A stretch of DNA of 32,000 bases from assembly GCF_000196355.1 (NCBI RefSeq), contig NC_007614.1, positions 2,160,001-2,192,000 on the forward strand, given 5' to 3'. This document shows positions 1 through 32,000 of the stretch, one piece after another. A program made the translations under genes and the position numbers. Each line of letters begins with the position of its first letter. Within the stretch, counting starts at the first letter, position 1. Origin of the DNA: Nitrosospira multiformis ATCC 25196. GTDB taxonomy: Bacteria; Pseudomonadota; Gammaproteobacteria; Burkholderiales; Nitrosomonadaceae. The notes below the pieces were generated by a model, which had not been told where the DNA came from, did no database searches, and was given only the letters and a program-made list of their open reading frames with translations.

Positions 1-4
1 GAAT

Positions 5-1147
5 TTATCTGGAGTTTTCTTCGTCCGCCGGTTGCATCACTGGCGTTTCCATTTCCAGTTGAGGCAGCTCGAGATCCACGGCCTCTATGCGGGCAAAGCG
101 TTGACTTATCTTCCGGCTTGAAACATGTACCTCTTCCACATCCTGATTGGCCTGGCGGATATGGTCTGCAAGTTTTTTCATGCGCTCGTCAAAGCGTGCA
201 AAATCCTTGCCCAGCCTGGACAGTTCGTTCTTGATGATGTGTACCTGCTCGCGCGTTTCGATATCCTTGAGCACCGCACGCGCGGTATTCAGTACCGCCA
301 TCAGGGTGGTAGGCGAAACTATCCAGACCTGCTTCTGCATGGCGTAATCGACTATGTCCGAATGATAGGCATGGATTTCGGCGAAAACGGCCTCCGCCGG
401 TACGAACATCACCGCTCCATCGCAGGTTTCCGGCGGCAGGATATATTTACCGGCAATGTCGTCCACATGTTTTTTCACGTCCGCCTTGAACTGCTTCTGC
501 GCCAGGGCACGGCTCGTGTCATCCGTATGACGATCGAACATGCGATGAAAATTTTCCAGCGGAAATTTTGAATCGACCGCGACCATGCCCGTTGGAGGCG
601 GTAGCTTCAGCACACAATCGGCGCGGCTGCTGTTGGAAAGCGTATGCTGCATTTCATATGCAGAGGGCGGCAGGATATTGCGAACCAGCGCTTCCAGTTG
701 CACTTCGCCAAACGCGCCGCGCGAGCGTTTGTCGCCCAGAAGTTCCTGCAGGCTCACCATATTGGTGGTCAGGCTGTCGATCTTCTTCTGGGCTTCATCG
801 ATCGTCGCAAGCCGCGTCATGACGCTGGTGAAAGTCTCATTGGTTTTCCTGAACCCTTCGTCGAGACGTTCAGCCACCCTCCCGCTGATCTGGTCCAGCC
901 GCGCTTCCACCGTTCCCCGCAGTTGATCGGAATTCCTGCCCAGGACCTCGGAAAGCCGGTTGCCCTGGTTCGACAGCCCTTCATGCAAATCCTTGAGCAT
1001 GTCGCGATGCTTGTCTTCCATCAGCCTTGCCTGCTGCCCCAGCAGTTCGCGCACCATGGTCGAAAGCATACCGAGCCGGATCACCAGATAGGCCATGGTG
1101 ACAAGCAAAATCGCGGCAGCAGTAATGATCAGCAGGTAGTCTGGCAT
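5..1147 (-). CDS. rmuC: DNA recombination protein RmuC
   Basis: 380-aa ORF with ATG at 1147 and TAA at 5-7. It has an N-terminal TM helix (LLIITAAAILLVTMAYLVI), a long coiled-coil, and a C-terminal RmuC-type core (GAFGEVQLE, DSKFPLE, MFVPAEAVF, VSPTTLMAVL), recognised from family knowledge. Confidence 0.85.
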   Translation of the reverse strand: MPDYLLIITAAAILLVTMAYLVIRLGMLSTMVRELLGQQARLMEDKHRDMLKDLHEGLSNQGNRLSEVLGRNSDQLRGTVEARLDQISGRVAERLDEGFRKTNETFTSVMTRLATIDEAQKKIDSLTTNMVSLQELLGDKRSRGAFGEVQLEALVRNILPPSAYEMQHTLSNSSRADCVLKLPPPTGMVAVDSKFPLENFHRMFDRHTDDTSRALAQKQFKADVKKHVDDIAGKYILPPETCDGAVMFVPAEAVFAEIHAYHSDIVDYAMQKQVWIVSPTTLMAVLNTARAVLKDIETREQVHIIKNELSRLGKDFARFDERMKKLADHIRQANQDVEEVHVSSRKISQRFARIEAVDLELPQLEMETPVMQPADEENSR

Positions 1148-1294
1148 TATTTTTTGAAGTATACCGGAGAATTGTCCAGAGAATGTCTTTACCTGCCTGC
1201 TTTTCCTGATTAGGAGAAAACCCGTCGGTTGCCTCGGAAAAGCGTTCCATCAAACAGCAGAGCGAAATCTGGAATCGGGAAATTACTCCGGAAG

Positions 1295-1750
1295 TTATCT
1301 TGCCCGGCCGGCTTGATACAATTCACTTTGCATCTGGAGCTTCCGCCATCTCTCCTGGCGCTGCTTGGAGCGCTCCTCGTAGCTGCTCAATCGCTGCTTG
1401 CTTTCATGGCTTTTCTCGGCCCGCTCCTTACGCGCCTTCCTGCCCGCCCGACGCCTGGTCTCGACGGATCTTTCCTGTCCCAAGGCATCTTTCGGTCTCA
1501 CCTCCTCCGAAGCCTCTTCCCAAGGGCGCGATTCTCTCGGATTCGGCTGCAAGGGTTTCGTCTCCAACGGGTTGGCGGCCCATGGACGCACTTCCCAAGG
1601 CTTTGGCTCGCTGCCTTCCTTCCCGCGCTGTGCCTGGGTTTTCTGAGTCCCGGGCTTTCCCCACGGATTATCGTCAGATGCCGCAACGGGCTGTACGATC
1701 AACATCGCAAAACCGAGCGGTGCCATCAACCGGGTAAAATGCATGTTCAT
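1295..1750 (-). CDS. hypothetical secreted protein (xPW repeats, very basic C-terminal tail)
   Basis: 151-aa ORF with AGGAGG about 8 nt upstream of ATG 1750 and a Sec-type signal (MAPLGFAMLIVQPVAA/SD). Preferred over the fully overlapping antisense ORF 1229-1777, whose product is R/L/P-rich and lacks an RBS. Confidence 0.55.
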   Translation of the reverse strand: MNMHFTRLMAPLGFAMLIVQPVAASDDNPWGKPGTQKTQAQRGKEGSEPKPWEVRPWAANPLETKPLQPNPRESRPWEEASEEVRPKDALGQERSVETRRRAGRKARKERAEKSHESKQRLSSYEERSKQRQERWRKLQMQSELYQAGRAR

Positions 1751-1792
1751 ATTCCATTACCTCCTTTCACAAGGTAACAATCCAATCATCGT

Positions 1793-2368
1793 TTATATCA
1801 GCCGCCCCTGTTGCGCAGGATAAAAAATTCTCACGCCCTCCGCCTGTGCCCATGGAGTCAGTGAATGCGGTTTTCGGCCGTGGTTATCGATGATGTCTTC
1901 CACCCGCACCCCCCGGACGACAAGCGCGTCCGCAATCAACGAACGATGGCATCGCCAGGGAACGGCCTCGGCGCACATCAATGCGCAGCGGTCATGGGCA
2001 GCAAGCTCGATAACCCGGTTCACATTTTCCACAAATTCCTGAGTTTGCATATAGTCCGCATAGCCACGGAAGGACGCATTGCGCCAGCCCTCATTGATCG
2101 AGTCCTTGCGGGCATGCCGAAGCCCGCCCAGGCCAGATAAATGAGTGTACTTGATGCCAATTGCCCCCAGAGCGTCCGGCAGGGTTTCCTTATTGAATTG
2201 AGGATTATGCCGCGAACGCGGTACCGTCCGTACATCGAGCAGGTGCGTAACTTCGTTTTTTTTCAACAGATTGATGAATTCTTCAAGGGGATGAGTCGAA
2301 TGTCCGATGGTGCATATAAGGAGCTCTGCACCGGTGACATCTTTCATGTTGTTCGTGGTGGCTTCCAT
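1793..2368 (-). CDS. DUF488 family protein
   Basis: 191-aa ORF with motifs I recognise from DUF488: LICTIGHS near the N-terminus, LLDVRTVPRSRHNPQF, and CAEAVPWRCHRSLIAD. The start is uncertain (ATG 2368 or ATG 2347). Confidence 0.75.
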   Translation of the reverse strand: MEATTNNMKDVTGAELLICTIGHSTHPLEEFINLLKKNEVTHLLDVRTVPRSRHNPQFNKETLPDALGAIGIKYTHLSGLGGLRHARKDSINEGWRNASFRGYADYMQTQEFVENVNRVIELAAHDRCALMCAEAVPWRCHRSLIADALVVRGVRVEDIIDNHGRKPHSLTPWAQAEGVRIFYPAQQGRLI

Positions 2369-2475
2369 AGGGCGCTAAAAATCCCCCTCTATAGTAGACC
2401 CCACCGGGAAGGTACGGTCTGGATTAAATCCGGCTGGTTAGGGTCTGTTGTGGGTGAATTAGCCGATACTGCTTG

Positions 2476-4239
2476 CTATCGCGATTGCCCTGCCATCGTC
2501 ATGGGCGAAAAAACACACCCGAAGCGGGAGGCGCCGAGTTTCACATCCGCCCGTGCCCACGCCTTATTGAAACGCTCTTCAACCAGCGCCGCCCGCTCGT
2601 TTTTGCCCTGGGCGCGCAGAGCCTGCAACAAGCCATAAAGTGCCCATCCATTATTGCGGTTGCGCCGCAGGTCTTCCCAGTAGACTGTCTCCGCTTCGGC
2701 GGGATGACCCGCTTCAAGCAATATGGCGCCGAGCGTCAACCGCGGGGGCGCCTGCCATTCGGGCGGTTCGGTGTAAGCCAGCGAATCCTCAAGACGAACT
2801 GCCTGTTCAAGATGTGCGATGGCGGAATTGAATTGTCCGCGCGCAGCAGCAATCTCACCGGCGAGGACCGCAGGACCGATGCGTAAAACCGAGCGCGCGG
2901 TGTTGACGGAAAGAAGGGGACCATCGAGCGAGTCATCCTTCATGATCTCCCGTAAAGCAGCCAGCTCTTGCTCAGCCTCGGACAACTGCCGCTTGGCGAC
3001 AAAGGCGAGGCCTCGGGCATAGTGCCATCCACCTTTCAGAAACGCATTGCTTGAGGGAGGCTCCGGTTCCTGAAGCATTTCGTCCCATTTTCCAAACCTT
3101 GTAAGTGCCCAATAAGGTACCACGCGGAATACTCCGGTCATGGGCATTTCTTTCAAAACCGCGTCGTCGATGGTGCTCGCGACCTTTCTTGCTGAGTCGA
3201 TCGCCAATTCGCTTTGGCCATCGGCGGTTGCAGCGGCCCCGAGGAAGTGAATATTGTGAGGAAAATAGGCCATCGCATAAAAGCCATGTTCATGCTGCCG
3301 GACGAGGTACCTCACATCGGCGGCGATTGCACGCTGATTGGCAATTATTGCATCTTCATAGCGGCCCACGCGCAGGTAGATGTGCGATGGCATATGTATC
3401 AGGTGCCCGGCATCGGGCATCAGTGTAAGCAGCGTATCTGCTGCCTGCGCAGCCCGCTCCGGCATGTTGGTCGGTTCCATGAGATGGATATACATGTGCG
3501 TCGCGCCCGGATGCCGGGGATTGCCTTGCAGCACGCCTTCGGTAACTGCGACGATTTCCCTTGTTCCTTCCATCGGATAGTCATCGCGCATCCAGTAACC
3601 CCACGGACTGGTATCCATTACGGATTCGACAAAAAGCATCGCGATATCCTGATCACCGGAAAAACGCCGATGTACCTCTCTCATAGCATTTGCATATGCC
3701 TTGTCGTTGGCCTTCCGATCTTCGGAATTGCCGGTGTACCGCTTTTCCAGAGCCCCGATCAGCGCGCGCTCCCTGTCAGACACGCCTGCCGCGAGAGAAG
3801 CAGCCTTTCTGACCAGTTCCAGCGCTGATACTTCGTTTTTTGCCTCCATGGGCGCGTTGATATTGGGGCCGAGCACGAGCGCCTGTCCCCAGTAAGCCAT
3901 CGCGAGAGCGGGGTCCAGCCGCGCCGCCTCCCTGAATGCACGCCCCGCCTCCGCATGATTGAATGCATAGGAGAGATTCAAGCCCTGGTTCATATACTGC
4001 TGCGCCAACTGGTTGCTGGTGCTGACGGGAAACGTATGCGCGCCGAGATTCAGCAGCCGGGGAGTTCCATAATCGGCAGGCATTCGCTCACCGGGTCGTT
4101 CCTGATGACGATGAGGGACGCGGTCTTCGATAGGGCCGCTGACCTCGGTGCTTTGCCCATTCTGGGCAAAAGCGCCGGAGGTTGTCCCGGTTAAGGACAT
4201 TATTACCAGGGCAATGAAATGAAGAACGTAGGCTTGCAT
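2476..4239 (-). CDS. secreted tetratricopeptide-repeat protein, function unknown
   Basis: 587-aa ORF with AAGGAGAG just upstream of ATG 4239 and a signal peptide (IALVIMSLTGTTSGAFA/QN). TPR-like A/L/Y-rich helical repeats occur throughout, for example AEAGRAFREAARLDPALAMAYWGQA and WALYGLLQALRAQGKNERA. Confidence 0.7.
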   Translation of the reverse strand: MQAYVLHFIALVIMSLTGTTSGAFAQNGQSTEVSGPIEDRVPHRHQERPGERMPADYGTPRLLNLGAHTFPVSTSNQLAQQYMNQGLNLSYAFNHAEAGRAFREAARLDPALAMAYWGQALVLGPNINAPMEAKNEVSALELVRKAASLAAGVSDRERALIGALEKRYTGNSEDRKANDKAYANAMREVHRRFSGDQDIAMLFVESVMDTSPWGYWMRDDYPMEGTREIVAVTEGVLQGNPRHPGATHMYIHLMEPTNMPERAAQAADTLLTLMPDAGHLIHMPSHIYLRVGRYEDAIIANQRAIAADVRYLVRQHEHGFYAMAYFPHNIHFLGAAATADGQSELAIDSARKVASTIDDAVLKEMPMTGVFRVVPYWALTRFGKWDEMLQEPEPPSSNAFLKGGWHYARGLAFVAKRQLSEAEQELAALREIMKDDSLDGPLLSVNTARSVLRIGPAVLAGEIAAARGQFNSAIAHLEQAVRLEDSLAYTEPPEWQAPPRLTLGAILLEAGHPAEAETVYWEDLRRNRNNGWALYGLLQALRAQGKNERAALVEERFNKAWARADVKLGASRFGCVFSPMTMAGQSR

Positions 4240-4454
4240 TGATCTCTCCTTGTTAGCCGGTTATCGCAGGTCCGGCTGCGTCTGATCGAACCCCGGAAAC
4301 CGTATATTGGTATTTTGTTTTGATATGCAGCAATAACGGGACAACAAACAACCCCAAACTCAAAAAGCATTGCAAACGAATATCAACGACATTGACGCCA
4401 ATTTTGCTGCCCCCAGCAAGGACCTTCCGCAGCCCTACGGATTTGCAACATGAC

Positions 4455-5240
4455 TCATAGCGGCAACTCGTGGGGCAACTCGTGGCGCAGTTCCGCCAGG
4501 CGAGCCAGGCAAAAATGAATGAAGGCCAGCCCTGTCAGCACAGCGGCGAACAGGTTTAAAATCGGCACGAATTGCACCAGACCCGCGAGCAGCCCCAAGC
4601 CCCACAACAGAGAGCGGTCCCTGGAAAATATAGCTCGCATTTCTTCCTGCGTGGCATGTTCCGCCAGCGCATCGTAGCGAAACAGGCGCTGATTCAGATA
4701 GGCGGCAGCAACAAACGGGATAACCACGCCTGCCCCCGCCAGCCATAATGGGAGGGTGATCAGCCAGATGGCAATGAAAATGGCAAGAGCAATCAGCGCA
4801 TTGAGCACACTGCCCGCGACCGTCCCGCCTTTTTCGCGTTTGAGTAGCGGATAGTCGCGACGTGCAACCAGACCGATCAGGGCAGGCATCGCGAACAAGG
4901 CGGTAATCACGAGTGCAGTCACAAAAACCAGCGGCACAAACAGAATCAGATGTGCCATCCCCTGGATTCCATAGGCGATCCACCTCGGTTCAACGCCTTC
5001 AAGCCAAGTCTGGATACCGATCGCCGTCAACACCTCGGCTATCCAGCCGGAGAAAGTCCCCCAGAAAGCCACGCCGAGCACCACCCACAGCAGACTTGCT
5101 GCGAGAATGGGCCAGACGATGATCCACAGCACCTGAAACTGAAACAAATCGCGAAACGCCCGCGATAACGCCTGAAATATCGCCTCCACAATCCCCCCTT
5201 CCAAATGCCGGAATTCGGCCATGAACGAGAGAATTGGCAT
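4455..5240 (-). CDS. EI24/CysZ-like integral membrane protein
   Basis: 261-aa ORF with about 6 hydrophobic helices. The pattern resembles the EI24/DUF540 family (FVPLVFV, YLNQRLFRYDAL, VPILNLFAAVLTGLAF). Family call is from memory only. Confidence 0.6.
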   Translation of the reverse strand: MPILSFMAEFRHLEGGIVEAIFQALSRAFRDLFQFQVLWIIVWPILAASLLWVVLGVAFWGTFSGWIAEVLTAIGIQTWLEGVEPRWIAYGIQGMAHLILFVPLVFVTALVITALFAMPALIGLVARRDYPLLKREKGGTVAGSVLNALIALAIFIAIWLITLPLWLAGAGVVIPFVAAAYLNQRLFRYDALAEHATQEEMRAIFSRDRSLLWGLGLLAGLVQFVPILNLFAAVLTGLAFIHFCLARLAELRHELPHELPL

Positions 5241-5380
5241 TATGCAACCTGCCGAATTGGCTGTGACGCAACTTCTCCCGCACTTCTCACCTCAGATCAA
5301 AAATAATGACGATCTCATGGCAAGCGCCGAGTGATTACATGCTTGCCCCATCCCGCCGGGCACACACTCTAATTGATTTA

Positions 5381-5399
5381 TAGTTGAAAAGTTCAACTA
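5381..5399. promoter_or_regulatory. perfect 19-nt inverted repeat TAGTTGAA-AAG-TTCAACTA (candidate operator)
   Basis: Read directly from the sequence. It lies in the 5241-5492 intergenic region, about 140 nt upstream of the EI24-like start and about 95 nt downstream of the stop of the 5493 gene. There is no adjacent U-tract, so it is not a classic terminator. Confidence 0.3.
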
Positions 5400-5492
5400 T
5401 GGCTGGAATGACGCCATGTAGCATGATAGCCGGAACAATACGCAGCAGAAGCAGCGGAAGGAAGGGAGACTAAAAGCTTTCTGCTGCTTCGA

Positions 5493-6083
5493 CTATTCGA
5501 TTCCGCCCTCGCATCGAGGATCCCACTCATACGCAAACGCGTTATACCACGTGCCATGTTCCCAAATTTCACCACATATCTCGCCGCAGATTTTTCGTTC
5601 GAATCCGCACATGCCTCCCAGCCGGAAATGTGCCGTATAAGCACCTGCCGCGTCGCCCCCCTTCAGTTCGATAACCACCCGGCCATTCTGCTCGGAGACA
5701 TGCAGCGAACGGGTGTTGGTGAGATCCCTATAGAATTTCTCCGGGATGTGGAATCGCTGCCCATCGATGAAAACAAGAAAAGTTTCAGTTACGAACCGGG
5801 GCACACCGCTATCCATTCCCCACATGCCACCGTCGGTTTCACGGCACTCACCGCTTTTACACTTGCGCTCATGGAAAATCACCCCTACCTTTTTGCCAGA
5901 GGGAAGCGCATGGTTTTTTTCGTGCTGAAAGGGCAGCGCTTCCTTTTGCGCAAGCACCGTGTCGGATGTAAAAAAGGATAGACCGATCAACGCAACGGAG
6001 AAGAGGGTAAAGCGCAAGCCGCTTCGTTTCAAGGGGTTCAACATCGTCGGATTGATGCATGGAGCATTACTGCCGCCTGCCAC
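5493..6083 (-). CDS. hypothetical Cys-rich secreted protein
   Basis: 196-aa ORF. GTG 6083 is preceded by GGGGGAGG; the alternative ATG 6044 (MLNPLKRSGLRF...) has no SD. It has a signal-like h-region (FTLFSVALIGLSFF) and Cys clusters (CKSGEC, CGFERKICGEICGEIW, PRCEG). I recognise no family. Confidence 0.5.
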   Translation of the reverse strand: MAGGSNAPCINPTMLNPLKRSGLRFTLFSVALIGLSFFTSDTVLAQKEALPFQHEKNHALPSGKKVGVIFHERKCKSGECRETDGGMWGMDSGVPRFVTETFLVFIDGQRFHIPEKFYRDLTNTRSLHVSEQNGRVVIELKGGDAAGAYTAHFRLGGMCGFERKICGEICGEIWEHGTWYNAFAYEWDPRCEGGIE

Positions 6084-6097
6084 GGTCCTCCCCCTGC

Positions 6098-6490
6098 TTA
6101 CTCGATTTCAATGAATATTTTCTGGGTCTCGGCTGCTGCTTTCATTTTCTGGAACAGGCGATCGAAAGCAACTCTGCTTTGTCCGATGAAATTGACACCT
6201 TTGGTATCGCCCACCAATATGCACCCTTCTGTATTCGCCGAGATATTGCCGGGATGTATCCTGACGCCTTCAAAACTTGGCACGTTCAAAAGGAGCGGAA
6301 GGGTTTTTTGAAACCTTTGGGAAAAATTGATGACAACCTCGTATTGCCCCGCGAAAATCGCGGTCTTGCCCTTGATCTTCACCGGCCTCACCTTGTCTTC
6401 CAGCGTGTAGCACTCGAACTCCCCATCGACTGACAATTCGCCTATCGTGCTGTCATCGGAAAATTCCAGTCTTTTTACACGCAGATCCAT
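6098..6490 (-). CDS. DUF5675-like small protein (phage/bacterial family, unknown function)
   Basis: 130-aa ORF with AAGGAG upstream of ATG 6490 and no signal peptide. The pattern STIGEL..G.F.CYTLED...G.YEV....S.RF....PLLLNVP.FEG.RIH.GN....TEGCILVG matches what I remember of DUF5675. Confidence 0.6.
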   Translation of the reverse strand: MDLRVKRLEFSDDSTIGELSVDGEFECYTLEDKVRPVKIKGKTAIFAGQYEVVINFSQRFQKTLPLLLNVPSFEGVRIHPGNISANTEGCILVGDTKGVNFIGQSRVAFDRLFQKMKAAAETQKIFIEIE

Positions 6491-6600
6491 TTCGCTTCTC
6501 CTTCATATTTATACTTATATCGAAAGGATAGCCGATGTGGAGGACTTGGCCCGGCAAATAAGGCGAGCCATGACTCCCATCCCGTCAGTCCATGACGCAC

Positions 6601-7995
6601 TCAGAGAGTGGATAGACCCGTTGCCCTCCGCCAGGTAGTGCCATGAGGTCCGTCTTCCAGAATGATGTTGGCCTCCATCAATTCCTTGCGAATGCGATCG
6701 GCCTCGCGATAATCCTTGTTGGCGCGTGCAACCAGCCGCTGTTGAATCAATTGCTCCACCTTTTCGGGCGCAAATGCCGGATCTTCGGAATCCGCCTGCT
6801 GGAAATATTTCCAGGGGTCCTGCTGGAGCAATCCCAGCACCCCGCCCAGCGCTTTCATCAAGGCAATATCCCTGGGTAGTCGGGTTTTATTGACTTCGGT
6901 AGCGAGGTCGAAAAGCACGGCAAGAGCCTCCGGGGTGTTGAAGTCATCGTTCATCGCTTCCCGGAAACGCGATGCATAGGGGTCATCCCAGTCTATCTCG
7001 ACTTCGTCGTGGACTTCGATTCCCTTGAGCGCGGTATACAGTCGATCGAGAGCTCGCCCGGCGTCTTCCAGTTGCATGTCTGCATAGTTAAGCGGGCTGC
7101 GGTAATGCGCGCGCAGGATAAAAAAACGTACCACCTCCGGCTGAAAGTGGGCAAGGATTTCGCGGACGGTAAAAAAATTGCCGAGCGACTTGGACATCTT
7201 CTCGTCATTGACTCGCACGAAACCATTGTGCATCCAGTAGTTGACAAAAGGATGCCCGTGCGCCCCCTCGCTTTGTGCAATTTCATTTTCATGATGGGGA
7301 AACTGTAAGTCCTGCCCACCGCCATGGATGTCGAAGTGCTCCCCCAGATAGTGCTCGCCCATGGCCGAGCACTCGATATGCCAGCCGGGCCGCCCCGGTC
7401 CCCACGGGGAATCCCACTGGGGCTCGCCGGGCTTTGCCGCTTTCCACAGCACAAAATCCAGCGGATCGTTTTTATGCGGATCGACAATTACCCGTTCCCC
7501 TGCCCGCAACTCGTCAAGGGATTTCCCGGAAAGCTTTCCATAACCGGGAAACCGGTGAACCGCATAATATACGTCGCCGTTGGAAGCGGGATAAGCCAGC
7601 TTTTTATCCACCAGAACCTGGATCATGGCAATCATGTCTTCCACATGGCGCGTGGCACGCGGTTCCCATGAAGGCGGCTCCACCCCAAGCGCTGCGGCAT
7701 CCTCTTCCATCGCCTGGATAAAACGCGCCGTCAGCGCTTCAATGGATTCCTTATTTTCCTGCGCCCGCCTGATAATTTTGTCATCAATATCGGTAATATT
7801 ACGTACATATGTCACATCAAAACGGTTGGCGCGAAACCAGCGCTGCACCATATCGAATACCACCATCACGCGCGCATGGCCGAGATGGCAGTAATCGTAG
7901 ACGGTCATTCCGCATACATATACTTTGACCTTGCCCGGCGTTAGCGGGATAAACTCCTGTTTTTCTCTGGCAAGAGAATTATGAATTTTAAGCAT
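6601..7995 (-). CDS. cysS: cysteine--tRNA ligase
   Basis: Class I aaRS signatures HLGH (CHLGHARV) and KMSKS, with a typical CysRS N-terminus [15 protein letters not shown] at ATG 7995. The ORF track extends to 8055, but the extra 20 aa are not CysRS-like. Confidence 0.95.
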
Positions 7996-8083
7996 CTGGG
8001 GAAGATTTTGAATTGAACAGGCTTCTTGGTAGAATCTTGCGGACGCTGAGGGCACTACTTACAGGACGGAGAAGTATAGCACA

Positions 8084-9205
8084 ATGAAAACGCTGGATTT
8101 TCGCCGGGCGGGTGCGCACATTGCCTTGGTCGTGCTGTTCGCTGTTTGTCCGGTTGCGTTTGCTGATGAAAACGATGAAGTTGCCAAACTCTACCAGCAG
8201 GGCAATCTGGACAAGGCACTGGAACAGGCAAATGCGTACCTCGCGCTCAAGCCAAAGGATCCGCAGATGCGGTTTCACAAGGGGTTGATACTGACCGAGC
8301 AGCAGAAAATCCCTGATGCGATCAAGGTCTTTTCTTCACTGTCGGAAGATTACCCCAACCTGCCCGAGCCGTATAATAACCTGGCGGTACTCTATGCCAG
8401 CCAGGGCCTGTATGAAAAGGCGAGGGGAGCGCTGGAGGCCGCTATACGCACTCACCCCAGCTACTCCATTGCGCATGAGAACCTGGGTGATATCTATGCA
8501 AAACTGGCCAGCGAGGCTTACGGCAAGGCCTTGCAACTGGACCAGGGCAACGCCGCGGCCCAGACCAAGCTTGCAATGATCAAGGATTTATTCATCGGCA
8601 AATCCGGCGCGATAAAAACTGCATCCGCTGCCACTGCGCCGGCACCGCCTGCTTCAGCCGCCCCCCGCTCCCCTGCGGCCACTACGCCATCTCCTCCCCG
8701 ATCCGCTGCTCCCGCAACCCCGCCTGCTTCCGTCCACCCCGCGCCCGGTAAAGCCCCGCAAAAATCAGCGGAAAAAAAAACTGAAAAGGCGGAAAAATCA
8801 GCACCGGGAAAGATAGCCGCGGTTGAAACACATTCACCAGAAAAGAAAACCGATGTTCCGGACGAATCCGACGAAATCATCAAAACTGTCAATGCGTGGG
8901 CCAGGGCATGGTCCGACAAGAACGTGACGGCATACTTCGCATTCTACGCGGCTGACTTTCAAACTCCTCGTGGCGTCAAGCGCACAACATGGGAAAAAAC
9001 GCGACGCGACCGCATCATCAAGCCAAAAGCCATCCAGGTGGAGATCACTCACCCCAAGGTAACTTTAATCAATCCAGCACGCGCGAGGGTAAGCTTCAGG
9101 CAACTCTATCACTCCGACGCATTCAAACACGATTCGTCCAAAACACTTGAGATGGTTAAAACGGACGGGAAGTGGCAGATCCGACAGGAGCGCTCCGCGA
9201 AATGA
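8084..9205 (+). CDS. TPR protein with Pro/Ala-rich linker and C-terminal Cds6/NTF2-like domain
   Basis: 373-aa ORF with a GGAGAAG RBS and signal peptide (ALVVLFAVCPVAFA/DE). It has N-terminal TPRs, a low-complexity APAPPASAAPRSP... linker, and a C-terminal domain (WARAWSDKNVTAYFAFYAADF...GKWQI) that recurs in the next gene. Confidence 0.8.
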   Translation: MKTLDFRRAGAHIALVVLFAVCPVAFADENDEVAKLYQQGNLDKALEQANAYLALKPKDPQMRFHKGLILTEQQKIPDAIKVFSSLSEDYPNLPEPYNNLAVLYASQGLYEKARGALEAAIRTHPSYSIAHENLGDIYAKLASEAYGKALQLDQGNAAAQTKLAMIKDLFIGKSGAIKTASAATAPAPPASAAPRSPAATTPSPPRSAAPATPPASVHPAPGKAPQKSAEKKTEKAEKSAPGKIAAVETHSPEKKTDVPDESDEIIKTVNAWARAWSDKNVTAYFAFYAADFQTPRGVKRTTWEKTRRDRIIKPKAIQVEITHPKVTLINPARARVSFRQLYHSDAFKHDSSKTLEMVKTDGKWQIRQERSAK

Positions 9206-10443
9206 ATGTGCAAACTCCATCTGCCGGATGCACACGGCGGCTGATAATCATGCTTGCCGGGATAACCGGGGCAGCGCTTTCGCTCTGGATTACCGCCGCG
9301 CTGGCCGAGGAAGCCTTGGCCCTATCCACTGCCTCCACGACCGGACCGGAATCGATACTCGTCAAGAGTCTCCAGGAGATCTCCGAGAGCCGCATGGATT
9401 CCGCATTGAACGGAATCGAGCAACTACTCAAGACTAATCCGAATTTCCGGCTTGCTCATCTGATCAAGGGTGACCTGCTGCTGGCCCGCGCCCGTCCCAT
9501 TCACACCATTGGCGAAACTGGGACGGCAATACAGCAGCCTATCGACGATTTACGCGAGGAGGCAAGAGCACGGCTTCAGCGCCACTTGGCACCGATACCG
9601 CTCGACATGACCCCCAAGTATCTGCTGCAAATGCCGCCTGAGCAGAAATACGCAATCATTGCCGACACAGGCAGATCGCGGTTATATCTCTATAAGAATG
9701 TCGATGGAAGCCCGCGTTATCTGGCGGACTATTACATCAGTACGGGCAAGAACGGTTCTCAAAAGCTGAAGGAGGGGGATAAAAAGACACCCATAGGCGT
9801 CTACTTCGTTACTGACAACCTGCCGCGTCAAAGGCTATCGGATTTTTATGGAGGCATGGCGTTCCCCATCAACTATCCCAACGAATGGGACAAAAGGCAC
9901 GGGCGCAGCGGTTATGGCATCTGGCTGCACGGCACCCCTCCGGATACTTACAGCCGCCCGCCCCGAGCGAGCGATGGCTGCGTAGTACTTGCAAATGACG
10001 ACCTGAATGCACTGGCCTCAACACTTCAGGTCGGCATTACATCCGTCATCATCAGCGATCAGATGGAATGGGTCAAACCCCACGATGCCGCCGCGCTGCG
10101 TAGAAAACTGGCCCAGCACCTGGAGAGATGGCGGCGAAGCTGGGAAAGCGGAAATATGGATGATTACGTCGCCATTTACGGAAACGATTTTTCCAGTGGG
10201 GAGCAGAAGCTGACGGAATGGATGCGAGACAAACAGCAGGCGGGTGGGGAAAAAAACCCGCACAAGGTCGGTATCAGCAATGTAGGCATTTTTCTTTATC
10301 CTGGAAGAGATGATCTCGCGGTAATCAACTTCGATGAAGAATATTCCAGCAATGATCTTTCCAATAAAATGAAAAAACGCCAGTACTGGATGAAGGAAGA
10401 TAAAAGCGGATCCTGGAAGATCATTTACGAAAGTGCGGCATAA
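9202..10443 (+). CDS. L,D-transpeptidase (YkuD domain) with C-terminal Cds6-like domain
   Basis: YkuD catalytic motif GIWLHGTPPDTYSRPPRASDGCVVLAN. ATG 9202 overlaps the upstream TGA (ATGA), and there is a signal-like N-terminus (RRLIIMLAGITGAALSLWITAALA/EE). The ORF track start at 9172 would overlap the upstream gene by 34 nt. Confidence 0.85.
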   Translation: MNVQTPSAGCTRRLIIMLAGITGAALSLWITAALAEEALALSTASTTGPESILVKSLQEISESRMDSALNGIEQLLKTNPNFRLAHLIKGDLLLARARPIHTIGETGTAIQQPIDDLREEARARLQRHLAPIPLDMTPKYLLQMPPEQKYAIIADTGRSRLYLYKNVDGSPRYLADYYISTGKNGSQKLKEGDKKTPIGVYFVTDNLPRQRLSDFYGGMAFPINYPNEWDKRHGRSGYGIWLHGTPPDTYSRPPRASDGCVVLANDDLNALASTLQVGITSVIISDQMEWVKPHDAAALRRKLAQHLERWRRSWESGNMDDYVAIYGNDFSSGEQKLTEWMRDKQQAGGEKNPHKVGISNVGIFLYPGRDDLAVINFDEEYSSNDLSNKMKKRQYWMKEDKSGSWKIIYESAA

Positions 10444-10571
10444 TCTGGAAATTATCGCTGCCTGTCCTTTCTTCACCCCATGCCGTTCCAGGATAGTCCG
10501 GGCAGGAACCGGCAGGTACAGGAACGGATAATTCTTCCACTCTTATCACTCTTATTATTACGGTCAAGCTA

Positions 10572-11195
10572 ATGCATATTTTCAAAGTTTTCTCAGTCCT
10601 TGCGCTCTCTTTCAGCTTCACCGCTCTTGCCGCGAATTCACCGACAAGCCATCCGCAAGTTGAAATAAAAACCAATCTCGGTAAAGTGGTACTGGAACTC
10701 TATCCCGACAAGGCGCCAAAAACCGTCGAAAATTTTTTGCACTATGTGAACGACGGGCACTACACCGGCACCATATTCCATCGTGTTATCCCGGGATTCA
10801 TGATCCAGGGTGGCGGATTCGACAAGACTTTCAAGCAGAAATCTACGAGACCACCTGTTGAGAACGAGGCCGGAAACGGCCTCAAGAATGAGATTGGAAC
10901 AGTTGCAATGGCGCGTACCACAGACCCTCACTCAGCCACCGCACAGTTTTTTATCAATGTGGCCAATAACACATTTCTCAATCAAACCTCGCCTACTCCG
11001 CGCGGTTATGGCTATACCGTATTCGGCAAGGTCATCGAGGGAATGGACGTGGTCAACAGGATCGCAGCTGTTCCCACCGGTTCCGGCGGACCATTCTCCA
11101 CCGATGTGCCGAAGGAAACCATAGTAATCGAGGAAATGAGACTTATTGCAAACCCGTCTCTCGCCTCTCCCACCCATCCACAAAACAGGGATTGA
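10572..11195 (+). CDS. ppiA: periplasmic peptidyl-prolyl cis-trans isomerase (cyclophilin type)
   Basis: Signal peptide ([16 protein letters not shown]) followed by a cyclophilin core ([41 protein letters not shown]). Confidence 0.9.
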
Positions 11196-11196
11196 T

Positions 11197-11691
11197 ATGA
11201 TCAGACTGCAAACGAACTACGGCGACATCATGCTCGAACTCGATCACGAAAAAGCACCGGTAACTGTCCAGAATTTTATAGACTATGTAAATAGCGGATA
11301 TTACGACAACACGATATTTCACCGCGTGATTGACGGATTCATGATTCAGGGAGGCGGTTTCGAACCGGGCATGATCCAGAAAAAAACCCGTGCCCCGATT
11401 GCAAATGAAGCAGGCAACGGTCTCAAGAACGATAAATATACCATCGCCATGGCGCGCACCTCTGATCCTCATTCAGCAACCGGTCAATTCTTTATCAATG
11501 TCAAGGATAACGATTTTCTGAATTACAAATCCCCCACAGCGCAAGGCTATGGCTACTGTGTGTTCGGCAAGGTGGTGGAAGGCATGGACGTAGTGGACAA
11601 GATCAAAAAGGTTAAAACGGGTACCCGCAGCGGCCATCAGGATGTACCTGTAGAAAATGCGATACTGGAAAAGGCAGAGGTAATTCAATAA
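11197..11691 (+). CDS. ppiB: cytoplasmic peptidyl-prolyl cis-trans isomerase (cyclophilin type)
   Basis: ATG 11197 lies 1 nt after the ppiA stop. The product begins [21 protein letters not shown] with no signal peptide and has a cyclophilin core ([34 protein letters not shown]). Confidence 0.9.
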
Positions 11692-11705
11692 CGTTTGTCA
11701 ACATC

Positions 11706-12386
11706 ATGAGCATGTCAGCACCTAAAGCTTTTTTCTCGCTTGGATTTGCGATCGCGCTGTGGCTGCCGGCCCCGGCTTTGCACGCTCTCCCTTTTGCAGA
11801 TACGGTAGTCAGCTTTACTCCCGGAGACAGTAGCTTCCCTGGCAGCATCTATGGGGTGGAGGATGATAGCGGTGGCATTTACACGGGCCTCTCGGGAGAA
11901 GGCGTTTTTGATGCCCGGGCGGTAACGGCCCTGGATGGAGCGGTGCTCGGACTGGGCGGCTCAGCCGGAACCCCCGGATCCATCACTCTGCACTTCAGCC
12001 GCGGTGAAGTAGTGGATGGGCCCGGCGCGGATCTGCGGTTGTACGACACGTTCAGCTTCCGGGACGGGTTCAACCTGGAAATAAGCGCGGATGGGACACA
12101 CTTCATGAACGCGTTTTTCTCCGCCGGGGATTTGTCGTATTTTGAATGTTCTCTTCAGCAACCTTGCACTGACGATGTAGACATTGCAGCCCTCCAGCTG
12201 GATGCGTTCAGCTACCTCCGGATCACTGCCGCGGGTAACATTGCTCAAGGCTTTCCAGAAGCCTATACACTGGATGCCGTGGAGGCGCTCCACTATCGTT
12301 CCAGCACGGTTCCCGAGCCCGGAACACTTGCATTGCTGGGGCTTGCTGCCGTCGGTCTGGCTTTTGCTCGCCGGCGTAAAGATTGA
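11706..12386 (+). CDS. PEP-CTERM sorting-domain protein
   Basis: N-terminal signal peptide and a C-terminal VPEPGTLALLGLAAVGLAFARRRKD, which is the canonical PEP motif plus TM helix plus basic cluster. Confidence 0.8.
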   Translation: MSMSAPKAFFSLGFAIALWLPAPALHALPFADTVVSFTPGDSSFPGSIYGVEDDSGGIYTGLSGEGVFDARAVTALDGAVLGLGGSAGTPGSITLHFSRGEVVDGPGADLRLYDTFSFRDGFNLEISADGTHFMNAFFSAGDLSYFECSLQQPCTDDVDIAALQLDAFSYLRITAAGNIAQGFPEAYTLDAVEALHYRSSTVPEPGTLALLGLAAVGLAFARRRKD

Positions 12387-12472
12387 ATTGCAGATCGAAT
12401 TGCGCTCGAACCCGCTCCGGGAACGACCACGGCTGATTGTCTTATCTTGCTTATCTTTTATCGGGAGAAATC

Positions 12473-13297
12473 ATGTTCACCCTGTCCACCTTCAGGCTCC
12501 TCATTGCGCTATCGATCAGTGCCTGGCTGGCAATGCTTTCCGGTTGCGCCACTACCACGGCAGGCGGTGCGGTCGGCGCAAACCGTTCCCAGCTTTTGCT
12601 CATATCCTCGGAACAGCTGGAGCAAACGGCGGCACAAGGCTATAGTCAGCTGAAAACGGAAGCGACCCAAAAAGGCGCCCTGAACACGAATGAAAAACTG
12701 CTGCAACGAGTGCGTGCTATCGCTCGCCGCATCGAGCCGCAAACGGGCATATTTCGAAAGGACGCTCCCGCGTGGAACTGGGAAGTCAATGTAATCGACA
12801 GCGATGAGCTTAATGCTTTTTGCATGCCTGGCGGAAAAATCATGTTTTATTCCGGGCTGATCAATCAGCTCAAATTGACAGATGAAGAAATCGCTGTGGT
12901 GATGGGGCATGAAATTGCCCACGCCCTGCGCGAGCACTCGCGCGAGCAGGTGTCGCAGGCTATTGCGGCGCAAACGGCACTGGGAGTGGGAACCGCAGTG
13001 TTCGGTCTCAGCCAGACTACCGCTCAGATCGCCGGCATCGGATATCAGGCGTTCATCGCCACCCACTTCAGTCGCACGGACGAAGCCGAAGCGGATCGCA
13101 TCGGGCTCGAATTGTCGGCTCGTGCTGGTTATAATCCCCGGGCCGGGGTCACACTGTGGCAAAAAATGATCAATGCCAATGCGGGAGGACAACTGCCCGA
13201 GTTTCTGAGCAGTCACCCTGCTGATTCCACCCGTGTGCAGCAGATCGAGTCGCTGCTGCCGGTCGTCATGCCACTTTATGAAGCAGCCCGCCGATGA
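12473..13297 (+). CDS. M48-family zinc metalloprotease lipoprotein (LoiP/YcaL-like)
   Basis: GGGAGA RBS before ATG 12473, a lipobox (AMLSGC), the HExxH motif HEIAHALREH, and a downstream EADRIGLELSARAGYNP block typical of M48. Confidence 0.85.
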   Translation: MFTLSTFRLLIALSISAWLAMLSGCATTTAGGAVGANRSQLLLISSEQLEQTAAQGYSQLKTEATQKGALNTNEKLLQRVRAIARRIEPQTGIFRKDAPAWNWEVNVIDSDELNAFCMPGGKIMFYSGLINQLKLTDEEIAVVMGHEIAHALREHSREQVSQAIAAQTALGVGTAVFGLSQTTAQIAGIGYQAFIATHFSRTDEAEADRIGLELSARAGYNPRAGVTLWQKMINANAGGQLPEFLSSHPADSTRVQQIESLLPVVMPLYEAARR

Positions 13298-13375
13298 CGC
13301 CCAAAGTCAGGTTAGCCCTCCTCGATATAAGCTGCTTGCGTCGATAAGCCAACAGCATCACTCGTGAAGCAAAAC

Positions 13376-13408
13376 AAAGCCGGGCTTCCTTCCTTTTGGC
13401 CCGGCTTT
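13376..13408 (-). terminator. rho-independent terminator between convergent M48 and S8 genes
   Basis: 10-bp stem AAAGCCGGGC/GCCCGGCTTT with a 13-nt loop. On the minus strand it is followed by GTTTTGCTT. Confidence 0.5.
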
Positions 13409-13440
13409 GCCAACCCGAAAAAACGACCTTCCACCTCCCG

Positions 13441-15201
13441 CTACTTGACTACCGTCACGCTGACGGATGAGGATGCGCTATTTCCCGCCGCATCCTTGGC
13501 GACTACCTGAACAGTATGTGCACCCGCGGCAACATTACGTATATTCCAGTTGTAACCCAGCGTACTTCCCTTTCCGGTAGCCTTGAGCACGCCGTCGATG
13601 TAGAGCGCATAGGTAATTCCGGAAGCGCCGCTATCATCGCTTGCATTTACGCTGATGGGCACGTTGCTTCCCGAAACATTGCCTGTGACCGGATTTACGA
13701 TCTTCACCTGTGGCGCGGTAGTATCCCTGGCCACCGTTGTCGTTCCGTTTGCCACATTCACCGAGACGGTGGTCGAAGCCTTGGAGTTGCCGGCCGCATC
13801 GAATGCATAAGCGGTCAGGTTCGCCATACCGTTGGCTACGCCTGCCGAATCCCAGGTGAAGGCGAACGGCGCCGTGGTGTCGACTGCGACTGTGGTATTG
13901 TTGACCCGCAACTCGACACGGGTCACGCCGACGTTATCGCTCGCAGCCACGTTTACGCCGACCAGACCTGTTACGCTTGATCCGCCAGCAGGGGAAGTGA
14001 TGGAAACCGCCGGGGCCTGCGTGTCTCCGGCGACCACTGCCGAGGCCGCCGCCTGCACCGCGCGTGCAGCATCAACCCGTCCATAGCCATAATAGGGATC
14101 GCGCCCCGCTGTGCCCAGATCCACGGCAGTTGAAAACAGCAGACTCTCGATCTGGGTATTGGATAATGTCGGCTTTGCCGCCATCATGAGCGCCACCACG
14201 CCGGCCGTTACCGGACTTGAGAATGATGTGCCGGAAGCCGCGCCATAGCCGCCCCCCATAGTCGTCGTCCAAATTCCGGCTCCAGGCGCGGCAAGGGAGA
14301 TGTAGTTTCCGTAGCTCGACCAACTGGCTCTGAAGTCGTTCGCATCTGTAGCGGCTACAGCTACCATCGATGTCGTTACTGCATAATTCTGGAGCACTCC
14401 CGTATTTCCGCCACTCACGATCACCAGGCCACCTTTATCCTTCATGTATTGCGCCGCGCTCCGGGTGCTCGCACTGTCGGTCAGTCCGAGGAAGCTGGCA
14501 TTGGCGACGCGAACGCCGCGGTCTGCCGCATAGATAAGCCCTTGGGAAATCGCACTCCAGGTGGCATATCCAGTACTCCCGCTCACGCGGACAGGCATTA
14601 TTTTAGCCAACGCCGCCACGCCGGCAACGCCTTGGGCATTGTTTGCCATGGCTGCCGCTGACCCTGCAACCTTGGTTCCATGCCCGTAAACATCCGACGT
14701 GTTGGAATTGTTTTCGTAGAAATTCCAGCCTGGAACAAGCTGGGGTGAGAGATCAGGGTGATTCGGGTCAACTCCTGAATCCAGGATGGCGATGGTCACG
14801 CCGCTGCCCAGGGAACTGTCCCAGGCGGACGGAGCGCCAATCTTGGGCAAATGCCAGGCGCTGCCATAGTAGGGATCGTTCGGTATGAGCGCGGGTTCGA
14901 CTTCCTGGTCGATCTCGGCAAACTTGAGCGCCGGATGATGCGCAAGCCTTGCCGCCACCGCCTTCTCAGAGGCATTACCCGGCAAGTCGACGATGTACAG
15001 ATCGCTCTGCCCGATCTTCCTGCCCTTGCCGCCATGTTCGCCCAGAACCTTGGCCAGTTCCTTTTCCGGCAAGCCGGCACGCGGCATGACCAGGATGCGA
15101 CCCTTCGCCCAGCCAAGCGGCTTGTTCATTCCAGGCCCCCTGCCCTCCGGAGGCTCTGCACTGGAAATGACCGGACCCAATCCCAGCAAAACTGCCAGTA
15201 T
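13441..15201. repeat. direct repeat copy A (S8 gene body), mosaic 70-99% identity to 17846-19612
   Basis: Hand alignment at offset 4405-4411 nt. Near-identity blocks lie at about 13570-14030 and 14790-15201. Homology ends abruptly at 15201, inside the signal-peptide h-region. Confidence 0.85.
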
Positions 15202-15321
15202 GCCGCTCCAAAGGGGATACCAAGGTTTGGAGATGTGCTGCGAGTTGCGAGTGCTTGATTGAATAATGCCTGAAGCGGGTTCTCTTGAGCCAGTTGCAGG
15301 CGCTTTATGATTGATATTCAC
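13441..15321 (-). CDS. secreted S8 subtilisin-family serine protease with I9-like propeptide and two C-terminal Ig-like (Big_7-type) domains, paralog 1
   Basis: Catalytic triad contexts AILDSGVD, HGTKVAG and GTSFSSPVTAG. Two DT(Q/T)AP...ASD..G... Ig-like repeats are present. Best start is GTG 15321, 7 nt after GAGGAGG. The ORF track start at 15411 has no RBS, and the GTG start gives a length (626 aa) essentially equal to paralog 2. Confidence 0.9.
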   Translation of the reverse strand: MNINHKAPATGSREPASGIIQSSTRNSQHISKPWYPLWSGILAVLLGLGPVISSAEPPEGRGPGMNKPLGWAKGRILVMPRAGLPEKELAKVLGEHGGKGRKIGQSDLYIVDLPGNASEKAVAARLAHHPALKFAEIDQEVEPALIPNDPYYGSAWHLPKIGAPSAWDSSLGSGVTIAILDSGVDPNHPDLSPQLVPGWNFYENNSNTSDVYGHGTKVAGSAAAMANNAQGVAGVAALAKIMPVRVSGSTGYATWSAISQGLIYAADRGVRVANASFLGLTDSASTRSAAQYMKDKGGLVIVSGGNTGVLQNYAVTTSMVAVAATDANDFRASWSSYGNYISLAAPGAGIWTTTMGGGYGAASGTSFSSPVTAGVVALMMAAKPTLSNTQIESLLFSTAVDLGTAGRDPYYGYGRVDAARAVQAAASAVVAGDTQAPAVSITSPAGGSSVTGLVGVNVAASDNVGVTRVELRVNNTTVAVDTTAPFAFTWDSAGVANGMANLTAYAFDAAGNSKASTTVSVNVANGTTTVARDTTAPQVKIVNPVTGNVSGSNVPISVNASDDSGASGITYALYIDGVLKATGKGSTLGYNWNIRNVAAGAHTVQVVAKDAAGNSASSSVSVTVVK

Positions 15322-15908
15322 GTAGTTCCTCCTCTTGGGGAGGCGGAACCGCCTAGATAGGCCGGGTGCCGAAAAACGTACTGAGCCGGAGCATCGAGAT
15401 CCACTCAACACGTTCTAATAGCTTCTCGTCATCCAAAGAATCGACAAGAAAGAAAATGGCATTATCTGGCAGTCCTGCCGTCCTGGGGCCTTGAGCCCGG
15501 TAGACCGATGACTTTGCGTCCCCCGCTTTCGCGAGATTTGCCTTTTACAGATTAAAAATTGCAGCGTTATCGTATCTGAACTCCCCAGGGGGTATGGGTG
15601 AAGCAACTGCACAAAAATCATTCTGTTCGTTGCTTTATTTAAAGGTGAAAAATGCTGCCGCTCCCGAACCCCGAGGAGATTTCGAAATTTGCAATTCTTG
15701 CAAACCAAACTTCCTGCCACTCCGGGTCAAACAGTACTCCTCCTGGTCGAAGAATTTTACATATCACTGCAGAATGGAAGAGCTCGAAGCAAACAAGGCT
15801 GATTTTATTGGAGTTTTAATTTAGGCACGAAAATTGCTAAAGAAGCTCCGATAGGCCGAAAACGAAGTTTCGAACCTATCCAACAAAAACTTATCAGGAG
15901 AACAAATA

Positions 15909-16580
15909 ATGAAGAGTCATTTGAAGGGAGCGTTTGCTGCACTGGGACTGCTGTCTGTGGCAGGAGGTGCCCAGGCAGCAATTTTCCAAATCGATTTCAC
16001 TACTGCCGGCGCGTTTTCCGGCACCGCGCCGTCCCAGCCAACAGATCCGAATGCAATTTTTGCGACAGCGACTTTCGACGATCACAACAGCTCCGGGTCG
16101 GTGACGCTGACAATGAATGTCTTTAATAATTTGTCCGCTGGCGCTTACGTCAATGACTGGTACTTCAACGTCGATTCGGCGCCATTGAGCGGTATCACCT
16201 TTGTGAGCGGAGTGGCCGCGCAGACCATCCAGAACGGAACAGATGCGTTCAAGGCCGATGGCACCGGCGGCAACTTTGATTTCGCATTTCATTTTCCCAC
16301 CCGCAATCCCGGAGAGTTGGGGCAAGGTCATACGTCCGTATATACCTTGACGGGAGGGGGCATTACTGCCGATTCTTTTAACGCGGTATCGGTATCCGCA
16401 CCGCCCAACGCGGGTAATGGCGGATATGTCAGCGCGCTCCACGTCCAGGGCTATGGCAACAGTGTCTGGATCGGCACTGACGGCGGGCCACCTTCCAATG
16501 AAATACCAGAACCGGCAACGCTTGCACTACTCGGGCTTGGCCTTTTGGGAATCGCGGCAACCAGGCGCCAGAAACGCTAG
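15909..16580 (+). CDS. PEP-CTERM sorting-domain protein
   Basis: AGGAGA RBS, signal peptide (LGLLSVAGGAQA/AI), and C-terminal IPEPATLALLGLGLLGIAATRRQKR. Confidence 0.85.
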   Translation: MKSHLKGAFAALGLLSVAGGAQAAIFQIDFTTAGAFSGTAPSQPTDPNAIFATATFDDHNSSGSVTLTMNVFNNLSAGAYVNDWYFNVDSAPLSGITFVSGVAAQTIQNGTDAFKADGTGGNFDFAFHFPTRNPGELGQGHTSVYTLTGGGITADSFNAVSVSAPPNAGNGGYVSALHVQGYGNSVWIGTDGGPPSNEIPEPATLALLGLGLLGIAATRRQKR

Positions 16581-16610
16581 AGCCTGCAAACAAGACAACT
16601 TGCATGATCA

Positions 16611-16636
16611 AAAACCCCGCTCTCGCGGGGTTTTTG
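16611..16636 (+). terminator. rho-independent terminator
   Basis: AAAACCCCGC-TCTC-GCGGGGTTTTT lies 30 nt after the stop at 16580. It is flanked by an A-tract and a T-tract, so it could act in both directions. Confidence 0.8.
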
Positions 16637-16951
16637 TTATCGATAATATTTACACCTCCTTGCCCGTCAAGCCACGGTAGTGCCCGTAGAGCGAAACCCC
16701 GAGGATAAATATTCCGGCGATGCTCTTCCCAATAATCGATATCAACTCCCTCATGCACCCAGGCCTCTCGCGCCCCAGCCTTCATTCATATCGAAAATAT
16801 TTTCATGCCATATATTATTCCTATTACTATCTCAGCAGCGTTTGATTTGACACATGCTCAAGCGGAACAGCTAGATGTAAAAAAAATCGACAGGGATGGG
16901 TGGTAATAACACCGAAATATCCCAGCTTCCGGTTCATCTCTGTCGTTACCC

Positions 16952-16980
16952 AAAAAAAAGCTCGCCGAAGCGAGCTTTTT
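16952..16980 (-). terminator. rho-independent terminator
   Basis: A8-GCTCGC-CGAA-GCGAGC-T5. On the minus strand the stem is followed by U8, about 20 nt after the stop at 17001. Confidence 0.8.
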
Positions 16981-17000
16981 AACTGGAATAGCGAATCTGT

Positions 17001-17672
17001 TTAAGCAAGCCTATTTCTCTGCCTGCGCGATACACCCCATCCCAGCAGCCCCAGCCCGAGAAGGGCAAGCGTCGTCGGCTCCGGAAGCTCTTGCGGCGGC
17101 GGACCTCCGAGTTCGGTAGGCCCCAGGCGAACTTGCTGTAAATCAGAAATCCCCGTCATTTGAACAGTACTGTCGATCGTTACTTTCACCATTACCTGGT
17201 TATCCAGGGAAAAACCGGTGAAAAAGTTCTGCCCGGAACCACTAAGTGGCTGATTCAAGAAGCTGAAGGTTGTGCCGAACTGATCCAACAGAAAGATGTT
17301 GGCAGAACCATCCGCGGCAGCATCAATATTGAACTGGACTTTCGAGAATCCAAGATTTGGATCGACCAAGCCGAAATCGATAAAGTTAAATGAACCATCA
17401 GCTGCTTCAATACGCGCCTGCCCTCCCGCCGGAGCAAAAATGTCTTCGTTACTTGTGAATCTGACAAGCTCACCGGTAGTCGGCGGATTGAGCTGTCCGA
17501 TAACTTCATGATCAAGAGTTGGATCAGGTTGATTAAAAAGTACATTATCCACATCTCCCGAGCCCCCTACCAGTCCTGGGCTTAACTGAAGAGTCGCGAA
17601 TGTATTTCCTGATAAAAGCACGCCGAGCAAAGCAACTCCGGCGCAGATCTTAAGTTTTCTCATGCCGTTCAT
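17001..17672 (-). CDS. PEP-CTERM sorting-domain protein
   Basis: GGGAGGGG RBS, signal peptide (VALLGVLLSGNTFA/TL), and C-terminal LPEPTTLALLGLGLLGWGVSRRQRNRLA. GC is visibly lower than in the neighbouring genes. Confidence 0.85.
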   Translation of the reverse strand: MNGMRKLKICAGVALLGVLLSGNTFATLQLSPGLVGGSGDVDNVLFNQPDPTLDHEVIGQLNPPTTGELVRFTSNEDIFAPAGGQARIEAADGSFNFIDFGLVDPNLGFSKVQFNIDAAADGSANIFLLDQFGTTFSFLNQPLSGSGQNFFTGFSLDNQVMVKVTIDSTVQMTGISDLQQVRLGPTELGGPPPQELPEPTTLALLGLGLLGWGVSRRQRNRLA

Positions 17673-17845
17673 GTTATGCCCCTCCCAAGTAAGAAGTTAT
17701 CTCCCTCGCTTGATCTGAAGCAAGTTGGATGCCAATGAGAAAGTCTATGAAAAACCTCGAGTTTCTTCCATCTTCCCGGAAGGGGTGTAAAAATTTACGA
17801 CATGTGAACGGGTAATAACATGCTCCTTGCTACTGCTTCTATCGG

Positions 17846-19612
17846 TTACTTGATCACTGTCACATTCACCGAAGCAGATGCTGTATTGCCCGCCGCATCT
17901 CTGGCGACCGTCCAGATAGTGTGTGCTCCCGCGCGCACATTGCTTGGGCGGGTATTCCAGCTATATCCTAACGTACTTCCTTTTCCGGTAGCCTTGAGCA
18001 CGCCGTCGATGTAGAGCGTACAGGTGATTCCGGAAGCGCCGCTATCATCGCTTGCATTCACGCTGATGGCCACATTGCTGCCCGAAACATTGCCTGTGAC
18101 CGGATTTACGATCTTCACCTGTGGCGCGGTAGTATCCCTGGCCACCGTTGTCGTTCCGTTTGCCACATTCACCGAGACGGTGGTCGAAGCCTTGGAGTTG
18201 CCGGCCGCATCGAATGCATAAGCGGTCAGGTTCGCCATACCGTTGGCTACGCCTGCCGAATCCCAGGTGAAGGCGAACGGCGCCGTGGTGTCGACTGCGA
18301 CTGTGGTATTGTTGACCCGCAACTCGACACGAGTCACGCCGACGTTATCGCTCGCAGCCACGTTTACGCCGACCAGGCCTGTTACGCTTGATCCGCCAGC
18401 AGGGGAAGTGATGGAAACCGCCGGAGCCTGCGTATCTGCTGTCAGCGTGGTGCCGGCGGCGGCCTGTACGGCACGCGCCGCATTCACTCGCCCATAGCCG
18501 TAGTAAGGATCGCGCCCTGGCGTTCCAAGATCCACCGCCGTGGAATACAGCAGACTCTCGATCTGGGTATTGGATAATGTCGGCTTTGCCGCCATCATGA
18601 GCGCCACCACCCCAGCCGTTACCGGGCTTGAGAACGACGTGCCGGAAACCGCGCCATAGCCGCCACCCTTGGTAGTGCTCCAGATTCCTGCACCGGGAGC
18701 CGCGAGAGCAATGTAATTACCATAACTAGACCAGCTCGTCCGTACGTCATTTCCGTCAGTGGCAGAGACAGGAATCATGCTGGTGGTTGCGGCATAATTT
18801 TGCTGTACGCCAGTGTTGCCCCCGCTGACAATGACAAGGCCGCCTTTGTTCTTCAGGTATTGCGCCGCACTGCGAGTACTCGCACTGTCGGTCAGTCCGA
18901 GAAAGCTGGCATTGGCGACGCGAACCCCGCGGTCTGCCGCATAGATAAGCCCTTGGGAAATCGCACTCCAGGTGGCATACCCATCAGAGCCACTTACCCG
19001 GATCGGCATGATCTTCGCCCGTGCCGCCACCGAGGCCACCCCCAGCGCGTTATTGCCTGCCGCTCCCGCCGCACCCGCAACCTTGGTGCCATGCCCGTAA
19101 ACATCCGATGTATTGGAATTGTTCTCGTAGAAATTCCAGCCTGGCACCAGTTCCGTAGCCAGATCAGGGTGAGTGCTATCGACTCCTGAATCCAGGATGG
19201 CGATGGTCACGCCGCTGCCCAGGGAACTGTCCCAGGCGGACGGAGCGCCAATCTTGGGCAAATGCCAGGCGCTGCCATAGTAGGGATCGTTCGGAATGAG
19301 CGCGGGTTCGACTTCCTGGTCGATCTCGGCAAACTTGAGCGCCGGATGATGCGCAAGCCTTGCCGCCACCGCCTTCTCGGAGGCATTACCCGGCAAGTCG
19401 ACGATATACAGATCGCTCTGCCCGATCTTCCTGCCCTTGCCGCCATGTTCGCCCAGAACCTTGGCCAGTTCCTTTTCCGGCAAGCCGGCACGCGGCATGA
19501 CCAGGATGCGACCCTTCGCCCAGCCAACCGGCTTGTTCATTCCAGGCCCCCTGCCCTCCGGAGGCTCTGCACTGGAAATGACCGGACCCAATCCCAGCAA
19601 AACTGCCAGTAT
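17846..19612. repeat. direct repeat copy B (S8 gene body)
   Basis: Counterpart of 13441-15201. Copy B carries 6 extra nt near its 3' end (protein NTRPSNVRAG versus NIRNVAAG in copy A). Confidence 0.85.
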
Positions 19613-19726
19613 CGCCCCTGCAAAACGGCAGCTGGATGAGGCAACCTTTGCGCGTATGTTTGATATGAACCTCTCGGCAAGCCGGGCCGCTACACCGGCC
19701 TGCTCTTCCCTCTTGTCGGCGTTCAT
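17846..19726 (-). CDS. secreted S8 subtilisin-family serine protease with I9-like propeptide and two C-terminal Ig-like domains, paralog 2
   Basis: 626 aa, with ATG 19726 preceded by GAAAGGAG. It has the same triad contexts and domain order as 13441-15321. There is no other in-frame ATG/GTG/TTG before the h-region. Confidence 0.9.
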   Translation of the reverse strand: MNADKREEQAGVAARLAERFISNIRAKVASSSCRFAGAILAVLLGLGPVISSAEPPEGRGPGMNKPVGWAKGRILVMPRAGLPEKELAKVLGEHGGKGRKIGQSDLYIVDLPGNASEKAVAARLAHHPALKFAEIDQEVEPALIPNDPYYGSAWHLPKIGAPSAWDSSLGSGVTIAILDSGVDSTHPDLATELVPGWNFYENNSNTSDVYGHGTKVAGAAGAAGNNALGVASVAARAKIMPIRVSGSDGYATWSAISQGLIYAADRGVRVANASFLGLTDSASTRSAAQYLKNKGGLVIVSGGNTGVQQNYAATTSMIPVSATDGNDVRTSWSSYGNYIALAAPGAGIWSTTKGGGYGAVSGTSFSSPVTAGVVALMMAAKPTLSNTQIESLLYSTAVDLGTPGRDPYYGYGRVNAARAVQAAAGTTLTADTQAPAVSITSPAGGSSVTGLVGVNVAASDNVGVTRVELRVNNTTVAVDTTAPFAFTWDSAGVANGMANLTAYAFDAAGNSKASTTVSVNVANGTTTVARDTTAPQVKIVNPVTGNVSGSNVAISVNASDDSGASGITCTLYIDGVLKATGKGSTLGYSWNTRPSNVRAGAHTIWTVARDAAGNTASASVNVTVIK

Positions 19727-20391
19727 GTTCGACTCCTTTCTAATTGTGAAAAATCAAGTTCCAAAAAAACAGCAATAAATCTGCCGGTCGTTACGTTCAT
19801 GACACGTCACTGCGCCTTTCCATAGAAATCTGGAAATAAGCAAGCCAATACTTATCCAATCCGGGGTTGCTGATTGAGATGCACCACTCTGGCCCGAAGC
19901 TGGAGTTCCGAGACTCCTGCCGGAATATCAATCGAGCTAGCGGCTCGCGCCGTAGCCTGCAATGGAATGGTCCAGGGAATTAGCTGAAGAAATTTTCTGT
20001 GACCTCATGGGCAAATCGAGCTGCCACAAAACAAACTGACAAACTGAATGGGTTCCTGCAGAACAGTGCTCTCTCAAATATTTCTTTTGTTGTTTCCAGT
20101 CCCTATCTTTTCCAATAAATGATCAGCTTGAGCCCGTTTGAAGCATTTTTTATGCCAGTCCTGCTTTTTTAGCTAAAACAGACACTTGAGGGGAAGCGGG
20201 TTCCCTTTGACCGTCGCCTTCCGGCGACGCAGAAATGAGCGGTAGAGGATAAATTCTTGAGAATAAGGGGATGTGAGTGTCGTTGAAGAACGACGAGACT
20301 ATGACGGATGAAGTCCGGGGGTAAGGAATATCTCTGGGGATAAGGATTATCTTCTGGCCTAACCGTACCGCTTATCCATTCACAGCTCGCC

Positions 20392-20420
20392 AAAAAACTC
20401 CATAACGGGTCCGGTCGTTA
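20392..20420 (-). terminator. weak candidate terminator after gspM
   Basis: On the minus strand: AUAACG-ACCGGACC-CGUUAU followed by GGAGUUUUUU. The stem is only 6 bp and AU-rich. Confidence 0.35.
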
Positions 20421-20427
20421 TCGGGCG

Positions 20428-20919
20428 CTACTCTGTAGTGGCACGGACGAATGTTCCCGTCACGGTCACTATTCCCGGTTCGGGCAAGGCTTCAATCCGG
20501 CCCTTTTCGAAACGCACGCGCTGTAACTGCATTGCTACAGTCCACTTCAGCCAGTCCGCGAAGGGCACAGCCTTAAACGTGACCTGGACCTGATCATCCC
20601 CCAGTGCATCAATGCCATTCAAAGCATGAGAAAGTCCGAGGATGTCTGCCTGGGTTTGCGCGAGCGCATGCAAATCGCCGGATAAGGGGGGCGGAGATGG
20701 AGTAACCTTTATACGCTCGTACTCGGCCGCCTGTTGCTCGAACTCTTCCGCCTGGACGCGCAGTTGCGGAAGGTTCGAGCGCAATCGGGTACGCGCCCTG
20801 TCCGCCGAGCTGACCAGCCCCAGATAAAGTCCCGCGCTCAAAATCATTCCCAATATTGTGATGACCCGCCGCTCCCGGGGAGAGCGTGATTCCCATGCTT
20901 TCCGCAGCTGTTTCCTCAC
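20428..20919 (-). CDS. gspM: type II secretion system protein M
   Basis: 163 aa. GTG 20919 overlaps the gspL stop (GTGA). A short cytoplasmic N-terminus is followed by one TM helix (VITILGMILSAGLYLGLV) and a periplasmic domain. Its position after gspL supports the call. Confidence 0.8.
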   Translation of the reverse strand: MRKQLRKAWESRSPRERRVITILGMILSAGLYLGLVSSADRARTRLRSNLPQLRVQAEEFEQQAAEYERIKVTPSPPPLSGDLHALAQTQADILGLSHALNGIDALGDDQVQVTFKAVPFADWLKWTVAMQLQRVRFEKGRIEALPEPGIVTVTGTFVRATTE

Positions 20920-22172
20920 GGAGTCGTCACCACGAGCACAACGATTCCGGCACCCCCGTCTGTCGGTGCCGGGTTGATATCGACACTCAGATCGTTTTCC
21001 CGCAACCGGGCGGCAATACGGTTCGCGAGTCCTTCCTCCGCGGCCAGCTCAAGCGCTATTCTCCCGCTATCATAGGAAATCGCATGCAGACTGCCAGAAG
21101 CCAGTTCGCTCAATGCCGGTCCCACTGTTTTGATCATGGGCAAGAAATCGGCCGTATCGGGAACGCCTGCCGCATGCCGCGCTTCGATGAGCTTTCGCCG
21201 CATCTGTAGCGCAGGGTCCACTACCGCGACCGCAGCCGGAAATAGGGCGCGAAACCGGGTTTCCATTTGCTGATGCAAGGCACGCTCTTCATTGGCAAGC
21301 AATGCCCAGTCAGCGGCAACGGCCAGGGAATGGAGCACCAACGCTGCCGCGCCGATCCAGACTGCCGGGCGCAGACGTGAAAGAAGTCCCCTGAAAGGAG
21401 GCCAGCGTCTGTGTTTCTGCAGCAAGCTGATACTGGATTGCTGAGCCCCGCGCCAATCCCAGGTCCCCGCAATGTATACAGGAATGCCGAGCACCCGTTG
21501 CCACGCTTCGATATCTGGCGCTGCCGCAGGATTCTTCATGATCTCACCGGCACTCTCCTCAAATGTCATTGCGCCTTCAGGCTCAATTGTATAGAGCGCG
21601 ATGGATGCCGGTCTCGCTCCATGCCTTTCCGCATCTTCGAGCATGAGATGCAATGACAACGGAGGAGACGCATCGCCTCCGCAATCTGTTGCTCCCCCTT
21701 CAAACTCGCCGGTGCGCACAAAACCTTCCCGGCCCTCCCAGGCGAAACTCCATTCTCCCGGCGTCCATGGCAATAACAGTGTTTCGCAGTAAATTTCATC
21801 CACTTGGATAGCAGCTGCCTGCAGCGCATCGAGACACTGCGTCAACCTTTTCTTATCCACTGCCGCGAGTATGTCCTCGCCTCCAGCGGAACCGATCCAG
21901 CTCACTTGATTAGCCTCAGGCTCACGCAGCATTTCTTCTTCGACCGCAAACGCCAGTACTGACCCAGGCTGCCGCCTCGCAGCGTCAGGTAAGCGAGCCC
22001 GTGTGAGCAAAACCTGGGCAGCTGGAATGATCAACTGGACAGAACTCGCGTTTTTCGGCAGATCAGCTATCTGCCCCTCCCCTGTCAAGGGCAATCCATC
22101 ATCGCCCGTCCATATCCACTGGCAACTCAATGATTCCTCCAGAAGAGGACACCGGATTCTTAGCAGGCTCAT
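20916..22172 (-). CDS. gspL: type II secretion system protein L
   Basis: 418 aa. ATG 22172 overlaps the gspK stop (ATGA). It has an actin-like cytoplasmic N-domain, a single TM helix (AVWIGAAALVLHSLAVAADWAL) and a periplasmic C-domain. The call also rests on operon position. Confidence 0.85.
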   Translation of the reverse strand: MSLLRIRCPLLEESLSCQWIWTGDDGLPLTGEGQIADLPKNASSVQLIIPAAQVLLTRARLPDAARRQPGSVLAFAVEEEMLREPEANQVSWIGSAGGEDILAAVDKKRLTQCLDALQAAAIQVDEIYCETLLLPWTPGEWSFAWEGREGFVRTGEFEGGATDCGGDASPPLSLHLMLEDAERHGARPASIALYTIEPEGAMTFEESAGEIMKNPAAAPDIEAWQRVLGIPVYIAGTWDWRGAQQSSISLLQKHRRWPPFRGLLSRLRPAVWIGAAALVLHSLAVAADWALLANEERALHQQMETRFRALFPAAVAVVDPALQMRRKLIEARHAAGVPDTADFLPMIKTVGPALSELASGSLHAISYDSGRIALELAAEEGLANRIAARLRENDLSVDINPAPTDGGAGIVVLVVTTP

Positions 22173-23083
22173 GAATATTTACGCCAGACAATAACGGGCC
22201 ACCCGCCCTCCTCACGGTTAAGGAGGACCACTCCCCCGGCATGGGCTTCGCCGATAACTACACTGAGTGCCGCAAGAAAATAATTGCTACTGGTGCCAAT
22301 ATCGTTTTCCTCCACCGCAGCGCCCTGAGGAAGACGATTGAGAAAATCGGCATGATCACGAAAATGGGCGCGCGCGCGCTGGAAAGTCAATATGCGGGCA
22401 TTTCCAATTCCCAGACCCTCAACAATGGCAGCAAGCACTTCGGGGGGCGCCGTATTGACATTGACAGTGGTAAAGCTCGGCAGGGCCGTCACGAACGGAC
22501 GCAAACGCGCGCGGATATCCCTGTTGAAACCGCGAATGCGGGCCAGTTCCGCTACATCGGTCAAGGGCCTGTTGGCAGTAAGGTAAGAAGGGTTCAGCAC
22601 ACTGTAATATTCATCCTCGGCGCCGTGCTGGGGACGAGGTTCGCTGTCCACGTCTATCCAGTCAGCCAATGCATCGGCAAGCGCATCCGGCAAATCGAGC
22701 AAGGCCAGCAAGCGCTTGAAGTAAGCAAGCTGTGTCGCACTGATTTTTCCATCGGGAGCCAGGTTGTTCAGATTGAACAAGCCCTGCTGATCGTGGATGT
22801 GGCCCGTGAGTTCACCGTTTTCAATGGGCATCGCCGGAATCTGCAATGCCCAGGGTTCGCCCAGGTGATCGACGCTGCCCATCCGGCCATCATCGCTCAG
22901 CACAGCGCGGACCCAGTCCACCCCCGCCTTGACCATCGCCTGCGCCTGAACGTAATCCTGCGCAAGCTCGCTTTGCCGTGACCAGATACCCTGTGCGGTA
23001 ATGATCGCTGTTGCGGTTATCGACGCGAGCGCCACGACACCCATGGCAAGCACGACTGCTACCCCACGTTGTCCTGTTCTCAT
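22169..23083 (-). CDS. gspK: type II secretion minor pseudopilin K
   Basis: 304 aa. The N-terminus QRG/VAVVLAMGVVAL lacks Glu+5, as is typical for GspK. It also has a GEPWA motif and HhH-like C-terminal repeats (VNVNTAPPEVLAAI). Confidence 0.85.
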   Translation of the reverse strand: MRTGQRGVAVVLAMGVVALASITATAIITAQGIWSRQSELAQDYVQAQAMVKAGVDWVRAVLSDDGRMGSVDHLGEPWALQIPAMPIENGELTGHIHDQQGLFNLNNLAPDGKISATQLAYFKRLLALLDLPDALADALADWIDVDSEPRPQHGAEDEYYSVLNPSYLTANRPLTDVAELARIRGFNRDIRARLRPFVTALPSFTTVNVNTAPPEVLAAIVEGLGIGNARILTFQRARAHFRDHADFLNRLPQGAAVEENDIGTSSNYFLAALSVVIGEAHAGGVVLLNREEGGWPVIVWRKYS

Positions 23084-23087
23084 GATG

Positions 23088-23708
23088 TCATTGGAAAATA
23101 CGTTCTATTTCCTCCCCCGAAGCAAGGGCAATGCGCAGGCGCACGGCTTGGGGAATGGAAGAAATCGTAGACACCGGCGCGTCAGGCGCTCCACTTGGCC
23201 ATGCATTCACCCAGGCACGATTTGCGGTAAGATACTGCAACTCCATTTTTGCCACCCCGCTCAATACCGGATAACGCATGGCAACTGTCCGGGGACCGAT
23301 GTCGAGACCAGGCCACAACCAAAGCTCGATTTCCCGTTTATCATTCAACTGGTAAGCAATCCGCCGTGCGGCATCCGTTTCTTCGATGGAACCCAGACGA
23401 CTGAATTCCATGTAAGGCAACAAGCCTCCATCCGGCGCCGCTTTAATCACTCCGCGCCAGGCCGGCAGGACGCCTGAGCCGGTTCGAACCGGACGCGGTA
23501 TCGCAAGTTGCACATCATGCTCAAACCTTGTGAGGAATAAATCTATGCGGCGCCATTTTTCAGTTTCCCGCCTGACATACTCTTGCGCGTCGAGTATCGC
23601 TCCAAGTCCACGATAAGACATCACTGCCAGCAAAGACAGAACAGTCAGCGCAACCAGCAGCTCAATCAGGGTAAATCCCCGGAATCCGGTTTCACGCATG
23701 GATTTCAT
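23088..23708 (-). CDS. gspJ: type II secretion minor pseudopilin J
   Basis: Prepilin-type N-terminus MKSMRETGFRG/FTLIELLVAL, 206 aa. Confidence 0.85.
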   Translation of the reverse strand: MKSMRETGFRGFTLIELLVALTVLSLLAVMSYRGLGAILDAQEYVRRETEKWRRIDLFLTRFEHDVQLAIPRPVRTGSGVLPAWRGVIKAAPDGGLLPYMEFSRLGSIEETDAARRIAYQLNDKREIELWLWPGLDIGPRTVAMRYPVLSGVAKMELQYLTANRAWVNAWPSGAPDAPVSTISSIPQAVRLRIALASGEEIERIFQ

Positions 23709-23824
23709 GGAAATGGATTACGAATACCTTCCTCGCCGGGGACACGAAGGCACTAAGTCATAGGAGCGTTGAGCAGCATCTTCCATCCCATATAAGCTGC
23801 CATCGTCCTGTTCCGGCAGCTTGC

Positions 23825-24232
23825 TCACGGATTCCCCGGGACTGCCGGTTGCGCCAGATATCCTGTCAGATGCGCAAGCAGGTGCGATTCCCCAGCAGGC
23901 GCAAATACCGAAATATTGGCTCGCCGGAATGAGGGATTTGCGGTTTCGGTAATATCCGCCCGCCACGTGAAATCCATGTTTCCTTGTTTTGCTGTTCCAC
24001 GATATGTGCCCGGCGACGGCCAGGCGCCGCGGGTACGCTGCTCTGCCAGGAAATTTTCCGCAACCCATCCCGCCAGCAGTCGCGAGCGCAATTCGCCGAC
24101 AGTGAGCGTGCCCTGCCCTGCAACACGCAATGCGGCCATGAGAGCAACCGCAATGATTGCCAGTGCGACCAGAACCTCAACCAGCGTGAATCCACGGCCT
24201 CTACCGCAGCTGCCCGGATATGATTTCATCAT
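23825..24232 (-). CDS. gspI: type II secretion minor pseudopilin I
   Basis: Prepilin-type N-terminus ...GRGRG/FTLVEVLVAL. ATG 24232/24229 is preceded by GAGGGAAGG. The ORF track start at 24307 is unlikely because it would overlap gspH by 107 nt and has no RBS. Confidence 0.8.
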   Translation of the reverse strand: MMKSYPGSCGRGRGFTLVEVLVALAIIAVALMAALRVAGQGTLTVGELRSRLLAGWVAENFLAEQRTRGAWPSPGTYRGTAKQGNMDFTWRADITETANPSFRRANISVFAPAGESHLLAHLTGYLAQPAVPGNP

Positions 24233-24719
24233 TCGGCCTTCCCTCTCCCGGCAATGCCTGCACATCGCCGACCGGAGATCCTGTGACTGTATAGCGCTCC
24301 GTCCCAAAAGATATCTTTATGGCATAAGCCGGCATGAAACCGTGAGGATTGAACTCCAGTCGCATAAAATCTGCTGGCGACATCTCGATCAACATGCCCG
24401 CGATCTTCATACCCTGCGGAAATGTTCGTTCCCCGAAGAGATCATTGTTACGAATTTCCGACCAACCGGCACCCCATTGATTCCCCCAGAACCGATAGCT
24501 TGCGCCGTCTGTTGTCCAGGCGAGAGATCTTCCTGACATACGCGCCTCGGTTCCCGCCAGGTCAAGGAGTTGCGCCAGCCGTTCCGCTTCGACGCGAAGA
24601 AGAGCTCGTTCGTCCGGTCGCACGGTGCTGCTGATCAGTCCGGCAAAAAGCCCGATGATCACCAGTGCGACAAGCACTTCGAGGAGCGTGAATCCGCCTC
24701 CGGCTTTTATCTCAGTCAC
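24201..24719 (-). CDS. gspH: type II secretion minor pseudopilin H
   Basis: GTG 24719 follows AGGA. Prepilin-type N-terminus MTEIKAGG/GFTLLEVLVAL, 172 aa. Confidence 0.8.
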   Translation of the reverse strand: MTEIKAGGGFTLLEVLVALVIIGLFAGLISSTVRPDERALLRVEAERLAQLLDLAGTEARMSGRSLAWTTDGASYRFWGNQWGAGWSEIRNNDLFGERTFPQGMKIAGMLIEMSPADFMRLEFNPHGFMPAYAIKISFGTERYTVTGSPVGDVQALPGEGRPNDEIISGQLR

Positions 24720-24733
24720 GAATCCTGTTGGCC

Positions 24734-25255
24734 TTACAGGTTCCAGGAGCCGATATCCGCATCGTTACCGTCTCCCCCGCGGGCGCCATCTGCCCCGAAA
24801 CTGAAAACATCGATTTCGCCGTGAACCCCGGGGTTCAGGTATTGATAAGGGTTGCCCCAGGGATCCTTCGGAAGGCGCTCGACATATCCTCCGGCTTTCC
24901 AATTGGGTGGAATCGGTGGATCGGTCGGCTTCGTTACCAGCGCCTGCAATCCCTGTTCAGTCTTGGGGTAGCGATGGTTGTCGAGGCGGTACAGCTTGAG
25001 CATCTGCATCAAGCTTGCGACATCCTGTTTTGCTGCGATGATACGCGCTTCGTCAGGGCGGCTGATGATTTTCGGCACCACCATTACAGCGAGAATTCCT
25101 AGAATCACGACCACCACCATGACCTCGAGCAAAGTAAAGCCGCTCTGCCTTCCGGGCCGTCCATACTCTGAGGCGATCAAATGGCCTGGAGCTTGTTGTC
25201 TTTCAGAGAGTAGATTGGAACCAGATTTCTCCATCATTTTTACGTAAATACCCAT
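24734..25255 (-). CDS. gspG: type II secretion major pseudopilin G
   Basis: The mature part is unmistakable: G/FTLLEVMVVVVILGILAVMVVPKI...AKQDVASLMQMLKLYRLDN...DPWGNPYQY...SFGADG. The start is uncertain: ATG 25255, ATG 25237/25234, or in-frame TTG 25180. None has a good SD. Confidence 0.9.
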   Translation of the reverse strand: MGIYVKMMEKSGSNLLSERQQAPGHLIASEYGRPGRQSGFTLLEVMVVVVILGILAVMVVPKIISRPDEARIIAAKQDVASLMQMLKLYRLDNHRYPKTEQGLQALVTKPTDPPIPPNWKAGGYVERLPKDPWGNPYQYLNPGVHGEIDVFSFGADGARGGDGNDADIGSWNL

Positions 25256-25618
25256 CAAAAAACGGACAAAATGGAACGAAGATTACCCAAGAAATTGTTC
25301 ATTGTCGATTCCGGTTTTGCACCATGGCACGCGCCTCCCGATCTGTCCTCCTAATCCACGTCTCGATGCAGCGCAACATTGGCCTCGCCGATAAAAATTT
25401 TCAGCTGCCTCAGGAAGTGACGTCAACAATAATCTCAAAAAAAACATATCCCTTATTCGCCAAACAGGAATAAATTAACGCTCATTTTGCATGTTTAGAA
25501 TCAGGGAAGCCGGAAAACAAATGACAGACGGGAACAACGCCTGCAGTTGCATCAAGCACGGAATTTTTCATACGTAGCAATTTTCATTATCAAACTTCTA
25601 AAGGGGAATACACTTATC

Positions 25619-27457
25619 ATGCCAATATCATCATTAAAGGGCACCTGCATCTACAGATATGTTTCTATCGTCGCCATGGCGGCCCTGTTCCACCCGGGAG
25701 TCAGTCTTGCTGGTGGAAACGAAGTCAACTTCTCGCTCACCGATAACCCTGCCCGCTGGTTTGATACCGGCACAACAATTGCCGGCACGCGCTCGCTGGC
25801 CGTGGCAAAACCGGGGGTGCGGGTAAATTTTTCAGGGAATTCAAACACGGTTCACACCCGAACCAGCGTAATTTATCCAACAGGCGCAGCGGGTATGCCG
25901 TTTAACACCCCGCCAAGAAAAAGCGGAGACAGCGTTACCTTGAAAACCCCCGGTTTGTATGTCTTTACCTGCAGTATCCATCCCTACATGCTAGGGGCCG
26001 TCATTGTCGATGACCCGAATACGAGCGGGCTGGATTTGGGGAATTCTATCAGCTTGATCAACGGCATCACGGTTCCAAGCAGCAGTGATCTCGCCACCCG
26101 TTTGCTGCACACCTTCTTTGTCGCGACCAATCCGGCAAACTGGCAGAATTACGCCTCCAATACGCCCTGGCACATCACCTATCCAAATGTGGATGTGCGG
26201 GTGGACATAGGCGTAGTCAATCTACCTACCGTGCTCAATGCCCGCTATGGGAATGATCGCGCCCTGGAGCCTCTCCAGAATCCGGTCATGCCGGCAGTGG
26301 GCGAAGTATGGGTGGCAACGCAGTTCGAAACCGCTTCCGGCAAATCCAAGCCAGGCACGGTCACCGCCGTAAGCGGCGCAACGTGGCAGGTAACTCGAAA
26401 GGTCGCATTGCCGTCGATCAACATGAATAACGCGCACAACATGTGGACCGATAGAAATCAGAATGTCATTTACGCGACCCAATGGTTCGACAGTAAATTG
26501 GCTGTCTATGACCGACAGACAGGAGCATTGATTCGCAATGTGTCGGTAGGAGAAGCGCCGGCTCATGTGATGACGCGGACGGACACCGACGAGCTTCATA
26601 TCACAAACAATGGTGATACGCGGACAGACTCGGTCATGGAACTTGCGCCACTTGCCACCGGAGTGGAGCGGCGTATAGATATCGGGCGGGGAAATGCTCA
26701 TGCCCACTGGATGAGCCATGATGGAAAAAAAATGGTTACCCCGAATGTCCTCACGGGGGATACCACAGAGTATAGCTTCGGCTCGAACAGTGTCGAGTCC
26801 ATTCTGCCCGCGAGCACCCCCTTTGGGCACCCGCTGGCCACGGGAATGATGCCGGATGCCAGCAAGTATTATGTGGCCAACATGCTGGACAACACGATGA
26901 CGGTGGTCAACATGAATACTCATGCCGTTATCAAGACCATCAATCTGATTGCCAACTATAACCCGGTTACCGGCGCGATTACCGGTCCTGTAGGCGCTCT
27001 GCCGATTCAAACTCCTGTCTCTCCGGACGGCAAAAACATGGTGACCGCCAATATGCTCAGCGGGACCATTACCGTGATCGATACTCGTCCCGGCGTACCA
27101 ACTTCAGATGCGGTTGTTGCCATGCTTCCATGTGATCCCGGCTGCCATGGCGTGCAATATGGCGCCAAGCAGGGAGGGGGATACTATGCCTATGTTGCGA
27201 GCAAATTTTCGAATAGATTACTCGTCGTCGATCCCGATCCAAATGGAGATGGGAATCCGTCGGATGCTGTAATTGCAGGAAAAGTAGGACTTTTCGCGTC
27301 TGCCGGAACTCAGCGTGATGCCACCATTACCGGGAATCCGGGGATGGGAGGTCAAGGCGTCCTCCCGGTCCCCGTCATCTACAATGGGTGGGTTCAGAAT
27401 TTACCTGCCGCATGGAAAAGCCAGTTGACAGCTGCTCAACAGAACCCGGCCCAGTAG
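25619..27457 (+). CDS. secreted cupredoxin (amicyanin-like type-1 Cu site) fused to YVTN-type beta-propeller; function unknown
   Basis: ATG 25619 is preceded by AAGGGGA, and there is a Sec signal (IVAMAALFHPGVSLA/GG). The T1Cu ligand set is H79...C118-x2-H121-x2-M124 (TVHT ... FTCSIHPYMLGAVIV). About 450 aa of blade-like repeats follow (YVANMLDNTMTVVNMNT, MVTANMLSGTITVIDT, YAYVASKFSNRLLVVDP). The ORF track start at 25547 is a TTG without RBS. Confidence 0.8.
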   Translation: MPISSLKGTCIYRYVSIVAMAALFHPGVSLAGGNEVNFSLTDNPARWFDTGTTIAGTRSLAVAKPGVRVNFSGNSNTVHTRTSVIYPTGAAGMPFNTPPRKSGDSVTLKTPGLYVFTCSIHPYMLGAVIVDDPNTSGLDLGNSISLINGITVPSSSDLATRLLHTFFVATNPANWQNYASNTPWHITYPNVDVRVDIGVVNLPTVLNARYGNDRALEPLQNPVMPAVGEVWVATQFETASGKSKPGTVTAVSGATWQVTRKVALPSINMNNAHNMWTDRNQNVIYATQWFDSKLAVYDRQTGALIRNVSVGEAPAHVMTRTDTDELHITNNGDTRTDSVMELAPLATGVERRIDIGRGNAHAHWMSHDGKKMVTPNVLTGDTTEYSFGSNSVESILPASTPFGHPLATGMMPDASKYYVANMLDNTMTVVNMNTHAVIKTINLIANYNPVTGAITGPVGALPIQTPVSPDGKNMVTANMLSGTITVIDTRPGVPTSDAVVAMLPCDPGCHGVQYGAKQGGGYYAYVASKFSNRLLVVDPDPNGDGNPSDAVIAGKVGLFASAGTQRDATITGNPGMGGQGVLPVPVIYNGWVQNLPAAWKSQLTAAQQNPAQ

Positions 27458-27506
27458 CAGCTTGTAAGATTATTACCTGGGGTAGAAAACTCCAGGCAAT
27501 GGAAAG

Positions 27507-27533
27507 CGGTGAGATGGCTCGACTGTCTCACCG
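27507..27533 (+). terminator. possible terminator after the cupredoxin-propeller gene
   Basis: 8-bp stem CGGTGAGA/TCTCACCG with an 11-nt loop, 50 nt after the stop. The downstream stretch is only moderately T-rich (GCTCTCTGTATTTCC). Confidence 0.3.
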
Positions 27534-27706
27534 GCTCTCTGTATTTCCTCCTGTTCACATACTAAAAACTGGGATGCACTCAGGCAAGATTGGCCGCAGC
27601 ACCTCGACAGAACTACCTAGATGCCACTGCGACAGCCATCGTCACATCACCCATGCGCCACGCAGGCGACATCCTGTTATCTTCGAGGCAGCTGCAGGCA
27701 CATCGT

Positions 27707-28753
27707 TCAATAGATTCCACCCCCCAGCTGAGACGAGACCAACACCCCGGTTTCAGCTGAAAGGTCATACCGGGTTGTGCCATTTCCCGGACTCGTCCAC
27801 TGGCCGAGATGGAATGATCCCGATCCCGAGAGTCTGTCTACCATGACATTGCGGAAAGTCAGAGGCTGGCCGCTTTGACAGACGGTTGGGGCAATTGTGG
27901 GCCTTAGAAAATATGCCGAGCCGACACCCAGGCGGATTGCAATGCCATTGTCAATCGCCAACGCGGTTTCGACATCCAGACCAATGCCTCGGGCGGATTC
28001 AACGCTCACCCATTGGTCCTGGATGGTACGGGCGAGAAAGGTGAGAAGGCGTCCCATCCGGTCGCGCGTGTCGAGATGCGCATCGGCAATTACCCCATTC
28101 AAGCCAGGCGCAGTCAGAAATTCTCGATCGAGAGTCATGCGACGGTTATAAGGATCGGCCAGCGCATCGTCAGAGTACACCGTGCCGTTCAACGCTACGA
28201 AGTCAAACTGACCCAGAACTGCAAGTCCCGCGCTGGTGCCCCCGATAGGTGCATTGCGACCAATCAGTTCATTAATCGCCGTTTCGAGCGCAGTTCCTTT
28301 CCAGAGATTAATGTAATCACTCTGGTCGCCGCCCGCGATAAACAAAATTTCCGCTTTTTTGATCCGATCGAGCACGAACGGATCGCTGGCGGCCTCACGC
28401 GTCTTTATGACCAGTGTCTCGATGGAATCTATACCGCCCATGTCGTAGACATACTGGTTGTAGCCGTCGGCTCCCCGTACACGGATCACCACAAAGTCGC
28501 CGCCTCCCGCCTTCTGGATCATCCACTTGAATGCAGCGTCCACATCGGGACCTCCGCCCATCAGGAGAGTTGATGGCGATGGTGGCCTTTGCGGCAGGAC
28601 AGCATCAACCGCGTTGCCCGTAAGGTAATATTCGTAGCCTTTGGGCTTGGGCTCTGCCAGAACCCCGAAGGTCATGAAGACCACCGCAGAGGCCAGGGCA
28701 AGGTGTGCAAAAAGCCGCGGGAAGGATTTATTGGCACAATCTCCGGTATCCAT
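27707..28753 (-). CDS. secreted cyanophycinase-like peptidase (S51 family)
   Basis: GAGGGAG RBS and signal peptide (LALASAVVFMTFGVLA/EP). It has the nucleophile elbow GGTSAGLAV, and FIAGGDQ and DAHLDTRDRMGRLLTF blocks matching what I recall of cyanophycinase (GGTSAG; D-x-H-F..R.R..RL). Confidence 0.75.
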   Translation of the reverse strand: MDTGDCANKSFPRLFAHLALASAVVFMTFGVLAEPKPKGYEYYLTGNAVDAVLPQRPPSPSTLLMGGGPDVDAAFKWMIQKAGGGDFVVIRVRGADGYNQYVYDMGGIDSIETLVIKTREAASDPFVLDRIKKAEILFIAGGDQSDYINLWKGTALETAINELIGRNAPIGGTSAGLAVLGQFDFVALNGTVYSDDALADPYNRRMTLDREFLTAPGLNGVIADAHLDTRDRMGRLLTFLARTIQDQWVSVESARGIGLDVETALAIDNGIAIRLGVGSAYFLRPTIAPTVCQSGQPLTFRNVMVDRLSGSGSFHLGQWTSPGNGTTRYDLSAETGVLVSSQLGGGIY

Positions 28754-29189
28754 TATCTCCCTCTAAAGAGAAGGATCGGGCTGAACAGGACCGATCACCT
28801 GTTTTGTTCGAGTAATGTCATTGGCGCCAAAATGCTTTCAAGCGAAAAGAAGATGAAAACAGGGTTTAATTCCGTCCCGGACAGAGTTCATAAAGGAGTA
28901 TAAACATGTTTATGTTAGCAGCTATTCAGCTCATACGCTGCCACAGGCAATGTGGAATACACAGGCGCAACTTCGCCAGGCCTCAATACGCTTGAACAAG
29001 GTACAATTGCAATCATGAGCAATTCAGCAAAATCTGAGCGATAAAAAGTGACATCACCAAATCTTACTGAATATGCATCAATCTCCACCATGAACTATCG
29101 TTTTTTTCAGGAACCGGTTATAGGAATCCATTCCTGATCGAAACTCTCCGATTTTTACTCAGCCGTATTGAAAAGTTAAGCATTAAAGA

Positions 29190-29720
29190 ATGCCGGAAAT
29201 CTCGATCGACCGGTCGAATCGTGCGCAAACAGCCCTTGTATATTTAATCATCCTCGCTGCACTCGCGCTGCTTGGAGGGGTACTGTTGTACTGGACACGC
29301 CTTTGGTTCATCCCCCACCCTCAGCCCAACTTCGAGTCAGGCACGCGTGCGGACGTGGAAGCGGCCGAAGATGTATCGGGTGTGAGTGACCTGTTCGGTA
29401 TTGCACAACGAGAACAATCCTCTATTGCTGTTCCTGTCGGACCTGAGGTCAGGCTGTTCGGGGTTGTCGCCGCTTCCCGGCACGGGCGGGGCTATGCGAT
29501 CCTGCAAGTGGATGGAAGAGAGACGCTTGCGGTGCGCGAAGGTGAAAACATCGCTCCCGGCCTCCAGCTGGCTGAGGTTCACGCCGAACATATTGTCCTG
29601 GAACGTGACGGAATGCGGGAAACACTTGTATTGCAGCGTCAGAATCCGCCTGCAGACCCTGCTCGTCCGGTGGAGACAGACCTGCCTGTCGAGCTTCACG
29701 CGCCGGTCATAACTGAGTGA
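29190..29720 (+). CDS. gspC: GspC-like T2SS protein (TM plus HR domain only; may be annotated GspN in some genomes)
   Basis: 176 aa with a single TM helix (ALVYLIILAALALLGGVLLYW). An HR/PilP-like block follows (LFG...VRLFGVVAA...GYAILQVDGRETLAVREGENIAPGLQLAEVHAEHIVLERDG). It sits immediately upstream of gspD, and no PDZ domain is present. Confidence 0.65.
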   Translation: MPEISIDRSNRAQTALVYLIILAALALLGGVLLYWTRLWFIPHPQPNFESGTRADVEAAEDVSGVSDLFGIAQREQSSIAVPVGPEVRLFGVVAASRHGRGYAILQVDGRETLAVREGENIAPGLQLAEVHAEHIVLERDGMRETLVLQRQNPPADPARPVETDLPVELHAPVITE

Positions 29721-29732
29721 TGTCGTCATCTC

Positions 29733-32000
29733 ATGGGCTACAGAGGTAAAATCGTGCGGCATCGCTCGCTATGTGCAGTTTTTTTATGGATGGCAGTGGC
29801 AGGCTGGGTTACCGAGGCTTGGGCCGTAAATCCCTCTGCCACCCTGCCCGTCGAGGAAATTGGCGTCCCGCCGAGCGTCCTGCCGGAAGCGGATTCCCTG
29901 CGCGCCAGTAAATCCAGGTCTTCTGCCGGTCAGGATCTCGTTACACTCAATTTCGTCAATGCCGATATTGAAGGGGTAGTGAAAGCAGTCAGCGAAATTA
30001 CCCGAAAAAATTTCATGCTCGACCCCCGCGTCAAGGGTACGATCAACATCGTTTCAGCCAAGCCAGTGCCGAGGTCGTCGGTCTACGAAGTATTCCTGTC
30101 GGCACTGCGATTGCATGGATATGCAGTCGTTGAGGATTACGGCATCATCAGGATCGTTCCGGAAAGTGATGCCAAGCTATACCAGGGCCCGACACTTGGT
30201 CCCACGAACAAGCGGCAGCTCGCGGGCGACCGTATCCAGACACAGGTATTCACGCTGCAGTACGAATCCGCGGTGCAGATGGTGCCGATCCTGCGTCCGC
30301 TGATCGCTCCAAACAACAGTATCACTGCAAATCCCAACAGTAACACCCTGGTTATTACAGACTACGCGAGCAATCTCCAACGCCTGGCGAAAATAATTGA
30401 TTCGGTGGATCAGCCAAGTGGAACCGAGCCTGTCTCGATACCCCTTCAGCACGCCTCGGCGATCGATGTCGCGCAAACCGTGAACCGGCTGTTTTCAGAA
30501 TCGACGCAGTCCCAGGCCGAGGGCGCCGCGGACCCCACCCAGCAGCGTTTCACAGTCGTCGCCGACGCCCGCTCGAATACCCTCCTTGCACGCTCCGGAA
30601 ACCGGGCAGCGCTTGCGCGTCTGCGCCAGCTGGTAACAGTGCTCGATTCTCCCACCAGCGCTGCCGGCAACATGCACGTCGTCTTTCTCAAGAATGCCGA
30701 TGCAGTCAGGCTTGCCGAAACCCTCAGGGCGATCTATCACAACATGGCGTCCCCGGTTTCCTCATCTTCGGGACTGAGCCAGGGCACCGGCACAGCTTTT
30801 GGAACATCTTCCCTGGGTACATCCACCGGCGGGGGGATGGGTGCCTCGTCAGGCACCTCAACAGGGGGGTCGATGGGCACTTCCATGCCCGGTTCCAGCC
30901 TTGGTGCGGGGACTGTTCCCGCTGCTTCCACCGTCACCCCGGCTCCGATGCAAACTGGCGCAACTTCCGCCACCCCCGGCATCATTCAGGCGGATGCAGC
31001 CACCAACTCGATCATTATTACTGCCCCGGATGCTATTTATAATAATTTGCGCGCGGTGGTGGAGAAGCTCGACGTGCGCCGCGTGCAGGTTTATATTGAA
31101 GCGCTGATTGCCGAAATCACTGCCGACAGAGCCGCGGAATTCGGCATCCAGTGGCAGAATCTGAGCAATGCCGCGCAAGGTGGCACCCAGGTTTTCGGTG
31201 GCACCAACTTCAATGCCGGCACTGCCGGAGGCGGCAGTATCATCTCCACCGCCCAGAATCCGATAGCGAATGCAGCCTCCGGTCTGACTATCGGCATCAT
31301 GAATGGCCTTGTCACGGCTATTCCCGGCATCGGCCCTGTTCTCAACATTCATACGCTCATCCGCGCGCTGGAAACGGATGCCAATGCCAACATTCTTTCC
31401 ACCCCCACCCTGCTGACACTGAATAACGAAGAAGCCAGGATCATCATCGGGCAGAACGTTCCGATTCCCACCGGCCAATTCATTCCGCCAGTAGGAGGCG
31501 CCGTTACCTCCCCGTTTCAAACCGTTTCACGCCAGGACGTGGGACTATCATTGAAGATCAAGCCCCTTATCTCGGAAGGCAATACTGTCCGTGTGCAGAT
31601 TTTTCAGGAAGTCTCGAGCGTCGTTCCTGGCACGGTCAACGCCACCAACGGGTTGATTACCAACAAACGCTCGATAGAATCGACAGTGCTGGTTGACGAC
31701 GGGCAGATTCTCGTGCTCGGCGGTCTGATGCAGGATTCGGTAAATGACTCGGTTGAAAGAATTCCACTGGTCGGGGCGATTCCGCTGTTCGGACAATTGT
31801 TCAGTTACAACAAGCGCTCACGCAACAAAACCAATCTGATGGTATTCCTGCGGCCGACGCTGATGCGCGCGGGCGACGCCGCCGATCCGCTTTCTGACGC
31901 ACAGTACGATCGGGTGCTGGGCGAACAGAAAAAAGTGAGACCCAAGTTTAATCTTGTGCTTCCGGATATGGAATCGCCTACTTTGCCGCCGCGTCAACCA
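29733..32000 (+). CDS. gspD: type II secretion system secretin GspD (3' end beyond window)
   Basis: The frame is open from ATG 29733 to the window end (756 codons, no stop), so it is absent from the ORF track. It has a signal peptide (VFLWMAVAGWVTEAWA/VN), an N0 motif VTLNFVNADIEGVVKAVSEITRKNF, and repeated N-domains. The secretin core is present (LSTPTLLTLNNEEARIIIGQNVP, ITNKRSIESTVLVDDGQILVLGGL, IPLVGAIPLFGQLF). Confidence 0.92.
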   Translation, partial: MGYRGKIVRHRSLCAVFLWMAVAGWVTEAWAVNPSATLPVEEIGVPPSVLPEADSLRASKSRSSAGQDLVTLNFVNADIEGVVKAVSEITRKNFMLDPRVKGTINIVSAKPVPRSSVYEVFLSALRLHGYAVVEDYGIIRIVPESDAKLYQGPTLGPTNKRQLAGDRIQTQVFTLQYESAVQMVPILRPLIAPNNSITANPNSNTLVITDYASNLQRLAKIIDSVDQPSGTEPVSIPLQHASAIDVAQTVNRLFSESTQSQAEGAADPTQQRFTVVADARSNTLLARSGNRAALARLRQLVTVLDSPTSAAGNMHVVFLKNADAVRLAETLRAIYHNMASPVSSSSGLSQGTGTAFGTSSLGTSTGGGMGASSGTSTGGSMGTSMPGSSLGAGTVPAASTVTPAPMQTGATSATPGIIQADAATNSIIITAPDAIYNNLRAVVEKLDVRRVQVYIEALIAEITADRAAEFGIQWQNLSNAAQGGTQVFGGTNFNAGTAGGGSIISTAQNPIANAASGLTIGIMNGLVTAIPGIGPVLNIHTLIRALETDANANILSTPTLLTLNNEEARIIIGQNVPIPTGQFIPPVGGAVTSPFQTVSRQDVGLSLKIKPLISEGNTVRVQIFQEVSSVVPGTVNATNGLITNKRSIESTVLVDDGQILVLGGLMQDSVNDSVERIPLVGAIPLFGQLFSYNKRSRNKTNLMVFLRPTLMRAGDAADPLSDAQYDRVLGEQKKVRPKFNLVLPDMESPTLPPRQP

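What the first reader, a model, noticed from the sequence alone, without database searches (positions are those of the whole stretch)
5493..6490. Two-gene insert next to cysS: signal-less DUF5675-like protein with an L,D-transpeptidase-like His...Cys motif plus a Cys-rich secreted partner
Seen: the 130-aa protein contains FEGVRIHPGNISANTEGCILVG. This reproduces the YkuD catalytic signature pattern [IL]-H-x-G ... [ST]-x-G-C-[IV] found in the bona fide L,D-transpeptidase of this same window (GIWLHGTPPDTYSRPPRASDGCVVLAN). However, the protein is only one small domain and has no export signal. Its stop (6098-6100) is embedded in the SD region (GGGGGAGG) of the next ORF. That ORF is a 196-aa protein with a signal-like N-terminus and three Cys clusters, and I recognise no family for it. 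Inference: a minimal YkuD-like Cys enzyme of phage ancestry is paired with an exported Cys-rich protein. They could form a small cell-wall-acting or effector/immunity-type pair. The function of this family is, as far as I know, undescribed.
Basis: partly seen in the sequence, partly recalled or inferred. Interest (0 to 1): 0.5.

Follow-up and report, generated by a model that had tools for sequence, protein, structure and literature searches.

The report
Domesticated phage cell-wall peptidase operon
A small cysteine enzyme that phages use to cut the bacterial cell wall at lysis has become a permanent, conserved chromosomal gene in the soil ammonia-oxidiser Nitrosospira, stripped of its phage helper genes and joined to an unrelated exported protein of unknown function; it is a modestly interesting case of gene domestication, not a new kind of system.

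Summary
The described sequence features are present. Two co-directional minus-strand genes lie at 5493-6490 in a Nitrosospira multiformis chromosome.

**Gene A (130 aa)** is a clear DUF5675 protein (Pfam E=1e-33). His79, Cys90, Gly89, Glu31 and Asp32 are invariant in more than 140 relatives. Profile comparison and recurrent weak Pfam hits place its catalytic half in the YkuD/Tlde1 L,D-transpeptidase superfamily, but only remotely. Foldseek against the PDB found nothing. crAss-phage annotations and a 2026 preprint had already noted this link.

In phages the family sits between holin-like and spanin-like genes, in the endolysin position. The Nitrosospira copies form one clade nested among phage sequences. 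They are syntenic in 8 of 8 loci, under purifying selection, and have shifted from basic (pI about 9.4) to acidic (about 5.5). No holin is present.

**Gene B** is a Sec-exported all-beta protein with six Cys. It belongs to an uncurated family of about 290 clusters, and its Cys residues are specific to Nitrosospira. The A-B pairing occurs only in Nitrosospira: 0 of 83 phage loci and 0 of 14 distant B loci show it.

The effector/immunity reading is therefore not supported, though not excluded. My best guess is a domesticated L,D-peptidase that now works inside the cell.

The parts
6098..6490 (-). Gene A: a 130-aa DUF5675 protein (14.6 kDa, pI 5.9) with no signal peptide. It is a Cys/His peptidase of phage-endolysin type.
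   Evidence: ORF. Pfam PF18925 at E=1.1e-33. PHROG 1501. AF2 pLDDT 91.4. 100% identical to the N. multiformis protein P0001. pI.
6209..6265 (-). Catalytic motif VRIH79PGNISANT87EGC90ILVG. Proposed roles: His79 general base, Thr87 of the (S/T)xGC motif, Cys90 nucleophile.
   Evidence: H79, G89 and C90 are invariant in 60, 84 and 20 sequences. Position 87 is T or S in 59 of 60. hhalign aligns these residues with the YkuD His and SxGC. Tlde1a has H121/S128/C131 (PMC9638812).
6498..6503 (-). Shine-Dalgarno AAGGAG, 7 nt upstream of the gene A ATG
   Evidence: Read directly from the sequence.
6087..6094 (-). GGGGGAGG run between the gene A stop (6098-6100) and the GTG at 6081-6083. It is a possible ribosome-binding site for gene B.
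   Evidence: Read directly from the sequence.
5493..6083 (-). Gene B: an exported all-beta protein. It is 196 aa from the GTG at 6083. The conserved start is more likely the ATG at 6044 (183 aa). The mature form is about 151 aa with six Cys.
   Evidence: ORF. Orthologue alignment with conserved Cys. AF2 pLDDT 80.5 with nine strands. No Pfam, PHROG, NCBIfam or PADLOC hit. 291 distant relatives.
5946..6044 (-). Signal peptide of gene B (MLNPLKRSGLRFTLFSVALIGLSFFTSDTVLA|Q), SPase I type, no lipobox
   Evidence: Hydrophobic segment. Region disordered in the AF2 model, residues 1-33. An equivalent N-terminus is present in all family members.
5442..5487 (-). Hairpin just after the gene B stop. It is terminator-like and marks the likely end of the A-B transcription unit in this strain.
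   Evidence: RNA fold -21.4 kcal/mol, z=-2.3. The simple terminator scan did not call it.

Best explanation
**What it is.** Gene A is a DUF5675 enzyme, a small Cys/His peptidase. Its catalytic half is a remote, shortened version of the YkuD/Tlde1 (MEROPS C82) L,D-transpeptidase active site. In phages this family is the endolysin of holin-endolysin-spanin cassettes.

**History.** One copy was captured from a phage by the ancestor of Nitrosospira. It lost its holin and spanin and became a core gene in a conserved block: A-B-EI24-TPR-DUF488-RmuC. It kept every catalytic residue under purifying selection. Its charge changed from basic to acidic.

**The partner.** Gene A is co-transcribed with gene B. 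Gene B is a Sec-exported, probably disulfide-stabilised beta protein from an unrelated, uncurated family. It was recruited only in this lineage.

**Chemistry (inferred by analogy with YkuD and Tlde1).** Cys90, activated by His79 and positioned by Thr87, attacks the L-centre carbonyl of meso-diaminopimelate in a tetrapeptide stem. This forms a thioester and releases D-Ala. Water then resolves the thioester, giving L,D-carboxypeptidase or L,D-endopeptidase activity.

**Where it acts (my commitment, inferred).** The Nitrosospira enzyme has no signal peptide, no holin and an acidic pI, and it behaves like a housekeeping gene. I therefore think it now works in the cytoplasm. There it would trim recycled tetrapeptide muropeptides to tripeptides, an LdcA-like role. 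Gene B would be a periplasmic operon-mate in cell-wall turnover rather than a dedicated immunity protein.

**Likelihoods.**
- Identity and domestication: about 0.85.
- YkuD/Tlde1-type chemistry: about 0.65.
- Cytoplasmic recycling role: about 0.35.
For: **Shown: family and conservation.**
- DUF5675 membership.
- Invariant H79, G89, C90, E31 and D32 in 60 + 84 + 20 sequences.

**Shown: remote link to YkuD/Tlde1.**
- hhalign P=4e-4 over residues 43-96. It aligns TAIPxGxY with KTPxGxY, His with His, and TxGC with SxGC.
- Controls give P=0.16-0.57.
- Weak Tlde1_dom hits in 11 of 20 members and weak YkuD hits in 2 of 20.
- Tlde1a has the same short H/S/C spacing.
- Independent 'C82-like' and 'L,D-carboxypeptidase/transpeptidase' labels.

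**Shown: phage context.**
- 43 of 65 adjacent upstream ORFs are short with 1-2 TM segments.
- 35 of 60 adjacent downstream ORFs have a lipobox plus a C-terminal TM segment.
- In crAss phage cr112_1 the gene lies next to holin and lysis-regulator genes.

**Shown: domestication.**
- The Nitrosospira clade is monophyletic, with a phage sister clade.
- The A-B-EI24 order is kept in 8 of 8 loci.
- dN is 0.13-0.20 for A, 0.25-0.32 for B and 0.14-0.24 for the neighbouring EI24 gene. dS is saturated.
- No tRNA, repeats or phage genes in the window.

**Shown: charge shift.** pI 9.4 in phages against 5.5 in Nitrosospira.

**Shown: operon signals.** Shine-Dalgarno sequence, a 14-nt gap to the GTG start of gene B, and a downstream hairpin.
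Against: - Foldseek against the PDB, which includes YkuD, Csd6 and Tlde1a entries, gave no hit at E<=0.001. The best TM-score was about 0.2.
- A profile search of PDB sequences found nothing real.
- hhalign probability is only 34%, from small alignments.
- I had no model coordinates, so His-Cys proximity is inferred only from strand topology.
- No enzymology for any DUF5675 protein was found in the searched literature.
- The cytoplasmic-recycling role rests on indirect arguments: no signal, no holin, acidic pI and core-gene behaviour.
- That role does not explain why an exported protein is kept immediately downstream in all 8 loci.
- I could not check whether Nitrosospira lacks LdcA.
Confidence: 0.4

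Rival explanations
1. **Effector/immunity pair, Tlde1/Tldi1-like.** Gene A would be a small signal-less toxin delivered into the periplasm of competitors by T6SS or another route. Gene B would be the periplasmic immunity protein that binds and blocks it.
For: - The architecture matches: a signal-less enzyme of about 14.6 kDa, followed within 9-53 nt by a Sec-exported protein.
- The closest Pfam resemblance is to the Tlde1 domain.
- Gene B evolves about 1.5-2 times faster than gene A.
- Distant B relatives lie in variable regions near toxin-antitoxin modules, as orphan immunity genes often do.
Against: - A-B pairing is absent outside Nitrosospira: 0 of 83 phage A loci and 0 of 14 distant B loci.
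- The pair behaves as a syntenic core locus, not as an accessory or exchanged one.
- No T6SS, Rhs or PAAR gene appeared among 20 of the larger window ORFs scanned with Pfam.
- No literature links Nitrosospira multiformis with T6SS.
- The B family shares conserved motifs across phyla without any DUF5675 partner. This suggests B has a function of its own.
Confidence: 0.17
2. **Retained autolysin.** Gene A would still be a lytic endolysin. The cell would use it for programmed lysis, vesicle release or DNA release, with access provided by a holin encoded elsewhere. Gene B would act in the periplasm as a regulator, inhibitor or spanin substitute.
For: - The family occupies the endolysin slot in phages.
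- All catalytic residues are retained.
- Gene B sits where phages carry the spanin.
Against: - No holin is adjacent in any of the 8 loci.
- The basic-to-acidic charge shift is the opposite of what wall-binding lysins show.
- Gene B has neither a lipobox nor a C-terminal TM segment, so it is not spanin-like.
- Gene B has no phage homologue by sequence or by fold.
Confidence: 0.13
3. **Convergent motif.** DUF5675 would not be related to YkuD at all. The His...Cys motif would be convergent, and the enzyme would cleave a different bond, or would not act on peptidoglycan.
For: - Foldseek found no YkuD or Tlde1 hit for a confident model.
- Sequence searches of the PDB found nothing.
- Pfam hits to Tlde1_dom and YkuD are all below the gathering thresholds.
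- The preprint itself reports 'significant differences' from C82.
Against: - hhalign aligns three separate YkuD landmarks in the correct order at P=4e-4. Controls are at chance level.
- Weak hits recur in 11 of 20 diverse members and always to the same superfamily.
- The lysis-cassette context in phages argues for a peptidoglycan substrate.
Confidence: 0.15
4. **Decaying prophage remnant.** The pair would have no current function.
For: - Phage ancestry of gene A.
- Loss of the holin and spanin.
Against: - Intact ORFs in 8 of 8 loci across the genus.
- dN is far below the saturated dS.
- Catalytic residues are invariant.
- Good Shine-Dalgarno sequence.
- Composition close to that of the host.
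Confidence: 0.03

Closest known systems
Phage DUF5675 proteins (PF18925 / PHROG 1501). Examples: crAss-like phage 'L,D-carboxypeptidase/transpeptidase' (YP_010111404 in cr112_1) and LysPd160 of bioRxiv 10.64898/2026.04.11.717860
   Same: - Same family: 35-66% identity.
- Same length and single-domain build.
- Same invariant residues: His, (S/T)xGC and ED.
- No signal peptide.
   Different: - The phage copies are basic (median pI 9.4) and flanked by holin-like and spanin-like genes.
- The Nitrosospira copy is acidic and has neither flanking gene.
- It sits in a housekeeping block and is followed by an exported protein that no phage carries.
Tlde1/Tldi1, the T6SS L,D-carboxypeptidase/transpeptidase effector and its periplasmic immunity protein (Salmonella; PMC9638812)
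   Same: - Small signal-less Cys/His enzyme.
- Short His...(S/T)xGC spacing (H121/S128/C131 against H79/T87/C90).
- Downstream gene for a Sec-exported protein.
- Weak Tlde1_dom Pfam hits.
   Different: - Pfam score is 13.8 bits against a 30.1 cut-off.
- Foldseek does not retrieve Tlde1a.
- No T6SS genes nearby.
- Gene B matched no curated family. I did not compare it with Tldi1 directly.
- The locus is core and syntenic, not accessory.
Canonical YkuD L,D-transpeptidases and L,D-carboxypeptidases (PF03734). Examples: LdtB/D/E, Csd6, Pgp2, and the window's own gene at 9172-10440
   Same: - Ordered landmarks KTPxGxY, the catalytic His and SxGC(I/V) align (hhalign P=4e-4).
- A Cys thioester mechanism is expected.
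   Different: - His-Cys spacing is 10 residues against 14-18.
- The N-terminal half (residues 1-42) has no counterpart.
- No export signal.
- No accessory domains (LysM, PG-binding, NTF2).
- No global fold match by Foldseek.
LdcA (peptidase S66), the cytoplasmic muropeptide L,D-carboxypeptidase
   Same: Only the proposed role is shared: a cytoplasmic enzyme that removes D-Ala4 from recycled tetrapeptides.
   Different: The fold and catalytic triad (Ser-His-Glu) are unrelated. The functional analogy is untested.

Membership tests
DUF5675 (Pfam PF18925) | Match to the family HMM above the gathering score, over the full domain | tested here: met
   116 bits against a 26.7 cut-off. Residues 5-117 match profile positions 2-113 of 114.
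DUF5675 (Pfam PF18925) | Family-invariant residues present (E31, D32, H79, G89, C90, G94, S105) | tested here: met
   All are present in the window protein and invariant in the 60-, 84- and 20-sequence alignments.
YkuD L,D-transpeptidase family (Pfam PF03734 / MEROPS C82) | Match to the family HMM above the gathering score | tested here: not met
   No YkuD hit for the window protein at E<=1. Two of 20 relatives hit weakly, best E=0.025.
YkuD L,D-transpeptidase family (Pfam PF03734 / MEROPS C82) | Active-site motif H-x(14-17)-(S/T)-x-G-C-h | tested here: inconclusive
   T87-E-G-C90-I fits (S/T)xGCh, and His79 is invariant. However, the His-to-(S/T) gap is 7 residues, not 14-17. This resembles the Tlde1a spacing H121/S128/C131.
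YkuD L,D-transpeptidase family (Pfam PF03734 / MEROPS C82) | YkuD beta-sandwich catalytic fold | tested here: inconclusive
   - Foldseek of the pLDDT-91 model against the PDB found no match at E<=0.001.
- hhalign gives P=4e-4 with catalytic residues in register.
- The preprint reports partial structural similarity.
YkuD L,D-transpeptidase family (Pfam PF03734 / MEROPS C82) | Exported to the periplasm or cell wall by a signal peptide or lipoprotein signal | tested here: not met
   No hydrophobic N-terminal segment in gene A.
Tlde1 T6SS effector (Pfam PF10908) with Tldi1 immunity | Match to the Tlde1_dom HMM above the gathering score | tested here: not met
   13.8 bits against a 30.1 cut-off, covering only residues 75-104. 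Eleven of 20 relatives hit weakly, best E=0.011.
Tlde1 T6SS effector (Pfam PF10908) with Tldi1 immunity | Genomic link to T6SS genes (Hcp, VgrG, PAAR or the core cluster) | tested here: not met
   Twenty of the larger window ORFs were scanned with Pfam. They gave housekeeping genes, proteases, PEP-CTERM proteins and T2SS, but no T6SS. The rest of the genome was not testable.
Tlde1 T6SS effector (Pfam PF10908) with Tldi1 immunity | A cognate periplasmic immunity gene immediately downstream that co-occurs with the effector across lineages | tested here: inconclusive
   An exported downstream gene is present in 8 of 8 Nitrosospira loci. Co-occurrence outside the genus is zero: 0 of 83 and 0 of 14. 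Binding was not testable.
Phage endolysin (functional class) | Located in a lysis cassette with a holin, and a spanin in Gram-negative hosts | tested here: not met
   This is met for the phage homologues. It is not met in the window or in any Nitrosospira locus.
Phage endolysin (functional class) | Demonstrated peptidoglycan-degrading activity | not testable with these tools
   No biochemical data for any DUF5675 protein were found in the searched literature.

The most novel reading that the evidence does not exclude
A phage endolysin of the DUF5675 / C82-like class was converted into a core, holin-independent housekeeping enzyme of ammonia-oxidising Nitrosospira. One possible role is a cytoplasmic L,D-carboxypeptidase that replaces LdcA in muropeptide recycling. 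It would work together with a new family of exported, disulfide-rich beta proteins whose fold matches nothing in the PDB or BFVD. Alternatively, gene B could be a new immunity or inhibitor fold for C82-like peptidases.
Probability: 0.25. Interest if true: 0.6.

Novelty: new variant of a known kind. Interest (0 to 1): 0.38.

Why it matters
DUF5675 is abundant. It gave more than 1,800 protein clusters, hundreds of phage contigs, and hits in crAss-like phages, Vibrio and Campylobacter phages and even microviruses. I found no biochemical characterisation of it in the searched literature.

The Nitrosospira locus is a natural experiment. The catalytic core has been kept for the life of a genus without holin or spanin, and with a reversed surface charge. 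Working out what it does there would help assign a substrate to the whole family, which is relevant to lysin discovery. It would also document how a lytic phage enzyme is made safe and useful to a host.

Gene B points to an uncurated family of secreted proteins with no detectable fold relative.

None of this changes current concepts. It extends them.

Tried and rejected
**Structure and PDB searches**
- Foldseek of the gene A model against the PDB: no significant hit.
- Foldseek of the gene B model against the PDB and BFVD: none.
- Profile and single-sequence searches of PDB sequences with gene A: only spurious hits, namely a designed PPR protein, flavodoxin and TRIM71.

**Family libraries**
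- NCBIfam for both proteins, PHROGs for gene B, and PADLOC for both: nothing. Gene A does hit PHROG 1501, of unknown function.
- Pfam on 30 members of the gene B family: only scattered single hits, with no recurrent family.
- PHROG annotation of the phage holin-like and spanin-like neighbours: 'unknown function' only. Those roles rest on TM and lipobox features.

**Searches of sequence collections**
- tblastn of gene B against phages: no match.
- Gene A in plasmids: one Prevotella replicon, unannotated.

**Signs of recent insertion**
- No tRNA.
- No flanking repeats.
- Only a slight GC dip, 0.50 against 0.55.
- No Rfam hit.
- I therefore rejected a recent insertion.

**Other**
- Literature on T6SS in Nitrosospira: nothing relevant.
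- I considered a resemblance of gene B's GGDAAGSY motif to the MliC/PliC lysozyme-inhibitor motif. I dropped it because no Pfam or fold hit supported it.
- The first related-loci scan with the wide alignment A4 failed for lack of a conserved stretch.
- One exact-protein look-up, P0105, was not on record.
Full report
**1. What is in the sequence**

The window is a Nitrosospira multiformis chromosome. The gene A product is 100% identical to an N. multiformis 'DUF5675 family protein' found on a 3.18-Mb contig.

Two co-directional ORFs lie on the minus strand. Gene A is 6098-6490 (130 aa). Gene B is 5493-6083 (196 aa, from GTG).

Gene A has a canonical AAGGAG 7 nt before its ATG. Its TAA stop is followed after 3 nt by GGGGGAGG, and then by the GTG of gene B. 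Alignment of 58 orthologues suggests that the conserved start of gene B is the ATG at 6044, giving 183 aa. Either start gives a Sec-type signal peptide ending VLA|Q.

A hairpin follows the gene B stop (-21.4 kcal/mol, z=-2.3). The next gene starts 252 nt further on. In this strain A-B therefore looks like a two-gene transcription unit.

The neighbours are housekeeping genes. On one side lie RmuC, DUF488, a TPR protein and an EI24/CysZ-family membrane protein. On the other lie cysS, a TPR-Cds6_C protein, a YkuD protein and two cyclophilins. The rest of the window holds proteases, PEP-CTERM proteins and T2SS genes. There is no tRNA, no flanking repeat and no Rfam hit, and only a slight GC dip.

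**2. Gene A is a DUF5675 protein with an invariant His/Cys pair**

Gene A matches Pfam PF18925 at E=1.1e-33 and PHROG 1501 at E=6e-24.

I checked conservation in three sets:
- 60 sequences mixing Nitrosospira and crAss-like phage proteins;
- 84 sequences comprising the window protein and 83 phage loci, 80 of them IMG/VR contigs;
- 20 representatives at 62% identity or less.

In all three, E31, D32, H79, G89, C90, G94 and S105 are invariant. Position 87 is T or S in 59 of 60 sequences. Cys27 is replaced in some crAss-type members, so it is not catalytic.

The window's real YkuD protein reads L-H-G, and its His-Cys gap is 17 residues rather than 10. The two motifs are therefore similar, not identical.

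**3. Is it YkuD-like?**

*Evidence for:*
- **hhalign.** A 143-sequence DUF5675 profile was compared with an 8-sequence YkuD alignment: E. coli LdtB, LdtD, LdtE and DpaA, the window's LDT, and PDB entries 7o21, 4xzz and 6xj6. The result was P=4e-4 at 34% probability over residues 43-96.
- **Aligned landmarks.** Three YkuD landmarks aligned in order. TAIPxGxY aligned with KTPxGxY, GVRIH with GIxIH, and TEGC with SxGC. The reversed YkuD alignment gave P=0.3-0.57, and the gene B profiles gave P=0.16-0.24.
- **Weak Pfam hits.** Eleven of 20 diverse members hit Pfam Tlde1_dom weakly, and 2 of 20 hit YkuD. No other family recurs in more than three.
- **Tlde1a spacing.** Tlde1a's catalytic H121/S128/C131 have the same short spacing as H79/T87/C90 (PMC9638812).
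- **Earlier labels.** crAss-like phage records label the protein 'L,D-carboxypeptidase/transpeptidase'. A 2026 preprint classes DUF5675 as 'C82-like' by structure, with 'significant differences'.

*Evidence against:*
- The AF2 model is confident (pLDDT 91.4). Even so, Foldseek against the PDB gave no hit at E<=0.001, with a best TM-score of about 0.2.
- Sequence searches of the PDB gave nothing real.
- I had no coordinates to measure the His-Cys distance.

My reading is that the catalytic half is a remote homologue of the YkuD/Tlde1 active site. The protein is not a member of either Pfam family.

**4. What the family does in phages**

tblastn finds the family in 229 phage records. These include crAss-like, Vibrio and Campylobacter phages and microviruses. 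More than 593 IMG/VR stretches encode relatives at 53-66% identity.

In cr112_1 the gene follows 'lysis regulatory protein' and 'holin' genes. Across the 80 IMG/VR loci:
- 43 of 65 adjacent upstream ORFs are short with 1-2 TM segments. Eight more are longer, with 2-4 TM segments.
- 35 of 60 adjacent downstream ORFs carry an N-terminal lipobox plus a C-terminal TM segment. This is the architecture of a unimolecular spanin.
- These neighbours often overlap the DUF5675 gene by 12-51 nt.

This is the endolysin position of a Gram-negative lysis cassette. The holin and spanin roles are inferred from sequence features, because PHROGs gives them no function.

**5. The Nitrosospira copy is domesticated**

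- **Phylogeny.** In a neighbour-joining tree, 31 Nitrosospira-type sequences form one clade. The clade lies six nodes deep and has a five-member phage sister clade.
- **Synteny.** All eight Nitrosospira-type loci examined have A, then B, then the EI24-family gene, then TPR and DUF488. RmuC follows wherever the locus extends that far. These loci are the window plus L086-L088 and L106-L109.
- **Breakpoint.** Upstream, cysS is replaced in one clade by genes for FHA, PP2C, an S41 peptidase and a kinase. The pair is therefore not an 'insert next to cysS'. It belongs to an old syntenic block whose breakpoint lies just upstream of gene A.
- **Selection.** dN is 0.13-0.20 for A, 0.25-0.32 for B and 0.14-0.24 for the EI24 gene. 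dS is saturated.
- **Charge.** Phage proteins have a median pI of 9.4 (n=83). Nitrosospira orthologues have a median of 5.5 (n=46).
- **Missing helpers.** No holin-like or spanin-like ORF is adjacent in any of the eight loci.

**6. Gene B**

Gene B matches no curated family. It has 94 close clusters, all from Nitrosospira or Nitrosovibrio.

A profile search of 1.84 billion representatives finds 291 proteins at E<=1e-3 and 40 at E<=1e-10. The members aligned are proteins of about 160 aa with N-terminal signal peptides. They share the motifs LxSG, DDGxxWGxDGGxP, IPxKxYxDLxN, GGDAAGSY and ERxVRxGExPxxxWEKT. The six Cys are confined to the Nitrosospira branch.

The AF2 model shows nine beta strands, with pLDDT above 90 in the core. 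It has no fold match in the PDB or BFVD, and tblastn finds no phage match.

Fourteen distant loci, two from genomes and twelve from metagenomes, carry no DUF5675 gene. About ten of them have enough upstream sequence to be informative. Their neighbours vary and include toxin-antitoxin modules and a Sel1 protein. Conversely, none of the 83 phage DUF5675 loci has a gene B relative.

The pairing is thus a single event, inherited vertically.

**7. Interpretation**

*Shown:*
- the family identity of gene A and its invariant Cys/His pair;
- the endolysin context in phages;
- single-origin domestication with loss of the helper genes;
- purifying selection and the charge reversal;
- a lineage-specific operon with an exported protein.

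*Inferred by analogy with YkuD and Tlde1:* a Cys90 thioester forms on the L-centre carbonyl of meso-diaminopimelate, releasing D-Ala4 and whatever is attached to it. This would make the phage enzymes L,D-endopeptidases or L,D-carboxypeptidases.

*Inferred and uncertain:* the site of action in Nitrosospira. There is no signal and no holin, the pI is acidic, and the gene evolves like a housekeeping gene. I favour a cytoplasmic role in trimming recycled tetrapeptides, at about 0.35. YkuD-type sites accept tetrapeptide donors, so pentapeptide precursors would be spared. This does not explain why gene B is kept downstream.

*Alternatives:*
- The effector/immunity reading (about 0.17) fits the architecture and the Tlde1 resemblance. 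It lacks independent co-occurrence and any secretion-system link.
- A retained autolysin is possible (about 0.13).
- A convergent motif is possible (about 0.15).
- A dead remnant is essentially excluded.

**8. Novelty**

The family, its name and its LDT-like nature are already in databases and in one preprint.

What is new:
- the genus-wide chromosomal fixation without lysis partners;
- the charge reversal;
- the exclusive operon with a member of an uncurated secreted-protein family.

I rate this a new variant of a known kind, of moderate interest.

Noticed in passing
window 6098-6490, compared with loci L006-L085: Charge reversal after domestication. Phage DUF5675 proteins have a median pI of 9.4 (n=83). 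Nitrosospira orthologues have a median of 5.5 (n=46). The window protein, at 5.9, is the lowest value in the phage-plus-window set.
   Followed up: partly
window 8084-10443 (+): The window's 'bona fide L,D-transpeptidase' (9172-10440) has as its best solved relatives 7o21, Csd6 (4xzz) and Pgp2 (6xj6). The latter two are L,D-carboxypeptidase-type YkuD enzymes. Like them, the window protein has a C-terminal NTF2-like (Cds6_C) domain. It overlaps an upstream TPR + Cds6_C gene (8084-9205). It may therefore be a carboxypeptidase rather than a cross-linking enzyme.
   Followed up: partly
L088 1-5900; L107-L109 1-3900: In a second Nitrosospira clade, cysS upstream of gene A is replaced by a cluster encoding FHA-domain proteins, a PP2C phosphatase, an S41 peptidase and a Ser/Thr kinase. 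In that clade gene B and the EI24-family gene are only 27-62 nt apart, or overlap by 4 nt. This hints at a three-gene unit there.
   Followed up: no
L006-L085, ORFs flanking position about 5000-5400: The environmental phage lysis cassettes have one-TM holin-like ORFs of about 60 aa. They also have proteins of about 160 aa with a lipobox and a C-terminal TM segment (unimolecular-spanin architecture). PHROGs lists both as 'unknown function'.
   Followed up: partly
phage records MT135445.1, PV067912.1, MH992181.1 (hits H17, H19, H30): DUF5675-like ORFs occur in 4.7-5.4-kb microvirus/gokushovirus genomes and are unannotated in two of the three records. A cell-wall peptidase in such small genomes would bear on how these phages lyse their hosts.
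   Followed up: no
L101 2577-3136 and 4282-4913; L004/L094/L095 downstream of the gene B relative: Distant gene B relatives sit in variable regions. Some lie next to what look like toxin-antitoxin pairs, judged by eye from ORF translations as CopG/PemK-like and AbrB/PIN-like. In Thermoanaerobaculia they lie directly upstream of a Sel1-repeat protein.
   Followed up: partly
window 13441-19726 and 20916-23708: Two paralogous S8 subtilases with Big_7 domains are interleaved with PEP-CTERM proteins. Genes for T2SS GspJ, GspK and GspL follow.
   Followed up: no
window 6410-6412 (Cys27 codon of gene A): A second Cys sits in the ECYTLED motif. It is conserved in all 84 sequences of the window-plus-phage-loci set, but is replaced by A, M, S or T in 7 of 30 crAss-type members. 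Its role is unknown.
   Followed up: partly

Follow-up and report, generated by a model that had tools for sequence, protein, structure and literature searches.

Two of the three PEP-CTERM genes in the window, a 32,000-nt stretch of the Nitrosospira multiformis ATCC 25196 genome (NC_007614.1, 2160001 to 2192000), occupy a variable slot between two genes for secreted thermitase-like S8 subtilases, one of which is preceded by a c-di-GMP-I riboswitch. The combination of riboswitch, protease, and PEP-CTERM gene recurs in several betaproteobacterial lineages, suggesting a biofilm-matrix module. We consider the chances about even that the locus is a module of matrix proteins and secreted proteases that acts in the biofilm or floc matrix and is regulated by c-di-GMP and sigma-54.

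The three open reading frames claimed as PEP-CTERM genes by an earlier reading of this DNA, made from the sequence only, were present where it had placed them, with C-termini identical to those it had quoted. They are PEP1 (11706 to 12386, plus strand, 226 aa), PEP2 (15909 to 16580, plus strand, 223 aa), and PEP3 (17001 to 17672, minus strand, 223 aa). The three proteins scored 28.4, 25.8, and 25.5 bits with TIGR02595 (cut-off of 16) and 32.4, 32.6, and 29.5 bits with PF07589 (cut-off of 20.7), respectively, and all matches ended 1 to 6 residues before the stop codon, i.e., at the extreme C-terminus. In the translations, VPEP, IPEP, or LPEP was followed by ~17 hydrophobic residues and then by RRRK, RRQKR, or RRQR, and the N-termini resembled signal peptides. 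The passenger domains had been described as unrelated to one another. PEP2 is 100% identical to a protein of N. multiformis ATCC 25196. The lack of relation held for PEP2 and PEP3, since a profile-profile comparison of their families aligned the 41-column sorting signal alone, but PEP3 showed a weak similarity to PEP1 (27 to 29% over about 140 aa, E of about 1e-5). The beta-sandwich passenger domain of PEP2 had no match among solved structures in structure comparison. The PEP3 passenger was modeled as a jelly-roll beta-sandwich (pLDDT of 84) that weakly resembles carbohydrate-binding modules, with Foldseek likenesses to CBM4, CBM29, and CBM35 (E of 4e-4 to 5e-3, TM of 0.25 to 0.4). The GC content of PEP3, previously put at about 46%, was 50.3% for the whole gene, with 100-nt samples ranging from 44 to 64%; the two S8 genes, for which a sample had been put at about 60%, have 58.7% and 59.6%.

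Profile searches of the larger ORFs in the window turned up no exosortase-like family, as the sequence-only reading had noted. It had proposed to look for xrt/epsH in the rest of the genome and to count the PEP-CTERM repertoire, and both answers are published: N. multiformis ATCC 25196 has 39 PEP-CTERM genes, two EpsH exosortases (Nmul_A0246 and Nmul_A2521, Table 1), and PrsK/PrsR/PrsT (Haft et al. 2006, PMC1569441). Because the genome encodes two EpsH proteins (PMC1569441), the missing exosortase in the window is no anomaly. For an ammonia oxidizer such as N. multiformis, the three genes are thus genuine PEP-CTERM genes of an ordinary kind.

PEP2 and PEP3 are indeed sandwiched between two S8/Big_7 subtilase genes, S8-1 (13441 to 15321, minus strand) and S8-2 (17846 to 19726, minus strand), the latter lying on the type II secretion system (T2SS) side and having no riboswitch. 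Both proteins have 626 residues and matched PF00082 above the threshold (160 and 149 bits, respectively). S8-1 has a propeptide and a catalytic domain along with two Big_7 domains (99 bits). The Asp/His/Ser catalytic motifs AILDSGVD, YGHGTKVAG, and SGTSFSSP are found in both paralogs, and the nearest solved relative of the family, with S8-2 as the query, was thermitase (1thm, E of 6.7e-57). The likeliest start codon of S8-1 is GTG at 15321, ahead of which lies an AGGAGG Shine-Dalgarno site, rather than a start at 15411. The paralogs are 91% identical at the protein level and form a DNA duplication (13442 to 15212 versus 17847 to 19624) with 87% identity, which is mosaic, reaching 98 to 100% in some stretches and 62 to 88% in others. 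Since the paralogs also group by species in a comparison across relatives, the sequences indicate that they evolve in concert.

PEP1 lies outside the S8 pair and is no member of this arrangement, because it starts 14 nt after ppiB, neither a sigma-54 element nor an enhancer motif was found upstream of it, and a convergent M48 gene separates it from S8-1. The order ppiB-PEP1-M48 is kept in five Nitrosospira loci (L009, L010, L011, L015, and L028).

By their sequence, PEP2 and PEP3 are single-gene units, each equipped with its own enhancer motif of the PrsR type, sigma-54 promoter, and terminator. Upstream of PEP2, enhancer motif 1 (GGTCGAAGAATTTTACA, 15745 to 15761, plus strand) is a predicted PrsR-type site that fits the motif of Haft et al. 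2006, a pattern search located a -24/-12 promoter (AGGCACGAAAATTGCT, 15823 to 15838, plus strand), and an intrinsic terminator (CCCCGC-TCTC-GCGGGG then TTTTT, 16610 to 16636, plus strand) could be read from the sequence behind the gene. The regulatory region of PEP3 (17719 to 17802, minus strand) likewise contains motif 1 (TGTCGTAAATTTTTACA, 17802 to 17786) and a sigma-54 site (TGGCATCCAACTTGCT, 17734 to 17719), and the gene ends in a bidirectional intrinsic terminator (GCTCGC-TTCG-GCGAGC then a T run, 16952 to 16980, minus strand). In the published PEP-CTERM element, a 17-nt motif with TTTACA at its end is separated by ~63 nt from a -24/-12 site (GG-N10-GC), which lies ~71 nt before the start codon (PMC1569441). 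PEP2 and PEP3 conform to it, with spacers of 61 and 51 nt and distances to the ATG of 70 and 46 nt, respectively. The composite pattern had two occurrences in the 32 kb where 0.00 were expected, a count that is no independent test because the pattern was derived from those same two sites. The same architecture was found upstream of S8-adjacent PEP genes in 13 other cases. For the PEP-CTERM gene pepA of Aquincola, RpoN dependence was demonstrated experimentally (PMC9850573).

These elements bear on the model of the sequence-only reading, an operon-like module of protease and cargo in which S8-2 and PEP3 are co-transcribed and coupled to the T2SS in the manner of the Vibrio rhombosortase/GlyGly-CTERM system. 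The two genes do lie on one strand, and the gap between them (173 nt, not 174 nt) has no terminator-like site, as had been stated; however, it is filled by the enhancer motif and sigma-54 promoter of PEP3. With an enhancer motif, a promoter, and a terminator of their own, PEP2 and PEP3 are probably transcribed apart from the proteases, and co-transcription of S8-2 with PEP3 is unneeded and unlikely as the main mode. As for the secretion system, gspM, L, K, J, I, H, and G (20428 to 25258, minus strand, profile matches) adjoin the S8 pair in all Nitrosospira loci, but in no other genus. T2SS genes were not found at the S8 loci of Nitrosomonas, Oxalobacteraceae, Noviherbaspirillum, and other Burkholderiales, and the riboswitch-S8-PEP combination is kept in Nitrosomonas, Noviherbaspirillum, and other Burkholderiales all the same, so that the proposed tie to the adjacent T2SS does not extend beyond one genus. 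The S8 proteins, moreover, have no sorting signal of their own. We therefore regard this model as very unlikely.

The covariance model of the c-di-GMP-I riboswitch (RF01051) matched the 5' leader of S8-1 at 15465 to 15552 (minus strand), 143 nt upstream of the start codon and on the same strand, with 69.7 bits (gathering score of 35, E of 6.7e-12) over model positions 1 to 87 of 87. A second match was absent even at E up to 1, and hence none precedes S8-2. Like known GEMM-I/RF01051 riboswitches, the aptamer sits in a 5' leader, is of full length, and carries the conserved elements GGCAAA, GAAA tetraloop, GACGCAAAG, and CUGCC; the expression platform differs in being a long leader of 114 to 165 nt (258 nt in one Nitrosomonas MAG). 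The position that we take to be equivalent to G20 of Vc2 is a G (AAGGCAAA), which would fit c-di-GMP rather than 3'3'-cGAMP as the favored ligand. The riboswitch had been overlooked previously, and it is the most informative feature. Neither S8 subtilase genes nor ammonia oxidizers with c-di-GMP riboswitches were found in the literature searched.

The putative expression platform (15325 to 15359, minus strand) was delineated by an alignment of 10 Nitrosospira leaders and by folding models. In these models, the block UAUCUAGGCGG-GUUCCGCCUCC...GAGGAGGAAC, which is conserved in the 10 leaders, forms a helix sequestering the Shine-Dalgarno site, and the 5' half of this helix can pair alternatively with the 3' strand of the aptamer. 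A terminator-like hairpin followed by UUUUU (15372 to 15416, minus strand) was seen in Nitrosospira only. Variation among the leaders was too low for covariation analysis. The modeled probability that the Shine-Dalgarno site is unpaired was 0.20 with the aptamer closed and 0.21 to 0.41 in Nitrosospira leaders with its 3' strand free; among three modeled Nitrosomonas leaders, freeing the strand raised it to 0.87 in one and had no effect in two. These thermodynamic models, with their small effects, lean toward an OFF switch for S8-1.

An ON switch would imply maturation rather than release: at high c-di-GMP, the cell would make the subtilase along with the matrix, and the enzyme would process PEP-CTERM proteins into their functional form, much as RbmA in Vibrio cholerae biofilms is processed by secreted proteases. 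The small size of the modeled effects leaves room for this, as does a small alternative hairpin (AGGCG-GUUC-CGCCU) that could leave the Shine-Dalgarno site accessible in the closed-aptamer state, although the models give a slightly greater exposure with the open aptamer. The sigma-54-type promoter region of S8-2 (20142 to 20294, minus strand) contains a -24/-12 site (TGGCATAAAAAATGCT, 20157 to 20142), and this promoter type, which the PEP genes share, suggests that at least one of the proteases is expressed jointly with the neighboring PEP genes. Upstream of this site, however, lie two palindromic sites GTCG-N8-CGAC (20228 to 20213 and 20294 to 20279); since they differ from motif 1, a common activator for S8-2 and its PEP neighbors is hypothetical. 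We judge maturation at high c-di-GMP to be improbable. The S8-2 promoter sites are kept, with compensating changes, in Nl7, Nl18, NpAV, N. lacus, and loci L013 and L019, and the structure of the S8-2 leader (about 415 nt) is not unusual (z = +1.0). S8-1 appears to be controlled by the riboswitch in its leader and S8-2 by a sigma-54 promoter with palindromic sites of its own.

An RF01051 aptamer precedes an S8 gene in 18 other related loci (62 to 80 bits) in Nitrosospira, Nitrosomonas, Noviherbaspirillum, Rhizobacter, and a Burkholderiaceae MAG, and a PEP-CTERM gene adjoins the S8 gene in nearly all 18 and in almost all informative S8 loci; these loci are phylogenetically related, and their counts are not independent. 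The co-occurrence of S8 (Big_7 type) and PEP-CTERM neighbors, proposed earlier as a test, is thus kept well beyond close relatives, namely in Nitrosospira, Nitrosomonas, Noviherbaspirillum, and Rhizobacter/Burkholderiaceae MAGs. At least five passenger families with no relation to one another are represented among the S8-adjacent PEP genes; choice-of-anchor N, XDD4, and cistern are among them, as are those of PEP2 and PEP3. Turnover in the slot is suggested by a decayed third PEP-gene promoter (16795 to 16892, minus strand), which consists of a motif 1 (TGTCGATTTTTTTTACA, 16892 to 16876) and a -24/-12 site now without its GC (TGGCATGAAAATATTT, 16810 to 16795); at this position, strain Nl7 has an intact promoter and a choice-of-anchor-N PEP-CTERM gene.

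Such recurrence might also reflect a shared regulon with no enzyme-substrate link. The subtilases would then be general extracellular, nutritional, or matrix-remodeling proteases under c-di-GMP/sigma-54 control, and PEP-CTERM genes would cluster near them through a common biofilm program or a recombination hot spot. PEP-CTERM genes are plentiful in ATCC 25196 (39, PMC1569441), and direct S8 repeats together with the conserved promoter and sorting-signal ends of the PEP genes would favor cassette exchange. The catalytic domain is like those of the broad-specificity thermitase and subtilisins, Nitrosomonas sp. Nm84 (L017) lacks a PEP-CTERM neighbor although riboswitch and S8 gene are present, and distant PEP3 homologues (in Sabulicella and on a metagenome contig) have no adjacent S8 gene. 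Nevertheless, the adjacency is kept over several lineages, with unrelated passenger families and in both orientations, and a fusion in Roseateles of S8 to the passenger domain of the MHFG PEP-CTERM family (NF038119, 145 to 152 bits) points to physical association. We consider a shared regulon alone a possible but rather unlikely explanation.

In the matrix-protein and protease module that we propose, an exosortase encoded elsewhere in the genome would sort the PEP-CTERM proteins, which would join the extracellular matrix. The subtilases would be exported, plausibly in Nitrosospira via the neighboring T2SS given its adjacency in that genus, and may trim or shed matrix proteins, whether these or others. 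A candidate cleavage site for S8 is the linker G-G-x-P-P-x-[QN]-E-[IL]-PEP, which is common to the S8-adjacent PEP proteins of Nitrosospira. The c-di-GMP level would set protease output: according to the folding models, ligand binding would close the aptamer, a 9-pair helix would remain over the Shine-Dalgarno site, and S8-1 would be off. With this OFF logic, the protease would be made at low c-di-GMP and would lead to release or dispersal, as with PPEP-1 of Clostridioides difficile.

Several known systems share parts of this arrangement. In the Vibrio GlyGly-CTERM/rhombosortase system, the sorting tag is on the serine protease itself, which is secreted by the T2SS. Here, too, one neighborhood combines serine proteases with C-terminal sorting and a T2SS, but the proteases are untagged, the tag is found on small non-enzymatic proteins with a beta-sandwich fold, and the T2SS linkage is limited to one genus; the analogy drawn in the sequence-only reading is therefore loose. 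A sorting-tagged T2SS protease of the Vibrio type was ruled out for S8, as both paralogs end in a Big_7 domain and gave no match in a PEP-CTERM profile search. The locus agrees with the PEP-CTERM/exosortase (EpsH/XrtA) system in the PEP motif, transmembrane helix, and Arg-rich tail at the C-terminus and in the location of the exosortase and regulators elsewhere in the N. multiformis genome. However, the published form has neither subtilase nor riboswitch, whereas the cargo genes here lie in a conserved slot beside a riboswitch-preceded S8 protease. PrsK-PrsR-sigma-54 control (PMC1569441) is matched by PEP2 and PEP3 as single-gene units with the TTTACA-ending 17-nt motif, spacer, and -24/-12 site, but this cis-element is missing from PEP1. 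In Methylophaga, c-di-GMP riboswitches flank PEP-CTERM genes (PMC12530212).

A functional parallel is found in C. difficile, where a protease repressed by c-di-GMP, ZmpI/PPEP-1 (CD2830), has a class I riboswitch and cleaves neighboring sortase-anchored adhesins (PMC6366702). As with PPEP-1 and CD2831, a class I c-di-GMP riboswitch precedes a secreted protease gene, this gene adjoins genes for surface proteins with a C-terminal sorting signal, and the genes for the protease and its substrate (here a candidate) are regulated separately. PPEP-1 is an M34-family zinc metalloprotease from a Gram-positive host with the sortase/LPXTG system. The locus described here differs in having an S8 serine protease, Gram-negative hosts, and exosortase/PEP-CTERM, and its neighboring genes have sigma-54 promoters, not class II riboswitches. 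A Pro-Pro endopeptidase of the PPEP-1 type (M34) was rejected for these proteases, which are S8 by Pfam, and the likeness is functional and architectural only. Extending the analogy, we tentatively suggest that riboswitch-preceded S8/Big_7 proteins may be dedicated, c-di-GMP-gated sheddases or maturases for exosortase-sorted PEP-CTERM matrix proteins. If true, the c-di-GMP and sigma-54 inputs would be divided between the two paralogs, the intervening slot would serve as an exchangeable cassette site for matrix proteins, and the S8/Big_7-PEP-CTERM pair would be a Gram-negative counterpart of the PPEP-1/sortase-substrate switch.

Searches with the curated TIGR02595 and PF07589 models confirmed three genes for small secreted proteins with PEP-CTERM ends, PEP1 (11706-12386, forward strand), PEP2 (15909-16580, forward strand) and PEP3 (17001-17672, reverse strand). 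All three scored above both cut-offs, and the C-terminal strings quoted in the sequence-only reading were identical to the translations. PEP2 was 100% identical to an N. multiformis ATCC 25196 protein, and the nearest loci were those of other N. multiformis strains. As that reading had it, PEP2 and PEP3 sit between the S8 subtilase paralogs S8-1 (13441-15321) and S8-2 (17846-19726, the copy on the T2SS side), both on the reverse strand, and S8-2 and PEP3 are same-strand neighbors; the gap between them is 173 nt, not 174 nt. The GC content of PEP3 is 50.3% rather than the hand-counted ~46%, against 58.7% and 59.6% for the two S8 genes. None of the larger ORFs in the window was exosortase-like, in agreement with the earlier observation. 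The proposed genome-wide check is answered by the published gene list of ATCC 25196, which holds 39 PEP-CTERM proteins, two EpsH exosortases (Nmul_A0246 and Nmul_A2521), and also EpsI, PrsK, PrsR and PrsT (Haft et al. 2006, PMC1569441, Table 1). PEP-CTERM genes mostly form scattered single-gene operons (PMC1569441). Since these genes are dispersed and the exosortases are encoded elsewhere, cargo genes without an exosortase in the window are expected; the situation is ordinary for ATCC 25196 and unremarkable alone. A TPR protein encoded at 8084-9205 was considered as PrsT and rejected as a generic TPR protein (42 bits, with the cut-off at 312).

PEP2 and PEP3 are standard PEP-CTERM cargo genes in their own sigma-54 units. 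In the PEP2 promoter (forward strand), motif 1, a 17-nt enhancer motif that ends in TTTACA and is predicted to be a PrsR-type site, lies at 15745-15761 and is followed by a spacer of 61 nt, a sigma-54 site at 15823-15838 and 70 nt to the ATG. The PEP3 promoter (reverse strand) has motif 1 at 17802-17786, a spacer of 51 nt, the sigma-54 site at 17734-17719 and 46 nt to the ATG. Each gene ends in an intrinsic terminator read from the sequence, at 16610-16636 (forward) after PEP2 and at 16980-16952 (reverse) after PEP3; a consensus terminator scan overlooked both, clear as they are, and direct reading was used instead. The composite pattern of motif 1 and sigma-54 site occurred twice in the window, at PEP2 and PEP3, against 0.00 expected, a count obtained with a pattern built from these same sites. 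Independent support therefore comes from the geometry, which agrees with the published proteobacterial cis-element (motif, spacer, sigma-54 -24/-12), and from recurrence, the same element being found in other genomes 5' of 13 additional PEP genes that neighbor S8. For an Aquincola PEP-CTERM gene, RpoN dependence was demonstrated experimentally (PMC9850573). With motif 1, a sigma-54 site and a terminator belonging to PEP3, the 173-nt gap is a complete enhancer-dependent promoter region, and the suggested co-transcription of S8-2 and PEP3 is unsupported. Judged from this layout, read-through from S8-2 into PEP3 may occur and would be superfluous. The composite element was not found at PEP1, which starts 14 nt past ppiB; a convergent M48 peptidase gene stands between it and S8-1. 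The gene order ppiB-PEP1-M48 is kept in Nitrosospira, and PEP1 does not belong to the S8 arrangement.

A feature that the sequence-only reading had overlooked is a c-di-GMP-I riboswitch in the S8-1 leader. The full-length aptamer (15552-15465, reverse strand; 69.7 bits against an Rfam gathering threshold of 35) was the sole above-threshold Rfam match in the whole window and lies 143 nt 5' of the corrected S8-1 start, the GTG at 15321 preceded by an AGGAGG Shine-Dalgarno sequence, in place of 15411. Because PEP2 is divergent, the aptamer can be assigned to the S8-1 leader alone. Eighteen related loci have the same aptamer 5' of the S8 gene (62 to 80 bits). They comprise each related locus from the genome scan that covered the S8 upstream region, together with Nitrosospira lacus, Nitrosomonas nitrosa and Noviherbaspirillum sp. 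L7-7A. Of the seven loci showing both S8 copies, six had it only on the copy after the PEP gene(s); the remaining one, a MAG (L014), had it on both. A search for a sigma-54 or motif-1 site at S8-1 found none.

All Nitrosospira leaders have in common a block CCUAUCUAGGCGGUUCCGCCUCC...GAGGAGGAAC, in which GUUCCGCCUC pairs with the Shine-Dalgarno region (nine pairs, one mismatch), and UAUCUAGGCGGUUCC, just 5' of it, can alternatively pair with the aptamer 3' strand GGACUGCCAGAUA. In ViennaRNA calculations, the unpaired probability of the Shine-Dalgarno sequence was 0.20 with the aptamer closed and 0.21 to 0.41 in Nitrosospira with the aptamer 3' strand free; one of the three Nitrosomonas leaders modelled rose to 0.87 and the other two were unchanged. 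The modelled effect is small, and the lean is only slightly toward an OFF switch over an ON switch. The ten Nitrosospira leaders are near-identical in the alternative-helix strands and offer too little variation for covariation. Between the aptamer and the Shine-Dalgarno helix of S8-1 lies a hairpin that, with its U5 run, resembles a terminator (15416-15372, reverse strand); it is present in Nitrosospira leaders and absent from Nitrosomonas leaders. In Noviherbaspirillum and N. nitrosa (L042 10012-12330 and L043 1-467), genes with GGDEF or EAL domains, which relate to c-di-GMP turnover, lie no more than a few kb from the riboswitch-S8 unit, and an ORF in a Nitrosomonas MAG (L022 11752-13407) has a C-terminus that looks GGDEF-like by eye.

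With the corrected start, both S8 paralogs comprise 626 aa. Each has a Peptidase_S8 domain and two Big_7 domains, with the Asp, His and Ser motifs retained in both; the proteins are 91% identical, and their closest solved relative is thermitase. The DNA repeat (13442-15212 and 17847-19624, 87% identity) covers coding sequence only, with the stop codon at one end and the signal-peptide region at the other. The ~30 to 40 N-terminal residues before the hydrophobic segment, encoded at 15239-15321 in S8-1 and 19621-19726 in S8-2, are unrelated between the paralogs and may represent either a signal anchor or an extended signal-peptide n-region. In the S8 tree, paralogs grouped by species (N. multiformis, NpAV, N. 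lacus, N. aestuarii and an uncultured Nitrosomonas) despite their common tandem layout. The DNA identity between S8-1 and S8-2 is a mosaic, with 98 to 100% in the propeptide region and in the first Big_7 region and mostly 62 to 88% in the catalytic domain. Together, the species-wise clustering and the mosaic indicate gene conversion, which would even out parts of the S8 genes while the catalytic domains diverge.

The S8-2 leader of about 415 nt yielded no second riboswitch even at E values up to 1, and its folding, modelled over 414 nt, was no better than that of shuffled sequence (z = +1.0). A sigma-54-like site, TGGCATAAAAAATGCT, lies about 415 nt 5' of the ATG (20157-20142, reverse strand), with two palindromes GTCG-N8-CGAC 5' of it on the same strand (20228-20213 and 20294-20279). 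The site and the palindromes are kept, with compensating changes, in strains Nl7, Nl18 and NpAV, N. lacus and two MAGs. One subtilase gene has a c-di-GMP-I riboswitch and the other a sigma-54 promoter. The palindromes are similar, not identical, to the TGTCG half of PEP motif 1. In N. lacus, a protein with a Kazal-type serine-protease-inhibitor domain is encoded directly 3' of the second S8 gene (L036 11383-12159).

The suggested check on co-occurrence of Big_7-type S8 genes and PEP-CTERM neighbors showed that the adjacency recurs well beyond this genome. The order S8, one or two PEP genes, riboswitch, S8 was found in Nl7, NpAV, Nsp14, N. lacus, N. aestuarii, N. nitrosa, an uncultured Nitrosomonas and several MAGs; PEP, riboswitch, S8 in Nl12, MGR_bin421 and Nitrosomonas ACE_PRO54; and riboswitch, S8, convergent PEP in Noviherbaspirillum, Rhizobacter and a Burkholderiaceae MAG. 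Among the loci with enough flank, two had no adjacent PEP-CTERM gene, those of Nitrosomonas sp. Nm84 and Roseateles toxinivorans. Nm84 (L017, 7115-7188 and flanks) is the only riboswitch-S8 locus of this kind; a tRNA gene, a 1318-aa ORF and ORFs that by eye resemble transposase fragments flank it and suggest that it was rearranged. In R. toxinivorans (L041 6001-8136, protein P0466), the S8/Big_7 protein is N-terminally fused to an MHFG-family PEP-CTERM passenger domain (NF038119, 145 to 152 bits), a fusion also present in a second, uncultured Roseateles sequence; neither a PEP-CTERM tail nor a riboswitch was found in the R. toxinivorans protein and locus.

The PEP genes beside S8 encode passenger domains from families that are unrelated to one another: choice-of-anchor N, XDD4, cistern, and those of PEP2 and PEP3. 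S8 adjacency was rejected as a trait of the PEP3 family, whose distant homologues in other phyla, in Sabulicella and in a metagenome contig, have no S8 neighbor; what stays constant, then, is the riboswitch-S8 unit next to a PEP-CTERM gene of one family or another. Slot content varies even among N. multiformis strains. Nl7 carries a choice-of-anchor-N PEP-CTERM gene (L009 13101-14098) that is absent in ATCC 25196, where its decayed promoter persists at 16892-16795 (reverse strand), with motif 1 intact and the -12 GC lost, and where the slot holds PEP2 with its own promoter and terminator in the opposite orientation to the lost gene. The adjacency is conserved, the slot cassettes turn over, and the flanking S8 genes evolve in concert.

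T2SS genes adjoin the riboswitch-S8 unit in Nitrosospira only, which leaves the proposed T2SS coupling unsupported. Together with co-transcription, half of the earlier interpretation is unsupported; the underlying observation was correct and ordinary. The region between the T2SS cluster halves (25547-28753) encodes a 636-aa signal-peptide protein with weak cupredoxin-like and beta-propeller matches and a secreted S51 (cyanophycinase-like) peptidase, in an arrangement kept in N. multiformis strains; both proteins are possible T2SS cargo.

The passenger domains of PEP2 and PEP3 are unrelated, as had been stated: remote homology between them was sought with hhalign and rejected, the alignment covering the sorting signal alone. 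AlphaFold models of both were confident (pLDDT about 84). The PEP3 model folds as a jelly-roll beta-sandwich that in Foldseek weakly resembles the carbohydrate-binding modules CBM4, CBM29 and CBM35 (E values of 4e-4 to 5e-3, TM 0.25 to 0.4), and that of PEP2 is a beta-sandwich with no significant structural match. A lectin-like, exopolysaccharide-binding role of the passenger domains is plausible from these models, if weakly supported.

We infer that the riboswitch-S8-PEP unit functions as a matrix module: under c-di-GMP control, its secreted subtilases would trim, mature or release the proteins that the exosortase sorts. The main rival is that the subtilases and the PEP-CTERM genes are co-regulated without any enzyme-substrate relation. 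A literature search returned nothing relevant linking a subtilase or subtilisin with PEP-CTERM or a c-di-GMP riboswitch, or on riboswitches in Nitrosospira or Nitrosomonas, and the conserved arrangement of riboswitch, subtilase and PEP-CTERM gene is apparently undescribed. It yields a testable hypothesis. To our knowledge, the fate of PEP-CTERM proteins past the exosortase step (destination, release and turnover) is largely unknown, and a conserved partner protease controlled directly by c-di-GMP would give a concrete genetic handle on it. Ammonia-oxidising bacteria are important for nitrification in soils and wastewater plants, and for their biofilm and floc formation the arrangement offers an RNA sensor with a candidate dispersal or remodelling step.

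As for known systems, c-di-GMP riboswitches adjoin PEP-CTERM genes in Methylophaga (PMC12530212). The closest working precedent for a matrix module with a c-di-GMP-controlled protease is ZmpI/PPEP-1 of C. difficile, whose gene has a class I c-di-GMP riboswitch, with c-di-GMP repressing, and which cleaves a sortase-anchored adhesin encoded by the adjoining gene (PMC6366702). The protease family and the sorting system differ between the two, and the likeness is one of functional analogy, not of family membership.

Follow-up and report, generated by a model that had tools for sequence, protein, structure and literature searches.

Two thermitase-like subtilase genes in the window, the whole 32,000-nucleotide stretch of Nitrosospira multiformis ATCC 25196 DNA analysed here, are very probably old positional paralogs in a conserved module, and their coding regions are held in concert by repeated gene conversion. 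Comparison with related genomes, as far as sequence can tell, shows recurrent intragenomic conversion of an old duplicate, with recent duplication and artefact set aside. The pair is a clean case of concerted evolution, not a fundamentally new one.

The gene pair and its mosaic identity

Both genes are large minus-strand open reading frames. S8-A (13441..15321) encodes a 626-aa thermitase-like subtilase whose order of parts is N-terminal extension, signal h-region, propeptide, Peptidase_S8 domain and two Big_7 domains, and S8-B (17846..19726), with gspM upstream, encodes a 626-aa paralog of the same architecture. S8-A matches PF00082 at 1e-46 and PF17957 at 2e-28. Thermitase (1thm) matches S8-A residues 146-423 at 2e-57; in the alignment its D181/H214/S366 triad and N305 have counterparts in thermitase and BPN', and the triad motifs are the same in S8-B. 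S8-B starts with an ATG served by an AAGGAG Shine-Dalgarno sequence. The start of S8-A was corrected from the ORF-maximal position 15411 to a GTG at 15321, since this codon is preceded, at a distance of 6 nt, by a GAGGAGG Shine-Dalgarno sequence and the resulting VNINHKAP N-terminus is that of the annotated orthologues.

The genes are collinear direct repeats offset by 4411 nt, with no inverted repeat between them. Homology, aligned with MAFFT, extends from A 15201/B 19612 as far as the two stop codons (13441 and 17846), and identity beyond the block is at the random level on both flanks, confirming the sharp end inside the signal-peptide h-region described in a sequence-only reading of this DNA. 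The single 6-nt indel, also seen in that reading, lies at A 13542, past which the offset is 4405 because of it. Overall, 237 differences in 1781 columns give 86.7% identity. These differences are far from uniform, as the same reading had proposed: four tracts of 98-99.4% identity (dS 0-0.13) are interspersed with tracts about 70% identical, in which synonymous substitution has reached saturation (pS 0.69-0.82). Substitution rates computed segment by segment bear out the mosaic. Third codon positions diverge by 2-6% in the former and 50-64% in the latter. The longest identical run is 251 nt, whereas permuting the positions of the differences 10,000 times gave no run above 95. Restricted to third codon positions, the longest run is 83, and the null reaches 41 at most. 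Near-identical tracts make up over half of the gene length.

From the 5' end, conversion tract C1 (A 14771-15201/B 19182-19612; 4/431 differences, dS 0.038) spans the signal h-region and propeptide and reaches into the catalytic domain as far as the catalytic Asp. It is followed by diverged tract D1 (A 14569-14770/B 18980-19181; 72% identical, pS 0.69, dN/dS 0.08), which holds the catalytic His together with the helix and strand after it. Conversion island C2 (A 14468-14568/B 18879-18979; 2/101 differences) precedes D2 (A 14201-14467/B 18612-18878; 72% identical, pS 0.82 and thus saturated, dN 0.096), the tract of the oxyanion Asn, the S1 region and the catalytic Ser (S366). Island C3 (A 14136-14200/B 18547-18611; 1/65 differences) is followed by D3 (A 14014-14135/B 18425-18546; 70% identical), where the catalytic domain ends and a linker follows, and conversion tract C4 (A 13670-14013/B 18081-18424; 2/344 differences) covers the first Big_7 domain and a linker. 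The 3' region (13441..13669), with the second Big_7 domain, consists of M (90% identical) and D4 (A 13441-13542; 66% identical, with the indel). All of these tracts lie on the minus strand. Counts previously made by hand, two substitutions between 13670-13990 and 18081-18401 and about four between 14790-15201 and 19201-19612, were reproduced, and the short identical islands reported in the catalytic region correspond to C2 and C3.

Flanks, spacer and a c-di-GMP-I riboswitch

With S8-A starting at 15321, the spacer between the two genes (15322-17845) is about 2.5 kb; the earlier figure was 2.6 kb. The two PEP-CTERM genes previously recognised in it both match PF07589. PEP2 (15909..16580, plus strand, opposite to the S8 genes; 223 aa, 8e-08) has an orthologue in L082 only, and PEP1 (17001..17672, minus strand; 223 aa, 7e-07) has orthologues in L002 and L081. 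Upstream of S8-B lie gspM and gspL (20428..22172, minus strand; PF04612 at 3e-41, TIGR01709 at 4e-54), the end of a type II secretion operon, whose synteny is also seen in other assemblies.

The 5' leader of S8-A contains a c-di-GMP-I (GEMM-I) riboswitch aptamer (15465..15552, minus strand), 144 nt upstream of the start codon. The match to Rfam RF01051 covers the full-length model and reaches 69.7 bits, where the gathering score is 35, with an E-value of 7e-12; the sequence-only reading had missed this element. Between the aptamer and the gene, a putative expression platform (15322..15464, minus strand) runs from a GGCGGUUCCGCC hairpin through CCUCCCC to the GAGGAGG Shine-Dalgarno sequence (15334-15328). 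None of these elements varies across 8 genomes, NpAV among them, and the platform, with a fold z-score of -2.6, presumably provides the switching mechanism of the leader. In 14 other loci the riboswitch is likewise conserved before the A-position copy, and in the loci compared it was never found upstream of the B-position copy; in every two-copy genome, four Nitrosomonas loci included, it precedes the downstream copy only. The 700-nt non-coding leader from gspM to S8-B (19727..20427, minus strand) yielded no riboswitch in an Rfam scan at the E-value threshold. This leader is conserved in the N. multiformis clade without codon periodicity, and in other strains its ORF is interrupted.

The leaders are continued by unrelated N-terminal extensions. 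That of S8-A (15202..15321, minus strand; 40 codons) is 41-48% identical to that of S8-B (19613-19726), which equals the random level, while orthologous extensions are 81-85% identical. At the other end, the 3' region is paralog-specific in all genomes (B clade bootstrap 100). Judging by the genomes aligned, two parts differ between the copies without exception, namely the 5' control region, N-terminal extension included, and the 3' end, a pattern that the earlier reading had missed.

The module of S8 gene, PEP-CTERM gene(s), riboswitch and S8 gene is conserved in Nitrosospira and Nitrosomonas, with PEP-CTERM genes in all of its spacers. NpAV has synteny in common with the window strain at 70-76% identity, which places the duplication before the NpAV split. 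This conserved architecture argues for a single ancient duplication. The family-wide pattern might also have arisen by independent duplications in each lineage, for in the catalytic-domain trees the copies of each genome pair as sisters at bootstrap 100, the C-terminal tree leaves the types unseparated, and no tree of any segment distinguishes A-type from B-type across genera. Each such duplication, however, would have had to recreate the same order (riboswitch-less copy, PEP-CTERM gene(s), riboswitch, second copy) along with unrelated 5' ends and diverged 3' ends, and the positional orthology of NpAV within Nitrosospira is backed by flanking synteny. Repeated independent origins are therefore improbable.

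Concerted evolution across genomes

The two-copy locus with matching flanks is also present in five other N. multiformis-group assemblies. Within the six genomes, the C1 tracts of the two copies are 0.958-0.998 identical, versus about 0.93 between orthologues. A neighbour-joining tree of C1 clusters the copies by genome (bootstrap 100 for the window strain, 98 for m83, 88 for Nl7 and 100 for m82), and 42 of 85 variable sites split by genome and none by paralog. Trees of D1-D3 and the 3' end, in contrast, cluster the copies by paralog, with B clades at 99 and 100. Substitutions private to the window strain and present in both copies number 10 in C1 and 12 in C4, and none were found in D1-D3. 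Comparison with orthologues thus sorts C tracts by genome and D tracts by paralog, upholding the proposal of the sequence-only reading that conversion homogenises the propeptide tract and the first Big_7 domain.

For the latter domain the proposal holds in the window strain and, separately, in L082, but not in general. The two copies of C4 are 0.994 identical in the window strain versus 0.84-0.89 in the four other genomes with differing copies. The copies of L082 are identical across C4, a 100% identity that comes from a metagenome scaffold and may be partly artefact. In the window strain, C4 of S8-A is 0.88-0.90 identical to most B orthologues versus 0.80-0.85 to most A orthologues, with L081 as the exception (about 0.89 to both its A and B orthologues). 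In the C4 tree the two window-strain copies are sisters at bootstrap 100, placed within the B copies. By these identities and this topology, the C4 conversion is specific to the window strain and directed from B to A. Since flanking genes are only 94-97% identical to those of the nearest strains, the conversions are younger than the divergence of these strains.

The import of diverged alleles from other strains into one copy by horizontal transfer could also produce a mosaic. A third D2 type, neither A-like nor B-like, occurs in L082 and L084, metagenome homologues carry several further A/B patch combinations, and A-type D1 is derived relative to outgroups. Import leaves unexplained, however, both the lineage-private substitutions common to the two copies with the by-genome split of C1 sites and the recurrence of the pattern in every genome examined. 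As the main cause it is unlikely; some of the variation in the D tracts may come from it, but the identical tracts do not.

Copy sequences were taken from assemblies, and near-identical repeats of 340-430 nt are of the kind mishandled by short-read assemblers and polishers, which might merge the reads of two diverged copies, or of one copy, and so create spurious identity or a spurious duplication. Nl18 has a redundant contig of 1032 nt at the S8 gene. Yet six independent assemblies, isolate and metagenome, have two copies with the same flanks and tract structure. The near-identical tracts alternate with 70%-identity segments, which cannot collapse, and each still holds 1-4 differences between the copies, which means that assembly kept the two apart. 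An artefact is very unlikely.

The sequence-only reading had offered gene conversion or a very recent duplication, and only the former stands. A very recent tandem duplication in which a few segments then diverged fast, for instance under positive selection on substrate-binding regions, would fit the near-identical tracts that make up over half of the gene and the A/B differences at the equivalents of subtilisin subsite residues D99, G160 and Y217. It is contradicted by saturated synonymous sites and dN/dS below 0.1 in the diverged catalytic tracts, by their clustering by paralog across strains 3-13% diverged, and by the two-copy, riboswitch-asymmetric architecture of NpAV and Nitrosomonas, and has scarcely any standing left. 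The related suggestion that diverged segments are maintained for two specificities is weak, because of the same low dN/dS and because some lineages have a fully homogenised catalytic domain (identical throughout between the copies of N. aestuarii, L014 and L082). Of about 35 differences in the catalytic domain, only about 4 lie at the equivalents of known subtilisin subsite residues, and metagenome homologues combine the A/B patches in other ways. Finally, extreme purifying selection on nucleotides, as by an embedded RNA or regulatory element, might be read from the fair conservation of C1-C3 between strains (0.88-0.94), but it can be dismissed, as orthologues differ there at 6-12% of sites and within-genome paralogs at 0-4%, variable sites split by genome, and C4 is homogenised in the window strain and L082 only (84-89% in the other four two-copy genomes).

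Proposed conversion cycle and spacer deletion

Repeated gene conversion of an old pair would proceed by intrachromosomal, non-reciprocal homologous recombination between the direct repeats, presumably of a RecA type. Conversion would initiate and resolve within stretches that are still nearly identical, which would keep them identical, and new mutations there would be copied to both genes. Stretches diverged by about 30% and the ends of the homology block (the 5' leader and N-terminal extension, and the last Ig domain) would be poor substrates and stay paralog-specific, creating the mosaic. Tract boundaries may thus be limited by divergence, or they could be set by selection instead, and the data are compatible with either. 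Conversion is general in the family, but lineages differ in its extent: the longest identical run between copies is as short as 11 nt in Nsp14 and as long as 1174 nt in N. aestuarii, and the ends of the block are diverged in every pair compared. In the window strain C1, C2 and C3 are homogenised, and C4, the first Ig domain, is the latest conversion.

The outcome would be nearly the same secreted thermitase-like protease expressed under two promoters and leaders that differ in their wiring. S8-A would be gated by c-di-GMP through its riboswitch, and S8-B would be expressed behind the type II secretion operon from its own leader. This arrangement suggests regulatory subfunctionalisation of the pair, and secretion may run through the type II system.

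A reciprocal crossover between the same tracts would lose the spacer and leave one B/A hybrid gene. Single hybrids of this kind, with the spacer deleted, are found in Nl18 and L084 (an SCN 54-20-type contig), so the spacer deletion by repeat recombination anticipated in the sequence-only reading does occur; the inversion it also raised is impossible, because the copies are direct repeats. Both hybrids could in principle be assembly mis-joins. A search of the Nl18 assembly for a second copy or an alternative tract found neither, and its extra contig of about 1 kb is identical to the hybrid gene. The crossovers fall inside the near-identical tracts, in C2 in Nl18 and in C1 in L084.

Two subtilase genes with a mosaic identity

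The neighbouring genes S8-A and S8-B each encode a Peptidase_S8 domain followed by two Big_7 Ig-like domains. S8-B occupies 17846-19726 on the reverse strand, and S8-A, on the same strand, has a maximal reading frame of 13441-15411. The S8-A start is a GTG at 15321, preceded at a distance of 6 nt by a GAGGAGG Shine-Dalgarno sequence; the N-terminus that this start gives, VNINHKAP, agrees with annotated S8-A orthologues, so that S8-A (13441-15321) and S8-B are both 626 amino acids long. The proteins match PF00082 at 1e-46 and 2.5e-43 (Pfam), and the catalytic domain is thermitase-like, with a 1thm match over residues 146-423 (E 2e-57). D181, H214, N305 and S366 of S8-A align as the Asp-His-Ser triad and the oxyanion Asn, and S8-B has identical motifs; the family match, the ordered triad and the oxyanion Asn assign both proteins to Peptidase S8, thermitase-like S8A. 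A putative propeptide, residues ~92-145, aligns with the propeptide of pro-subtilisin E (3whi), from which proteolytic activity and propeptide-assisted maturation are predicted. The top database matches are Nitrosospira multiformis proteins, the nearest to S8-B being 92% identical.

Both paralogs resemble thermitase and subtilisin (MEROPS S8A) and StmPr1 of Stenotrophomonas, a subtilase secreted by the type II system (PMC6789491), in their thermitase-like domain, intact triad and N-terminal propeptide, and a gsp operon adjoins the S8 genes. Unlike these enzymes, they bear two C-terminal Big_7 domains and an unusually long extension of ~36-40 amino acids ahead of the signal h-region, and their secretion route is a predicted one. 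Immediately before the h-region, the B orthologues of GCA_900116835 and Nl18 carry a Tat-motif-like SSRRRF; at the same site (window 19627-19639) S8-B has SSSCRF and Nl7 has SSRCRF.

Upstream of S8-B lie gspL and gspM, the end of the gspG-M operon (20428-22172, reverse strand). Downstream of S8-A, all on the forward strand, are genes for an M48 peptidase (12437-13297), a third PEP-CTERM protein (11706-12386) and PPIases (10572-11691). The spacer, 15322-17845, holds two unrelated genes, at 15909-16580 (forward) and 17001-17672 (reverse), whose products match PF07589 at 32.6 and 29.5 bits (cutoff 20.7) and TIGR02595 at 25.8 and 25.5 (cutoff 16). By the Pfam/TIGRFAM cutoffs for a C-terminal PEP motif followed by a transmembrane helix and a basic tail, they are PEP-CTERM (exosortase-sorted) proteins. 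A larger segmental duplication, considered from the paralogy of the three PEP-CTERM genes, was rejected because they are 22-28% identical outside the sorting signal. The gspG-M operon adjoins the S8 pair in Nitrosospira and has no such adjacency in Nitrosomonas; its position in Nitrosospira makes S8-A and S8-B candidate type II secretion substrates. The adjacent PPIase genes are of the cyclophilin type (10572-11195 and 11146-11691), the second being a TTG-start reading frame that shares 50 nt with the first; its real start is probably further downstream, as orthologous loci annotate 164 amino acids.

The S8 copies are direct repeats at an offset of 4411 nt, and a search for inverted repeats between them found none. 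Their computed alignment begins within the signal h-region, at A 15201 / B 19612, and continues to the stop codons; it holds a single 6-nt indel, at A 13542, and identity in the flanks is random. Identity is 86.7% overall and bimodal along the gene. In A coordinates, on the reverse strand, the near-identical tracts C1 (14771-15201), C2 (14468-14568), C3 (14136-14200) and C4 (13670-14013) differ at 4 of 431, 2 of 101, 1 of 65 and 2 of 344 positions. The diverged tracts D1 (14569-14770), D2 (14201-14467), D3 (14014-14135) and D4 (13441-13542) are 72%, 72%, 70% and 66% identical. The alignment and the per-tract counts bear out every figure that the sequence-only reading had offered for the copies. 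Nei-Gojobori counts put dS between A and B at 0.03-0.13 within C tracts, while D tracts show saturation at synonymous sites (pS 0.69-0.82) alongside dN of 0.10-0.16 and dN/dS <0.1. A permutation test on the longest identical run, a GENECONV-type criterion that detects identical fragments beyond expectation from overall divergence, gives 251 nt, where 10,000 permutations reach at most 95, and for third codon positions alone 83, where the null maximum is 41.

Highly probable gene conversion and the differences that persist

Five further two-copy loci were compared, from N. multiformis GCA_900116835 (L001), Nl7 (L002) and the metagenome contigs L081, L082 and L083, and all have the gene order gspM, S8-B, PEP-CTERM gene(s), S8-A and M48. 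In C1, A and B are 0.958-0.998 identical within each of six genomes, whereas A-A, B-B and cross-genome A-B comparisons each give ~0.93. In D1-D3 and D4, orthologues are on average 0.84-0.92 identical and paralogs 0.64-0.78, with L082 as the exception; between the window strain and its nearest strains, orthologue identity of D tracts reaches 0.95. Bootstrapped neighbour-joining trees of C1 group the copies by genome (window strain 100, m83 98, Nl7 88, m82 100, m82 and m83 being tree labels), while the grouping in those of D1-D3 and the 3' end follows the paralog (B-clade bootstrap 99 and 100). Among 85 variable C1 sites, 42 split by genome and none by paralog, and substitutions private to the window strain occur in both of its copies at 10 sites in C1, 12 in C4 and none in D1-D3. 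The flanking genes are 94-97% identical to those of the nearest strains, so C1 and C4, at 99.1-99.4%, were homogenised after the strains diverged. The gene conversion proposed from the window alone is thus upheld by within-genome C1 identity, by-genome trees and shared private substitutions, and its recurrent action between S8-A and S8-B within genomes is highly probable.

Three other explanations of the near-identity fare poorly. Purifying selection at the nucleotide level is contradicted by C1 identity that is higher within genomes than between orthologues and by the partition of sites by genome. A recent duplication of the pair, the other origin that had been considered for the mosaic, is contradicted by the grouping of C tracts by genome and D tracts by paralog, by the shared private substitutions and by tracts younger than the strains. 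Positional orthology places the duplication before the compared lineages, as the flanks and the riboswitch asymmetry are common to N. multiformis strains and the more distant Nitrosospira relative NpAV; the module kept in Nitrosomonas and saturated D-tract dS further support an old duplication. An assembly artefact is contradicted, and a false duplication ruled out, by the same two-copy order in five other assemblies.

C4 is near-identical in the window strain only, besides the separately homogenised L082 scaffold. The C4 of its A copy is 0.88-0.90 identical to most B orthologues and 0.80-0.85 to most A orthologues (L081, at ~0.89 to both copies, is the exception), and the C4 tree places the window pair among B copies, indicating that this conversion ran from B to A. 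Among 60 database homologues there was no external donor for the A-type D1 tract, and outgroups are slightly more B-like. In L082 and in L084, a contig of the SCN 54-20 type, D2 is neither A-type nor B-type, and 33 private sites are common to both L082 copies; this D2 makes up a third allele class.

The extent of conversion varies widely among relatives. The pair of Nitrosospira sp. Nsp14 is unconverted (62% identity overall, longest identical run 11 nt) and that of N. nitrosa is 78% identical overall; longest identical runs reach 173 nt in L016, 782 nt in L014 and 1174 nt in N. aestuarii Nm36, and the L082 copies are 100% identical from C1 through C4. Catalytic-domain trees pair each genome's two copies at bootstrap 100, and metagenome homologues such as P0008 and P0011 have other combinations of A and B patches. 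Because other pairs are homogenised or differently patched, maintenance of the diverged catalytic patches seen in the N. multiformis clade is not universal. In every pair compared, divergence persists at the 5' end and over the final 250-300 nt, so that the universally maintained difference is the regulatory/N-terminal end together with the distal Ig domain. A tree of the unconverted C-terminal 76 residues gave no separation of A-type from B-type across genera. At the Nsp14 locus (L010, 3633-5482), the B-position copy matches as adjacent segments 3633-5018 and 5021-5482; this upstream copy may be frameshifted or decaying, in a lineage without conversion.

These patterns bear on the earlier suggestion that the diverged segments keep two substrate specificities on a shared scaffold. 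The A/B differences at subtilisin subsite positions are few: T250D (D99), L310Q (G160), M355K (P210) and A362V (Y217). They were mapped by sequence alignment to thermitase, taken from the 1thm match, and to BPN'. With so few subsite differences, and with catalytic patches that are not kept across lineages, two specificities are possible but unsupported. A simpler reading would be that divergence and edge effects limit conversion, under which regulatory divergence would be the durable difference between the copies.

A riboswitch ahead of one copy

The upstream regions of the two genes are indeed unrelated, as the sequence-only reading held, but it overlooked a riboswitch that precedes S8-A only. 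A c-di-GMP-I riboswitch (RF01051) lies at 15465-15552 on the reverse strand, in the 5' leader of S8-A and 144 nt upstream of its start at 15321; in Rfam it scores 69.7 bits (gathering score 35) and spans the whole model, positions 1-87 of 87. The element is assigned as a c-di-GMP-I aptamer, with c-di-GMP binding and a change in expression predicted. An Rfam scan of 10400-20500 at an E-value threshold gave no credible match ahead of S8-B to a riboswitch or any other known RNA. From aptamer to start codon, the A leader is nearly invariant in eight genomes and contains a GGCGGUUCCGCC hairpin, then CCUCCCC, then the Shine-Dalgarno sequence, a candidate anti-SD/SD arrangement that suggests translational control. 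The leader matches the full-length model at twice the gathering score and, like other members of RF01051, the element lies in a 5' UTR; what sets it apart is the association alone, in which one of two converting paralogs is predicted to be controlled.

This asymmetry is conserved. Every genome with an A-position copy (L001, L002, L005, L081, L082, L083, NpAV, Nsp14 and MGR421) has the aptamer ahead of that copy, and in four Nitrosomonas loci (L013, L014, L016 and L018) it always stands before the downstream copy and never before the upstream one. These orthologous aptamers score 57-80 bits, and each spacer holds one PEP-CTERM gene or two. The flanks of NpAV are those of Nitrosospira, at 70-76% identity; those of Nitrosomonas include neither T2SS genes nor M48. 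The conserved unit is thus S8 / PEP-CTERM / riboswitch / S8. The pairing of riboswitch and S8 gene recurs widely in Betaproteobacteria: a c-di-GMP-I or c-di-GMP-I-GGC aptamer accompanies the single-copy homologues of Azohydromonas, Propionivibrio, Thauera and Nitrotoga, as well as two of four S8 copies in Massilia. With aptamers at single-copy homologues, the riboswitch-linked copy looks like the ancestral state and S8-B like a riboswitch-less derivative.

S8-B has a leader of its own, the 700 nt between gspM and S8-B (19727-20427, reverse strand), which N. multiformis-group genomes conserve at 75-95% and which lacks codon periodicity and any Rfam match; it was not detectable beyond the N. multiformis clade. 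A weak terminator-like hairpin with a T-run lies at 19786-19770, ~30 nt before the S8-B Shine-Dalgarno sequence, and the region may be an unrecognised regulatory leader. A 74-amino-acid reading frame within it (20169-20393) was rejected as coding because codon periodicity is absent and other strains have the frame interrupted. The PEP-CTERM content of the spacer also varies by strain (window 15322-17845 compared with L001, L002, L081, L082 and L083): the opposite-strand gene 15909-16580 has an orthologue in L082 only, other genomes have a same-strand gene of ~270 amino acids, and the L082 spacer holds a single gene. The spacer behaves as a slot for variable cargo.

Crossover products and known systems

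Recombination between the repeats had been predicted to delete or invert the spacer. Deletion is borne out by hybrid single genes in two relatives. In Nl18 (L004), gspM and M48 flank one gene, of B type up to and including D1 and of A type from D2 on, which places the crossover in the 101-nt C2 island; L084, sister to L082, whose copies are identical over 1.5 kb, has a different hybrid with its crossover in C1. The two look like independent deletions, and in each the PEP-CTERM spacer and the riboswitch are gone. Inversion is ruled out, since the copies are direct repeats without an inverted repeat and cannot invert the spacer between them. The only other Nl18 match is one redundant 1032-nt contig (L024), 100% identical to part of the hybrid gene and read from that identity as assembly redundancy at exactly this repeat-prone locus. 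Nl12 (L005, 6327-6621), compared with its closest relative (L001, 9277-13264), is without S8-B, its leader and the first PEP-CTERM gene and retains the riboswitch-linked copy only, through a deletion that the S8 repeats did not mediate.

The pair also permits a regulatory reading. An ancient duplicate of a secreted protease controlled by a c-di-GMP riboswitch would have lost the riboswitch, and since the split of Nitrosospira and Nitrosomonas, conversion tolerated by selection would have kept the two enzymes nearly the same and their control regions distinct. Conversion would then be a maintenance mechanism for regulatory subfunctionalisation, and the intervening PEP-CTERM genes would be variable cargo, lost at each crossover of the repeats. 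We regard this subfunctionalisation as about evenly poised between true and false, and its family-wide, long-lived form, "one enzyme, two switches", with enzymes kept alike by conversion under distinct control, as a more tentative proposal. If true, a regulation-asymmetric case that does not concern dosage would join the few known examples of long-lasting concerted evolution in prokaryotes.

Interlocus conversion and concerted evolution in bacteria are already known, as are the component families (S8A subtilase, GEMM-I riboswitch, PEP-CTERM). In enterobacteria, tufA and tufB are dispersed paralogs, far apart and in inverse orientation, that RecA-dependent ectopic conversion homogenises over the whole coding sequence. 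As in tufA/tufB, non-reciprocal exchange within one chromosome keeps two S8 coding sequences near-identical while their flanks differ, and a RecA-type homologous recombination is proposed. The S8 pair, unlike tufA/tufB, is arranged as direct repeats at a distance of 4.4 kb, retains stable diverged blocks and frequently yields deletion products. Closer in taxonomy are amoCAB, haoAB and cycAB of the Nitrosomonadales, whose long-lasting concerted evolution, like that of other prokaryotic cases, is attributed to recurrent gene conversion (PMC6053082). They share with the S8 pair the bacterial order and syntenic positional paralogs that are closer within a genome than to orthologues; the text of that paper, its 26-gene list aside, makes no mention of peptidase or subtilisin genes. 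Against these cases, S8 homogenisation is partial, patchy and lineage-variable, S8 copy number is not fixed, and the copies differ in cis-regulation, with the riboswitch on one, rather than being dosage copies of an identical operon.

Non-allelic homologous recombination with hybrid genes is described for a tandem PE_PGRS pair in tubercle bacilli (PMC1762029) and for the human ATAD3 tandem paralogs (PMC8844715), where, as here, conversion tracts accompany crossover/deletion products and the hybrid junction falls inside an identical tract. Apart from gene family and organism, the S8 case differs in that deletion also takes the riboswitch and PEP-CTERM cargo, so that the regulation of the surviving gene is altered. 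We found no literature description of the S8 locus or of any Nitrosospira c-di-GMP riboswitch. Particular to the locus are a mosaic that is sharp and stable between strains, an asymmetry in regulation between the converting copies, a module kept across two genera and the presence of the main recombination outcomes among close relatives. As a natural example it is compact: sequenced relatives show patchy conversion, near-complete homogenisation and hybrid crossover with spacer loss side by side. It is also a warning that whole-gene identity misleads in dating such paralogs and that short-read assemblies are not to be trusted here.

In ammonia oxidisers, and in Betaproteobacteria beyond them, a secreted subtilase and PEP-CTERM proteins are here brought together with a c-di-GMP-I riboswitch. 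This offers a way to test whether c-di-GMP controls the remodelling of matrix or flocs in nitrifying biofilms, and the hybrid-gene strains, without the riboswitch and both spacer genes, are natural mutants for such a test. At related loci, the c-di-GMP-I-GGC variant (RF03167) stands in place of the canonical class ahead of single-copy S8 genes in Thauera (L051, 7710-7796) and Nitrotoga (L076, 7864-7939). In Roseateles oligotrophus (L031, 7430-7491) the S8 homologue has a Betaproteobacteria toxic small RNA match (52.5 bits) immediately upstream, and locus L033 has a second, borderline c-di-GMP-I match (36.8 bits) downstream of its S8 gene on the opposite strand (10611-10694, reverse). In Massilia sp. 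SR12 (L058, 4708-12650), which has four tandem S8 homologues, aptamers of equal score at 6593-6679 and 8772-8858 precede two of them, suggesting that the riboswitch was duplicated along with the gene.

What the first reader, a model, noticed from the sequence alone, without database searches (positions are those of the whole stretch)
20428..32000. T2SS locus split into two outward-facing halves, each sharing a divergent promoter region with a secreted-enzyme gene
Seen: gspG-M runs leftward from about 25255 with tight coupling (ATGA at K/L, GTGA at L/M, 32-nt H/I overlap). The gspC-like gene and gspD run rightward from 29190. The 3.9 kb between them holds only two genes, both with Sec signals. 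Region 25259-25618 is shared by gspG and the cupredoxin-propeller gene. Region 28754-29189 is shared by the S51 peptidase and gspC/D. No gspE, gspF, gspN or gspO lies in the window. Inference: the embedded genes are strong candidates for dedicated T2SS cargo co-regulated with the machine. The two S8 proteases just beyond gspM are further candidates. Cargo genes inside gsp loci are known in a few systems, but this double-divergon layout is not one I recognise.
Basis: partly seen in the sequence, partly recalled or inferred. Interest (0 to 1): 0.5.

Follow-up and report, generated by a model that had tools for sequence, protein, structure and literature searches.

The report
Secretion-system locus with variable inserted genes
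A soil ammonia-oxidising bacterium (Nitrosospira) carries an ordinary, complete type II secretion gene cluster built as two back-to-back operons; two extra genes have been dropped into the gap between them in some strains but not in close relatives, so the layout alone does not show that they are the system's cargo.

Summary
gspG-M (leftward), a short gspC and gspD (rightward), the gene overlaps and the two embedded genes are all confirmed. The "missing" gspE and gspF lie just past the window end, directly after gspD.

The layout is not a new architecture. A related T2SS and three Nitrosospira-like loci have the same back-to-back gspCDEF | gspG-M(N) arrangement, with only 0.2-0.5 kb between the halves. 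The window carries a roughly 3.5 kb block (about 25476-28980) inserted in the middle of that spacer. Both gsp-proximal control segments are left in place.

The spacer varies among relatives:
- Cupredoxin-propeller plus S51 peptidase in N. multiformis-like strains.
- Cupredoxin-propeller alone in N. lacus-like strains.
- Empty in L091, L093 and L094. L091 and L093 nest inside the insert-bearing clade.

The cupredoxin-propeller protein has 57-81% identical orthologs in Nitrosomonas and comammox Nitrospira. None of 78 such loci has gsp genes nearby, so its link to the T2SS is not supported.

The S51 peptidase sits independently inside an Ideonella T2SS operon, between gspE and gspF, so a link is plausible for it. 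The S8 proteases next to gspM are conserved neighbours, and one is preceded by a c-di-GMP riboswitch.

Verdict: an ordinary system, with the cargo inference only partly supported.

The parts
20428..20919 (-). gspM
   Evidence: Pfam T2SSM 141.8 bits. GTGA overlap with the gspL stop.
20916..22172 (-). gspL
   Evidence: Pfam T2SSL + GspL_C. TIGR01709, 184 bits.
22169..23083 (-). gspK (minor pseudopilin)
   Evidence: NF037980, 274.5 bits. ATGA overlap with gspL.
23088..23708 (-). gspJ
   Evidence: Pfam T2SSJ + N_methyl. TIGR01711, 68.2 bits.
23825..24232 (-). gspI (start taken at ATG 24232)
   Evidence: Pfam T2SSI + N_methyl. TIGR01707, 75 bits. 32-nt overlap with gspH.
24201..24719 (-). gspH
   Evidence: Pfam GspH + N_methyl. 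The TIGR01708 score of 61.6 is below its cutoff of 80.
24734..25255 (-). gspG (major pseudopilin); start uncertain (25255 or 25237/25234)
   Evidence: TIGR01710, 189.9 bits. Pfam T2SSG, 146.6 bits.
25259..25475 (.). Native gspG-proximal control region, retained in relatives that lack the insert
   Evidence: 90% identical to the empty-site locus L091 up to window 25475, and 85% to L093. Holds one weak sigma-70-like site on the minus strand at 25426-25397.
25476..28980 (.). Inserted block of about 3.5 kb. The left junction is sharp; the right junction is approximate.
   Evidence: Absent from L091, L093 and L094, where gspG and gspC are 0.5 kb apart. No terminal or direct repeats. Native GC3 of about 0.60.
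25619..27457 (+). Cupredoxin (type-1 Cu site) + YVTN beta-propeller protein, 612 aa, with a signal-peptide-like N-terminus
   Evidence: H79/C118/H121/M124 invariant. TIGR02276 repeat, 46.9 bits. Propeller fold matches. Orthologs in beta-AOB and comammox Nitrospira.
27476..27542 (+). Two hairpins just after the cupredoxin-propeller stop, in the convergent gap; a possible terminator
   Evidence: RNA fold -33.9 kcal/mol, z = -2.56. Not picked up by the terminator scan.
27707..28753 (-). S51-family, cyanophycinase-like serine peptidase, 348 aa, with a signal-peptide-like N-terminus
   Evidence: Pfam Peptidase_S51, 32.8 bits. TIGR02069 scores 70.6, below its 126.6 cutoff. GGDQ and GTSAG motifs are invariant.
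28981..29189 (.). gspC-proximal control region (a diverged homolog of the empty-site gspC upstream), with the invariant core AAGGTACAATTGC at 28998-29010
   Evidence: Alignment A2 and sliding identity. The motif is unique in the window.
29190..29720 (+). Short gspC (TM + HR domain only)
   Evidence: Pfam T2SSC, 54.8 bits. NCBIfam GspC models score below cutoff.
29733..32000 (+). gspD secretin (runs off the window; gspE and gspF follow)
   Evidence: Pfam N0 + Secretin_N x3 + Secretin. L002 shows gspD 789 aa, gspE 487 aa and gspF 401 aa downstream.
17846..19726 (-). S8 subtilase + 2 Big_7 domains, next to gspM
   Evidence: Pfam. The adjacency is conserved in N. lacus and in loci with or without the insert.
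13441..15411 (-). Second S8 subtilase + Big_7
   Evidence: Pfam.
15465..15552 (-). c-di-GMP-I riboswitch in the leader of the S8 gene 13441-15411
   Evidence: Rfam RF01051, 69.7 bits against a gathering score of 35, full-length match.

Best explanation
The window comes from a Nitrosospira multiformis-like ammonia oxidiser. It holds a complete, conventional type II secretion system. The system is encoded as two divergent operons: gspC-D-E-F rightward (E and F lie just off-window) and gspG-H-I-J-K-L-M leftward.

That back-to-back layout, with a spacer of about 0.2-0.5 kb, is the ancestral state of this T2SS lineage. In part of the genus, a block of about 3.5 kb with native base composition sits in the middle of the spacer. 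It carries two convergent genes, each with its own upstream DNA. The promoter-proximal DNA of both gsp operons was left in place.

The block is dynamic. It contains the cupredoxin-propeller gene alone in N. lacus-like strains, that gene plus the S51 peptidase in N. multiformis-like strains, and nothing in other close relatives.

Functional reading (inferred, not shown):
- The machine works like any T2SS. Sec-exported proteins fold in the periplasm and are pushed through the GspD secretin by the GspG-K pseudopilus, which is powered by GspE.
- The S51 cyanophycinase-like peptidase and the flanking S8 subtilases are plausible exoproteins of this system.
- The cupredoxin-propeller protein is most likely a periplasmic copper redox protein of the nitrifier lifestyle. 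Its position here is most likely a genus-specific accident of insertion, not a sign of dedicated cargo.
For: - Component identities.
- gspE and gspF downstream of gspD.
- An outgroup T2SS (GspL 54% identical) has gspF-E-D-C <-|-> gspG...N with 215 nt between the halves.
- The spacer is empty in L091, L093 (GspL 85-86%, GspD 94% identical to the window) and L094.
- Cupredoxin-propeller only in N. lacus and L084-85, L095-97. Both genes in N. multiformis Nl7 and Nl18 and in L086, L087 and L092.
- In an NJ tree of concatenated GspK/J/I/H/G/C, L091 and L093 nest inside the insert-bearing clade.
- Breakpoints: homology to the empty site runs up to 25475 and resumes weakly from about 28980 and strongly from 29150.
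- No relics of either gene in the empty sites or in the N. lacus spacer.
- Native GC3. No flanking repeats.
- Cupredoxin-propeller orthologs in 78 other loci lack gsp or S51 neighbours. Of these, 72 have at least 1 kb upstream, 44 have at least 5 kb on both sides, and 33 have about 10 kb on both sides.
- The S51 homolog lies between gspE and gspF in Ideonella.
- The S8-gspM adjacency is conserved.
Against: - The cupredoxin-propeller gene occupies the same spacer in two Nitrosospira clades that are about 68% identical in T2SS proteins. That could reflect selection for linkage and not just shared ancestry.
- Three of the four S51 contexts sampled outside Nitrosospira are not near a T2SS, so the S51-T2SS link rests on two lineages.
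- Whether Nitrosomonas and Nitrospira genomes that carry the cupredoxin-propeller gene encode this T2SS elsewhere was not tested.
- The NJ tree has no support values, and branch lengths inside the N. multiformis-like clade are short.
- No expression or secretion data exist for the embedded genes. A proteome table lists only a GspG (Nmul_A1898) of N. multiformis, which I could not map onto this window.
Confidence: 0.6

Rival explanations
1. One reading: both embedded genes are dedicated T2SS substrates, placed in the divergent control region so that they are co-regulated with the machine (a pulA/pulC-like design, used twice).
For: - Both products have signal-peptide-like N-termini.
- Both genes face away from a gsp operon across 360-nt and 436-nt spacers.
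- The cupredoxin-propeller gene sits in the same spacer in two Nitrosospira clades.
- S51 is T2SS-embedded in Ideonella.
- Substrate genes adjacent to T2SS clusters are known. One example is the Hxc cluster with its putative substrate psp in P. fluorescens F113 (table in PMC3570484). pulA-pulC is another, from my own knowledge.
Against: - Close relatives with near-identical T2SS genes have an empty spacer, and these nest inside the insert-bearing clade.
- 78 cupredoxin-propeller loci in other nitrifiers are not T2SS-linked.
- The cupredoxin-propeller protein is far more conserved than the secretion machinery, which is unusual for an exoenzyme.
- The gsp-proximal control DNA is the same with or without the insert, and no motif is shared between spacers.
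Confidence: 0.13
2. Pure hitch-hiking: the divergent spacer is simply a permissive landing site that disrupts no operon. Neither embedded gene has any functional connection to the T2SS.
For: - Three occupancy states among relatives.
- No shared regulatory motif.
- Each gene has its own upstream DNA within the insert.
- S51 homologs are not T2SS-linked in three of the four contexts sampled outside Nitrosospira.
- Related S51 proteins (37% identical) occur on plasmids of Gram-positive Priestia, which has no T2SS.
Against: S51 landed in T2SS loci twice in different configurations: in the divergent spacer in Nitrosospira, and between gspE and gspF in Ideonella. A T2SS locus takes up about 0.3% of a genome. 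Two hits in five sampled lineages is therefore unlikely by chance, by a rough estimate of my own at the order of 1e-4.
Confidence: 0.22
3. The S51 peptidase is not cargo but a periplasmic accessory or processing factor of the T2SS.
For: It has an in-operon position between gspE and gspF in Ideonella, with gaps of 2 and 35 nt. It is an exported protein with a conserved catalytic Ser motif.
Against: It is absent from N. lacus-like and 'empty' Nitrosospira loci whose T2SS is otherwise the same, so it cannot be required by the machine. No known T2SS accessory belongs to family S51 (from my own knowledge).
Confidence: 0.05

Closest known systems
Pseudomonas aeruginosa Xcp T2SS (xcpPQ divergent from xcpR-Z) and betaproteobacterial gsp clusters split into divergent operons (from my own knowledge; not retrieved in the paper searches)
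   Same: The T2SS is encoded as two back-to-back operons with GspC and GspD on one side and the pseudopilins plus L and M on the other. The prepilin peptidase is encoded elsewhere.
   Different: Here gspE and gspF go with gspC-D (gspCDEF | gspG-M) and gspN is missing. GspC is very short (176 aa, HR domain only). The spacer has been invaded by one or two unrelated genes in some strains.
Klebsiella pullulanase secreton (pulA divergent from pulC-O, shared MalT-controlled region; from my own knowledge) and Hxc/LapA-type loci with the substrate gene next to the machine (P. fluorescens F113 hxcP-Z with psp, PMC3570484)
   Same: A gene for an exported enzyme lies head-to-head with, or next to, a gsp operon.
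   Different: In pul, the shared regulator and the secretion dependence are experimentally established. Here there are no shared motifs, the gsp control DNA is unchanged with or without the insert, and the neighbours vary between close relatives.
Cyanophycinases (S51: CphB; solved structures 7uqv, 3en0, 7uqw)
   Same: S51 fold family, with the GGDQ and GTSAG (catalytic Ser) motifs.
   Different: It scores below the NCBIfam equivalog cutoff (70.6 against 126.6). It is about 60-70 aa longer and has a signal peptide. It belongs to a subfamily spread through Burkholderiales and Nitrosomonadales, and its substrate is unknown.
Redox enzymes that pair an electron-transfer domain with a beta-propeller (cd1 nitrite reductase, NosZ, methylamine dehydrogenase with amicyanin, hydrazine synthase beta)
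   Same: An amicyanin-like type-1 Cu domain is fused to a 7-bladed YVTN-type propeller carrying conserved His and Cys residues.
   Different: No family model is reached: L-NosZ 26.9 against 700, amicyanin 17 against 110, hydrazine synthase beta 20 against 560. The domain order is the reverse of NosZ. The database annotation 'copper oxidase / multicopper oxidase' is not borne out, because only one cupredoxin domain is present.

Membership tests
Type II secretion system (Gsp) | Major pseudopilin GspG with a prepilin cleavage/N-methylation motif | tested here: met
   TIGR01710, 189.9 bits (cutoff 88.85); N_methyl, 37.6 bits.
Type II secretion system (Gsp) | Minor pseudopilins GspH, I, J and K | tested here: met
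   GspI, J and K are above the NCBIfam cutoffs. GspH is above the Pfam cutoff but below the TIGR01708 cutoff.
Type II secretion system (Gsp) | Inner-membrane platform GspC, L, M and F | tested here: met
   L, M and C lie in the window. GspF is on L002, a contig with identical GspC and GspD, and in relatives. GspC meets Pfam T2SSC only; the NCBIfam GspC models are below cutoff.
Type II secretion system (Gsp) | Secretin GspD with N0 + N1-N3 + secretin domain | tested here: met
   PF21305, 98.3 bits; Secretin_N x3; Secretin, 148.8 bits.
Type II secretion system (Gsp) | Secretion ATPase GspE | tested here: met
   Off-window. A 487-aa protein with GSPE_N1E + T2SSE lies directly after gspD on L002. 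The same is seen on L083 and L086.
Type II secretion system (Gsp) | Prepilin peptidase GspO/PilD | tested here: not met
   None is in the window or in the 10-kb flanks seen in relatives. It is commonly encoded elsewhere and shared with type IV pili (own knowledge). The rest of the genome could not be searched.
Type II secretion system (Gsp) | Secretion of folded periplasmic proteins across the outer membrane | not testable with these tools
   Needs secretome comparison of wild type against gsp mutants.
Dedicated T2SS cargo (cupredoxin-propeller gene) | Genomic linkage to T2SS genes conserved beyond one lineage | tested here: not met
   None of the 78 loci outside the N. multiformis group has gsp genes nearby. 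The gene is linked only in Nitrosospira. At least one Nitrosospira MAG contig, L005, has 710 nt upstream with no gspG.
Dedicated T2SS cargo (S51 peptidase) | Genomic linkage to T2SS genes conserved beyond one lineage | tested here: inconclusive
   Linked in N. multiformis-like loci and, independently, in Ideonella sp. YS5. Not linked in three other contexts.
Cyanophycinase (TIGR02069 equivalog) | Score above the curated cutoff, and the catalytic Ser motif | tested here: not met
   70.6 bits against a cutoff of 126.6. The Ser motif GTSAG is present. It is therefore an S51 family member (Pfam 32.8 against 23.9) but not a certified cyanophycinase.
Multicopper oxidase ('copper oxidase' in database names) | Two or more cupredoxin domains with T2/T3 HxH copper motifs; Pfam Cu-oxidase domains | tested here: not met
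   No Cu-oxidase Pfam hit at E <= 0.01. One cupredoxin-like region carries a single H-C-H-M type-1 site. The rest of the protein is a propeller.
Nitrous-oxide reductase (NosZ / L-NosZ) | Family model score; CuZ propeller plus CuA domain | tested here: not met
   NF052460 scores 26.9 bits against 700, and the match covers one blade only.
c-di-GMP-I riboswitch (RF01051) | Covariance-model score above gathering, full-length aptamer, 5' of a gene | tested here: met
   69.7 bits against 35, model positions 1-87 of 87, 53 nt upstream of the S8 gene start at 15411.

The most novel reading that the evidence does not exclude
The cupredoxin-propeller protein is a copper redox enzyme specific to bacterial ammonia oxidisers. 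It is shared at 57-81% identity by beta-AOB and comammox Nitrospira. It has an invariant type-1 Cu site and a conserved His/Cys constellation in the propeller. On this reading it takes part in nitrogen-oxide metabolism, for example as a candidate for the still-unidentified enzyme that oxidises NO to nitrite. In Nitrosospira it was captured in the T2SS control region because it is exported or co-expressed with that system there.
Probability: 0.06. Interest if true: 0.8.

Novelty: new member of a known kind. Interest (0 to 1): 0.3.

Why it matters
For the T2SS itself, little changes. It is a standard system in an ammonia oxidiser, and the 'double divergon' is an insertion into a common divergent layout.

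Three by-products are useful.
1. The case shows that position inside a gsp locus is weak evidence for cargo unless the linkage recurs across lineages. Here it fails for one gene and recurs for the other.
2. It yields a short list of testable exoprotein candidates for a chemolithoautotroph whose secretome is essentially unknown: an S51 cyanophycinase-like peptidase and two S8 subtilases, one under a c-di-GMP riboswitch. These could bear on biofilm or floc formation and on nitrogen scavenging.
3. It flags an uncharacterised copper protein that is very highly conserved across bacterial ammonia oxidisers and comammox Nitrospira. That protein deserves biochemical attention independently of the T2SS question.

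Tried and rejected
- Simple sigma-70 and terminator scans of 19700-30000 gave counts at or below the shuffle expectation. They give no support for particular divergent promoters.
- I looked for a regulatory motif shared by the two spacers. The invariant AAGGTACAATTGC upstream of gspC occurs once, and near-matches are at chance level.
- I looked for mobile-element signatures (direct or inverted repeats) at the insert junctions. Only chance-level short repeats were found.
- I looked for gene relics of S51 or the cupredoxin-propeller gene in the empty spacers and in the N. lacus spacer. Only noise was found.
- The AlphaFold2 model of the cupredoxin-propeller protein, built from a shallow alignment, was mediocre (pLDDT 62.6). 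Foldseek against the PDB returned only generic 7-bladed propellers such as YncE and the archaeal YVTN S-layer protein, with cd1 NirS, NirN and hydrazine synthase beta far down the list. This does not help assign a function.
- Weak GspD and GspG hits (27-30%) lie 7 kb from the gene in four Nitrosomonas loci. They turned out to be a TPR/STN secretin with pilin-like genes, not a Gsp system, and are separated from the gene by unrelated genes.
- Conserved neighbours of the gene in Nitrosomonas (DUF6502, DUF5666, two unknowns) and in Nitrospira are uninformative.
- Literature searches found no description of this protein or of a Nitrosospira T2SS. The proteomics supplements of PMC5960693 list a GspG (Nmul_A1898) but none of the presumed neighbours. 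I could not map that locus tag to the window.
- A plasmid search for S51 found only distant (36-40%) homologs.
- One look-up (P0271, Nitrosospira sp. NpAV GspL) returned nothing.

Full report
**1. What is in the window**

- On the minus strand, gspM (20428-20919), gspL, gspK, gspJ, gspI, gspH and gspG (24734-~25255) all match their T2SS families.
- The junctions are as described: ATGA at K/L, GTGA at L/M, and a 32-nt H/I overlap if gspI starts at 24232.
- On the plus strand, a short GspC (29190-29720; 176 aa; T2SSC/HR domain only) is followed by gspD from 29733, which runs off the window.
- Between gspG and gspC lie two convergent genes. One, at 25619-27457 (+), encodes a 612-aa protein with an amicyanin-like type-1 copper site followed by a YVTN beta-propeller. 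The other, at 27707-28753 (-), encodes a 348-aa S51-family, cyanophycinase-like peptidase.
- Both start with signal-peptide-like segments. I judged this by eye, as no predictor was available.
- Beyond gspM lie two S8 subtilases with Big_7 domains, interleaved with PEP-CTERM proteins.
- The rest of the window is housekeeping: rmuC, cysS, a cyclophilin and an L,D-transpeptidase.

**2. Source organism and the 'missing' genes**

The cupredoxin-propeller protein is 97-98% identical to proteins of Nitrosospira multiformis strains and of 'Nitrosomonadales bacterium SCN 54-20'. A public contig with 100% identical S51, GspC and GspD sequence continues past the window end. It shows gspD (789 aa), then gspE (487 aa), then gspF (401 aa), followed by unrelated genes. 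N. lacus and other relatives show the same order.

The locus is therefore gspCDEF -> facing <- gspGHIJKLM, a complete core T2SS. No gspN or gspO is present in the locus. A more distant relative of the same T2SS lineage does have gspN after gspM.

**3. The layout is an insertion into a simple divergon**

A related T2SS (GspL 54% identical; L089 and L090) has gspF-E-D-C and gspG...N back to back, with 215 nt between them. Three Nitrosospira-like metagenome loci also have nothing between gspG and gspC, only about 0.5 kb of spacer:
- L091 and L093, whose T2SS proteins are 82-96% identical to the window.
- L094, on a deeper branch.

N. lacus and five related contigs carry the cupredoxin-propeller gene in the spacer but no S51. 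N. multiformis Nl7 and Nl18 and three metagenome loci carry both genes.

In a neighbour-joining tree of concatenated GspK/J/I/H/G/C, the empty loci L091 and L093 fall inside the clade that carries both genes (no support values). Gain and loss must therefore both have occurred, or the region recombines.

Comparison with the empty site places the left junction sharply at 25475/25476. The right junction is fuzzy. Diverged homology resumes at about 28980, including an invariant AAGGTACAATTGC at 28998-29010, and strong identity resumes from about 29150.

So the 217 nt next to gspG and roughly 210 nt next to gspC are native control DNA that is present with or without the insert. Each embedded gene brings its own upstream segment: 143 nt for the cupredoxin-propeller gene and about 225 nt for S51. 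The block has native GC3, no flanking repeats and leaves no gene relics in empty sites. How it moves is unknown.

**4. Is the cupredoxin-propeller protein T2SS cargo?**

A scan of one genome per species found 138 relatives, of which the best 80 were fetched. Apart from the two N. multiformis genomes, all 78 loci lack any gsp ortholog or S51 gene in the fetched flanks. These loci come from Nitrosomonas spp., comammox-type Nitrospira and several probably mis-binned MAGs, at 57-81% identity. Of the 78, 72 have at least 1 kb upstream, 44 have at least 5 kb on both sides, and 33 have about 10 kb on both sides.

Weak secretin and pilin hits in four loci belong to a different, pilus-like cluster several kb away. 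One Nitrosospira MAG contig (L005) has 710 nt of upstream DNA with no gspG.

The protein is much better conserved than the secretion machinery. Against N. lacus it is 85% identical, compared with 61% for GspL and 52% for GspC and GspM.

- The type-1 Cu ligands H79, C118, H121 and M124 are invariant among close orthologs. H273, H316, H361, H363, C505, C509 and H510 in the propeller are invariant or nearly so, even when relatives at 37-57% identity are included.
- None of the curated families is reached: amicyanin, NosZ/L-NosZ, hydrazine synthase beta or YncE. The database name 'copper oxidase' is not justified by the domain content.
- The structure model is mediocre and shows only a generic 7-bladed propeller.

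I conclude that this is a conserved exported copper redox protein of bacterial ammonia oxidisers. Its T2SS neighbourhood is specific to Nitrosospira. Linkage gives no support for dedicated-cargo status, though it cannot exclude it.

**5. Is the S51 peptidase T2SS cargo?**

Its close homologs (55-82% identity, all with N-terminal signal-like segments and invariant GGDQ and GTSAG motifs) are scattered through Burkholderiales and Nitrosomonadales. Four contexts outside Nitrosospira could be examined before the look-up cap.
- In Ideonella sp. YS5 the gene sits inside the T2SS operon, in the order gspK-L-M-N-D-E-[S51]-gspF. It is on the same strand, with gaps of 2 and 35 nt.
- In the other three contexts, including Ramlibacter sp. 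2FC, it is unlinked.

Two independent placements in T2SS loci, in different configurations, are unlikely by chance. My own rough estimate is of the order of 1e-4, because a gsp locus is about 0.3% of a genome. The sample is small, however. A role as a T2SS exoprotein is plausible. A role as an essential accessory is unlikely, because the same T2SS exists without it.

**6. The S8 proteases**

An S8 + Big_7 protease lies next to gspM in every Nitrosospira-like locus that extends that far, regardless of the insert state. By conserved linkage, these are better cargo candidates than the embedded genes.

The distal S8 gene (13441-15411) is preceded by a full-length c-di-GMP-I riboswitch at 15465-15552 (69.7 bits against a gathering score of 35). 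This ties it to the biofilm/motility second-messenger circuit.

**7. Regulation**

Nothing tested supports co-regulation of the insert genes with the gsp operons.
- Promoter-like sites are at chance frequency.
- No motif is shared between the spacers.
- The gsp-proximal DNA is conserved independently of the insert.
- Two hairpins follow the cupredoxin-propeller stop, at 27476-27542 (z = -2.56). This is consistent with the two insert genes being separate, convergent units.

A proteomics study of N. multiformis lists a GspG (Nmul_A1898) at about 0.03% of the proteome. None of the presumed neighbours (Nmul_A1896-A1902) was found. I could not map that tag to the window, so I give this no weight.

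**8. Comparison with known systems**

Divergent T2SS operons (P. aeruginosa xcpPQ / xcpR-Z) and substrate genes next to or head-to-head with gsp operons (Klebsiella pulA / pulC-O; Hxc with LapA) are textbook cases. I cite those from my own knowledge. The one instance retrieved here is the P. fluorescens F113 table, which pairs hxcP-Z with its putative substrate psp (PMC3570484).

The present locus is a new member of this known kind. Its particulars are the gspCDEF/gspG-M split, a very short GspC, no gspN, and a spacer that accepts and loses passenger genes.

**9. Verdict**

Interest in the T2SS finding is low to moderate. The cupredoxin-propeller family is the most interesting loose end.

Noticed in passing
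window 15465-15552 (-): A full-length c-di-GMP-I riboswitch (RF01051, 69.7 bits against gathering 35) sits in the leader of the S8 + Big_7 protease gene 13441-15411. No second copy was found upstream of the other S8 gene.
   Followed up: partly
window 25619-27457 (+); loci L003-L082: The cupredoxin-propeller protein is shared at 57-81% identity by Nitrosospira, many Nitrosomonas species and comammox-type Nitrospira. The type-1 Cu ligands are invariant, and H273, H316, H361, H363, C505, C509 and H510 in the propeller are conserved. Databases call it 'copper oxidase', which the domain content does not support. I found no paper that describes it.
   Followed up: partly
L099 7001-7996 (Ideonella sp. 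YS5): A 68% identical S51 homolog is inserted between gspE and gspF inside a gspK-L-M-N-D-E-F operon.
   Followed up: partly
L031 and L076 (N. communis Nm44); L037 and L074 (MAG RBC022); L020 and L039 (N. ureae MAG): Some Nitrosomonas genomes carry two copies of the cupredoxin-propeller gene on different contigs.
   Followed up: no
L012, L021, L023, L026, L045, L053, L063, L068, L069, L075, L077, L078, L080: Contigs of MAGs labelled Acidobacteriota, Blastocatellia, Vicinamibacterales, Nitrososphaera, Methylomirabilis, Patescibacteria and others carry orthologs 63-79% identical to the Nitrosospira protein. This most likely reflects binning contamination by nitrifier contigs. L080 lies on a 1.67-Mb contig, so that explanation deserves a check there.
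   Followed up: no
window 29190-29720 (+); L083, L089, L095: GspC in this T2SS lineage is only 157-176 aa (TM + HR domain, no PDZ or coiled coil). It scores below both NCBIfam GspC cutoffs. gspN is present in the outgroup L089 but absent from all Nitrosospira loci.
   Followed up: no
window 28998-29010 (+): AAGGTACAATTGC, about 185 nt upstream of gspC, contains the palindrome CAATTG. It is invariant across loci with and without the insert, while the surrounding DNA has diverged. It may be an operator or promoter element of gspCDEF.
   Followed up: partly
window 11706-12386 (+), 15909-16580 (+), 17001-17672 (-): Three PEP-CTERM (exosortase-sorted) proteins are interleaved with the two S8 proteases next to the T2SS. 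The same mix is seen in N. lacus and L086.
   Followed up: no
window 28915-29091 (-): Gene callers place a 58-aa ORF with no Pfam hit in the S51-gspC spacer of the identical contigs L001 and L002. It overlaps the conserved motif and is probably spurious.
   Followed up: no
L006-L050 (Nitrosomonas loci): In Nitrosomonas, the cupredoxin-propeller gene has recurrent neighbours. A DUF6502 gene lies divergently upstream in 25 loci, followed by a DUF5666 protein with a long low-complexity tail in 22 loci. An unknown protein of about 215-230 aa lies directly downstream in 29 loci.
   Followed up: partly

Follow-up and report, generated by a model that had tools for sequence, protein, structure and literature searches.

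Background

Nitrous oxide reductase (NosZ) is a periplasmic enzyme with a cupredoxin domain and a seven-bladed beta-propeller, the hub histidines of which hold the catalytic cluster (CuZ, with seven His). Thiocyanate dehydrogenase, which has no cupredoxin domain, also contains a seven-bladed propeller with His-ligated copper in the hub, there a trinuclear centre with more ligands, and oxidises a small inorganic substrate. Both enzymes ligate their clusters from the starts of the innermost strands. Other propellers carry other cofactors or none: cytochrome cd1 combines a haem c domain with an eight-bladed propeller that contains haem d1, the four-His hub of the seven-bladed carotenoid cleavage oxygenases binds Fe(II), and the propeller of methylamine dehydrogenase carries no metal. 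Multicopper oxidases (MCOs) take up electrons at a type-1 (T1) copper and reduce O2; in the cuprous oxidases the transient substrate site is Met-rich.

In the lactonase-type L-NosZ (clade III, NF052460), as summarised in a paper that cites the original work, a YVTN-type propeller is proposed to hold a catalytic copper site (He et al. 2025, cited in PMC13477213). In MCO4 (Nmar_1354, PDB 9CCK) a pendant T1 cupredoxin, located 13.5 A from the T1 site of the MCO, relays electrons to that site, and NH2OH is oxidised to HNO with O2 (PMC11761707). The copper enzymes by which archaea oxidise ammonia have for the most part not been characterised (PMC11761707), and no NO-oxidising enzyme had been identified in ammonia-oxidising bacteria (AOB) as of April 2026 (PMC13170337).

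Here we analyse a gene of Nitrosospira multiformis that lies in a window of 32 kb (the whole stretch of DNA studied) and that, in a preliminary description, had been put forward as a candidate copper enzyme.

Results

Gene, export signal and domain architecture

The open reading frame runs from 25547 to 27457 on the forward strand, and translation from the ATG at 25619 yields 612 residues followed by TAG. The sequence AGGGG is found 11 nt upstream of this ATG and an equivalent start is present in all homologues compared. Full-length orthologues in Nitrosospira and Nitrosomonas are 75-98 % identical across the AOB genera. The nearest proteins, from Nitrosomonadales bacterium SCN 54-20 (98 %) and Nitrosospira lacus (85 %, with the same synteny), bear out the earlier guess of an N-oxidising chemolithotroph, the host being an ammonia oxidiser. 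A scan for promoters and terminators around the gene returned sites that were no more numerous than in shuffled sequence. The main features are the following (conservation refers to a set of 77 full-length family members from Pseudomonadota, Nitrospirota, Thermoproteota, Acidobacteriota, Chloroflexota, Binatia and Actinomycetota):

25619..27457, + strand: complete gene, 612-residue exported cupredoxin-propeller protein and stop codon (ORF list, translation, orthologues)
25619..25711, + strand: putative signal peptide, residues 1-31, predicted cleavage after SLA (from the hydrophobic N-terminus)
25718..26011, + strand: type-1 (blue) copper cupredoxin domain, residues 34-131 (beta-sandwich strands, pLDDT >90; alignments)
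25853..25855, + strand: H79, first T1 copper ligand (codon CAC; His in 77/77)
25970..25990, + strand: C118-x2-H121-x2-M124 ligand loop, CSIHPYM (codons checked; in register with the amicyanin loop)
26012..26302, + strand: conserved linker domain, residues 132-228 (AlphaFold secondary structure, pLDDT 95-98)
26303..27406, + strand: seven-bladed YVTN-type beta-propeller, residues 229-596 (TIGR02276, AlphaFold, Foldseek)

The N-terminus is hydrophobic, ends on SLA/GG and includes a helix (residues 10-22) that was modelled at low pLDDT; in the homologues it is variable, hydrophobic and always closed by a small-x-small motif (A-x-A). Both observations are consistent with the Sec signal that had been proposed. 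An AlphaFold2 model built from 72 diverse sequences (pLDDT 94.0, pTM 0.91; 22 close orthologues alone gave a pLDDT of 55) comprises the cupredoxin, the linker and seven blades, with 28 strands arranged in fours. Profile searches and this model together uphold the architecture of an exported protein in which a T1 cupredoxin precedes a seven-bladed propeller lined with His.

The predicted beta-sandwich with its ligand set identifies the first domain as a probable T1 cupredoxin. All four ligands are found where the preliminary description had placed them and are conserved across phyla: H79, C118 and H121 in 77/77 members and M124 in 75/77. The spacing is that of amicyanin, as had been noted, both in the loop C-x2-H-x2-M and in the distance from His to Cys. 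The loop CSIHPYM aligns without gaps to the C-terminal loop CTFHPFM of solved amicyanins, where it ends at the chain end, and the domain also aligns to pseudoazurin, to the Nitrosopumilus blue-copper protein 5FC9 and to the extra cupredoxin of the Thermus NirK 6HBE (CSIHPYM), the best match being such an electron-donating extra domain of a NirK. The likeness to amicyanin is confined to the loop spacing: the amicyanin equivalog TIGR02657 scored 17.1 bits against a cut-off of 110.2, and no mau genes were found in the window.

The linker (approximately 95 residues) consists of short strands and the helices 157-170 and 202-210; many of its residues are invariant within the AOB and it is partly deleted in the methanotroph clade. 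In the propeller, the N-terminal strands 229-262 are predicted to close blade 7. The YVTN repeat model TIGR02276 was matched at 47.2 bits (cut-off 27.85) over three stretches, which places the protein among the YVTN-repeat proteins, and the top Foldseek matches were seven-bladed propellers of the YVTN, lactonase and YncE types (best 1L0Q, E 7e-18). The blades are thus YVTN-like as first described, and extend over some 370 residues (229-596) rather than the approximately 450 that had been estimated.

Conserved residues of the propeller hub

Each conserved histidine of the propeller is among the first residues of one of the innermost strands, on blades 1, 2, 3 and 6, and two glutamines occupy corresponding positions on blades 5 and 7:

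26435..26437, + strand: H273, hub histidine, start of the innermost strand of blade 1, NAHNMW (77/77)
26564..26566, + strand: H316, hub histidine, innermost strand of blade 2, APAHVM (77/77, kept in distant relatives)
26699..26707, + strand: H361-A-H363, hub histidines, innermost strand of blade 3 (H361 77/77, H363 76/77)
27008..27010, + strand: Q464, conserved Gln, innermost strand of blade 5 (77/77)
27131..27148, + strand: C505-DPG-C509-H510, of which H510 is the hub histidine at the start of the innermost strand of blade 6 (77/77)
27353..27355, + strand: Q579, blade 7 counterpart of Q464 (76/77)

N270, N274 and E237 are further positions that are conserved across phyla and domains. Distant relatives (26-32 % identity) keep the same core, H273 and H316 included; H363 is nearly invariant in the closer clades and variable in these distant members. 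All of the blade-His motifs that had been listed are present in the protein. Of the eight propeller histidines in that list only four to five are conserved: H367 and H404 fail in this respect, and H164, H185, H327 and H435 are not conserved either. A search for an extra metal site specific to the short, stand-alone form of the protein found none, H327 being the only systematic difference. Chance is no credible explanation for a conservation of this kind. We infer that the hub histidines converge on one site and that this site binds copper. The four-His Fe(II) site of the carotenoid cleavage oxygenases provides an alternative metal for the hub, a precedent that we counted against our main explanation.

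The cysteines that precede H510 are less strictly kept (C505 in 72/77, C509 in 69/77) and are replaced by A, T or S in distant members; since they are absent there, the pair is, judging from the alignment, more likely a disulphide than a metal ligand. The hub and the T1 site can be separated in evolution: P0137 and P0162 have kept the hub histidines and lost the T1 ligands, which suggests that the hub is able to persist without the relay and counts against our main explanation.

A large family with various labels

The T1 ligands, the hub histidines of blades 1, 2, 3 and 6 and the linker, all present in the window protein, define a large, uncharacterised family, for which species genomes contain at least 579 loci; at E < 1e-30 its members form 128 clusters of 50 % identity. 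No family-level Pfam or NCBIfam model matched the protein and the solved homologues are only generic YVTN propellers and small cupredoxins, so that it falls in no characterised family, a non-metallo family included. Literature searches on a cupredoxin-propeller architecture in nitrifiers or methanotrophs yielded nothing relevant: a transcriptome paper on M. capsulatus makes no mention of such a gene, and a YVTN match from Methylocella proved to be the unrelated LutB.

Judging by the sampled loci, the family has its main concentration in AOB, ammonia-oxidising archaea (AOA), Nitrospira and methanotrophs: of the best 80 of the at least 579 genome loci, 44 belong to a methanotroph-dominated clade and 24 of the 36 others are labelled as nitrifiers. 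It occurs as well in Acidobacteriota, Chloroflexota, Actinomycetota and Binatia, and therefore is not limited, in this sample, to N- or S-oxidisers as had been supposed. Identities of 58-73 % were found to proteins of Nitrospira, Chloroflexota, Blastocatellia, Binatia and the archaeal Nitrososphaera. Among the 240 best matches, the only AOB named as carriers of the short form are cluster-6a-type Nitrosomonas and some Nitrosospira, and with so few named hosts it is not established as a core AOB gene. The neighbouring genes are clade-specific, with no operon partner conserved across all clades and no conserved neighbour that links the gene to hao or amo. There is no support for the idea that the protein is the missing NO oxidoreductase which all AOB would possess and express highly, given the few hosts, the non-nitrifier members and the lack of a hao or amo neighbour.

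The window protein is not an MCO, as it has no Cu-oxidase Pfam match and no HCH motif. 'Copper oxidase' and 'multicopper oxidase type 1', the names given in databases, were probably carried over from fused or long relatives, in which such domains and motifs do occur. In the proteome of N. ureae, entries labelled 'copper oxidase', possible members of the family, make up approximately 0.01-0.02 % of protein.

Genomic context: T2SS genes and two-domain multicopper oxidases

In the window the gene is flanked by T2SS genes on both sides:

20428..25258, - strand: T2SS gspM, L, K, J, I, H and G, divergent from the gene (Pfam T2SSL/K/J/I/GspH/T2SSG; gspM assigned from its position and the N. lacus annotation)
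29190..32000, + strand: T2SS gspC, then gspD running off the window (Pfam T2SSC; gene order)

The putative gspD is an open frame of 760 codons from 29721, and the same order is found in N. lacus and at locus L087. The gene thus does lie inside a T2SS locus, as first described, an arrangement that is specific to Nitrosospira: in Nitrosomonas sp. Is79A3 the gene adjoins genes for an ECF sigma factor, an S8 peptidase and ABC proteins, and the Nitrosomonas loci of the long form contain no T2SS genes. The T2SS position was therefore rejected as a general property of the family. In N. multiformis a long paralogue adjoins another T2SS-like cluster.

A recurrent association was found with two-domain MCOs (2dMCOs). 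In 40 of the 44 loci of the methanotroph clade a 2dMCO gene (Cu-oxidase_3 and Cu-oxidase_2) is located immediately upstream, its end lying between -49 and +22 nt relative to the start of the family gene. An N-terminal fusion to a SLAC-type 2dMCO is found in the AOA (Nitrosocosmicus, Nitrososphaeraceae), and Nitrosospira multiformis, Nitrosovibrio and many Nitrosomonas possess a long AOB paralogue that likewise has a 2dMCO fused to its N-terminus. In the long forms the 2dMCO finds its matches among SLAC-type laccases and not in 9CCK. Methanotroph and AOA members and the long form of the AOB show this coupling, the short-form clade does not: there is no MCO motif anywhere in the 32-kb window, and no redox partner gene beside the short form in any clade examined. 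The fusions and adjacencies imply that the module most likely oxidises a substrate and passes the electrons on to an O2-reducing partner, which lends independent support to the oxidising direction proposed earlier. The notion of a 'self-contained' oxidoreductase has become doubtful, as the short form lacks a terminal site at which electrons could be accepted, and its relatives are coupled to an MCO physically or genetically.

Discussion

On balance we favour, with some reserve, an exported metallo-oxidoreductase module in which the substrate is oxidised at a metal in the propeller hub and the electrons leave through the T1 copper to an acceptor; the module is probably the substrate-oxidising half of a copper oxidase. 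A small substrate would be oxidised at a metal site, most likely copper, held by the four to five invariant hub histidines, and the electron would then move to the N-terminal T1 centre and leave the protein to an acceptor. This direction of flow, from hub to T1, is suggested by the MCO associations. In the relatives the acceptor would be the 2dMCO that reduces O2 to water, present as a fused part in the AOA and the long AOB paralogue and as the product of the neighbouring gene in the methanotrophs; the stand-alone form of the window would rely on a separately encoded partner, for example an MCO (possibly the long paralogue), a periplasmic cytochrome or a cupredoxin. As to the substrate class, our tentative first choice is one of the reactive nitrogen intermediates (NH2OH, HNO or NO) that arise in ammonia oxidation, and the occurrence of the family in Acidobacteriota, Chloroflexota, Actinomycetota and Binatia weakens the case for a nitrogen-specific substrate; a reduced metal ion is the next-best, more doubtful guess. 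The most far-reaching version, an oxidase system running from hub copper via T1 copper and 2dMCO to O2, shared horizontally by AOB, AOA, Nitrospira and methanotrophs and oxidising NH2OH, HNO or NO, seems unlikely to us.

The evidence also has to be weighed against readings in which the hub does something else. It is conceivable, if rather unlikely, that a reduced metal ion, Cu(I), Fe(II) or Mn(II), binds to the hub, either as substrate or as cargo, and that the T1 copper and an MCO oxidise it. Such a system would serve copper acquisition or detoxification at a very high copper demand, with export by the T2SS in Nitrosospira. MCOs exported by a T2SS are known from Geobacter and Pseudomonas putida; the gene is found inside the T2SS locus in the window, in N. 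lacus and at L087, with the long paralogue near a T2SS-like cluster, and the lineages in which the family is concentrated are built around copper monooxygenases. Beside the methanotroph operon, regulators that resemble metal or redox sensors point the same way: an ECF sigma factor and a small protein with an HxxxCxxC motif in the alpha-methanotrophs, and an ArsR-type HTH protein with a Cys-rich C-terminal domain in the gamma-methanotrophs. In archaea the genes of MCO1 and MCO4 respond strongly to copper limitation, and Cu(I) oxidation has been proposed for them (PMC7785015), a parallel that bears on the family in so far as the MCO4 genes of N. viennensis carry the propeller. The invariant site of four to five histidines, however, resembles a permanent cofactor site and not a transient substrate site, the T2SS link is missing in Nitrosomonas, and no copC, copD, copA, PCuAC or Sco genes adjoin the gene in the clades examined. 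A propeller without catalytic function, i.e. a binding or scaffold domain that tethers a T1 shuttle and in which the histidines are structural or hold a structural metal, is very unlikely in our opinion. Its models would be the heavy chain of methylamine dehydrogenase and YncE; most YVTN/YncE propellers are indeed without a cofactor, the best fold matches are such proteins, and no partner-independent catalytic signature is known. Four histidines on four innermost strands, invariant together with Q464, Q579, N270, N274 and E237, are nevertheless hard to explain structurally, and the degenerate member P0139 has lost the T1 and hub residues together.

A reductase working in the direction of NosZ or NirK, with the T1 copper fed by a cytochrome or cupredoxin and the hub reducing N2O, NO or nitrite, we hold to be highly improbable, despite the fact that NosZ is a cupredoxin-bearing copper propeller that reduces N2O, that a lactonase-type NosZ was recently described and that the best cupredoxin match is the electron-donating extra domain of a NirK. 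Distant members do match the L-NosZ and NosZ models weakly, and P0234 carries a CuA-like domain; yet the 57-143 bits that distant members score against L-NosZ are no better than those for generic YVTN proteins, and the window protein reached only 27.1 bits against a cut-off of 700 (NF052460; one YVTN repeat, the best of two stretches, 411-455). The hub has four to five histidines and not the seven of CuZ, the cupredoxin is of the T1 and not the CuA type, nos accessory genes are absent nearby, and a coupling to an O2-reducing MCO would make no sense for a reductase. We give hardly any credence to the remaining reading, a haem protein in which C505-x3-C509-H510 would be the attachment site. CxxxCH is a variant haem c motif and the AOB have cytochrome c maturation, but the motif is equally conserved in the homologues of Nitrososphaera and Nitrosocosmicus, and ammonia-oxidising archaea are not known to have c-type cytochromes. 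In methanotroph subclades and distant members, moreover, both cysteines are replaced by A, T or S and H510 stays; haem binding was rejected on these two grounds.

The work defines a large family with two conserved sets of metal ligands, a strong concentration in nitrifiers and methanotrophs and a repeated link to MCOs. The labels 'copper oxidase', 'YncE DNA-binding' and 'lactonase' that are attached to thousands of sequences are misleading. If an intermediate of nitrification were indeed the substrate, the family would supply a candidate for the copper-based NH2OH- or NO-oxidising activity long sought in ammonia oxidisers, or at least a dedicated detoxifying oxidase for NH2OH, HNO or NO. A hub of the proposed kind would add to the nitrogen or copper cycle both a reaction and a catalytic copper site that are new.

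Comparison with known systems

The parallel with NosZ and thiocyanate dehydrogenase that was drawn in the preliminary description can be kept as an analogy only: chains of neither enzyme appeared in the profile and fold searches (for NosZ the PDB profile and Foldseek lists), a PDB profile search detected no similarity to thiocyanate dehydrogenase, and the NosZ models TIGR04244 and TIGR04246 did not match the window protein even at E values as high as 1. With five hub histidines, an N-terminal one-Cys T1 loop and no nos genes in the 32 kb, the protein is not a NosZ. What it shares with NosZ is a probable copper propeller with hub histidines and a cupredoxin domain for electron transfer; the domain order is reversed, the CuA of NosZ is binuclear whereas the cupredoxin of the window protein has a one-Cys T1 site, and the coupling of the family to MCOs implies oxidation and not reduction. 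L-NosZ, with its proposed copper site, sets a precedent for a YVTN/lactonase-type propeller as a copper enzyme.

Similar combinations exist with other cofactors. Cytochrome cd1 nitrite reductase, chains of which were found among the Foldseek matches over 430-550 columns, likewise has an N-terminal electron-transfer domain followed by a cofactor-holding propeller, but no copper. Methylamine dehydrogenase contains a propeller, and its partner amicyanin shares the T1 loop. The carotenoid cleavage oxygenases offer the likeness of four invariant histidines from different blades around one axial metal; they differ in being Fe(II) dioxygenases of another propeller subtype without an electron-transfer domain, and none occurred among the top 50 fold matches. 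For the route of the electrons, Nmar_1354 is a relevant comparison: its cupredoxin is only marginally similar to that of the window protein (E 0.16 to 1), it has no propeller and the window protein has no MCO part, and the long forms of the family share its first two modules and add the propeller.

Gene model and domain organization

Translation from the ATG at 25619, the start adopted in the preliminary description, gives 612 aa followed by TAG; AGGGG lies 11 nt upstream of this codon and the start position is the same in all orthologues. The Sec signal proposed for the product appears plausible from its N-terminus. The N-termini of the homologues are variable, yet they carry a small-x-small end every time. 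The gene and its product comprise:

Features of the cupredoxin-propeller gene and protein
25547..27457 (+): open reading frame as listed, beginning at TTG
residues 1-31: putative signal peptide, with hydrophobic core, ending SLA/GG
residues 34-131: cupredoxin (AlphaFold model)
residues 132-228: linker domain, well-ordered and highly conserved (AlphaFold model)
residues 229-596: seven-bladed propeller, in which the N-terminal strands 229-262 complete the last blade (AlphaFold model)
near residues 272, 314, 360, 405, 462, 509 and 579: innermost-strand starts, blades in order (AlphaFold model)

The input alignment was decisive for the model: 22 close orthologues yielded a pLDDT of 55, and 72 diverse relatives a pLDDT of 94.0 with a pTM of 0.91. 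The YVTN-like blades anticipated behind the cupredoxin were recovered by the YVTN repeat model (47 bits vs a cut-off of 27.85), whereas in Pfam and NCBIfam the protein matched no family-specific model. A scan for promoter and terminator signals around the gene found none above chance. A 262-aa antisense ORF (26222-27010, -) lies wholly within the gene; homologue support for it is absent and it was taken as spurious.

Conserved T1 ligands and putative histidine hub

The four proposed T1 copper ligands, H79, C118, H121 and M124, all occur at the positions assigned to them. The cupredoxin stretch aligns, with the ligand loop in register, to solved cupredoxins: the extra C-terminal cupredoxin of Thermus NirK (6HBE), whose loop CSIHPYM is identical, the Nitrosopumilus blue-copper protein 5FC9, pseudoazurins, and amicyanin, which has the loop CTFHPFM at its chain end. 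This register upholds the claim of amicyanin-like ligand spacing; the amicyanin equivalog model itself scored 17 bits against a cut-off of 110.

Among 77 full-length members drawn from genome loci the T1 ligands are kept in all or nearly all (H79, C118 and H121 in 77/77, M124 in 75/77). The histidines pointed out earlier at the blade entries fared unevenly: H273, H316, H361 and H510 are present in all 77 members and H363 in 76, while H367 and H404 are unconserved, as are H164, H185, H327 and H435. Also invariant are E237, N270, N274, W276, W289 and Q464, with Q579 in 76/77. The deeper family (26-32 % identity) retains the T1 set and H273, H316, H361 and H510, with H363 replaced by Q, I or V; the universal core therefore consists of the T1 site and four histidines. 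These four are found one per innermost strand on blades 1, 2, 3 and 6, within the first strand residues. On blades 5 and 7 Gln takes the corresponding place, and on blade 4 small residues are found there. Judged from propeller topology, these positions would encircle the mouth of the central channel, and we infer that the histidines build one metal site.

H510 closes a CxxxCH motif, in which C505 (72/77) and C509 (69/77) probably form a disulphide; in the deeper family both are replaced by A, T or S. The motif could also be read as a haem c site, but this is the less likely explanation because archaeal members retain the motif and several bacterial clades have lost both cysteines and kept H510. 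A purely structural propeller is likewise less likely, with four histidines preserved down to the deeper family. The metagenomic protein P0139 (651 aa) has R, D, A and T for the T1 ligands and N, Q, S and R at residues 273, 316, 361 and 510, with the fold-defining residues still present, and may be a pseudo-enzyme. In two other members (P0137, P0162) the T1 ligands alone are missing.

Association with two-domain multicopper oxidases

In many relatives, of ~900-1140 aa, a two-domain multicopper oxidase (2dMCO) of the SLAC laccase type, with the motifs HxH and HCHxxxHxxxGM, forms the N-terminal part. Such fused long forms make up an archaeal group (Nitrosocosmicus, Nitrososphaeraceae) and, recovered by searching with an archaeal long form, a beta-AOB group, whose hosts include Nitrosospira multiformis, Nitrosovibrio tenuis, Nitrosospira sp. 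Nsp2, Nitrosomonas supralitoralis, Nm33 and Nm166; in strain Nm166 the short and long forms are both present. The AOB loci share an upstream arrangement in which a NarL/GerE-type response regulator is followed by a 340-aa Cu-oxidase_3-only protein, without second-domain ligands, and then by the long form:

Long-form clusters in AOB (long form ~920 aa)
L084 (Nitrosospira multiformis): 1622-5212 and 5681-10799
L086 (Nitrosomonas): 7993-12751

In the methanotroph clade the 2dMCO (310-350 aa; Cu-oxidase_3 and Cu-oxidase_2) and the propeller protein are encoded by two genes. The 2dMCO gene lies directly upstream, ending within -49 to +22 nt of the propeller gene, in 40 of the 44 loci, and the other 4 loci are truncated at this point. 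In Methylocystis and Methylocella the gene order is ECF sigma factor, an 89-aa HxxxCxxC (ZAS-like) protein, 2dMCO and cupredoxin-propeller; this four-gene cluster is found ~1-2.5 kb upstream of the match in the alpha-methanotroph loci L004-L016, L021, L036 and L039-L043, and in several Methylocystis it is directly followed by GTP cyclohydrolase I. Near the pair, gamma-methanotrophs encode a regulator of ArsR type that has a Cys-rich domain. No MCO motif occurs anywhere in the 32-kb window.

Electrons enter multicopper oxidases at the T1 site, and the trinuclear centre reduces O2. A structure is available for the archaeal MCO4 Nmar_1354, which oxidises NH2OH to HNO; its pendant T1 cupredoxin lies 13.5 A from the MCO T1 (PMC11761707). 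Together with the fusion and operon linkage this argues that the cupredoxin-propeller module acts as electron donor and hence that the hub would oxidise something; a role of the module as reductase, with electrons flowing the other way, is less likely.

Phylogenetic distribution

Nitrosomonadales bacterium SCN 54-20 (98 %) and Nitrosospira lacus (85 %) have the closest proteins, followed by many oligotropha/ureae-type Nitrosomonas (75-81 %), so that the N- or S-oxidising host guessed at before can be specified as a Nitrosospira-like ammonia oxidiser. An exhaustive search of 1.8 billion representatives returned 128 clusters below E 1e-30, and scanning prokaryotic genomes, one for each species, gave at least 579 family loci. 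The best 80 of these, ranked on a methanotroph query, comprise: i) 44 loci of one clade, mostly of aerobic methanotrophs (Methylocystis, Methylocella, Methylococcus, Methylocaldum, Methylomicrobium, Methylotuvimicrobium, Methylohalobius, Methylothermaceae); and ii) 36 others, from 8 ammonia-oxidising archaea (Nitrososphaera, Nitrosocosmicus, Nitrososphaeraceae), 12 Nitrospira/Nitrospiraceae, 3 Nitrosomonas, 1 MAG labelled Nitrosospira, 6 Acidobacteriota, 4 Chloroflexota and single MAGs of Binatia, Actinomycetota, Multivoradales and Burkholderiales/Betaproteobacteria. Within these best 80 of at least 579 loci, the family is thus strongly concentrated in nitrifiers and methane oxidisers, with further members outside these groups.

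In the short-form clade one Nitrospira protein shares 73 % identity with the window protein, and those of other Nitrospira share 62-67 %; the values are 65-66 % in Chloroflexota, Blastocatellia and Binatia, and 64 % in archaeal Nitrososphaera. Such identity across phyla over 600 residues implies horizontal spread and strong purifying selection. Two Nitrososphaera MAGs (L048, and L049 with the gene at 5857-7737) hold a stand-alone short form, 64 % identical over ~600 residues. In the tree the archaeal Nitrososphaera short form nests among bacterial sequences, which looks like inter-domain horizontal transfer among co-resident nitrifiers.

The T2SS locus

The copper-protein gene indeed sits inside a T2SS locus, between divergent operons:

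Genes flanking the copper-protein gene
20428-25258 (-): gspM-G, T2SS operon
27707-28753 (-): S51-peptidase-like gene, 348 aa, weak Peptidase_S51 match (cyanophycinase/dipeptidase E-like)
from 29190 (+): gspC-D, T2SS operon

This placement, suggestive of export, is repeated in N. lacus and in a 97 % relative (L087), and the long paralogue of N. multiformis adjoins another T2SS-like E/F/G cluster. The short form of Nitrosomonas sp. Is79A3 is found elsewhere, near ECF sigma factor, S8 peptidase and ABC genes, and T2SS genes are absent from the Nitrosomonas long-form loci. The association with T2SS is thus particular to Nitrosospira rather than general in the family.

The S51-like protein, encoded between the copper-protein gene and gspC, has a hydrophobic N-terminus; its gene is present in L087 and absent in N. 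lacus, where a 66-aa ORF is found. Just outside the T2SS genes are two S8 subtilases (13441-15411, -; 17846-19726, -), paralogues that carry Big_7 Ig domains in tandem, each with a PEP-CTERM protein nearby (11706-12386, +; 17001-17672, -); they are possibly secretion or exosortase cargo. The same S8/Big_7 gene also borders the T2SS loci of N. lacus and L087. Two adjacent genes at 8084-10443 (+) each end in a Cds6_C NTF2-like domain, one with TPR repeats and the other with a YkuD L,D-transpeptidase domain.

Proposed function

The best-supported reading, which we hold with slightly more confidence than doubt, is that of an exported oxidoreductase module. At the propeller hub, four to five histidines would hold a metal, probably copper, at which a substrate is oxidised, and the electron would pass to the T1 copper and from there to the O2-reducing 2dMCO in the fused and split forms, or to a separately encoded acceptor in the stand-alone window form. 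The range of hosts and the example of Nmar_1354 suit a nitrogen intermediate (NH2OH, HNO or NO) as substrate. A reduced metal ion agrees with the neighbouring regulators, with hosts of high copper demand, with the T2SS position and with the response of archaeal MCO genes to copper limitation (PMC7785015). We see a modest chance that the module provides the catalytic site of a hitherto undescribed oxidase of nitrogen intermediates. No NO oxidoreductase of AOB had been identified as of April 2026 (PMC13170337). A role as the universal missing NO oxidoreductase of AOB is nevertheless unsupported, as the short form occurs in only some AOB lineages among the listed matches and the family reaches non-nitrifiers. 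Nitrosomonas sp. Is79, which carries the gene, is without nitrosocyanin, norCBQD and copCD (PMC3764937).

Comparison with known systems

Database labels of the closest proteins are 'copper oxidase', 'multicopper oxidase type 1', 'YVTN family' or 'YncE'. The first two are wrong for the short form because its sequence has no MCO domain, and 'YncE DNA-binding' and 'lactonase' are labels of fold level only. A distant metagenomic relative (P0234, 565 aa) has an extra N-terminal CuA-like domain before the T1 cupredoxin and propeller; this domain matches the C-terminal domain of Sec-type NosZ with 73 bits, and the protein has the highest L-NosZ score, 143 bits, still below the cut-off of 700. This may point to a broader diversification among redox proteins of the cupredoxin-YVTN propeller type.

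As we found no family model (Pfam, NCBIfam), solved structure or publication for the cupredoxin-propeller family, we regard it as a hitherto undescribed form among the metal-hub propeller oxidoreductases with a cupredoxin electron-transfer domain. Without being a member of any of the three, the window protein would work like NosZ, a copper propeller enzyme with a cupredoxin relay, and it resembles cd1 nitrite reductase in its domain logic and MCO4 in the proposed relay to an MCO.
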